Shown here piece by piece: positions 1 through 64,000 of a DNA stretch of 64,000 nucleotides. Every line of letters starts with the position of its first letter. Position 1 is the first letter of the stretch. The translations under genes and the position numbers were made by a program. The DNA lies in assembly GCA_002104945.1 (NCBI GenBank), contig MCFH01000020.1, forward strand, positions 434,001 to 498,000, written 5' to 3'. The notes under the pieces were generated by a model. The model saw only the letters and a list, made by a program, of their open reading frames with translations. It searched no databases and was not told where the DNA came from. Source of the stretch: Piromyces finnis finn. Taxonomy: Eukaryota; Fungi; Neocallimastigomycota.

Positions 1-467
1 ATAATATAGAACAAGCTATTAAAAATTTTAAAAATGAAGCTGAAGAGTTTAGTTTAATTAAGGATACAATGATAAAAATAAGGCATGATGCCAAAAATAG
101 TGTTCGTTTAGCATATCGAAAAGCGATAGAAATGGAAAATCAAGATATTGATGAAGAAAATGGTTTGAAAGAAAAGGTTATAGATAAAATGAATACCATG
201 GAAAAAGCGAATATTCCATTAATGGACCTAGAAATGTGGATAGATAAAATAGTAACTTGTTATGAAAGAGAATGTACAGTAAAGGAATATTTATTAAAAC
301 GCTTAAGAGAAGGTAGCCTTACTGAAACAACTGATTGGGATAATTGGAATAGTCGTTGGAATTCCCAGAGTTATTTAGATTTTAATCTTGAACAGGATAT
401 TCGTGAAAAAATTAAAGCTTATAAATTACTTAAGATATATGAGAGAGAAAAGGAAAAAGAAATTTAA
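1..467 (+). CDS. 3' end of an unidentified protein; frame is open from the window start
   Basis: The frame of ORF 69..467 stays open upstream to position 3 (NIEQAIKNFKNEAEEFSLIKDT-MIKIRH...). Sequence looks coding and charged/helical, stop at 465-467. No recognisable motif. Confidence 0.55.
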   Translation, partial: NIEQAIKNFKNEAEEFSLIKDTMIKIRHDAKNSVRLAYRKAIEMENQDIDEENGLKEKVIDKMNTMEKANIPLMDLEMWIDKIVTCYERECTVKEYLLKRLREGSLTETTDWDNWNSRWNSQSYLDFNLEQDIREKIKAYKLLKIYEREKEKEI

Positions 468-844
468 AATTTATTTTTTTGAACTAGTTTAATATTTTTA
501 TTTTTTTTTATTATTTTTTCCTCTGTCTATACTATCAAATAAACCAAATAAACAATAAATCATTATACTCTAATATTTTTCAATTTAATTTATTAATTAG
601 ATTATGATATTATATATAATATCCATAATAAAATAATAATAATACTAAATATAACATAGTATTTAAACATTAGATTGCAATTATTATATTTTATTATATA
701 TTTTTATTATTTATCTTTATTAAATTAAAATATACTAAATGGTGTTTTATCTTGATAGAAAACAAAACAAAGAAAAGTTCTAATTTTTTTTTTTTTTTTT
801 AATATATTGTAATCTTTAACATTAACAAAGTATATTTACTAGTA

Positions 845-878
<34 letters not shown>

Positions 879-983
879 GAAAGTGATTTAATTATTGACT
901 AAGATCATTTTTAAAATGTGTAAAAACAAAACATTTAAATATATAAACTGACTCGACTAGAAATGAGAATATACACAATAATT

Positions 984-3900
984 TTACCATTTTCTCCATC
1001 TGCCACCACATATACAATTTCTACCATATTTTCTATACCATGCTGCCTTTCCTCTAAAAATATAGAGATTTGTTCCAGAATTATTATTTTCTCCTCCAAC
1101 ACTAGGCATTATTAATTTTTTGATATTTTTAGAAGATTCTTTTTTATGTGGCTTTTTTTCATCTGTAATAAGATTGTATGGTAATATTAAAGAAAATCCG
1201 CTAAATTCATCTAAATGAGGAACTTCGCTGAAATGATAACATCTATTTTAAGTTTATATATAAACAAATATAAAATCATGAAGAAACTATTAATATCTTT
1301 TATTATCGATTAATCTATTAATTTCCTATTGTTATAACTGTCAATTTACCTTTCACATTGTCTTACTCCTGTAGCTCGATGTAAAGATGTCTTTGTAAGT
1401 ACATCAAATTGCTGAAGAATATTATTTTCTAAAATTGATATAATTTTTGATTTATAGGTGATATTTTCATTATAAATGTTTGGAGAAGTATTAATATTAA
1501 TTTCATTAAGTTCAACGATATCACTGAAGAAAGTATTTGAAAGATTATTAATTTGATAGTCATTTAGATTGGAGCTAATTTTTTTTGGTTCCTCAAGATT
1601 AATATTTTCAAACTTCTTGGATGTATTTTCTTTACTGAAACCTATACCATACAATTTTAATCCTACAAAATTTCTATAAATCATTCCTGAGGTGAGTTTG
1701 CTTACTTTTTCATGTTCAATATATGATACTTCTGATTGAGTAAAAAGATAGTTATATGCTTCAGCAATATTATTACTTAAGAATATCTTTGTAATATATT
1801 TATTGTATAATTCTTTAAGATCTTTTTTAATAAAGGACTCTAAATATGAAGGTATAGTTCCATTATAGATTAAATTCTTTATTTCACTAATTTGGAATTC
1901 TAAATCTAATATATAAAACATAAACCACAAATAGAGATTAATATATATATATATAAACCTTAATATTACATTTTTATAATATTGCATTATTTTGTAGAAA
2001 TTATATTGACATGTTATTTAGTATTATTTAAATAAATTATATTAATTTACCATTGTCTTTTTCTAGTGGTTTCAATAACATATCAATTTCGTATAACATT
2101 TTATTTAATTCATTTAAATCCATTTTATTTTTCAATAATATATTAATAAATTCACTTAAGTAATAATTTTCTTCTTCATAAGATAATCCTTCATGATCTG
2201 GGGTTTTTTTACCCATTGCTGAATTATGTTCATAAGTTGCATATACATTTATACCATATAAATTAATGTAATTTATTATTTTCATAAGCATTCTTCTTGA
2301 ATTAGAAAACAATATTAAGGATAAATAGTTTGGCTGATTGAAAAATTCTATTATTATATATATATATATTTATAAAAGTTTATATTAAAATATATAATAA
2401 TATTATTATCAAAGAGTAAGATTAAAAAAAAATAATAATCATATTAATATATATATATATTTTACCTTCAATTATTTCATCATTATTAAGTGTCTGTGAA
2501 TGATTTCTTTTATGATAGTTAATATTATACCATATATATATGTGCCTTAGTATGTGTTTACACAATTCAATGAACCAATAAGCAAGTGGTGCATTATAAT
2601 GATAACATTCTATTATATTATATATATTATATAAATTATATTTATTAATATTTATTACTTATTTTTATAATTGATTTAAATATTGAATACCTTTTTTAAT
2701 TATGCAATATTTTTCAAAAGATTCCTCAATTTTAAACATTGGTTTATCTATTTTTTATTATCAGTTATCAGTTATGAGACAATATAAAATGTTTATATTA
2801 AACATGATATTAATAAATTATTATTTTTATTTTAATTCTAACAATTAATGTTAAATTATCTTTATATTATTATATTATATATATATTACCTAAATATTCA
2901 TTGATTTTCCAAGGGTATACAAAATGATTTAAAAAGGATTGACCAATATAGTTTAACTGGATTAATATATTATTATTAAAAAATTGAATTTCTCTTGATG
3001 CAAAGTTCCTAAATATTTTGTTTTATTTATCACATATATATATTAGCATTCATATAATTATTAAAAGAGTTAATATGAATTTTATTTTTGTGTGTATTTT
3101 ACCTATTGAAAACCATTGAAACAATAAATGGTTGCCCTTCAATAGACATAGAGGTTGACGAGTCTTTTGGAAATTCAGATATTATATTATTATCACATAG
3201 CACAACGTTTTTATTATATTCATTAAAGAAGCAAACCAAAAAGTCTCCGATAAGATCTTTATTTTATCATATATATAATTAAAAATATAAAAATTAATTA
3301 TAAATTATTAAAATATTATTTTTTTCTTTAATAATATACCTTTATTTTCGAAATATTTTTTTATTTTCATAATGAAATAAATTATATCTTCATAATCGTC
3401 ATTATTTAAAATAGAAACTATTAATTGGGCAACTAATGTATTTATTAAATTATAATAATGTTCTATTATTGAATAAAATATTATTAATAATATGCATAAA
3501 TAAAATATGTGATTATGTGATTTAGTATATTTAATTAATTAATCAAATAAATAAATAATCATATTGTAATTTTTATAATCGATAATATTACCTTCTGAAT
3601 AAAAGCTTATATCAAATTTAGAAGCAATTTTATTTTTTGCAATCTTTTGATCTTCCCAACAAAACAATAAATCAATAATATTATCACCTTCACTTATTTT
3701 AAATTTTATATCATTAAAAGATTTTTCAAAAGTTACACCAATTAAACCATTAGGAGATAAAATTATTTCAGAAGTATAGTAATTATCATCATGCTGATTA
3801 TCTTGTGAATTAAATTTATAATCCATTATATCTTCCCCTTTTATTTCATTTAAGGTAATTGCTGAAGATAAATCATTATTTGCATTTTCTAAGTTTATAT

Positions 3901-6176
3901 CTTGATCCATTGGATCATCTTCAGTTTTGACTTTTTTTGAAATATCACTTGATAATTCTTTCACTATGTTTTTTAATTTAGCTTCTTGTTTTGAATTATA
4001 ATTTTTTAAAGCTTCAATTAATTTACTATCAATGTCGGGTATATTATTCTTAAAAATCCAGTCATAATAAGTTAATTGTTTTAATGTATCACTATTGTGT
4101 CATAATAAGATGTTTATTAATATTAATAGCTAGAAACAATTTAAATGTAGTAATTTACTTAATTATCTTACCAATCTCTTAATTCAGAAGTTCCATTTTC
4201 GTATTGAATCAATAATATATGTTTATTAAATGAATTTGTAATAATTTTTATGTATTGAGGATATGTTTTTTTGTATTCGAAATTTGCATTAAGCTTCCAG
4301 GTCTATTGTTTAATTTGAATAATAAACGATTAATATATTGTTACATTTTAAAAATATCTATTGTTTTATTTGTTTATATTAGAATTCCTTTTCCCAAATA
4401 AAAATTTACCTTGTTATTAAATAATAAATCATTAAATGGTGAATTACCATTATCCCAACCAATTCCTGCAGTGATATCCATATCATCAGATAAATCAAAT
4501 GTATATATATAACCACCAAATTCTTTATTCTTTTTTAATATAAATATAGTTTAATTTATAATAATATAATTTATATGGAAAATATATTAATACATCAATT
4601 TTTTTTTATATTTTTAGTTCATTAATATCTCATGTTAATATTAGTAAAAACTATACCATATCCTTATTATTAATTCCAAAAGATAAAAGCATTTTTTTTT
4701 CATTTATTAATTGAATATTCATTAATTTAAAATTCTTGTTCATATTTTCAATTGAATCAAATTTTAATCGTGATAATTGTCTTCCATTTATTAGGTTTTT
4801 TTCTGTAACAACAACAACAATAATAATGAGATATTTTATATTACTAAAATGATGATATGAAAATAAATAATATATAAAATCTTATAAACATACCAAAATT
4901 GATATTAAGGGAAACATTATATAATATAATATGATTAGGTGATAATTCTGAACAATAAACGATATATGAAAGAGAATTATCTATATAATAAAAGATATCA
5001 TGAAATGGTTCCATTATTTTAATTAAATTAGTTATTATTAACAAATATTTCTATATATTAATTAGGGACATTATTAATATAAATTTCCTTTACCACTTCC
5101 TAAATAACATGATGAATGAGTAATGACCGGATTCTTCTTTTTTATTTTTTCAAATTCTGAAAATACAGTATTATACTTTTGAACTACTTCATTTTCATTT
5201 TTCATTATAATAGTAACCTTTATTTATTATATAATTTAATAAATTTTATTGTTGTAATTAGTAATTGTTTTGAATATATTAAAATTATGGTAAATTTGTG
5301 AATCATCCATTTTTACTATAGAAAATTAAATTAAAAATATCTTTTAATTAATTTACATACTTCTCCATTATCTGTCAATACAGCGAATGCTGTTTTATGG
5401 ATAGTTTCACTTCCAGATGTGCTATTAACATATTTTGATTCACTTGTTGGATCTATATTGAACTATCAAATTTTTTTTATTAACTATTGAAATTCATAAA
5501 ATATTATTTATATATATTATAGTTACTTTGACACTAGAATGTATCCAAGTAAAGTTAGAAACAGGTTTTTTCATATCGGAATTGTACCATATAGCCCATT
5601 CATTAATGAAATTCTTTGTATGTAATAAATGATAAAAATAAAAATATATATATAAAAATTAAAAAAAAAAAAAAAAAAACTTCAATTTCCCTTTTTTTAT
5701 TTTTTTCTATAATTTTTAATTAATTATTATTTATACTGAATTTTCGTATTTTTGTATATAAAAGAAAAATAATAATAAAAATTACTCTTGATTTCCATAT
5801 ACATAAATATCCATCTTTATCTATACTGGATAAATAATTTCCGTCATCACTCCAACTTAAATATATGATTTCTGATTTATGATAATGTGATGATTTTGCT
5901 ATTCTTGAGAATCCTGAAAGATCTGTTATTGTTTTATTTCTATTAAGAAATTTGTCTAAAGAGATTATTTCTTTAAATATATGAATTGAAGGAATGTAAC
6001 GACTTTAAGAATAAAGATATTAATATTATTATGATGTTAATATGTCATTAAATAAAATATAATATATTTATATACTGGTTTTCTTTTAATTTATTTCTTA
6101 CACTTTTTTATTGTCATCAATAGTTTTTACTAATGTTGAAATAGCAATTATATTTTGTTTTGACCATGCTATTTGA
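984..6176 (-). CDS. MED16: Mediator complex subunit 16 (Sin4)-like, multi-exon; first exon not located
   Basis: N-terminal SQIAWSKQNIIAIS and a WD-like exon IIYLSWSDDGNYLSSIDKDGYLCIWK; internal ILSPNGLIG. Splicing across the intron near 1245-1350 gives the C-terminus RQCERCYHF...AAWYRKYGRNCICGGRWRKW*, matching the Med16 CxRC...W...CxCGGxW pattern. Stop at 984-986. Internal exon boundaries were not all resolved. Confidence 0.75.
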
Positions 6177-6823
6177 CTAAATTAGTTTTATTTTTATTTT
6201 TTTTTTTTTAAATATAGAAAATAAAAACAAAATAATAATAATAAAAATAATAAAAGTTATTAATATAAATTGTGTTTTTTTTTTCTTTTCAATATTAAAA
6301 TTTAAACATTAATATTATTAAAAAAAAGTATCATATCAGGTCTATTTTTAAATATCATTTATCACTCGACAAAATTTTGTAGAAACAAAACTTTGGAATA
6401 TTATCAGATTATCAGTATAACAATTATATCCTCTTCTTATGTTTTAATCATTTACTTTTTTATTATTATAATAATAATGTTTATATATCTATATTATATA
6501 TATATATTTATTTTATTATAAATATTAACCATTCTTTTAAACCGTCGCATAATTTATTATATAGTTCATATTTCAAATTATTACTTTTTTTATTCGTATT
6601 CATCTATTAGTTTCTATATACTGTTATACAATAAATTTTTAATAATTTTAACTATTAAAATAAAAAGATTAAAGAAATATTGAAAATTTAATTTTTTATT
6701 GCTAAATAAAATTTTATCATATATAAAAATTTAATTAAATATTTGTATAAATAAAATTTTAAAAAATATTGATAATTTTTTTTGTAGAACAAGGATTTTT
6801 TAAAATTTAAAAAATTATATAAA

Positions 6824-8431
6824 ATGATTTCTTTTGGAACTAATCAATCAGTTGTTCAACTTGATAGTAAGCCAGTTGTAACAGTATTTGTTACATGTGA
6901 AAGTAGTTCTTCTGAAAGAAGATTTAATAAAGACATTACTATTGGTAGTTTAAAGGTAATAATAATAAAAAAATTATTGAATGAGTCTGATTTTTATATC
7001 AATATTCAATCCAAAAAATAGCAATAAAAACAAAAACAAAAAACAAACATTAAATAATACCAATATCATTAAGAATTAATGAATGAATAAATATAAGATT
7101 TTTATAATTTAAAATTTTATTTATAAAAAGAAATTTTTGTATTTTTTTTACAGTAATTTTATATTATAAAATTCGTAAATATTTATAATATTTTTCATGC
7201 GTTCTTTGGAATATACTTATAATTATTTTTTTTTATAATTATTTTTATTATTTTATTATAAACAAATTATTTTTATTAAAGAATAAAGAATAATAAAACA
7301 CTTAAAATATATTAAAGGAAAACAATATTTAATGATTTTTTTTTTTTAAATTAATCAAAATAGGAAAGACTTGAACCAATTACAGGTATTCCAATGGCTA
7401 CTATGCAAATTAAATTATATGATAGAAACGATCAATTTGTATGTACTTTAAATGATAATGACAAAAAACTTGGCTTTTATTCTGTAATGGATTATGGTAG
7501 ACTTCAAGTAAGTAGTTTTTTTTTTTTAAAAAAATATATTTATCTCCTTTTTTATATTATTTAAGGTTTATTAACCTTTTAACTTTTTTTTTTTTTTTTT
7601 TATCTAAAGGTTGATGATTTAAACCCATACAGAATAAAGAATGAATGGACAGATGTTTCTCAAGTTAAGAAGTTTGAAATTTCTGAAGATGAATATAATA
7701 AGAGAAATGGTAATTATTAAATAAATAATTAAAATATTTTGCTGAGATTATTAAATATAAATATTTTAATGGTAAATTTTATAATTATTAATTATAACCG
7801 TTATTCTTCGTCTTTATATATCTATAATAAAATAATGATAATAACAATAATAAAAAAATAAATATGAAAAAAATAAAAATATAAATAGATTCTGTTAGAC
7901 ACTTTTTACAAAAAAACAAGTTAGGTCAATATTCAGTAGAAAACCAACGTCATCTAGAAAAGGAAAATGACCCAGAAGGTTATTTCGAAGAAGCACAACA
8001 AATCAAGGTTGGTGATCGTTGTGAAGTTAATGCTGAATCTAAAACTGGTATGCCAAAGAGAGGTACTGTTAAATATGTTGGTAAAACTGAATTTAAACCA
8101 GGTTACTGGATTGGTATTGCCTATGATGAACCACAAGGAAAACATAATGGAACGTAAGTAGTATTAATAAGTGGATAAAAATACAGAGTATATATAGGAT
8201 AAAAAATATTGTTTATATAGAAATTGTGATTTTATATAATACAACATTTAATGAAAATTATTGTATTCTAATTATTTTATTTTTAATATATAAAATGGAA
8301 GTGTTCAAGGTAAATCCTATTTTTCTTGTTTACCAAAGTATGGCGTTTTTGTTAGACCAAATAAAGTTACAGTTGGTGATTTTCCAGAAGAAGATTTTGA
8401 TTTTGATGATGATGATTTAGATGAATTATAA
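6824..8431 (+). CDS. TBCB: Tubulin-folding cofactor B (ubiquitin-like + CAP-Gly), 5 exons
   Basis: Ubl exon with [16 protein letters not shown]|[10 protein letters not shown]; CAP-Gly [32 protein letters not shown]|[19 protein letters not shown]; acidic tail ending DEL*. GT-AG introns join the exons in frame (last intron 8154-8301). Confidence 0.95.
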
Positions 8432-8437
8432 ATGCTC

Positions 8438-8471
<34 letters not shown>

Positions 8472-9137
8472 GTTCAATTGATAACTAAATTTTAACAAAA
8501 TATTAATCTATTATTCTCAGAAAAAATATTATTAGATATTAAACGAATATAATATTTTTAAATATTAATAATAATTATCAAATATCTTTAAAAAAAAAAA
8601 AAAAAACTATGTAAATAATTTAATTTAATAATAATCATAAAATAAAACAATCACATACAAAATGTATATTTTTTTTTTTTTTTTTTTTTATTTTTTATTA
8701 AATTTATTTGTTTTTAAAAAATAGAAATTTATCTATTTTATTTATTTGTTTATTATTGTTATTATTACTATTGTTATTATTAATATATTTTTTATATCGT
8801 GGTTTTTGTTATTATTTTTATTTACACATTTATATAAGTTATTAAATAATACTATTTTTCATTTTCAAAAAGGAAGAAAAGTTTGAATAAAATAATAATA
8901 AAGAAGAAATTTTTTTTCTATATATACCTATTGATGAAAATTATTTGTATTTTTCTTTTCTCTATTTTTTCTTATTCAACTATTAGTCCTTTAATAATTG
9001 AAACTATTTTAAAACAAAAAATATAATTTATATAATATTATCTTATTAAATTAATAATATTGATTTATAAATTAAGGTATTATTAAATATAATAATTTTA
9101 ATAAAACGTTTCAGTAGTTTTAGCTTGTTATATAAAG

Positions 9138-12100
9138 TTAATTAGCAATAACAGTATCATCAGCCTTAACTTCTGCTTTTTCATTTTTTTCATTAACTAA
9201 TTCATCCTTTTCAACGGTTTCTTCAACCTTGTCTATTATTTCATTTTCAATTTCAGATGATGGTGTCTTTTCTTCAATTTCAGATATATTCTTTACAGTT
9301 TCATTGCTATCAACTTCTTTAGTCTCTGGTTCTTCTGGTTTATCTTCTGGTTTATCTTCAAATTCTTCAGTATCCTTTGGTTTTTCTTCAATATCTTCTA
9401 ATGTTAAGTTAGCCTTTTCAACAGCTAAAGCTTCACTATCATTTAAAACTAATGATGCTCTAAATGTTGAGGTAGCTTTATCAATAGTAGCTAATACTTC
9501 TTCTACAATTTTTGTTTATAAAAAATTTTCATTAATTATTTAAATTTAATATTACTTAAATTTAATTTTATATTATATATATATATTTTATTTAATTCTT
9601 ACGAGTTTGGTCTTCTTCATCATCTTCACCATTTCCATTTTCAGCATTTAAGTTTACATCTTCAGATTGTGGTCTTTGTGGAGATTTAGTACTCATTTTA
9701 TTTCTTGCTAATGTGAATCTTTCTGGGAAGATGTCAGTATAGTAGAAGATTAAATCTTTAACTAATCTTGAAGTATGTTTATCATTTATAGTAATGATGG
9801 ATTCAGTCCATGGTCTTAATATTAAATGGGCTATGCTATAAGATAATCCACTAATAAATTCATCTTCAAATGATAAGCCTTCTACTAAATTATGTAAATG
9901 TTTCATAATACATGCAAGAGTTTCATAATATGGTGGTGATAAAGTATATAATAAACGTTCAATAGATGTAACTCTATTTCTTAAATCATTATTTTCAGAA
10001 CCGGAGTAAAGCATTTTGAAGGATTCATACATATCACCAGCAATTAAAGATATTGGTAATTCTTGAAGGAATAATTTTAAAACTGCAACAATAACTGGGA
10101 CCTTGAAATTCTTTAAAATCTTTAAAGTAATTTTTTGTGTATTTAATCTATTTCTTAATTCGTAAACCTCACCAATAAATGGTCTTGGGCCTAACCACAT
10201 CCTTCTTTCCATTTCAATTGGTGTTAATTTTTCAATATTTTCATCAATACCCTCAACGATCTCCTGTTTTTCACATAATACCTTAACAGTTTTAGTAATA
10301 GCACTTAAACACTTTTTAACAATAATTGGAACATTAGTACCATTAGACATGACTAATTGATCAAGGAATACCCCAAAGGTTTGGAAATGTCCTGGACTAT
10401 AATAATATGATTCATAGATAGTAACTGGAATGTGAGTAGTACCTGTTCTACATTGATTAATAACTTGGTTTAAATCACGTTCTGGTTGAATAGTTTCTAA
10501 GAATAACTTATCATGTTCAAATAAAACTTGGTTAACCAAAACTGATTTTGATTCTAAGTCAATCATAGCAGCAACAGCATTTCTAATAATTCTTATACGC
10601 TCATATTCAATATCTTCAATTTTGACTAAATAAGCATACATTTCACATTCAATGTTACATCTTGTGGTTTCAACAGTTTTAACAGCGTTCTTATAGATAT
10701 AATCAGTACGTTCAACATCTCTCTTTGCTTTTTTATGAGGTGCTTCACCTTCCATAGTAGTTTTCTTCCATACATAACTACCATTAAAGGAGAATGGTTG
10801 TTTGGAAATACTTCTGGTACCAATAAAACCCATTTTTAATAAATCTTGAGCGGCCATTATAGCATCATCTTTTGACATATCTAAAAATCTTTTCATTATA
10901 AAACGAACGATATCTTCACCAGCCATAGCTTGGTAATTTCCAATCCAAGATGACACAGTTGTTAATGGTATTTCATGTTGCATTTTTAAAAGTAATGAAT
11001 TTAATTCTTCAATAGTCATATTTCTTGGACCAATTGGAATCATAGCATCTAAAGCAGGAAAATCCATATTATCTAAACTATAATATGGGGTTCCAATAGT
11101 ATTTCTTAAGTTATTAAATTGTTCTGAAATTTCACAACTTTGATAATACTCAGCTTTTGTATATTCCAATTCATCTTTTTGTTTTTGCAAAGTGTTAACC
11201 ATATCTATAATTTCTTGAGTTTTCCTCTGGGAAAACTTTCTATTAGCTTCTTGATATTTTAATAAAGGAGTTAAAACGTATTCCTTCATAGCATCAGCAA
11301 TATTTTGTCTTGAATGGCCATAATTAATTAATTCTTTTTTAATATTTAAATATGATTGATAAACTGAAGATGTATCTTCACTTGAAACATCTTCATAGTG
11401 ATTTCTACTATTTCCTAAATCAATTAAATCGTATGCATAGTTTTCTTCTAAATTAATTCTTTTCTAAAATTTCAATTTTTCATATTATATAATTAATAAT
11501 AAAAATTATTAATTACAAAAAGAAATTTATAATGATATTTTTTTATAAATTTATCTTATTAATTATATATAATAATATGTTTTAATATATATTAATTACC
11601 TTAACAAAGGAAATAAGTTCATCAACTTCATTAATTCCTTTTTCAATTTTTTCTTATAATTTAAATATCAATACAAAATAATATAGTATATAATTAATAA
11701 TTATTATATAAATTCACTATAATTTAACTTTTTTTATTTATATATTTATTTTTTTTGTAATTCTTTAAGGAATATAATATATATATTCAAAAAATAAATA
11801 AATAATAATAATAATAATAATAATAAAGTTATACGATTGTATTTAATTTACTTTATTATTTATATTAAATTATATCATTTTTATTTTCTAGCATTTTATT
11901 AAGCTACTTTTATTAATAATTCATTTACTATTACGAAATCGAGAAATATATAATTTTTTATTATATTATTCTAATTTGAATTTTTACTTAAATATATACT
12001 TTTTTTTTATCCTTATTTTGTTTATAAAATTATATTTGACTAAAATTTATAGATTTATTGTTTTTCTTAATTTATAATAATAATGTTTTATTATTATTTT

Positions 12101-12421
12101 TAATATCATTAATAAAGAGAAAGAGTAATATTAAATATTTCTTAATTAGGTTCACATTCAATACTTTTATGCTTTAACAATATTCAAATTTAATGAAGAA
12201 TTTTTTATAAAAATGTTTTATGTCTATCAAAATTTTATTAAACTTTTTTATCCTTTCGTCAATCTTTAAAAAAACAATTCTTTATTATTATTTGCGTAAT
12301 TATTTTTTATTATAGAAGCAATAAAACATTATTGATATTTACTATTTATAGTACGAATACCAATTGTAGTATCTTTGGTATCATAGGCCCAAAAACAATC
12401 AGTGAAATGCTTTTGTAACAT
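9138..12421 (-). CDS. F-BAR (FCH)-DEP-RhoGAP protein, Rgd2/Rga8-like
   Basis: Exon 1 MLQKHFTDCFWAYD splices to KKIEKGINEVDELISFVK|KRINLEENYA (FCH). DEP-like GEDIVRFIMK...AQDLLKMGFI. RhoGAP motifs VPIIVKKCL and AVLKLFLQELP. Last exon is an acidic tail ending VIAN* at 9138-9140. Confidence 0.87.
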
Positions 12422-14565
12422 TGTTATTGTTTATACTGATTTAATTATTAATAATAATGACTGAATTAAAAATTATTTTCAATTATTATACAATCGGATT
12501 TTTGATCTTTTAAGAAATATACATAAAATTAATCTATATTTTCTATACGTTTTTATTTTTTATTTCTTTATTAATAGATAAAAAATGATTTTATTATTTT
12601 TTTTAATATGATTTAAAGAAAAGAAACCTTAAAAATAAATAAGAAAAAAAAACAAAAAGAAAAAAATTAATATAATATAAAAATATAATAAATAAAGTTT
12701 AAATTGAAAATAATTTTATTTCATTTTATCATAAAAGAAATAAAAATTTTGTTTTTTTGATGGATTTTTAAAAAAATATAAATTAAAATTTTATATATTA
12801 TCAAATATTAAATAATATAATTATTATATATTATTATTGATATTTAAAAACTCCAATAGATTTAATATAATATATTGATCTTATATTATTTAATATATCT
12901 TTTTTTTTCTAAATTATATTGTGGTTAGAAATGAATGTAATAATAGAAACATAATAAGAATATAAAAATGAAAAATATTTATAATATTATATCATTTAAT
13001 TAATTTGAATGAAATAGTAATTATGTTATTATTGATGCTTAAACATTAGTTAAAAGATTATTATTAGAGATGTTTAATGTTGTGGCTTGAATACCTAGAA
13101 ACAAAATTTGTGTATTATTCTAAAATATTAATAATATATAATATAAAAATTAGTATTAAAATATAGTGTAATGAGAATAAAAAAGAATTTGAATTAAATA
13201 ATATATTATTATGAAATAAAATGAATATTATATTCTATTTAAAAAAATATAAACCTTAATTAATAATAAAAAATATTTCTTTTCTGTGAAAAAAGAATTT
13301 ACCAATTTTATTTTGTATTTTTTTGAATTTTATCTTTGAATAAAGAGCTAAAAATTAATTTAAATTCACATATAAAATAAATTAATCAATATATTTTAAT
13401 GTATAATAATATATTATTATTATTTATTGTAATGAAAAACAATACATTTTAATAAATTTTAATATATTATTTAATATATATTAAAATAAAAGAATAGATA
13501 TTTATATATTTTGGTTTATTTGGAAATTATTTTTTTATTTAACGTAAGGTTGTAAATTCTATTTATATAGTTCTATCAAAAAGAATATATAGATAAAAAA
13601 GCTTGAAGTGTCATAAAAGGTATTTCATTAATAATAATATAAAAGTGTATTAATAAAATAATTATTGAAAGAAAGTAATTATAATAAAAAAAATATTCAC
13701 TCTAAACAATATATAATATACAATATATTACTAATGCAATCGATTAGTAAAAATTTAAAAAAATTATATTATTTTTGTATAATTATCTTTATATTATTGT
13801 TTCTAGTTATTATAACAACATTAGATATATAATAATACATATTTATTAGTAAAAAAAAATATAAAAGAAGTGATCCACAATATGGTTAATAAATACCTAT
13901 TAATGAAAATTTTCTGTTATATCCATGTACCATTTTCTAATAATTAAAATTTTGTTACATTAATATGTTAAGATTTAATGTAACACAAAATTTAATTTTT
14001 ATTATTTTTAATATGAAAAAAGCATAAATCATTTTTCTTATAAATTAATAAAAATAGAAAAAAAAAATACAACTGTTTTGGACATTCCTTGTTATAATGT
14101 TAAATATCTTATAACTCATAATACCATTAAATAGTTTTAAAAGTATTAGTAATATAAACTTTATTTAATTATTATAATTTTATTTATTATTTATTTATTT
14201 ATTTTTATTTTTATTTTATTAATTATTTATTTAAAAATTTCTAATATAAAAAAATTGGGAGTATTGTTTCATGTGCAATGCAAATATATATTTATATATA
14301 TTTAATGGATTTAGTTATTTTAATATCTTCATTTATTTGAGTTTTATAATAATTATATAAATATTTTAAATATTTTTTATTCTTTTATTTTCTTTATTAT
14401 TAAGATTTTTTTTAATTATTATTATATATAAATTCGCTTTTTATTTATTAACTATATGAAAAGATATATATAAAAATATTTTCTCTTTTTTTTTTTTTTA
14501 CTTTTAAATAAAACAAAATAATAAAGAATTGATTATTTGTGTATATAATGATGTATATCAATAAT

Positions 14566-17175
14566 TTACTTGGCTTCTTCTAAAATAATAACATTATCTG
14601 AATCTACTTTTTCATCTTCTTTCTTATCTGTCTTCTTAAATTTCTTATATAAACCAAAGGTAACTAAATTCTTTAAACCTTCCTTTCTCTTTTCTAATTT
14701 TTCTAATTGTTTTTCAATTTCCTTAGTTTGAAGTTCTCTTTGTTCATCAACTAATTTAGCCCATTCTTCTCTTCTTTCTAAGAATGAATGACGTGTTTGT
14801 ATTCTTCTTTCTTCCATTTCATTAACTGGATTTTGCCATTCTGGAGTAACAACACCAATTACACCTTCATGAGAATCGGCACGACCACCTAAGAAAGCAT
14901 TAAAGAAACCTCTGGCTGGATCCTCTTTTTTATTATTATTAAATATATTTGTTGATAATTTATGATTTTATTCATAAAAGTTTTGTATATTTATTTTTAT
15001 TGTTATTAATATTATTGTAAATTTAATTAAAATTTTAATTTTATAATTTATTAAATATTTTTAAATGATATATATATATTTTTAAATTAGCATTTTTGAA
15101 TAAGGATAAAAATATATTTTTTCTTAAATATGAAAATATAATTTAAGTATATATTTACTCTTCAAGTGTAAACGAGCCATCTTTTCTCTGTGTTCTTCAT
15201 TGAATTGTTCTCTTAATTCTTCTTGATATTCAGCAAATGCTTTTGGAATATATTTACCGGAATATGATTGTAAAACAGGTCTAACATCATCTGGAGCTGT
15301 TATAACCAAGGCTATTTTATTATTTAATATTTAATGGTTAATTTTGGTTAAATTTATATTTATTAGCTCTTGATCATTATATTAATCTTTCCTAATAGCA
15401 TGACTTTTTATTAATTATAATTAAACTTACTTTCTAAGAATGAAATTAATTTTAAGAGTTCAGTATCATTCTTATCACCAGTGAATTTAGATATAGAAAT
15501 TGCATTATTTGGTTGTAATAAAGAACCTTCTGAATTAATATCAATCAATATTGTTTTTGAGATATCTCTATTATATTGACTTAAGTCCTTAACCTTCTTC
15601 TTATTAACAGTAACTAAAGAATCGTTGTATAAACGATACATAATTAAACCGTATGGATCGATTTTATCGATTAATGGTGCAGCAAGCTTTCATTAATTAG
15701 TTTTTGAATGAATTATTACAAATGATATTGATGTTTGTGGATTTATAGAGATGATTATAAATTGAAATTAGATATGTTAATTATTACTATATATTATTTG
15801 ATCGTTTATAATGTCTTTTCCTGTTATATCCATATATTTTATATATAATAGTGTTTTCCACTTTATGGCTATCACTAAATAATACTTAATTGTTAAAATA
15901 TAATACTTACAATAGGTGAAGATGTTGAGACAATAACAATTTCATAAAAGTTAGATAAATATTGAATGAAGAAATCTAAACCTGGTCTCTTAGCAATTCT
16001 CCAACCTTTTTCTCTCTATAAGAATATAAAATTAAAAAAATAAAACGAATATTTATAATTTAATATTTTCTTATCATATAAGAAATTATTTTAAAATTAA
16101 TTTTCACTTCTTTTTTAATAATAAAAATTTCAAATGATTATATTTACCTCCCATTCAACTGAAATTAAGGTATCATCTAAATTAAGAACTAAAGTGTATG
16201 GATGACCATATGGTTCTGGTAAGAGGTCTGGTAAGAGTTTTTTTTCGGCATTTCTCTATTTTATTAATAAAAGTTTACACAAAATTTCTTAGTTTACATT
16301 TAGATATTTCACTTTTTTTATTACATACTGAAAAAAGTATTATAATATTACTTTATCATTAATTCTTTTTTTGGATCTTTCAACCCAAGCTTCTGGATTT
16401 AATGGATCGGTCTTTTCAAAAGGACGACCTTTATTAATATATTAAATAATGTTTGTTTTTTTGGCAAAATATAATTAAAATAAGATTTTTAATATAATAT
16501 ATATAATATAATAAGTTATATATTAATTATTTTTATATTGATAGAAATGTTGATTGAAATTTTGTTATTATAATTTTTAATTATTTTTTAAAAACTAATT
16601 TCTCAATATATATCATTATTTTTTTAACAAAAAATTGAAGGCGCTGTTCACTTTAATTCTTTTTATAATAATACATTGCTATTGCTACTGACTAAATATA
16701 TTTAATCCATATACAAAAATATGAAAAAAAAAAACTTTGTTAATATATTACCATAGTATAATAAAGCAGAAAGACTAAGAGCACTAGAAAAAAGGAAAAT
16801 ATTTCTTAAAAAGTGTGTTTCTCTTTCTTCTGGATTTTCTTTTCCTTTATTATTATCTTCTTTTTTTTCTTTTTTTTGTTTTGGTGGTGAATTTTGTTTT
16901 TTTTGTTCTTTTAATTTTTCTTCACCGAGTTTCATAGCATCGAAATCGCTAACATTCTTTTTTGGAATTTCACTTTCTTTGTTATCTTTATTATTTTCAT
17001 CTTTTTGTGTGGAATATAATTTAACATTCATCATATTAGAATTAATTATATTGGCATTAATGCTACGTAAATTTGGATAATATGAATTAGTAATTAATCT
17101 GGAAGAAGAAGGGATTAGTTGGGAAAATCCAACTAATCTACTTGGAATTTTTGAAGTAATGGACGATATTGACAT
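14566..17175 (-). CDS. TIM50: Inner-membrane import translocase subunit Tim50, multi-exon
   Basis: Ser/Arg-rich N-terminal presequence and a TM segment ([21 protein letters not shown]). FCP1-like domain with [37 protein letters not shown] and [17 protein letters not shown]; coiled-coil C-terminus. Confidence 0.93.
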
Positions 17176-17908
17176 GTTGGTATTAACTATTATATTAGCG
17201 TTTATTTTTTTAAAAAAAAAAAAAAGGAAAGAAAGAATTAAAGATATGTATATATATAATTTCCCATTATTTTAATATTGATATTGAAAACATAGTTTTA
17301 TTGAAGAAATGGTTTCAATTAAATAGAATAATAAATGATATTATAATATAAAATATATATATATAAATTAATATCTATAATAGTTTATTTATAATTATTC
17401 ATATTAAAATATTATTTTAAAAAGTTTTCTACCTTTATATAATTAATTTTATATTATTTGATTTATAAAATAAAATATTTCAATTCGATGACAAAAAAAA
17501 ATACCAATAAAGAAAAAAAAAAAATATTTATTATTAAATTTTATATATAAGAATAATGATATATATGTATAATATACCTCTATGAAGTTAAAAAAAAAAT
17601 TGTTTTTTATTATTGAATACAAAATTTATAAAGAAAAATAAAAAGTTAATGATTAATCCCACAATTTAATATAATATAATTTAATATATTATCAAAAATA
17701 TATTATTTTTATTGAAAATTATTTATTCTCTTTTTTTTTATACTATAGATAAATTATTATTTATATTTAAAAGTAAATAATATCCAATCATAATATATTA
17801 TTAATATAAAAAGATCTTTAATTTTTATAGTATTTCCTTACCAATCATATTATAAATCTATGTGGAATTTACATAAAATATAATATATATAAAATTTATA
17901 TAGATTAA

Positions 17909-18043
17909 ATGAAAAATTCATGGTATATAGAGTGGGTAAGAGTGAATTTCTTCTGGCCAAAAAGTTTGGTTAAAATCGAAAAAAATATTAATTCATCAAA
18001 TAGTATTAAAAACAGAATAACTGAAATGATTAATATTGCATAG
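17909..18043 (+). pseudogene. Possible fossil of a Ty3/gypsy integrase zinc-binding region
   Basis: Short frame reads MKNSWYIEWVRVNFFWPKSLVKIEKNINSSNSIKNR, resembling the integrase H2C2 pattern (..VRxxFxWPxxxxxIxxxIxxCxxC..) with the His/Cys ligands lost. No other LTR-element parts nearby. Confidence 0.35.
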
Positions 18044-18323
18044 TATTAGAATAGAATAACAAAATAGGTAGGTAGCTAACTTTATCTTCTTTCTAAAAAT
18101 AAATATTTACAAAATTGCTTTTATTTTTTTTTATTGTGTTTAATAATACATTAAATTATCACAGCTATATAAAAAAATGCATTTTTTACATTTTATATAT
18201 AATAATTTTATACACTTTATACACCTTTTTTTTTTTTTTTTTCTAGTTTCTCATTATCATTTTTATTAAGTACAGAAATATATTTAAATTTTTAATAAAG
18301 TCTCTTAATAAATATGAATAGTA

Positions 18324-20540
18324 TCATTTATTATAAAATAAACTAATGAATGAGTGATCATCATTAATTGATGATGAAAATTCTTTAAATGCACCCATTA
18401 ATTTTTCAGGACTTTTAATATTATTTATAATCATGGATTGGTATTTATCCTTATAATCATCATATGAACGTATAACACCATCCGATGCTATTATAAATAA
18501 TCTTAATTCTGAATTTTTTATTGATGTAATTTCGGGTATACGTTTTAAACTACAATCTCGAATAAAATTTTCTTTATTTAAAATATTAATAGTAGATGAA
18601 AATAATTTAGACGTTGAAAGATTTTTCTTAGATAGTGTTATATGTTTTGAAAGTAACGACCAATTTGGTCGGGATATTAAAAATGAAATTATTTCTTCAT
18701 AAGAGAATTGATTAGAAAGATTATGTAATTCTTTTAATGAAATATCTGGGTTTTTTTCAAATTCAAATTTAAATTCAGATAGAAATGTTGTCGTTGGAGG
18801 TGAAAACAATTGAAGGTTATTATCACTTACAACCATAATGTTATTTTTTTGTTTCATTGCGTTTATATTCTGATTTTGAGTTGAGTTACCATTTTTGCTA
18901 ATTATCTCTTCTTTATTATCACGATGATTAGATGAATAGTTTGGGGTATTTTTATTTTCGGAAATGCTTGAAGGAGAATTAAAATATTGTAGAATTGAGG
19001 ATTGGACAAGAACTTTTTTCTTTGAAATTAAATTATTATTGGTTTGTATAAGTGAAGGTTCATCTTCTTCATTTTCAACAGGGTCTATATCCATAGCATT
19101 AATTGATCGGGTTCTTACTAATGGTGTTTGTTTTAATTTTAATTGAATAGTTAATTGATTTAATCGTTCTCGCCTTAGAGTTCTAAAAGTTTCTATTTCT
19201 TTTACAAATGTATTAAAAATAGTTGGTTCATAAATACTATCACCTATTGTTCCCCATACATTTAATGCTGAAAATCCAATTCTTACATGTTCAGATTTAA
19301 GATCATTTTTTCTACTTTTATTAGATCTATGATTTTTTTGATATTTTTTAGGTAAATTATCGGTATTAAATTTCTCTAATATTTTTTGTTTTTCATCTTG
19401 TTCTGTTATGATCTTTGATAGTGGTTTATGATTTTGAGGTTGCGATAACACTAAAAATATATTAGAATCTATTAATTGTTGATGAAGTGATGTGTTTTCA
19501 ATATTATGCTCTTGAAATAACTAATGGTAATTATATATTATATTAATATTTACGAATATGTTTTTTTTTTTTAAAAAAAAAAAAAATATTTATGGATAGA
19601 TATAATTATAGAATGGATAAAATACCATTTTTGGTTTTTCTTCTTGATTTTTCCATATAATAATAGGACTATCACCTAAAAATGAAAAATAGGTTGTTTC
19701 TTCTGTTATTAAAGCTACTGAAGCTGTTGACCCTGAGCTTTTTAAATTATATTACCAAGGTTAATGTACAATTAGTTAAGATTTTATATTGTTCCAAAAG
19801 TATAATTTAATTATGATTTAATTAATTAATAGATTTATTAATATCAATAAAATATACTAAAACTTCAATAAATATCAAAATAAATAATATATATACCAAT
19901 AAATATATGTTTGTTCTTCTGGTTTGTAATTTTTACATTCTAGTAATTTTTTATGTAAATTGGTATATGTTTCTTTTAAAGCTTTTGTATATTCTCCCTG
20001 TTTAAAAGAAATATTTGCACATAATTCATATGGAAACATTTGTTGTAGATACGTACTACAAAAGCTTCCACAATGACCATCAAAAACTAATTCATTTTAT
20101 AATTTATTTAAAAAAAAAAAAAATATAAAATATAAATTATTTTAATTATTAAAAAAAAAGAATATATGAAAATTTTATTTTCTTTTTCTATAATTTCATT
20201 CCTAAACTTTTTGTAATTTAACATTATTTGTTAATTTCTATGTAATGATTTTATTTATTTACTCTATATTCTTATAAAATTTTTCTAGTCAAATCGTTAT
20301 TAAAAAGTATTCACCTGCATATAATTTTATATTTAAATTTTCATTTTCGGATAATAGTTGTTCCTTGGAGTATAATGTTTTTTCTTCATAAAAATTTCTA
20401 CTATAAGCAGTATAATTTTCATTTATATACTCAATAAGATCTGGAATTACAATGATACGGTCTTCTTTCGATGCCGAATAATATTCTGAACCCTTACATA
20501 TAAACTGACAACGATAGAGTGAATCTTGACGAGTCTTCAT
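18324..20540 (-). CDS. PP2C/PPM-family phosphatase with a ~235-aa internal insertion
   Basis: Motifs in the correct order across exons: SKEDRI, VFDGHCG, SGSTA, FLGDS, LNVWGTIGDS, PEIT, FIIASDGV, NDDHS. ATG at 20540, stop at 18324-18326. Confidence 0.85.
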
Positions 20541-21599
20541 TTTATTATTATTCTTTATTTTTTGGTTGTACTTTTTTTTTTCTTTTTTTATCTGGTGATA
20601 ATATTTAAAAAAAAAAAAAAAGTTTTCAAATAATATAATTATATTCAAATAATTTTAATATATTATTATTAAAAATATTGAGTAAATATATATATATAAA
20701 AAAAAAAAAAGATTATTTTTCATTAAATATTATTCTTTATTTTCTTTCATTTTTCTTTTATTTTTTAAAAATAAAAATAAAAGAAAATAAATTTAGGTTA
20801 AAATCAATTCTTCATATATTAAAAATAAATGAATTTTTTAGATTTGATTAAATTTATTTCATGGAGTATAAAACTTTTTAAAAATGTTTGAAAAAACACA
20901 AAAATATTAGACACTTTCATATTTATTATTTATATATATATATTTTTTTTATTATTATTATTTTATTTTTTTTTTTTTTATTTATTTTATTATTAAATAA
21001 CAAATTACAACTTTTTTTTTTAAGAATATCTTTGGTATTTTTTTTTTTTTTTTTTTGTTTAGAATTTTTTTAATAATGAAAAATTCAACTAAAAGGGAAA
21101 ATATGAACTATATAAAATAAAAATTTTTTATGTATTATAAAATTTAAATTATATATAATTGTTTATCAAATAAATAAATACAATTGTGTTGATGTCTCTT
21201 TTTTTTAAAGGTTTGTTTGTTTGTTTGTTTTCGTATCATCAACGGATCATTGTTAATTCATTTTTAATTAAATTGATTTCCTTTGTAAAATATTTTTTTA
21301 GCCTATTTTACTTTTTAAAAATTGCTATTTATTAATATAGCAAATTAAAAAGTTACTATGTTTTTTTTTTTTTTTCTCTAAAAATAATAAAATCTTTTGT
21401 TAAAATTAAAATATTGCTTTTAATAATTCGATATAGTATTTTTTTTAACGAAAACAACTAATAAAAATCTATTAGTTTGTATGTAAATATGAATAATAAA
21501 TATTAATAAAAAAAAAAAAAAGGAATTTTTATAGGTATTAAATTTTATAAATTTCTATTTGTTAGGGAAAAAAATCCTTTTCTTTTCATTTTATTTAGC

Positions 21600-24500
21600 T
21601 TATAATGTACGCTTTCCTAAAACTAATGAAAGTAAGGCCATTCTGACGTATAAACCATACTTCATTTGACGGAAGTAAGCAGCACGTGGATCAAAGTCAA
21701 CTTCTGGAGAAATTTCATTAACACGTGGAAGTGGATGCATAACAATCATGGTAGATTTAGCAGCACTTAAAACAGAGTTAGTGATAATGTATGAGTTGAA
21801 GACCTTCTTGTATTCTTCTTCATCAGTGAAACGTTCCTTTTGAATACGAGTAACATAAAGAACATCAGTATCGGCAATAACGTCATTTAAGTTAGTGTAT
21901 TCCTTTTGTTGAATGTTTAATTTGTCAAGTTCTTCAATAATATCCTTTGGCATTCTTAATGAATCTGGAGCAACATAGTTGATCTTGATTTGGTAGTTAC
22001 TAAGAAGTCTGCAAAGAGAGTGAACAGTACGACCATTCTTTAAGTCACCAACTAAAGTAATTGTTAAGTTGTTTAAGGTACCTAATTCTTCACGAATAGT
22101 AAAGGCATCTAAGAAGGCTTGAGTTGGGTGTTCACCAATACCATCACCAGCATTGATAATTGGAATGGTTGAGTACTTGGCAGCTAAGGCAGCAGCTCCT
22201 GGCATTGGATGACGGAGAGCAATAACATCAGCGTACATACCAACGGTTCTAATGGTATCTTGAAGAGTTTCACCCTTAGTAACAGAGGAAGTACTTTCCT
22301 TAATTGGAACAACTGAACCACCTAATCTTAACATAGCAGTTTCAAAGGAGGAACAGGTACGAGTAGATGGTTCATAGAAAGCAGTACAGAGAATTCTTCC
22401 AGTTAATAATGGAATGTAACCTTGTCTTTCAACAACAGTACGCATTTCTTGAGCAACACCGAATAATAAGTGAAGGTTATCACGGTCAAATTGACGGACA
22501 CTAAGAATGTTTTGCTTGTAGAATGGAGAAGCACCACCAAAGATTGAAGATAAGGAGTTTGGAAGGTCAGCAATGTATTGAGAACGTGGGTTTCTTAAGA
22601 TACTCTTTGGTTGTTCAGTTAACATAGATGGCTTAATTTGAGACTTCATTAAGTTGGACATAGCACTTGGTTCAGAGGAAGATCTAGAAAGAGAGTGTTG
22701 TTCTGGAGTTTCAGATAAAGAAACGGTTCTAACTCTTCTTGGACTCTTTGGAGAAGCAGAAATAAGAGTAGTTTCCTTTGGAACATGTGGAGTGTTGGTA
22801 ATGTTAACAATAGCAGATAAGTCACGACCCTTAACAGCTTCTGGGAAGAATGAACCATCTAAATAGACAGTTTGACCTCTAATAACGGTACGGTGGACGT
22901 GACCGTAGAGAGTCTTACCTTCTAAGGCAGACCATTGAAGATTAGAAGTTTCAAAACTATCCTTAACAACATTAATTCTACGATCAAGTTCAATTTCAAC
23001 GTAGGTGTTTGGTTGTTCTGGAATATCAAAGATACGACGTGGGTTGTGGTATAAGCGATCAACAATATCATTAAGAGTAAGTCTTCCATCATTAACAGCA
23101 GTTAATAATAATGGTAAGGCTTCTTCAATACCAACAGAAGTGCTCTTATAACCATTTTCCTTAGCAATGTAGTATGGAGTTGGACCAACAGAGAAACAGT
23201 CAATAACATCAATATTAGCCCAGAGAGCATCAACATCATCTGGACTTGAGAGGAACTTAGTATTAATATCTTCATTAGAAAGGAAGAGATTGTAGATATT
23301 AACATCACAAGTAACCTTAATACCCTTTTCCTTACTGATGGAAATTAAGTTAATATCTTGTTCAGTAGTAACGTTGGTAATGTGAATGGCTCTGTCTTGT
23401 AAGTTGGCAAGGAACATGAATGCAGCTAAATTAGCATTCTTAGCATCAGCAACAACTGGGAAGGAAGATGGCCATTTGTTTAAGAACTTGATAATATCAG
23501 ACATTCTATCCTTTAAATTAACTGGGTATTGATCATCAAGTGGAACTAATAAGGAAGTACAGTCACTAACAATCTTATCAATTTCATCAATGTTTTCTGG
23601 AGTAGCTAAAGCATTAAGAATGTAATCACAGTAAGCATTGCTGTGGCAGTTGTTGTGAGTTTTTTGTAATTCAGCAGAATTGCTAAGAATACAATTATCA
23701 CCAACTGGCATAAGGCTTGAAACAGTGAAACCACCAGCAATAGCACCCTTAGTGAGGTTAGTGAAGTTTTGGGCTTCATCAACCTTAGTACTAGAAAGGT
23801 TATTGAAGAAGGTTTGAATGTTAATTAAACCTGGAATTTGAGCAGTGTGGTGACTGGTCTTAAAATCGTGAGAAGAAATATCAAACTTGAAGTTTCTACT
23901 TAAAGCTTCAACAAATACCTTGGCACATTTAATGTTAGTAATAAGTGGAACAGCTAAATCAACAGCCATTCTTCTGGTCTTGTAACCAGTACTGATGTAA
24001 CTAGCTGGACGTCTGAATCTGTTCTTGGATGGTAAGTTAATGTATAAATCAATAAGGTTGTTAGATAAATGTTGACTAAGACTGTATTCTTGGTATTGAC
24101 CCTTTTCATTGTCAATAGCTTCTAAGTATTTGACTGGAATACCATGTTCGTGAATGAAATCAGCAGTACCAGATGTGGCAAAGAGTTGGAATCCCATTTC
24201 ATGAAGACGCTTAACAGATGGTAAGAATTCAACCTTTTCCTTGTAAGAACCAATAGATAATAAAATGTTCTTCTTTGGAAGAGTGAAACCAGTAGAAAGA
24301 AGAGCCTTTAAGTAAGCTTCATATTTGTTATCACCGAAACAAGCAACTTCACCAGTAGAAGCCATTTCAACACCAAGAACTGGATCAGCACCAGTAAGTC
24401 TACTGAAACTGAATTGTGGAACCTTGACAGCAACACGATCATAGGAAACGTTGGCTAATTTTTCAGTATCAATTGGTAAGTTAAGCATAACCTTAGTAGC

Positions 24501-27500
24501 TAATTCAATTAAATCAATACCAACAACCTTAGAAACGAATGGGAAGGATCTTGAAGATCTAACATTACATTCAATAACCTTAATTTCGTTGTTCTTAGCA
24601 ATGAATTGAATGTTGTATGGACCAGTAACGTTTAAGGCATTACCAATTTTTCTAGTAGCATTTTCTAACTTCTTGATGGTTTCTGGATCTAAATCTTGTG
24701 GTGGTAAAACTAAAGTAGCATCACCAGAGTGAACACCAGCATTTTCGACGTGTTCAGAAATAACATGCATGATTAATTTACCATTGATAGCGACAGCATC
24801 CATTTCAATTTCCTTAGCTTCTTCAATGTACTTAGTAATAACGACTGGGTATTCTCTAGAAACAGCAGTAGCTTGTTCTAAGAAGTTTTGTAAATCATTT
24901 TCAGAATAAACGACATTCATAGCAGCACCAGAAAGGACATATGATGGTCTAACAAGTACTGGGAAACCAACATCTTCACAGAACTTAGAAGCTTCACTAA
25001 TACTAGTTAATTCCTTCCATTGTGGTTGATCAACACCGATTTTATCTAACATACGAGAGAACTTGTATCTGTTTTCGGCATTATCAATCATTTCTGGTGA
25101 AGTACCTAAGATCTTGACATTTTGACGATGTAAGCGAAGAGCAATGTTGTTTGGAGTTTGACCACCCATAGAAATAATAACACCTTCGGAGCATTCAACT
25201 TCATAAATATCTAAAACTCTTTCAAGAGTTAAAGTTTCAAAGTATAATCTATCAGCTTCATCATAATCAGTACTGACAGTTTCTGGGTTGTAGTTAACCA
25301 TAATAGTCTTAACATTGTTTTCACGTAAAGTACGAATGGCACGAACAGCACACCAATCGAATTCAACACTACTACCAATACGGTAAACACCACTACCAAG
25401 AACCATAACACCATGATCATTGAAATCAATATCATGTTCAACAGCATTATAGGTCATGTATAAGTAGTTAGTATAACATGGGAATTCAGCAGCAACAGTA
25501 TCAATTTGCTTAACAAATGGCTTAATTTGGTAATCAGCACGAATCTTTCTAATAGCTAATTCAGAAGTTTGTAAAATCTTACCAAGTTGAACATCAGAGA
25601 AACCTAATTGCTTAGAACTTAATAAGAGAGATCTTGGAAGAGTTTGTGGAGTGTAGTCAGCAATCTTTCTTTCTAAATCAACAATGTTCTTAAGTTTGTT
25701 TAAGAACCATTTATCAATTCTTGTTAATTCCCAAATCTTGTCAACAGTGTATCCCTTGTGGAAGGCATTACCAATAGCGAATAAACGTTGGTCAGATGGG
25801 TGAATTAATTCATCTTCAAGAGATGGAATCTTCTTGTCCATACCGAAACCAATAAAGGAATCATCAACAGCACGAATAGCCTTTTGAATAGTTTCTTCGA
25901 AAGTTCTACCAATAGCCATAACTTCACCAACACTCTTCATAGAAGAAGAAATCTTAGTACTAACTCTGTTGAATTTCTTTAAATCCCATCTTGGAATCTT
26001 AACAATACAGTAATCTAAACTTGGTTCAAAACAAGCGATAGTAGACTTGGTAACATTGTTCATAACTTCAGTTAATGGAATACCTAAAGCTAACTTAGCA
26101 GCAACAAAGGCTAATGGATAACCAGTAGCCTTAGAAGCTAAAGCAGAAGATCTAGAAAGACGAGCATTAACTTCAATAATGCAGTATTCCTTTGATTGTG
26201 GATTAAGAGCATATTGAATGTTACATTCACCAACAACACCTAAATGACGAACAACATTAATAGCAGTATTACGAAGCATCATGTAATCTTCATCAGAAAG
26301 AGTTTGAGATGGAGCAACAACAATGGAATCACCAGTGTGAATACCTAATGGATCAAAGTTTTCCATGTTACAAACAGTAACACAATTGTCATTAACATCT
26401 CTGACAACTTCGTATTCAATTTCCTTCCAACCCTTCATAGATCTTTCAACTAAAACTTGTGGACTAGTAGCAAAAGCCTTATTACAAAGATCTCTTAATT
26501 GTTCTTCATTTTCAGCGAAACCAGAACCTAAACCACCAAGGGTATAAGCAGCACGAATAATTAATGGGTATTGAATACGGTTAGCAGCTTCAATAGCTTC
26601 TTCAAGAGAAGAAGCAGCTTCACTCTTGGCACATTTTTCATTAATTTCATATAAAGCTTGAGCGAATAATTCACGATCTTCAGTCATTTCAATAGTTTCA
26701 ATTGGAGTACCTAAAACCTTAACACCTAATTCCTTGAATTCATCCTTTAATTTAACACCAACATTTAAGGCAGTTTGACCACCAAAAGTACAACAAATAC
26801 CGTCTGGCTTTTCGTGAAGAATAACCTTACGAACGAAATCAGCTGTAACTGGAAGGAAGTAGATCTTATCAGCAAGACCTTGAGAGGTTTGAATAGTAGC
26901 AATGTTTGGATTGATTAAAATGGTGTAAATACCTTCTTCCTTGAAAGCCTTAATGGCCTATTCGTAATTAATTAAAAATAAATAAGAAAATTAATATCTA
27001 TACTTGATTTTTTTTCTTCAAATTTCTCCTTAACGATTATTTCGCAAAATAGTAACTTTTTTTTTTTTTTGAAATACTAGAATAACTCATCTATTATTAA
27101 ACTTTTTTATAATTTTTCTATTGAATTTATTACTGCCAGATAGTGTGATTCATTTATTAATTTACTCCGCGATAATATTTTTCGGATTTTAATAATACTT
27201 TACATAACAAATCCCATAAACTATTTTAATTTATAATAATTAAAAAACGAAAAAAAAAAAACTTACTTGAGAACCAGAATAATCGAATTCACCGGCTTGA
27301 CCAATAGATAAACCACCAGAACCTAAAATTAAAACCTTACGGATATTAACACGTTTTGGAGTATTAACCTTTTCCTTTTTAACTAAGGAAACTAATTTAC
27401 CACTTTCCTTACACTTCTTAATGACGCTAATGAAATCATCGAATAAGAATTCAGTATCCTTTGGACCTGGAGTAGCTTCTGGGTGGAATTGAACACTGAA

Positions 27501-28919
27501 GTATGGAAGAGTTTCGTGGTAAATACCTTCATTGGAAGAATCGTTAGCATTAACAAAGTATTCTTTCCAACCTTCTGGTAATGATTTAACATCAACAGCA
27601 TAACCATGGTTTTGTGAAGTGATGAAACAACGACCAGTTCTCATATCAGTACATGGAATGTTGTGACCACGGTTACCAAACTTCATCTTTTTGGTTGTAG
27701 CACCAGCAGCTAATGAAATAAGTTGGTGACCAAGACAAATACCAAACATTGGCTTATCTTCCTTTTTAATTTGAGCTCTTAAGTGTTCGATAGTAATCTT
27801 TAAGGAACTTGGATCACCTGGACCGTTACTAACGAAAACGGCATCATAATCATTATCCTTAAGGAAATCGTAATCCCATGGAACAACCTTAATGTCAACA
27901 CCACGTTTAACAAAACATCTGATTTGGTTGTTCTTCATACCAACATCAATAACTAAAATTTGAAGAGTTTTACCATCTGGACCCTTAATAGCAATACTTG
28001 GGTCAGCCTTGTAGTATTGAACTTCCTTAGTTGAAACTTCAGCAACTAAGTTACGAGTATTTGGATCATGCCATTCAACATCATCTAATTCCTTTAACCA
28101 ATTTGGAGCATTTGGATCAACAAACTTTTGATTATCACCAACAATAGATTTTGGGAATAAGATTTTACCTAATAAAACACCTTGAGTTCTTATCTTTTTA
28201 GTTAAAGCTCTGGTATCAATACCATATAAAGCTGGAACATTGTTTTCTTTTAACCAGTCAGATAAGGAAGACTTGGCTAAATAATGAGAATAATCAAGAG
28301 AGTATTGACCAATAATTAAACCAGCAACATGAATTTGAGAAGATTCAAAATACTTTGGTAAATTGTTTAATTCTTTTTCAACTTCATCTCTATCTGGAAC
28401 ACCATAGTTACCAACTAATGGGAAAGTTAAAACAAGAATTTGGCCTCTGTATGAAGGATCAGTTAAGGATTCTGGGTAACCAACCATACCTTTTATTCAA
28501 AATATTTCATTTTTTTTAAATGTTCAATATACCAAAAGAATTATTCATTTTATAATCATTCCACAAAAAATAATATTTAAATAAGATTGATTAAATATAA
28601 TTCATTGAAAAAATACGCCAATATACAACAACAAATTTGAATTTATAAAATTGATAAAATAGACAAATATAAAAAGAAAAAGAAAGTTAATAAAACCTAT
28701 TTAAAAATAGGAAATTATTATATATCCTCGATAAAAAAAAAAAATCTCACCAGTTTGGAAAACACATTCACCAGCAATGGAACGTTCAGCACCAAAAGAA
28801 ATACCTTGTAAAGCGGTATTATCATTTAAGTAAAGAGTTCCAATAACTGGATTTTCTTCTAAGATAGCATGAACTGGTGGGTATGGAACAGAATCGTTTT
28901 GGATATTTGCAGATGGCAT
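21600..28919 (-). CDS. URA2: Multifunctional pyrimidine synthesis protein URA2/CAD (GATase-CPSase-pseudo-DHOase-ATCase); exons 28919-28751, 28489-27267, 26957-21600
   Basis: GATase GICLGHQ and QFHPE; two CPS ATP-grasp domains ([22 protein letters not shown]); MGS domain; ATCase [18 protein letters not shown]. Both GT-AG introns splice in frame. Confidence 0.98.
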
Positions 28920-30460
28920 TTTCTAATTATATATATTATACTAAATATATAATAATTAGTTTAATTGTCTTAAATATTTATTACTTAAAATATAAAAAAA
29001 TATCACTTTATGATCATATATTAACTCTATTTCTATATTTTATTTAAAATTTATTTATATTTTTTTCATTTATTTTCATTTTTATTTTTTTATTTTATTT
29101 TTAAGATATCTAATATAAATTGCTAAATAATATAATACTATTTTAATAATTTCATAAAATCTATAATATTTTTTTATATAATTCTTTTATTATTATACTA
29201 TTTCATAGTATATTTTTATATTCGTTAGCAATTTATATTTTTATATTATATATTCATAGAAAATAACTATTATGTTTTCTATTATATTTTATTATTTCGA
29301 TAAATTTCCAGGAATATTATAAAAGACAAAATTGATTATTACTTTTTATAAAATATAGTTTATAATTTTTTTTATTTTACAAAGTTTTTATATTTGTTAT
29401 TATTATTAATGGATAAAATTAATATTTAATGAAATATTAAAATAATTGTCCTTTTTTATTAATAGTATTGTAAAGTTGTAATTTGTTATTTTAAGATATA
29501 TTTAGTTATTTGAAATATTAAATAGTCAATAATATAAAGTCCTATTCAAATAATTTCAAATATTCATAAAAAAAAAAAAAGTAATCTTTAATATTATTTC
29601 TTTTTTTTTTAAAATATTAATACCATAATAATAAAAACAAAATTTAAAAATAGAGTAATTATTTAAACTGAAAAGCGTGAAAAAAAAAATTATTTATACC
29701 ATTTCAGATTTCAAAATTTTTTTTATTTTTTTTAAATTATGATTGGTTAAATTTTATTTTTTAGTATAAAAAAAACAATATATATTATAAAAAAAAAAAA
29801 TTAAATTAATATACGGATATACGGATATATATAACTTACATATTATTATTATTATTATTATTAAAAAAAAAAAAAAAAAAAGGTTAACAAATTATTATAA
29901 ATTTATACCATAAATTTTTAGGAGTTTAAAGTTATTTTTTTACTTAACAATACTGGAAAAGAAATTTTTATAATAGTTTAATATAAAATTACATAATAAA
30001 TTAGATTAAAACTTTAAATATTTAAATAAAATCAACATTCTTCATATAAATAATTTTAATTTCATAATACTACTATAATAAATAATTAGTAATTAGTATG
30101 TGTTATTTTAAAGTCCTATTACCTAATATTGTTTAATTATAAAGCATTATTAAATTGCATAAATTTTACCATAAAATTTAAATAATGTTAATTGGAAATA
30201 ATAATTGAAAAATTCTATTGATTTTTATATTGAATATACTTTGTTTCATTATTTAAAAAATTGAACAAGAAAGATATTAACATAACAAGTAATCGTTAAT
30301 TCATACTATTAGTTTAATTGATGCATTCATCATTAATTTATAATTGTTTCAAACACAGACTTGGCATAATTTTTAAATCTATTTTTTTAAATTATTTAAA
30401 TAGTTTTAATTTCTTTTTAAAAAAATATTTATATTAAAAAATTAAAAAAAAAAATATGAT

Positions 30461-30716
<256 letters not shown>

Positions 30717-32168
30717 TGTTTTTTAAAAATATTTTTATAAAATAGTAATTTTCTCTTTTTTCTTTATTACGAAAGTATAATAGTATAGTAATAAGTAATA
30801 ACAATTTTAATAAAAAAAAAAAAGAAAAATTAATAATAACCCAAGTTTACCACAGCTATTTGTCATCTTATTACGGCCTTTGAATTATTCATAATTGTAA
30901 ATTGGATAAGATACTTCCAGCACTGAACAATTCATTTAATAAATAGATAAAGTTTAAATTTTTCTACAGCTCATTAATATGAAAATAATAAATGTGTGTT
31001 TAGAAATATATGTCACGAAACTATTTATAAATGATTCCCATAATAAATATAATAAATAGTATTTTTTTTTTAATTAAAATTAAATTATTTAGAGAACCCT
31101 GAAAAACAAAAAATACAAAGAAAAATCCTCTCTTCTAACACCTTTTCTAATTGAATATTTATTGGAGACTTAAATTTTATAATGCAATGCTACCTTCCTA
31201 ATTCTTTATACTTTATTTGAAGTAAAGTTGTTTTTAAATTATCATTTAAGGAAAAAACTATTCCTAAAGTTGTTCAAACATTAATATGATTTATCATCAT
31301 CACCTATAAAAATAATTGTTTTTTTTTTTCAAAAGAGGTTTTTTGAAAAACTTCCTATACATTAGCGTATATAAATTATTTAATAATAGATTTAAACTAT
31401 GTTTAACAATTTTTTTTATTCTGGTAAAAAGAAAAAAAAACTTTCCAAAACATTTTTATTTTATTTTCCTCAATTTTATTACTCTACCTAATTCTACTTT
31501 TTCTTTCTTTCTGTTATAATGGTATGGTATATTTATATTCAACTATTTATTTCCTTATCCTCTCAAATTCTTTCTTTTTTTTTTTTTTTTAATATATCCA
31601 TAACTATTTAAAACAAATTTCATTTTTTCTTTTTTTGTAAACTAAAACAAATTTAATTAAAGATTATAAATTAATTAAAATAAAAATAATTTTTCATTTT
31701 TTTGCTTTTCAACATAAAAAAAAATAAAATGAAATATTTTAATTATTAATAGGTGGGGAAAAAATAAATATTCATCGAGGATAGCATTATAAATATATAG
31801 AAATAGTTTATTGTTCTGTATATCTATATCAATTTAAAGTAGAATATTAATATAAATATACATAAAAATATAAAAACTATTTTATCTAATAACAAGTAAT
31901 AATATTGTACATTTGCTAAATTGTAATTTAACTTTTTAAATGTATGGATATTCCAATCATCCTATTTAATAATATTAATATTTTTTTAAAAAAAGATTCA
32001 AACCATATAATAGATTAAATTTTTAATATATTGATAATTTTTAATAATATATTATAAATAAATATAAATATATATAAAGAGTGGAATATTCAAATATATA
32101 AAAATATATTCTAGCTAAAGTCTATTTATTTCATGATTAGAATTGATTATTATTATAGTGAAGTAGAT

Positions 32169-33471
32169 TTATTCGGATATATAAGAGGAGTATAAGTCAT
32201 CAATCTTTTCTACCAATTCAGCAAAACTAGAATTATCTAATATTTCATATATATTTCTTAATAATTGATAATCTTGTAAATTTAAATAGTATTGAATTTG
32301 TGTGTTAATATCTTGTTGTTTGAGAAGAGGAGCAATAGTTTGAGATATTGAATTAGTTTGTGCTTTAGAGTGTTCATTATTTAAATTATCACTTTTATTG
32401 TATGTTGAATTTGATGGAGCATCACTATTGTTTTGAGATATTAATGAATGCTTGACTTTCAAAAAAAAAAAAATTAAAAAAAAAAATTAAAAAAAATATT
32501 AAATAAAAGGATTAGGTTATATAGCGTAGTAACCAAAAATGGAATAATTAATTAATTTAAAATTTTATATAATTAAAATATATATATATTTACATATGAA
32601 TATATTATATCATTATATAATAATATATAATATATAATATTGAATACCTTGTTGGTTCTCAAAAGTAGCTGTTGCATGAATTTGAGACTCATTCATAATT
32701 TTATTAGATTTGTCAACTAAAGATAGTACTTGATTTTCCATTGATGCATTTGTTGAATGAATCGGGGAAGAAAATGTTGAAAAAGACGAAGTTATATTTT
32801 GTGAAGTTACTGTTTCTTCTACGACTTTATAATCATCTGGTAATATTTCATAAGGCATATAAGGAGAAAGAAAAGTAAAAAAGGATAAAGAGTCATTATT
32901 ATTGAAAAAAACAAATTGCATTATCATTTCCTACACAATTTTTTTATATAAAAAAATTTGTTAAAAAATTGTTTTCTTTTATTTTTTTTCAATATCTAAT
33001 AATTATATATGATAATTCTAATGCAATTAATAATATTATTTATAATTTTTGATAATATTGTTTTTACTTCATCCTCGGTTTTATATTGTATTCCAATTAA
33101 ATTATCCTTTTTTAATAATTTAAAATTTAATATTTCAATATTTTGTTTTGTTAAGCAAATTGTTTCCTGTAATTTTATATATTATATATGCATTATTTAA
33201 TATTATTTATAATATGCCTGTAATTGTTTTTCAATGTATCTTTTTTTTTTTTTAATTATTATAAAATGCATACCAAAACATTTTGATAATCTTTTCTTAT
33301 AACTCTTAGAGTACCGTAGTTATCATTACGAATATTATTTAAAAGAAATATGATACTAAGGTTAGCATCAGAAAAATGATTCCACAAATTATGGTTTGGA
33401 TTAGATTGTCCATTTTCATGGAGAAATATTTTACATCTTGAAAATTTCTTAATATTCCATGTTGATATCAT
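32169..33471 (-). CDS. REC114: REC114/Rec7-like meiotic double-strand-break protein, 288 aa; exons 33471-33274, 33166-33068, 32930-32648, 32455-32169
   Basis: Four exons join in frame through GT-AG introns. N-terminal PH-like signature motifs WNIKKFSR, LWNHFSDANLSII, LRVIRK..QNVL|ETICL, KLLKKDNLIGIQY, IMQFVF; Ser/Thr/Gln-rich linker; C-terminal LLRNIYEILDNSSFAELVEKIDDL matches the Rec114 terminal motif (L..IxxxLxDxxFxxLVxKV(E/D)). Recognised by eye, no HMM run. Confidence 0.72.
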
Positions 33472-33721
33472 TTTTGTAAATATTTTTTGAGTATATTTCA
33501 AATAATTAATAATAAGACTTTTTTTATTTATTCATGTAAGAGAATAAATAAAAACAAAGATACAAATTTCTATTTAAATATAAAAATAGATATTTATTTT
33601 TTTTATTACTTTTTTTTTTTTTTTTCTCCTATCCATAAATAAATAAAAATAGTATTAATGATTTAGAAATTTTTTAAATAAATTTGAAATTATTAAAATT
33701 TTAAATAAATAAATAAATAAG

Positions 33722-33769
<48 letters not shown>

Positions 33770-34777
33770 AACAGTTTTTAAAATATCTATTTTAAGCAAA
33801 CCATTTATTAATAGTAAAAAAAACCAGTGAGTGATAAATAAAAAAGCGATTATAGTAAAATAAATCAATATACTATTAATATTTGATATTTAGTATTATT
33901 TTATTGAAGCATTTTTATCCTAAATTCATTTTATTTGACCCTTCTAAATGCTATAAAAAAAAGGAAATAAAAATTTATTTTTAAATTAATTAGCCAATCA
34001 CATTAATTTAAAATCCATTCATTTTATTAATAAATAGAATTAGAGCAATCTTTTTTTTAAACTAAATAAATAATTAAAGATGAATCATAAATTAATCCAT
34101 TGTGATCAAAAATTTACGAACACATGCCACAGTGAATAGGCGGTTTTTAACCAATGTCTTTTATCACTGCCAGAAACTCTTCTTTGAAGGGTTGTTGTGA
34201 TTCAACACAGAAATTGGGATAGGAAGTTGTCTATGCGTGTAACGAATGATAGATGGCGCCGACAATTCCAAGAAATATCTTTAAAGGATAATTGTAGAAT
34301 TATTTAATTTAAAAATTTTAAGTTTATTTTAATTCGTTTGCTATTTAATTGTGCTCAATATGTACAAGAATTATTGAATTTTAAATATAGAAATTTAGGA
34401 TTGAAAGTTATGTTGATATTATTAATATTTTTGTTAATACTATTTTAATAAGGGATAGAGTTTTTAATTATGTTGTATATACTAGTTGTTGTTTATGGTA
34501 TATTTTTTGCTTTAACTCTAAAATTAATAATATTTATTTCAACACCAACATTGAGAAGATTTATTTAAAGGATTGTTTGAGTTATTTTTTTTTTTTATAA
34601 GGATAAAGAGAATTATTTTAGTATATTTGTCTTTTCTTATAAAGAATATTTTTATTGATCAAAGGAACCATTCCTAGAAAATGAATTACTACTTTTTTTT
34701 TTATGTGAACGTCACTTTTTAAAAATAGTTTTATTATTTTATGAGTATAGGATGAATAACTTTTTTGGATTTAGTAT

Positions 34778-34786
34778 TAAGGAATA

Positions 34787-34842
<56 letters not shown>

Positions 34843-34854
34843 AGGAATATTCTT
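34778..34854 (+). mobile_element. Poly(A)-only retrotransposition scar: TT + A47 flanked by a 14-bp TSD
   Basis: TAAGGAATATTCTT at 34778-34791 and again at 34841-34854, separated only by TT and 47 A. Confidence 0.8.
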
Positions 34855-35706
34855 AAATTCCGAAATAATAAATTATTGTTTTAAAAGACAATTAAAAGTT
34901 TAAATAATGGAAATGCTAAAAAAGTATTAATTAAAAAAATTTTATTTTATTTTATCTATTGTATCATCATTTATTTAGTAACTATAGAGTTACAATAAAT
35001 GCTTTTGAACATATTGTATTCTTAATGTATTTTTTTTTCATTATTATCAATAAATGATAGTGTACATTACTAATTGAATTAGACATTTTTTATAAAATGT
35101 TAACCTGTTTATATAATCCTTTTTATTTAATTTTTTTTTTCTAGACACTATTTCTATTGATTATTTTTTTATACTATGTATTAAATAAAAAGTAGGATGA
35201 ATTATGAATCAATCATGAATCATACCATTAATTATTAACTTATTTCTTAAAGTGAAATTTCTGAAGGAATAAAAAAAAAAAGATTATATACTAATTAAAA
35301 TAAGTATTGATAATATAGTTTTATTTCCTTTAAACTTTTAGCATCATTTTATTAAATTTTAATTTTTACTAACACTGTTTTACTTTCATTGTATCTATTA
35401 TATTTTACTCTAATATTTTAATTTTTCTGTATATTTCTTTTTATAGGATATTAATTTTCTGTTTTTTTTTTCCTTTGTATATATGTAATATTATTATTAT
35501 TATATACCAATAACATTGAATAATACTAATGATAATAAATTCTAATTGTTTTGAAAATAAAACTTTATTTCTTAACAATTATAATGTATAAGAATAATTA
35601 ATTTAGAATGATGATTAACTAAGGAATAGGATAAGTATAATAAAATTACTTTTAGGTTTTTTTTTTTTTTTTTTTTATTTTCATTTTGTATATATAATTT
35701 TTAATC

Positions 35707-35737
<31 letters not shown>

Positions 35738-36092
35738 ATATATATATATTAATTGTTAATATTTTTTTTTTTTTTTAAAAAATATTGCATTAAAAAAGAA
35801 TTTTTTTTTTTTAAAAAAAAATAAAACTTTTTTAATTATTAATTATACATCATACGCTTGTAGAATTCTTATGTTTGAAAAATATTATTATATCTTTATG
35901 AAACAAAGTATTGCTTGTTTAATAAGAATTAACCTTTTACTATCTAAGCATTCAATGGTAAATTATAAATTAAAGTTTTATTTTTATTAAAAATTTTATA
36001 TATTTTGAATATTATATACAAATTTAAAGTTTTTAAAATTTTATATTAAAAATTATTTTCTCAGTCATTCGTCCTATCCTCTACATATTATC

Positions 36093-36123
<31 letters not shown>

Positions 36124-39100
36124 AAAATTATATTTATTATAATTTGGATAAATGAAAAGATTGAATCGCCTATTTAATAATGAATCATCATAATTTATTA
36201 TTAATATATATATTTTTATAGTTGAATTTTCCTAATTATATAGGCCATTATGCTATTTATCAAATTTAATTAGAAAGGTTGTTAGGAATAAATATTCAAT
36301 TTTTATATCATTATGATATATATTTATATTTCATCATTATTTATTAAACTATTATCAAATGACTTTGAATTTTTATGTAAAGTATAATATAGTTATTACC
36401 TCTTTTTTTTAAAAAAAACTTTATTTTTTAAAAATGGGATTTAATAAATTTTATATTACAAATAATTTTTTTTTTTAAAAAGAATGAAATTCGATGTTTC
36501 TGTAAAATTTAAATTCTATATCTATATTGGAACAAATCTTTAAAGTTAACTATTATAATTTTTATTTTTTTTAAGAGAAAAGCTATTAATAGATGAATAA
36601 TAAATATTATTTAATTTAAAACTTTAAAAGAACTAATTAATAATAAAAATAATATTAAAAAAAAAAAGGTAAAATAATTAGTATTCATTTTACTCATATA
36701 TTTTATAAAGAAATGCTTTATAAAAAGGCATTAAAGAAATTAACAATTTTTTAAAACTTTGTATTAGGGAATATTAAAAAATATGTTTCTATTCTTTATA
36801 TTTTAGAATTTTCCTCTGTTTATAAGGATGAATTTAAAGATTCTTAAAAATAACATATAATTATTACTAATCTTTTTTTTTTATTAAAGGAATATATAGT
36901 TGATATGAAAATTTTTTATTAAAACTTTTTTTTTTTTTTTGAAATTAGAATTCTTAATTAAAAGAGTAACGGCAAGTCATAGAAAAAATTTTTAAAGTTT
37001 TTAAAATTAATGATTCTAATTTTATATCAATTTTACTTTTTTTAAAGTTTTAATAGGATTAAGAAATTGAATACCAACTTGATATTTATTGCTAGATTAA
37101 TGACATGAGGGCTTTTAAATTAAAAACTTTAAATTGAAATGTTTAACTTTATTTATTTTTTAAAAAAAAAACAATGAAAGTACATTTTTTCTAAAATAAG
37201 AATGACTTTTTAAACTTTGTATAGAATTAATATTATTCTTTTTTTTTCTTTCCGCTAAAATTATTAATAAATTAGTTATAATACAAAAAATATTTATTGT
37301 ATAATATATACAATATGTCTATTTATTATTTTATTTGTTATTGTTCATTTTTTTTTTTTTTACTTGTAGAAATAGGAATACTCATTTTTTTTTAAAAAAG
37401 TATGAATGTATTGTAATTTATTATTTAATAATGAAAAAAAAAAAAAAATCTTTTTCTTGTTATTATTAGTATTTTCAATGTTTTTTATTGGTTTAATTTT
37501 ATTTAAGATATATTAATATTTTATTGTAAAGAAATTCATTTAATTGATCATTTAACATTATATAAATGTGAATTAAAAAAAAAAAAAAAAAAAGCTATTT
37601 AATATAAAAAATAATAACAATAAAAAAAGGATAAATGATTCTTATTCAAAGTATGATTAGTATTTTCTTTATTTTTTTTATTTTTAGCAAAATCTATATA
37701 TAAATGTAAAAAAAAAAAAACAACAGAATACATGAAAAATTATAATAATAATAGTAGAAATATTTAAGATATTTTTTTTTTTTATTAATTTATATAGTCA
37801 TATTAAATTAATTTTATTTTATTATTGTTAATAATTTTAATATTATATAAACAATTATTTTTAATACAGATCACATTTTATTCAATTCACAATAGTAAAA
37901 TATTAAACTAACCGAAATGTTTATAATTTACTTTTACTTATATAGTTTTTTAATTATTATTATTATTGTTAATGATTACTTAAATGAGGATTTTTTTTAT
38001 TTGATATTGTAGAAATGAACATATAAGAAAAATTTTTTGTTATCATGAGTTTATATATAATATTTTTTTTATATTTTGAAAAATTCTTAATATTTATTTT
38101 AGAATATTCTATTTTTCCAATTTCTATTAATTTAAATTTTTTTTTTTTTCAAAAAAATAAAAAGTAGTAATAATGACTTTTAGAAATAAATTGAAGTATA
38201 ACTTTTTTTATTAATAAATAAAACTTTTAGTTTAAAAATTATACTTTTACGATATTTATATTTATGCAAAGTTTGGAATTTCATTTTTTTTAAAAAAAGA
38301 GAATATCATTTGACTATTAATTTAAATAATAATTAAAATATAACACTTAATTTTCGTAATTTTAAATGAAAAAGCCAATTCAATAGTAATAGTCAGAAAT
38401 CTTCTAAAGCATGATTCATAATAAATCTGAATATAGAGATAATACTAACCAAATAAGCGAATCAACAATTTTTAGAATTAGTTAATTAATAATAATAGAC
38501 TTGTTAAATAAATATAGAAAGTTATTTATCATTTATTTTCTTTTGTATAATATGATTGATTTATTTATTAATATTAAAATTCAATTGAAATATTTAGAAA
38601 GCATGTGTTATTCCATATGAACATATAAACCAATGCATTATTAAAAACTCATTCGTTAGAAGATATTAATATTAATGACATTATTTCCTTCTAAAAATAG
38701 GTTTAAGTAATTCGTATTTATTCATACTATTGATTTTTTTTTAATTTTTTCTTGTAGCTATTTATTCACTCTATAATTTTTATATATCTTTTTTGGTATA
38801 ATAAACTTTTATTATCACATAAAAGTGCTAATTTCCTTTCCTTTTTTTAAATAAGAGGAATATAAACGGAATAATAGTTTTAATGTGGTTTTTTTTATTG
38901 TCTTTTTCATAAAAAATTTCATTTTACATTTTATAATACATATACAATCTTAATGTACAACAATTTCTTATTCAATAAAAATTTGAAATAAGTCTTATAT
39001 ATTGACATATTTATTATAATAAATTTAATATATATTATAATAACTATTTTTTATATAAAAGAACAGTATTGTATCCAATTTTTATTTTATATTAATTTTT

Positions 39101-39749
39101 TTTCATATAAAGTATATATATTACATTGTATTACATAATATATACTTTGGATTAAAATTTTTAATATATTTCTTTGCTCTATTGTAAATTTAATTTATAT
39201 TTAATTTTGAGTTTATCATAATTTTTGTTTTTTTGTAAACGAAATAAATTGATTTATAAAACCTTAAATAATATTAAATTTAGGACTATCATATATTAAA
39301 TAAATAAATCAAATTTAGTATATTATTATTTGTTTCAATTCAGTATTAAATTTATACATTTTTTCTAATTATTTATTTCTTTCTTTCATAAATGATAAAA
39401 AAAAAAAAGAACTAGAAATAATAGTACTATAACTTTTAATCTACTATTAATACTACTATTTCTATATTGTTGAAGAAAAATCAGATATTTGTAAGTCTAT
39501 ATTCTATATATAAATATTGTAATATTTAAAATCACTATTTAAACTAGCTATTTTTTTTATAGTGATATGCATTTTTTTAACATCAAAGTCATGCTCTCCT
39601 TGTTTGATAAACATTTTCATTAAAATGGGTGATATAAACCTTATTTATTAATAAAATAAACAAGACTATATTTTTTAATTAATATGGTTTCAATTTTTAT
39701 TATAGAAGAATTCTAGCAAAATATACAAAAAAAAAAGTTAAATTAAAAA

Positions 39750-41060
39750 AAACAGTACCACCCAACACCAAAAAAATAAAGACTTAATTTTGCCATAAAG
39801 AAATTATAGGTATTTTTTTTACTCAAGGAAAGATTCAATAGTCTTTTAAATATATAAGTGTTATTGTATTGTTAAATATATATTATTTTATTATACTTTT
39901 CTTTATTTTTAATAATAAATAGAAATTAAGTATTAATAAATCTATTATCCAAAGAGCAAAGTTAAGTTATCATCATAATACTTTAATATATATAATTTTT
40001 TTTTCATTCTAATTTCTTTTTTCTATATTTATCCAAAGCAACTAATCATATGAACTTCTTTGAACACAAAGTAATATCAATTTTTTCATTTTTTCAGTAC
40101 AAATCAAATTCTTTAATACAATTCGTTTTTTTTTTTACTATTACCATTTGGCTTTTAAACGATTCTAGCAATATCATTTAAAATAATGAAATAAGGGTAG
40201 CGTAGCATTGAAATAAGCTATTCCTTTACCATTATCCTTTATTGAGCCAAAAATTTTTTTATTCCATCTTTTGTTAACATGTTTTAATACCCTTTTACCT
40301 TTTTTTAAATAAAAATAAAATAATAGTTATTTCTTTTTTTCTTGTTTTCTTATTCACCTTCCTAATAAATGAATTATTCATACCAAAAAAAGATTTTTTT
40401 TAACTGGACAATTTATTGACAAAATTAATCGTAGAATCATCCACTAAATTCTATAAAAATTTAATTAATATATATTAATTGTATATTGAACTCAATTAAA
40501 ATTTCAATTAAAATAGAATATTAAATCTATGTTTTTTTTTAAAAATTTAATTTATTTTTTTAGTCTCGTGAATAGTAATTAACCATATATAGAAAGAAAT
40601 TTAATTTAAAAATAGTTCTAAAATTTTTTTTGTTTTTATTTTTGAGAAAAAAAAAACAAAAAAATATTTGGTAAAAATTATTCCTTTCTTTTTTAGAATA
40701 GTAGTAAAACAGTAATAAAATTAGAATGTTGAAAAACCATGCTAAGAAAGAAATAATAGTTAGAAAGAAATATAAATATTATTTTTATTTATTCTTGGAA
40801 ATAATATTTAATGAATGTTGGTAAAACAATCTTTTATTTTAGGTATTCTTTTCTATTCATATTGAATCTAGTTTCAGAAATCATTTATTTTCTTTTAATA
40901 TTTTATTTCTTTATTATAATATTGAAAAGGGAAGGAGTTGTAAACTTTATTTAATAATATATTAATTCAATATGTAGGATTTATCATAGAATAATTAAAA
41001 ATGTTTCATAAGAAAAGAGAAAAGGATGGGGAGAATAAAGAATATTTTTTACATTTAAAT
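39750..41060 (-). mobile_element. Highly degraded LINE fossil (RT/thumb region)
   Basis: Minus strand carries, in order and with similar spacing, matches to the intact LINE: CATGTTAACAA (40271-40281 vs 50025), AAATGG (KW, 40144-40149 vs 50163), TATTATGATGATAA (39967-39980 vs 50343-50356), plus a SP..F.LF...IF-like stretch near 41000-41035. Boundaries approximate. Confidence 0.55.
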
Positions 41061-43199
41061 ATAAGAACCATTATAATGTAAAGAAACTTTTTTTTTTTTT
41101 TATTTTTTATCTTAATGTACCTTTGAATAGAATAAAATTAATATATATATATATGAATAAAGCTTTTAATTATAATTATTATATAAAATGCTAAATATAA
41201 AAAAGAGAGTAAAAAAAAAAGGGATGAAGGTTGAAAAAAATTATTTTATTCGATCAGCAAAAAAAAAATATAAAATGTACATTTTCTTAGTTGTACATTG
41301 AATTCAAATAATATATTTTAAATAATAATGTATAAATCCAAATGATTTTATTTATTTAAATGACCAAAGCTTAGAGCATTAGCACTTGTTTTTAAAATAG
41401 AATAGATAATAACAATCTCGAAATTATTATTATTATTTTTTTAAATTTAAAAAGTATTACTTTTCAATTTAAATGAATAGCAAATGAAAAAAAGTAGAAT
41501 AATAGTAAAATGTCCTTTTGAAATTTAGGTATTATTAGAAATATAATAGTAAAAAAAAAAAAAGAAATAAACTAATTAATAAAAGCAGATGATGTCTTTT
41601 TAATTATTACGTATACAAAAGAAAAAAAAAACTAAATTAAAAAAAAAGAATATATTGTTAATAATATTAAATTATATAGACTGAATTTAAAATTTATATA
41701 TAAAATTATTCTATTCCATTGTTACCAATATTATTCTATTTATATTAATTTAAGTATTACTTTTTAATTAATAAATGGATACTCTAACTTTACCATATAA
41801 AAAATAAATTAATTAATTTAAAACTAAAATTAATTAATTTAATCTGTACATATTATTACTTTATTAATATTATATTGTGAAAATTCTATTTAATAAAGTT
41901 TGAAATGGATTGATGGAAGAATTTTTACTTTTTCCATGAAAAAAATAATAATATATTATATAATATATGTATACTATATTATTTATTATATTGGATTAAT
42001 ATTCAAATTAAATTGTTAGTATTATTCCTATAGAAAATAAAAATTAATTAAAATTTTTTCATCCTAGTTTTAACAATATAATTAAAATAGTTTATAATAT
42101 TTATTATTCTATACTATTATAATATATGGATATTACAATTTATAAATATATTATATTTAAACTAGATATAAAATAATATTTAATAAAGTCTAACATTTTG
42201 TGTCATAATGAATAATGAAAATATTAAATTTCAATTTATTTATATTAATTTCTTTTTTTTATATTCCTTTCAGCATTTCAAGAAAACATATAAATATCCC
42301 CAAAAAAAATTAATTTTTCTTTTTTTTAAAAATTCAAAAATTTTTAAATTTTTCAAAACTAATTAATACCGAAAAAACTTTGTAAAAAAAGAAAAAGAGG
42401 ATAAGGAAAAGAGTTAAAAAAAAAAAAGGATAAAAAATGGTTTTATTCTTTTTTATTATCAAAGGTAACTCTTTCCTTATCCTCTATAAAAAAATTTCAT
42501 TAATATCATTTCAAATTTAATAGTACTTTAGTAATTATTTTTTAATATATTTATTTTTTTTATTAACATTTTCCATTATCGTAAAGAAAATAATTTATAA
42601 AAAAAAACCTTTTTATATATTTTTTAATGTTTTAAATTTTAGTATTTTTATATGAAAAAGGCAAATCTGATATATAATTAAAAAGGATTCTTTAAATTTG
42701 TAATAATATTTAATTTTAAGATAATTCTTTTTAATTTTGTACAAAAAATTAATGAAATGAGGTAAAATGACTAATGGAGTCTATTGGAAGAAAAAAAAAA
42801 GATTAAAAGAATGAATAGATATCAATATGGAGTAAGGAAATGAAAAAGAAGAGAAGAAAAAACTTAAGTTTTACAAATAGTTAAATAATTATCAATGTAT
42901 ATTTAGGGGGGATGGTTATTTACTATTAATAAAATTTATTTTTTTAATATTTTTTTCAAAAAAAAAAAAGAAAAAAGAAAAAAATACTTTCTCTTACTAA
43001 ATCATTTCTGAAACTATAACGAAAATATTGTTATTCATCATTCCTAATGTATTTATCAAACTCTTTTTTTTGAATTTTCCTCAGTAGTTATTTTAACATA
43101 TTATAATTTTTAATTATCAATTTTCTTTTTCATTTAATTATTTTAAGTATTTTGAACTCCAATAATAAAACGTATTAACAAATATTAGTATGAAGATAC

Positions 43200-43830
43200 C
43201 ATATTAAACTAAAGTAATTAGAATAGGAGATATAAATGTATAAAAGATTTATACTAGATAACTAAAATAGACGGATAAGATTTAGACGATATCCATATTC
43301 AATCCAAAAAAAGTTGTTTATAAACAAAAATGCTACTTTTGAATATAAATTACTTTTTTTAAATAGAAGAGATGTCTATTAAATCATTAATAAAATTCAA
43401 AAATTGCTTAAAATATAAAGGAAAAGGAAATAATTGTAAAAAAAGAATTAAATATTATAAGAAATATTCGTGGACCTATTTTTTTAATGGAAAGAGGAAA
43501 AGTAATTATGTGGTTACAATCAAAAAGAATCTGCCTATTTATCTAATAAAACATAAAATACTATTTTAAAAATTATTAGAAAAACAAGAGAAAATGGTTA
43601 GAATTCAATAAATTAATGCATGAAATTTTGGTTTATCCAATTTAATAATGAAAAATAATAATTAGAATTCATTATTCTTGATAATCCACAACTTAAAAGT
43701 TGATAACAACGGTTAAGAAAATGGTTTAACAACTATGCATTTTATAAAAGAGGAACTTTAATATTAAATATATTAAATTTCAATCAACTCTAAATAATTG
43801 AATTAAAACTAAAACCAGAGTAAATGTTTT
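43200..43830 (+). mobile_element. Possible fossil IS630/Tc1-mariner DDE transposase
   Basis: Broken frames read ..IEEMS.. (first Asp region), EFNKLMHEIL, IILDN (GAT 43680-43682) ..LRKWF.. and L*IIE (GAA 43800-43802, in frame, 40 codons later). Many stops; no TIRs found. Confidence 0.35.
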
Positions 43831-45794
43831 TATGATTCAAATAATATTTCTGCATAATAATCAACAATGATAACAACAGTAATAATGAGTGACGAAGAGC
43901 AATTATATTATTGAAATAAAAACACAATATTTTTACTATTTATTTTATTTATTCCAAAAATTTTATAATTTATTCTGGTTAATAAATTGATAAAATTAAA
44001 CTTTTGAAACAATTTTTTTTAATATTTTTCAATTCATTCTGGTTAATGATGACGAAAAAAAAAGTTTCGAAGGACAATGCAATAATAATGGAGCAAAAAA
44101 AACTAGTTTTTTTTCGAACATTATTTATTTGATATATAATTTAAATATTTTAACAATTTTGTTCCAAAAGGTCCGTTTCGGCGGTAAGAATCTGGTTATT
44201 TTTAACGACCGACGCTTAAGGCTTGATGCTTTACGCGCAGTATCTTCCCTGGTTACAAGCTTTTTTTTTATTCTAATTTAATATCATCATGTTTTTTATA
44301 TCAATACATTTTTATTTTTTATTGGGAAACAAACTTTATAACAATAGAAGAAAATCATTTAAGAGATAAACTAATTTTAGGATTTATAAATATGTAAGAA
44401 GTATGAAAAGTAGCTAGACTCTTTATCATATTCTTATTTTACCTTATAAAATAGAAAATAGAACATTAAATTGCAACTAATATTCTATTAATTGCATATA
44501 TTAGAAATTTTATAGGTGAAAATGTAAGGTTTCTTAATATAATTTTTTTTGAAAATATAAAGTTTATAATAATTTAAGAATAAATTTAAAAGTATAAAAG
44601 CAAATAAGAAAATGATAAGAAATATTAAAAGAATTGTTTAAGATTTAAAAGAAAATGAAATTTAAAATTAACTATGAAAAAAAGAAATCAAAAAAAAAAT
44701 CAAACCAGAAAAAAAAGTAGCAAAAGAATGAATAAAAAATGAGAATGCAGTTAAAAAAAAAAGGATATACTAAATTAAGTAAAAGAAAAATAAATAAATC
44801 GGATCATGAAGTTATGAAAAGGAAAAAAAAAATTAAAACTTTACTAATAAAAATATTTATAATTAAAAAAGAAAAATAGGTTTTATTTTGATATTTCCTA
44901 TATTGTTAAGAATTAAATAACAATATATATAATCCTTATACACTATCATAAAAGAAAAGTATTGGAAAATGAACGATTATAGCAATGGAATATATTAAAA
45001 ACTAATAATTACTTTAATTGCTAGTCAATTAAATATTTTTAATATATTCAACTGAATTTATTTTTAATTATTATAAAACACCAACGAAAGTAATAATAAT
45101 GAAAAAAAAAACATGGTCAAAATACTTCCTATAGCTAGTCTATATGGATTTTTTTTTCTTTTAATAATATTATTCTCTGAAGTTCATTATTGCTTTAAGT
45201 GTTATGCAAGAATAAAAAGGGGAAAGTAAAAAATTTCTAAGAAGATAAAAATATATTAAAGAATTATTAAAAAAAAAAAGGTTTAATATTAAAAATTTTT
45301 ACCTAAAAACACAATAATATTTAATTTTATTAATGCAAAAATAATTTTAATAATAATCATAATAATTAATAACAATATATTATAATATAATGAAAATTAT
45401 TTATAAATTATTTTATATCATATTTAATTTTTTTTTTTAAAAAAAAAAAGATATAATTAATATTTCTATAAAAAATATAAAATTTATATTATTTTAACTT
45501 AATTCATTTTAAATATTATTATCATTTATATATTTTTTTAAATCATCGTTACAAACATATTAATAAATCTTTATATATTATTTAATAATAATATAAATAA
45601 TAAAAAAAAAAGGAAATAAGTAATCATATTTTATAATATTATCTAATAATTACCTTTAATAATAATAAAAAGAGTAATTATTACAAATAAATCAATAACA
45701 ATAATAATAATAAAAAAAAAAAAAAAATAACAAAAATAACTTTCTTTTTTTCATTTTTTGTGTTATAAAGTATAAACACATTCTCTTATTCTAT

Positions 45795-46042
45795 CCCTCT
45801 TGGGAACGTGCCTTCATTTATTTAATAAATGTAGTTTCTCAAGGGGGTCTACTCATGCTCATGGTACTGAGAGAGTAGAAAGAATTAAATCCAAGTATTG
45901 CGCAATGGATGCTTGGTGCCCTCTTAGGAATGTGCCTTCATTTATTTAATAAATGTAATTTCTCAAGGGGGTCTACTCATGCTCATGGTACTGAGAGAGT
46001 AGAAAGAATTAAATCCAAGCATTGCGCAATGGATGCTTGGTT
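45795..46042 (+). repeat. Two tandem 124-bp monomers forming the extreme 5' end of the LINE
   Basis: Unit 1 is 45795-45918 and unit 2 is 45919-46042. They differ by 4 internal transitions plus the last base; each contains three inverted-repeat hairpins. Confidence 0.93.
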
Positions 46043-46153
46043 AGTCTTTAAGGGAAAATTATTAAGACTAAGCTCATGGTACTGAGCGATTAAAAAACAT
46101 TTTATTCATCAAATTTAAGTATTTGATGAATAAGTGAATGTTTGATTTTTCAG

Positions 46154-46494
46154 GTAAGTTTGTATAGTATTTAATTAGAAGAGTAATACATTTTGTTGCT
46201 GTATTTTTTCTTTTATTCATGTATTCATGTAGTACTACTCTTCTCTTGTAAGAATCCAATGTAGTCAACTTTAGCATTTGCATTGTACTTTTATATTCAT
46301 GTAGCTATTGTTGTATTGTTTCTTGTAAGAGACTGATTCACTCTACATCATGTAAAAATACTATTCACAAGCTTTCTGGTGTCGACATTCTTGATTCAAA
46401 TTTTTTACCAATTTAAATATTTAATGAAAAGTAAAGTCAAACAAGTTTAGTGTCAAAAAGCGAATCGAATTTACTAACAACAAACCAAAACTAG
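46154..46494 (+). other. Candidate spliceosomal intron in the LINE 5' UTR
   Basis: CAG|GTAAGT donor (GT at 46154), TACTAAC branch box at 46472-46478, TAG acceptor at 46492-46494. Confidence 0.55.
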
Positions 46495-46685
46495 AATTTT
46501 TAAAGAAAATTTACAACTAGAATTCAAAAAAAAGAAACTTTAAACAAAGCATCGTAACAATTTTTGTACTATCCAGTACTTTTAAGAAGAGAGAGAGAGA
46601 CAGATTTTTTTCCATATACGTTATATTTGTAATTTTTATTAGTATTTATTTTATATTCAATATTTTTTAATTAGAATTTATTATC

Positions 46686-49600
46686 ATGTCAGTCCTTTAT
46701 ATTAAAGATAAGAATTATATCAGACGTGGTACCCGGTCTTATGGTATCCCCTTAGATGATATTCGCTCCTTCTTTATCCGTGGTATTCGATCATGGTCAG
46801 TAAATATGCTATGGGAAAAACTCGAGGTTATTCTAGAAGATAAATTTAATTCAGTTATTAGTGTTAAATATTTTCAAACTTTCAATGATCACTTTTTCTT
46901 AGTCAAGGTTCATGGTTCATCAAAAGATTGTATTAAAATCTTACACATGTTAAAGAAGAAACTTTCAGTTACCTCAATTTCCTTTTCAGCTCGTAGTAGA
47001 AGGAATCACAAATACACTTTTTCCACTCTCAAACGTAAAATTTTAGTTTCTAATAAACATCAACATTCTATTCAACAATCATTTCAACAATCAGTTCAAC
47101 AATCTCATCAACAATCCGATCTTCAACAAGATCTTCAACAGGATCTTCAACAAGTTTCCCATCATGAAAATATTCCAGATCTACAGCAAACACAATTTCA
47201 ATCTCAACATTCAACAATTAATTCTAATAGTTCTATCAACTCTGATAACAGTTCAATAGTTGATAGTTCTTCAGTTTCACAGCCATCTAGTAATAGTTCT
47301 ACTTATTCCTCTGATGCATCATCCATTAATAACGATGACTTTAATAATAATAATAATAGCAACGATTCTTCCTCATCCAACAAGCCTGATAACTTTTCTT
47401 TTTGTCTTAGTTGGAACACCAATGGGTGGAATCATGAAAAGAGGGATAGTATTAGCTATTTCACAGCTATTTTCAAACCATTATTCTTATGTTTCCAAGA
47501 AACTGGTAATGGTTCTGGTTCGAATACAGATTATCCTTGTCGTGTTACTTTGCGAAACTATAGACACTTTTTCAAGAAAGCTGACGAATCAGTTCCGGGA
47601 ATGAGAGGTTTATATTTAGGTTTTCACAATTCGTGTCAAGCCTCACTTGAAAACTTCTCTGGAAAGTATATTATTTCTATTTATACTTTTAGTCTCTGGA
47701 ATAGATTCAAATGCTCGATTGGAAATGTTTATATGCCTCATAGTCATCACAACATCTATGTTGATCATGCAAAGTTAGAAGTTCGCTTGTGGTTACAAAC
47801 TCATTCATCCCATCCATCGATTCTTGTTGGTGATTTTAATATGTCTAAAGTAAAATTATCCAACTGGTTATCAACTAATGGATTAGGAGATTGGGAAATT
47901 CTTCCGCTTAGAGGGTCTACTATCTCTTGGACTCGAGGTGATCAATCTTCCGACATTGACCATGCTCTTATCAATTCGAAGATGAAAGATCTTATTCACT
48001 CAGGATCATTTATAAATAATTTTTATCCTGTATCAGACCATAAGCCACTTCTTATTAATGGTAAAATTATTCCTATGGAAGATTTTTCTAATGACTTTAA
48101 CGTTCCTAAGAAAATTCTGAAATGGAATAGATTAAAATGTACTGAGGAAAAGGAATCTATTCTCAGTCATAATAAATTCCAAATACTTTCAGCAAAATTC
48201 AACGATCCTAATGCTTCTACAGATGAACTTTCCAAAGAATTTACTTCAACTGCTTTTTCAATTGCAGACGAGCTCAGTATTACCTCAGCAAATAATGTTA
48301 TAAAGTCTTCATTTCATATTTCACAACAAATTTTTAATCTCCAAAAAATCAAAATGAAGTTGTATAAGAGATTTAAAAAAGAAAGAATTTATGATATAGA
48401 TGAATTTATTAAAAGAATTAAAATCTACCGTAAGCTCATTGATTACATCCACAAAAGATGTAATGAATTTAGGAAGCAAGAATATCTTCATTGGATTAAA
48501 ACAGGATGTGAGTATATGAAGAGTCATAATCCTAAGAAGGCCTGGAAATGGATCAAAAAAACTGCAAAAATTGGAAAAGATTCTTTCTTTATTGCTCAAC
48601 CAATTAAAAACAAAAATGGAGAATTAGTTGTTGCTACGGAAGAACAACTAGATGTGTGGCATGATCATTTCGAAAATCTTGCATCAGATCCAAGTGGTGT
48701 AAGTCTTGATTTGGAGCATTGGTATGAAGAACCAACGAATAAACGTTTTTCACTTCCTATGCTTGATGAGTGGGATATCAACCAAGATATTAGTATTGAT
48801 GAAGTCAAGTCAGCTATCCTCTCTACTCCAAATTATAAAGCATCAGGTCCGGATGGTATTCCAATTGAATTTTACAAAGCATTAATTCCATCAAGTAATG
48901 ATTCTAATAATGCTACAGATAATAATTCTTCTGGTAATACTACTTCAGATAATGATGCTCATGGTTTAAATTTTATTCTTAAATTATTTAACCGTATTTG
49001 GGATGGAGATTTCCCCAACTCATGGAATGAATCCAGTATTGTTTCTATTCCTAAGAAGGGAGATTTGACAGATTGTGATAACTATCGAGGTATATCACTT
49101 ATCAATAATGGTATTAAGTTGATCTCCAAAATTGTCACCACTAGAATCTCAGAATATGGTCTAAAGAATAATTTCATTAGACCTGAACAATTTGGTTTTC
49201 GAAAAAAGGAAGAAAGTATCAGTCTTTTCATTTCAATCCAAGAAATATGCCGTAGACGTCAATTAGATAATAAAGAGACATATTTGGCCTTTTTAGATCT
49301 CAGGAAAGCATACGATTCAGTCCCAATCGGTAATATTCTCCATAAATTAGATTGTTTAGGAATCCGAGGTAAGAGTTTACAATTTATCAAAAATTTATAT
49401 TTAACATCTAAGGCTAATGTCAAATTAGATGGACAATTCTCGAAATCTTTTGATGTGAAGAAAGGAGTCCGTCAAGGTTGCCCTCTTTCTCCTATTCTCT
49501 TTAATCTCTTTATTAATGATATATTTAGAGAGTGCGAAGATCTAGGAGTCAGTTTAGGTGACACTCGATGCTGTGGTGGACTTTTTGCAGATGATATAGT

Positions 49601-51209
49601 TATTTGTGCTCCAACAAGAGGATGCTTAAAAAAGATGCTTAGAAGAGTTAATGAATGGGCACTGTATAATGAAATGGAATTTGGTATCCAGAAATGTTCA
49701 ACGATGGTGATTCGTCCTGAATCAATAGAAAATCAGAACAAGAGAGATCCAACATTTTACTTAGCAGGACAACCCATTCCAACTACTGATTGCTATACTT
49801 ATCTTGGTGTTCCATTTGATAAGAATCTGTCCCTTAAACCAGTAATTAAAGCTCTTAATAACAAGGTTTTGAAAGGACTTTTCTCAGTCAGTAAATTCTT
49901 AAGAAATCCTAATATTCCTATTCCTTTCAAAAAACTAGTACTTAACTCACAAGTGATTAGCAGAGTTTCATACTTTGCACCATTACTTGGATCCAACAAA
50001 GCTAGGTCTAGGATTGCTCAGAAGCATGTTAACAAAGGAATACGATGGGTTGCCGGAGTTCATAAAGCTGTATCGTTTATATCTTTATACTCTATCTCAA
50101 AAGATTTGAATATTCCTCCATTGTCAGCCAAATGTGCGTTAGCTCAGGTTAGATGTTTTAACAAATGGAAAAACTCAAATTGTATTATCTCACACCTTGT
50201 CAATTACATTCCTAAATTTAGAAAATACACGTGGTGCAAATCAAGTAGGACACTTGATAAAAAATTAAAGAAACATGGAGATGTTAAAGCAGTTAAAAAC
50301 TTTTATTGGAAAGATCTCAAAGGGAATTCAATCAAAGCGCAATATTATGATGATAATAAATTTATTGAAACTAAAGATTTTATTAAATTATGTTATGAGT
50401 ACCCAGAGTTTGCCTATGGCTTCTACTGGCTATTGAAAGCAAGAAGCGGATACAAGTTGGATGCTAGAGTTGCCAAAGCTGCCAAATTTGTTGATCCAGT
50501 TTGTCCTAACTACTGTCCATGTTGCAAGTGTGGAGATCAAAGTATTAAACATTGGTTATTAGATTGTCCAACATTTAGAGATATCCGTATTAAACATTAT
50601 GATTCCATAGTCCAGCTATTAAATTTTTTCAGTCAACGTAATTCCAATAGTCCTATCAATAATAATGAAATTGATAATATCAGTAGAGATAGTAATAACA
50701 TTAATAGTAATAGTAACAATAGTAGTAATAACAATAGTAATAGTAACAATAGTAATAGTAACAATAGTAATAATAACAATAATAGAAATAATAATATTAG
50801 TAATGATAGCAATAGTGAAGATAATAATTCTAATTTAGATAGTAATTTAGTTAATGATAGTAATAGTTCTAATAATCCGGTGAATATTAATGTGTATGAT
50901 TATTCTAGTGTGTGCAGTAAAATATTTAAATTCCTTCTTGGGGGAAGAAGTTTTAACAATATCAATTACAATTCAAGGGAATGGAAAGAACTTTGTAAGC
51001 GTCAGATTCAATCTGGTACTAATGAAGGAGCACCATTCTTGACGGTAACCGCGGAACTTCTAACCAAAATCATGCCTTTTGCTATTGGCCAGCAATGGTC
51101 AATGTTCAAAAGGTTTGAAGCAACATCCAAGAGCGTCAATGCTGAAGAAACAGTAAGACAGGCCAGGAGGGCCAGCGCAACCAATGGAGATCATAATTTT
51201 GTTCCATGA
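46686..51209 (+). CDS. LINE polyprotein: N-terminal domain + APE endonuclease + reverse transcriptase + C-terminal Zn finger
   Basis: APE motifs SWNTNG, FQET, GNVYMP, GDFN, SDIDH, SDHKP; RT motifs NYRGISL, AFLDLRKAYDSV, GVRQGCPLSPILF, FADD, YLGV; CPCC-x7-H-x4-C finger. No stops or frameshifts. Confidence 0.97.
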   Translation: MSVLYIKDKNYIRRGTRSYGIPLDDIRSFFIRGIRSWSVNMLWEKLEVILEDKFNSVISVKYFQTFNDHFFLVKVHGSSKDCIKILHMLKKKLSVTSISFSARSRRNHKYTFSTLKRKILVSNKHQHSIQQSFQQSVQQSHQQSDLQQDLQQDLQQVSHHENIPDLQQTQFQSQHSTINSNSSINSDNSSIVDSSSVSQPSSNSSTYSSDASSINNDDFNNNNNSNDSSSSNKPDNFSFCLSWNTNGWNHEKRDSISYFTAIFKPLFLCFQETGNGSGSNTDYPCRVTLRNYRHFFKKADESVPGMRGLYLGFHNSCQASLENFSGKYIISIYTFSLWNRFKCSIGNVYMPHSHHNIYVDHAKLEVRLWLQTHSSHPSILVGDFNMSKVKLSNWLSTNGLGDWEILPLRGSTISWTRGDQSSDIDHALINSKMKDLIHSGSFINNFYPVSDHKPLLINGKIIPMEDFSNDFNVPKKILKWNRLKCTEEKESILSHNKFQILSAKFNDPNASTDELSKEFTSTAFSIADELSITSANNVIKSSFHISQQIFNLQKIKMKLYKRFKKERIYDIDEFIKRIKIYRKLIDYIHKRCNEFRKQEYLHWIKTGCEYMKSHNPKKAWKWIKKTAKIGKDSFFIAQPIKNKNGELVVATEEQLDVWHDHFENLASDPSGVSLDLEHWYEEPTNKRFSLPMLDEWDINQDISIDEVKSAILSTPNYKASGPDGIPIEFYKALIPSSNDSNNATDNNSSGNTTSDNDAHGLNFILKLFNRIWDGDFPNSWNESSIVSIPKKGDLTDCDNYRGISLINNGIKLISKIVTTRISEYGLKNNFIRPEQFGFRKKEESISLFISIQEICRRRQLDNKETYLAFLDLRKAYDSVPIGNILHKLDCLGIRGKSLQFIKNLYLTSKANVKLDGQFSKSFDVKKGVRQGCPLSPILFNLFINDIFRECEDLGVSLGDTRCCGGLFADDIVICAPTRGCLKKMLRRVNEWALYNEMEFGIQKCSTMVIRPESIENQNKRDPTFYLAGQPIPTTDCYTYLGVPFDKNLSLKPVIKALNNKVLKGLFSVSKFLRNPNIPIPFKKLVLNSQVISRVSYFAPLLGSNKARSRIAQKHVNKGIRWVAGVHKAVSFISLYSISKDLNIPPLSAKCALAQVRCFNKWKNSNCIISHLVNYIPKFRKYTWCKSSRTLDKKLKKHGDVKAVKNFYWKDLKGNSIKAQYYDDNKFIETKDFIKLCYEYPEFAYGFYWLLKARSGYKLDARVAKAAKFVDPVCPNYCPCCKCGDQSIKHWLLDCPTFRDIRIKHYDSIVQLLNFFSQRNSNSPINNNEIDNISRDSNNINSNSNNSSNNNSNSNNSNSNNSNNNNNRNNNISNDSNSEDNNSNLDSNLVNDSNSSNNPVNINVYDYSSVCSKIFKFLLGGRSFNNINYNSREWKELCKRQIQSGTNEGAPFLTVTAELLTKIMPFAIGQQWSMFKRFEATSKSVNAEETVRQARRASATNGDHNFVP

Positions 51210-51460
51210 CAAAATTTTGATCTTTGGCTCGGTGTCCCATTGGAAGTCAAATACAATTATTATACTTTAGTATGATAGTGGCTTTCTTACTTTAATTAAA
51301 ATTACTAGAATACATTATACCCAATTTTTATTCATTTGTGTTTATTTAAACATATTTTTTTTATTTTTATTATTTTTAATTATTTATTACATGTATTATA
51401 ATTTTAATTAAATTAATAATAAAGTTTAAAATATTTGATGCCGTTAAAAAAAAAAAAAAA

Positions 51461-51523
<63 letters not shown>

Positions 51524-51525
<2 letters not shown>

Positions 51526-51980
51526 CTCTTATTCTATTTAATCTCTTCATCAACGATATATTAAATAAATGTGAAAGGCTTGGTGTTAGCTTAGGAAATA
51601 AATGTTGTTTTGGTGGCCTTTTTGCTGATGACATTGTTCTGTGGTCAATGTTCAAAAGGTTTGAAGCAACATCCAAGAGCGTCAATGCTGAAGAAACAGT
51701 AAGACAGGCCAGGAGGGCCAGCGCAACCAATGGAGATCATAATTTTGTTCCATGACAAAATTTTGATCTTTGGCTCGGTGTCCCATTGGAAGTCAAATAC
51801 AATTATTATACTTTAGTATGATAGTGGCTTTCTTACTTTAATTAAAATTACTAGAATACATTATACCCAATTTTTATTCATTTGTGTTTATTTAAACATA
51901 TTTTTTTTATATTTAATTTTTTTATTACATGTATTATAATTTTAATTAAATTAATAATAAAGTTTAAAATATTTGATGCC

Positions 51981-52015
<35 letters not shown>

Positions 52016-53700
52016 ATTGTTCGGATTGCTCCTAGCAAGAAGAACCTTCAAAAGATGCTTAATCTAGTTCTTGATTGGGCTAATTTAAATGAAATGTCTT
52101 TTGGAATAAACAAGTGTGTAACTATTGTTGTTAAACCTATCAACTTTAATAAATCCCCTAGTTATGTAGATCCAACATTTGACATCAGTATGTACTCGAT
52201 TCCAAAGGTTTCCTGCGATATCTATTTTGGAATTCCTTTCGACGATGATCTTTCTCTGACACCGATTCTAACATGTACAAAAAAGTTCAAAAATCTTTAT
52301 TCTCTTTCGAGAGCTTTCTTTATCAGTCATTCATTCCTATATTTTAAGTAAAGTCTTTTACTATGCTCTATTACTTGGTTTTAACAAAATTAGAACTCGC
52401 AGAGTCTCCAATCTCTTATCAATGTTTTATGGAGGTGTCAATAGCTTTCACAATAAAAGTTGGAATAACAAGAATTCTTAAATCCCTTGTAAGAGTATAT
52501 AGGGGATTTAAGAATTCCAACACATTCAGGTATTTGTACTGCGTAACAAGTGAAATGCTTTGTTAAATGGAGAAAGTCAAATTGTGTATTATTGAAGATC
52601 TCGTCCGATCTATTCCTTCCATGTCTCATTACTCTTGGGCCAAGGAATCTTGTTCTCACTACATAAGAAACTTTTGAAAATAAATATTAAAAGTACTAAA
52701 GATATTAGAAAACATTATTGAAATAATAGTATCCTAAATAATGGAAGTAAAGCCCTCAGATATACTAACAACAAATTCCTTAATTCAAATCGCCTAATGC
52801 ATATCGGTCTCAACAAACCTCACTTAAATTTAGGAATTACCTGGATTATTCGTATTCGATGCGGTTATGAAAATACCACCCGAATTGCTATTGCCAGTAA
52901 TAGAGTTTCACCTAACTGCCTTCGTGTCTATCCATAGCATTAATTGATCGGGTTCTTACTAATGATGAACAATCTTTTTATCCTTAAATTTTAGAATGTT
53001 CTGCATTCTCTGAATACAGAACTTCTTCACTTAGCTTTCTTGACGATTTTTTTTTATCCTTTTTCACAATAAATACAATAATCAATTCATCACTTATTTA
53101 CTCCCTGAAATGGAAGTAAGAAAAATAATATATAACTATATTTTTACGTAGCTTATGATGTGCTACAAATCGATAAGGCGGAACAAAGACATTTGAATGA
53201 ACAGCTTTACAGTTCATCGGCGGGGTCTCATGTTCCATAGGTAGAGGATCTCGAGGATTTTCTTACTAAAACAATCCCTATCATTAGTAGCTCAATGAAG
53301 CTACCTTTTGATAGGTTTAGTGAGACACCTAACGTAATCAAGAGCACCGGCATCGTACTGATATGGCAAAGGAGCATACCTAATAATCCGTACATAGGGT
53401 TCAATGTTAGAATTTCTTCGAATGAAAAACATTATGAGCTCATGAGAGAGTTTAGTGGACATCACACTATCCTACCTGATGTTAATTTTCTTTTTTATTT
53501 AATTTATTAGGTAGGGACCAATTCTATACAGTACGAATTGCAGAGTTCATTGAACTTTTATGCAACTTTAATGATTATTCTATTTATATATATATATGTT
53601 TTATTATTTTTTATTTATTATTTATTATATCAATAGGTATTATCACCTAATATAAAGTAATATTTCAAATTAAATAAATAAATATAAGAAGAAGAAGAAG
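51524..53700 (+). mobile_element. Older, degenerate 5'-truncated LINE of a different family, ending in an (AAG)5 tail and interrupted by younger insertions
   Basis: Reads LILFNLFINDI...GGLFADDIV (51524-51640), resumes IAPSKKNLQKMLNLVLDWANLNEMSFGINKC after 52022, then continues with many stops and frameshifts through the thumb and Zn-finger region to ..HYPT* near 53480. AAG repeats at 53686-53700. Confidence 0.88.
51642..52014 (+). mobile_element. 5'-truncated copy (~370 nt) of the young LINE with poly(A) and TSD
   Basis: Nearly identical to the 3' end of the full-length copy (from TGGTCAATG at ~51100 to GCCGTT); A-tail 51984-52014; TSD ACATTGTTC(T/G)G at 51631-51641 and 52014-52024. Confidence 0.93.
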
Positions 53701-53813
53701 TGTATTCTCTTCCTAGTCTATATATAAAAAAAAAAGTACAAACAAATTTTAATATCTAATACCATGTTAATACTCTAGATAAAAAATTAATGTAAATACA
53801 AATGTATTTTTTT

Positions 53814-54482
53814 TTAATAGTAACAATAATTGTAATAGGAATAATAATATTAGTAGTAGAAGTGATAATATTAGTAATAATAGCAATAGTAAAGATAATA
53901 ATTCTAATTTTGCTAGTAATTTAGTTAATAATAGTAATAATTCTAATAATTGGGTGTGTATGTTTATTCTAGTGTGTACAATAAAATATTTAAATTCCTT
54001 CTTGGGGCAAGAAATTTTAACAATATCTCAATTACAATTCAAGGGAATGGAAAGAACTTTGCAAGCGTCAGATTCAATCGGGCACTTACGAAGGAACACC
54101 ATTCTTGACAGTAACAGCGTAACTTTTAACCAAAATCATGACTTTTGTTATTGGCCAGCAATGGTCCATATTCAAAAGATTTGAAGCAATAGCCAAGAGC
54201 GTCAATGCTGAAGAAACACTAAGACAGGTCAGGAGGGCCAGCTCAACCAATGGAGATCATAATTTTGTTCCATGATAAAATTTTGATCTTTGGTCCATCA
54301 TTGGAAGTCAAATACAATTATTATAATGGCTTTCTTACTTTAATTACTAGAATACATTATACCCAATTTTTATTCATTTGTGTTAAAAATATTTTTTTTA
54401 TTTTTATTTTTAATTTTTGTTTTTTATAACATGTACTATAATAAAGTTTAAAAATATTTGATGTTGTTAAAAAAAAAAAAAA
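53814..54482 (+). mobile_element. Diverged 5'-truncated copy (~670 nt) of the young LINE family
   Basis: Colinear with ~50760-51445 but with many substitutions and indels; ends GTTGTT + A-tail 54469-54482; TSD ambiguous (T-run). Confidence 0.88.
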
Positions 54483-54765
54483 TTTTTTTTTTTCTTTCTT
54501 TACTAATTCAATTTATTAAAATTTAATTTTTAAACATTGTTTCCAACGAAATAGTAAAAAAAAAAAACACTCTTTGTCTTTTAATGATTATTCCAATATA
54601 CGCGTTTTTTTTTTTTTATTTTATTTTTTATTCAAAATATATAGATATAGATATTAAAATTCCATTTTATTGTTATGATATTTTTTTTTTAAATTTTTTT
54701 TTCTATTATTTTTTTATTTTTCATTTTTATTATGAATCAATTAATTCTATAGATACTTTTATTTT

Positions 54766-60179
<5,414 letters not shown>

Positions 60180-61946
60180 ATTTATTAATTTTATTTTATT
60201 CTTATTTTACTTTTATTTGAAAAATTGATTAAAGATTATTTTTTATATTTTTTTATTTTTATTTTTATTTTATTATTTTTATTTGTTTTTTTTTTTGAAT
60301 TTTAATAAAAATGTTACCGATAAAATTAATCGTAAAGATGTGAATCTTGAAATTATTATTATTATTTTTTTATTTGTTATAATTGTATTTTAATTATAAA
60401 AGTATATATTAAATTAATTAAAGAAATTGCTGTTTCTTTGAAAAAGTTTCGATAAAAACTTTAAATATATATTCTTATTTATATATATAATATTAATAAA
60501 ATATGAATTTATATTTTTTATTAAATCTGTATAAATAATTTTATATATATATATATTTTTTAAAAGAGTTATTTTATAGGTAATATTTTGGAATTAAAAT
60601 AACAATGTCACACTCTATATTATTTCTTTAAAATACTTTAATAATAAAATAGAGATGATTTAAAGTTTGTATATTATAATTATTAATATAATTTTAAAAT
60701 ATTAAAATGTAGATAATTAGAATTTATATTAATTATACATTTTATAGAATTTTAATTAATATGAATTATAATTAAAAATTCAATTATTATATTTTATTTA
60801 ATTTTCAATATATTATAATAAATATAGTTTTTAAATTTTGTTTAAATATTAATATTATATTATTTTGAGTAAATAATATAAATCTATAAAAAAGAAAAAA
60901 AAAGTTAAAAAAGACAATTATTGATATTTTAAGTTTATAGTTATGTAGTGGCATAGATATTATAACAATACTTTAAATCAATGAAAGTCATTAAAAAATA
61001 TTGTATTATATATTTTTTACATTCGGTGGCATTGTAACTTGATTTAAACTTTATACAAATTATTATAATTGTTAAAATTATATTTGCATATTTATATTTT
61101 ATTATAAAATATTTTTTGTTGTGTTTAATCTTCTATCAGTAAATATATTATTAATAATTTTTTATACTAATATCAAAGAACAAGTGTCAATCTTCAAAAG
61201 ACTAATAATATTATCATTGTAATTTATTTATATATATATTTAATTAATGATAGAAATGTTATGAACCTCTATATTTTTTGATTATAGTTTATAAACCTAA
61301 TCCCATTAAGAGTAATTTCTTTTAAAATTAATAAAAAGAAAAAAAATTATTTAAGATTATAAAAATAAGAATTACGGATAATAGTTTAAAAGTAAAGAAA
61401 GTAAAGAAATAAAAATGGCAAACATAATAAAAAATTATTAATATTATCTTTAATATTAATATTAATAAAACTAAAAAAAAATCAATAAGTTATTTATTTA
61501 TATAAAAAAAAACTAAATCTATAGGCATTTTTTAATATTATATTGTATGAGATATTAATATTGAGAAGTCTATACTTTTGTATATAAATACATTTATAAT
61601 AAAGATGAATTTTATTTCAATTTTTAGTATTATTTATTTATCCTTTTTTTAAAGTTAATTCTTAGCACTTAATAGAAATATATTTTATTTATTTTATATA
61701 TTTATTTAATAGGTTTTTAAAATTTATTTATTTTATTTCATAGTTAATATTTTTTAAAATTAATTTTATTTTATTTATATATTAAAAACTTAATTTTTTT
61801 AATAACAAAATAATAGTAATAGTTATTTATTTAAAATTTATTACTAGTTATTTTTTTTTTTTTTATAAAAAAATGATATTATTAATAAGAACTTGAATTC
61901 TATATTATTATATATTTATTTAATATCATATAAATATAAAATAATA

Positions 61947-63861
61947 ATGCCGATAAAAATACAATATATTGATGATACTTATTACATTAATAATAAATTA
62001 GTTGATACGGAATGTGCGATACAGAATATTATAAAATATTTAAAAAATGCTGCGAAAATTCAGCAAGTGTCAAATGCTCAATATGCATTAGCAAAATTAT
62101 ATTACAATAATACCCTAGTTCCAAATATAATTGAAAATATAAAACAAATACCTGAATTGAAATGTAAATGTTTTGACTTTTATTTAAATAAAATGAAGAA
62201 TATTAATTATAATAATATAAATTTTAAAAATTCTCAATATGAATATTTTGAAGAAGATGCCAATGAAGATGTTTATAAAAATTGTTGTTTATGTATAAAC
62301 GATAGTTTTATATTAAGTAATAATAGCAATTTCACAGATATTGAATCTAATACTGAATTAAATCCAAATATTACAAATGGAAATAATAATGATAGTATTA
62401 CTAACGACAATAGTAACAATAACAATATCAATAATAATATTATAAATTCATCAGATAGTTTTGGGAATTATACAATAAATAGTCATGATTACTGGAAACA
62501 ATGCGAAAATATATGCAATTTTTGTTCTATCATTAAAGCATTTAATGAAATATCAGCATATAAACTTTGCTTAAAATCAGCACATAAAAATAATCCTTCA
62601 TCTCAATGTATGCTCGGACATTTCTTTAAAAAGGGAATAAAATTAGTTTTAATAAATAAAAATACAAATGAATTAACAATAGATTATATTTTACAAAAAA
62701 GCTTGGTATGAATATCTTTTTAAATATATTTGATTTTTTTTTAACTAATAAAAAAGTGTTTAATTTATTGTAATAACAAAATGTTTAATTATTTAATTAA
62801 ATACTTAATAATATATAAAAAAGAATGAATCTGTTACATGGTATAGACGTTCAGCAGAGAATGGATTTCCAGAAGGTCAATATTATTATGGTTCGTGCTT
62901 TGAAGAAGGTATAATAGTTCCAATGGACTATAAGAAAGCATTATATTGGTTCCAATTATCCGGAAATAATGGATTTGGATTGGCATCATATCATCTAGGG
63001 AAATGTTACAAGGTAGGCTATGGAGTTCCAATTAACATAGAAAAATCAATATATTGGATAAAAAAATCAGCTAAACAAGAATTTGATAAAGGTCAATATC
63101 TTCTCGGATGGTATTATGAAACAGAAAATAATATTGAGAAAGCAATATATTGGTAAAAAAAAATAAACAACTTTTAATATCGCTATGTCAATAAAATATT
63201 AATTGTTATATATTTAATTTTTATATTTTTACATTATTGAATATATGTAGGTATGAAAAATCAGCAAAATTAAATAATTTAGATGCTATGAATAATTTAG
63301 GGAAGTGCTATATTGATGGTAATGAAAATACTAGTCAGTATGAAAAAGGAATTAAATGGTTATTGAAAGCTGCAGAAAAGGGTCATGGAAATGCTCAGAA
63401 TAACTTAGGTTGGTGGATAAAAGATCCAAATAAATCATTTTATTGGTTTTTAAAAGCAGCATGCCAAGGATTTTCTTGTTCTCAAAATAATGTAGCGTGG
63501 TGTTATCAGGAAGGCTGTGGTGTTGAAAAAAATGAGGTACTAGCAGTAAAATGGTATAGAAAAGCAATTAGTAAACATAATTTATTTTCAAAAACGCATA
63601 TTGGATGGTGCTATCAAAATGGTATTGGTGTAAAAAGGAATGAAAAAATAGCATTTAGATGGTATAAAAAAGCAGCACATGAAAATCATGTTCCAGCTAA
63701 AGAAATTCTAGGATGGTGCTATTGGTATGGTATTGGTACAACTATCAATCGCAAAAAAGCAATAAAATTGTATACAACTATAGAAGTTACTCATGATTAC
63801 CAACTACCAAGTCTGGATATTATTCAACAAGTTGAATCATCATATTTAAATAAAAAGGTAA

Positions 63862-63866
<5 letters not shown>
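61947..63866 (+). CDS. Sel1-like repeat protein, 3 exons
   Basis: Repeated WYxKAAxxG...AQxxLGxCYxxGxGV units, e.g. WYRRSAENGFPEGQYYYG, WLLKAAEKGHGNAQNNLG, WYKKAAHENHVPAKEILGWCYWYGIG. GT donors at ~62706 and ~63153; ATG at 61947. Confidence 0.9.

Positions 63867-64000
<134 letters not shown>

Follow-up and report, generated by a model that had tools for sequence, protein, structure and literature searches.

A conserved four-exon gene of the anaerobic gut fungus Piromyces finnis probably encodes a Rec114/Rec7 orthologue

Within the 64,000-nucleotide stretch of Piromyces finnis DNA analyzed here (the window), positions 32169-33471 contain a gene on the minus strand that is best explained overall as an intact, four-exon Rec114/Rec7 orthologue in an organism that still uses Spo11-dependent meiotic recombination, at least occasionally. 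We place the probability of this reading at roughly 0.75. Rec114 evolves fast, and genome surveys usually miss it. Here the gene can be followed through seven lineages of anaerobic gut fungi, with its frame, splice sites and two conserved blocks preserved. For these fungi, published work (PMC6883316, 2019) records homologues of DMC1 and of further sex-related genes, and no confirmed sexual cycle. In the literature searched, we found no mention of Rec114 together with anaerobic gut fungi.

RESULTS

A spliced gene on the minus strand

An earlier note, made from the sequence alone, had proposed that four small open reading frames join through GT-AG introns with matching phases into one 288-aa protein without stops. 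Rebuilding the gene from the sequence gave exactly this product: four exons, an 867-nt coding sequence, 288 aa and zero internal stops. The start codon, ATG (33471-33469), opens exon 1 (33274-33471; 198 nt, residues 1-66), which would encode the beginning of the Rec114/Rec7 N-terminal domain. Intron 1 (33167-33273; 107 nt, GTATGC..ACAG) and intron 2 (32931-33067; 137 nt, GTAAAA..GTAG), both in phase 0, lie on either side of exon 2 (33068-33166; 99 nt, residues 67-99). Exon 3 (32648-32930; 283 nt) specifies residues 100-193 and base 1 of codon 194; its portion at 32814-32930 completes the conserved N-terminal block, which runs to residue 138, and the remainder is variable linker. Intron 3 (32456-32647; 192 nt, GTATTC..AAAG, phase 1) is followed by exon 4 (32169-32455; 287 nt, residues 194-288 plus the stop), which contributes the remaining linker along with the conserved C-terminal helices and ends with the stop codon TAA (32171-32169). 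All elements lie on the minus strand. Each of the motifs quoted earlier, namely WNIKKFSR, WNHF, NLSI, VL|ETICL (spanning intron 1) and IYEILDNSSFAELVEKIDD, was found in the protein.

Local A+T content is 84%, which gives a stop-codon probability of 0.10 and, for 288 stop-free codons, a probability of ~4e-14. Given this value, and given, more decisively, that the exon/intron structure is kept in other lineages, chance is insufficient to account for the gene model. That the locus is a real, intact gene under selection is, in our view, near certain.

Orthologues in other anaerobic gut fungi

The gene occurs in seven lineages, the window and six other anaerobic-fungal lineages. Scanned with exon 1, a set of 1.84 billion cluster representatives yielded two short products only, and a profile search of a 5.8-billion-protein collection added four further exon-1 products. 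Each product is either a bacterial-style ORF call or a truncated gene model, in which exon 1 runs into the intron; the gene model of Orpinomyces sp. Orpsp1_1 (P0005, eukprot jgi/Orpsp1_1/1191526) is 67 aa long and ends after exon 1. On metagenome contigs of five more lineages (L001, L002, L004/L005, L008 and L011), the gene could be rebuilt by homology, and the metagenome scan yielded one additional contig only, from the same species as L002. A library drawn from ~15 billion proteins yielded no full-length protein with an N-terminus like that of the window, and exon 4, used as a query against the 5.8-billion-protein collection, gave zero candidates. The gene thus appears to be unannotated, or mis-annotated in truncated form, in published anaerobic-fungal proteomes.

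Gene structure is shared in considerable detail. Exon 1 measures 192-207 nt across lineages, exon 2 is 99 nt in every one (mean column identity 79%, 6 lineages), and the first codon of exon 3 is identical in position. Introns 1 and 2 have codon positions and phases common to the window, L001, L002, L004, L008 and L011. Exon 4 was seen in L004/L005 and L008, whose contigs reach far enough, and intron 3 has the matching phase in both L004 (404 nt) and L008 (398 nt). The introns of other lineages diverge from those of the window in both length and sequence, with ranges (window included) of 107-309 nt for intron 1 (139-309 nt in the other lineages), 80-256 nt for intron 2 and 192-404 nt for intron 3. 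In every lineage with DNA, the reading frame is unbroken.

There is also a hint of expression. Of the words sampled from 32100-33560, 64%, 59% and 20% are present in three runs from the same organism, belonging to three studies. By our own count, a fully spliced mRNA with UTRs would contain ~63% of the 31-letter words. The assemblies of these runs comprise 20-33 million letters, a transcriptome-like size; the kind of run is a guess. The word shares fit transcript contigs, and hence possible transcription in cultures.

Genomic neighbourhood

The gene was earlier described as sitting alone. Instead, it lies in conserved synteny with a multi-exon CAD/URA2-type gene (glutamine amidotransferase, CPSase and ATCase; 21600-28919, minus strand), 3.2 kb upstream of it on the same strand, and the order Rec114-like gene, UDG-like gene, CAD is common to the window and contig L004. 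The CAD gene is 97-98% identical to those of Piromyces sp. E2 and Anaeromyces robustus, an identity that places the genome in Neocallimastigomycota. It also stands out by a GC content of 33-37%, versus 14-20% around it. The UDG-like member of this trio (uracil-DNA glycosylase superfamily) is a remnant in the window (30870-31453, minus strand), carrying in-frame stops and a frame change; on L004 its orthologue (4479-5111) is an intact ORF of 210 aa between the Rec114-like gene and CAD.

Several other features of the window were recorded. Upstream of the gene, ~13 kb (33500-46685) are devoid of any ORF of at least 70 aa and have a GC content of 14-19%. This region includes a (TAAA)n-type microsatellite (~33700-33770), and beyond it lies a full-length LINE with reverse transcriptase (46686-51209, plus strand). 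A 565-aa ORF at 9592-11289 (minus strand) has RhoGAP and weak DEP matches and is an ordinary signalling gene. A long poly-Asn / poly-Ile (AAT/ATT) tract at 30442-30804 is open on both strands and is probably a simple repeat rather than coding sequence.

Purifying selection on the two ends of the protein

Pairwise dN/dS values range from 0.12 to 0.34 over residues 1-138, the N-terminal block, and from 0.14 to 0.16 over residues 236-288, the C-terminal block (L004 and L008). Amino-acid identity over the latter residues is 81% to L004 and 62% to L008. The linker between the blocks is barely alignable, with dN/dS of ~0.55-1.7. The lineages compared are separated by dS of 0.7-2.5. These sequence comparisons indicate that the N-terminal and C-terminal blocks are under purifying selection and that the linker is free to change. 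The UDG-like neighbour serves as an internal control: intact on L004, it has become a pseudogene in the window, where at least nine stops interrupt its frame. Unconstrained genes therefore do break at this locus, and the Rec114-like gene has not. Broken or neutrally evolving orthologues had been named earlier as a possible outcome; what we find is intact orthologues with dN/dS far below 1 in the N- and C-terminal blocks.

The N-terminal domain matches the Rec114/Rec7 profile

Exon 1 of the window matches Pfam PF03525 (Meiotic_rec114, ‘Rec7 N-terminal domain’) with E=2e-4 and 22.0 bits, residues 5-60 aligning to profile positions 2-57 of 133; the score is 1.8 bits short of the Pfam gathering cut-off (23.8 bits). 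The same family is matched by 7/7 exon-1 peptides in one register and is the sole family common to all (best E 6.3e-7), these peptides covering only profile positions 2-57, or 43% of the Pfam domain. Three scores exceed the cut-off (30.1 for L002, 24.1 for L011 and 24.1 for Orpsp1_1 P0005), and the remaining four, that of the window among them, fall below it (23.4, 22.0, 18.8 and 17.2). The Rec114-like character first suggested from short motifs is in this way corroborated by a family profile. Conservation in the N-terminal block stops near residue 138, as would fit a domain of 133 positions beginning at residue 4-5.

Other searches were less informative. Searched singly against Pfam, the pieces encoded by exons 2 and 3 in six lineages gave no match. 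Sequence searches of the PDB with exon 1, with exon 4 and with profiles of exons 1, 3 and 4 did not retrieve a solved REC114 structure; matches to DnaJC2, ARL6, the AMFR CUE domain and DyP were dismissed as chance. A search of the ESM Atlas with exon 1 gave a score of 0.78 and was uninformative. AlphaFold2 (AF2) modelled the 66-aa exon-1 fragment at a pLDDT of 50, with predicted strands at 29-34, 38-44 and 53-59, a model too poor for a fold search. The N-terminal domain of Rec114 has a PH-like fold, in which two beta-sheets lie perpendicular to each other and are joined by a C-terminal helix (PMC6288613). Published pairwise identities within the Rec114 family are <10% (PMC10393190), so failure of pairwise searches is to be expected. 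On the available sequence evidence, we consider it very probable that the protein is a Rec114/Rec7 orthologue.

A variable linker

The earlier note had described a three-part protein, and that order is indeed present: a conserved N-terminal domain, a variable S/T/N/Q-rich linker and conserved C-terminal helices. Across lineages, the linker spans from at least 74 to 182 aa, is S/T/N/Q-rich and shows 6-42% identity; the part of it inside exon 4 (residues 195-220) has a pLDDT <50. A long, poorly conserved, disordered linker is a trait of the Rec114/Rec7 family that these features match. As for the S/T/Q character ascribed to the linker, the S/T/N/Q-rich composition holds up and an excess of S/T-Q motifs does not, the window having 4 where 2.5 are expected from composition. 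We accordingly dropped S/T-Q clustering as a family feature.

In two other lineages, the linker has grown into tandem NPSQ(L/M) repeats (L002, 1390-1560; L011, 2180-2480). These expanded linkers contain 12 and 17 S/T-Q motifs, respectively, compared to 4.4 and 7.2 in shuffled sequences (0/2,000 shuffles reach the observed count). Judging by these motifs, the expansions could represent a lineage-specific cluster of ATM/ATR-type target sites.

C-terminal helices and a candidate Mei4-binding motif

For the last 68 residues, AF2 predicts helices at 221-251, 254-267 and 269-287 with pLDDT ~90 and a turn at N268. F271, which comes right after this turn and 17 residues short of the C-terminus, is unchanged across the 3 lineages having exon 4. 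The family motif SSM7 is a helix-turn-helix with a nearly invariant Phe past the turn (F411 in yeast, F240 in mouse and F325 in S. pombe), and past this Phe come inward-facing hydrophobic residues and one acidic residue, all of them conserved (PMC10393192, PMC10393190). Based on the predicted model, residues 254-288 (32172-32276, minus strand; Phe271 codon 32223-32225) form a candidate SSM7 / Mei4-binding helix-turn-helix.

To compare this region with yeast Rec114, we threaded it without gaps, placing F271 on yeast F411, with the yeast residues taken from the text of PMC10393192 rather than from a sequence alignment. In the window, L004 and L008, yeast R400 corresponds to R/K, I402 to I, L406 to L, V415 to V, K417 to K, V418 to I, E419 to D/N, L422 to Y and M425 to Y. 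We regard this threading onto the predicted helices as supportive rather than as a formal alignment; amphipathic helices fit such patterns fairly easily. Fold searches with the C-terminal helices returned generic coiled coils only.

Comparison with known Rec114/Rec7 proteins

S. pombe Rec7, the type member of PF03525, resembles the window protein in size (339 versus 288 aa), in an N-terminal match that starts at the first profile positions, and in a C-terminal helical motif with Leu at +3 from the Phe (F325/L328 in Rec7, PMC10393190; F271/L274 in the window). Unlike that of Rec7, the window linker is shorter and N/S/T-rich; the N-terminal match was scored over the first 57 profile positions. 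With S. cerevisiae Rec114, the protein shares an N-terminal domain, a disordered linker and a C-terminal helix-turn-helix (SSM7 in yeast), and the Phe stands 17 residues from the end in both (F411 of 428 and F271 of 288). The PH-like fold is that of yeast and is putative in the window. Differences from the yeast protein are that the window protein is 140 aa shorter, that its S/T-Q content is not above composition, and that, of the four ‘4KR’ DNA-binding residues, it has a basic counterpart at R400 only. Mouse REC114 (259 aa) has the same three-part architecture and similar length, with conserved motifs placed within the N-terminal domain and at the far C-terminal end; its PH crystal structure comprises residues 15-150, and C-terminal residues 203-254 bind MEI4. 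Unlike these architectural features, pairwise sequence similarity to the mouse protein is not detectable. ANKRD31 is a vertebrate partner of REC114 and is not expected in fungi. The 64-kb window contains no candidate for the partner Mei4/Rec24.

DISCUSSION

To our knowledge, the break-forming accessory machinery has no role outside meiosis. Retention of a Rec114 gene under selection argues for at least occasional Spo11-dependent meiotic recombination in anaerobic gut fungi. We lean, by a modest degree, toward the more specific view that, in living populations, the protein takes part in forming Spo11-dependent meiotic breaks. By analogy with the family, two copies would dimerise via their C-terminal helices, clasping the N-terminal helix of a Mei4 orthologue, and the resulting 2:1 complex would bind DNA and, with a Mer2-type protein, build assemblies bound to the chromosome axis. 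The N-terminal PH-like domain would recruit the Spo11 core complex, and the outcome would be programmed double-strand breaks confined to meiotic prophase (PMC6288613, PMC10393190, PMC10393192). ‘Cryptic sex’ would be a further step, inferred from one retained gene. This implication is not new, because DMC1 and others have already been reported (PMC6883316).

Could the protein be a true Rec114 homologue that is no longer meiotic? It might have acquired another job, for example that of a scaffold condensing DNA during vegetative or parasexual processes, or sex might have been lost too recently for the gene to decay. In line with this idea, no sexual cycle has been seen (PMC6883316), and if the three runs are culture transcriptomes, the gene would be expressed outside any known meiotic stage. 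However, what kind of runs these are is a guess, and meiotic genes often show leaky transcription. A recent loss of sex fits poorly with purifying selection held across lineages with dS of 0.7-2.5, and the putative Mei4-binding motif is the most conserved part of the protein, which points to the canonical partner. We therefore view a non-meiotic role as unlikely. Distinctly unlikely, in our estimation, is a scenario in which gut fungi are truly without meiosis and the Rec114 homologue, expressed in ordinary cultures, has been redeployed as a DNA-condensing scaffold that would work with Spo11-type proteins in parasexual recombination or programmed genome rearrangement.

A further question is whether this might be a conserved fungus-specific protein unrelated to Rec114, combining an N-terminal domain rich in beta structure with a helical tail, whose Pfam match arose by chance or from composition. 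The seven peptides are orthologous, so their PF03525 matches are not independent; the scores are near the cut-off; and neither the PDB sequence search, the ESM Atlas (0.78) nor the fold search pointed toward Rec114. With family identities <10% (PMC10393190), though, failed pairwise searches are expected, and PF03525 is the sole family that any of the seven peptides matches at E<0.05; the matches share one register, start at the first residues of both protein and profile, and reach E values as low as 6.3e-7. Domain length, linker and C-terminal Phe after the turn each independently agree with the family architecture. These considerations make an unrelated protein very improbable. As for a decaying pseudogene or a chance string of open frames, the AT-rich surroundings, the lack of a public full-length annotation and the pseudogene next door might suggest it, but a frame intact in all lineages with DNA, conserved splice sites and phases, dN/dS well below 1 in both domains and an open-frame probability of ~4e-14 refute it for practical purposes.

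Read as a meiotic Rec114/Rec7 orthologue, the gene adds one member to a known family, filling the slot of a break-formation accessory factor in a previously suspected meiotic gene set, and is not a new kind of system; understanding of how Rec114 works is unchanged by the finding. What it does is extend the set of meiosis genes reported for anaerobic gut fungi from the repair side (e.g. DMC1) to the break-forming accessory machinery. It also provides a concrete marker transcript with which an unseen sexual stage may be sought, a stage that matters for the breeding of gut fungi for biomass conversion.
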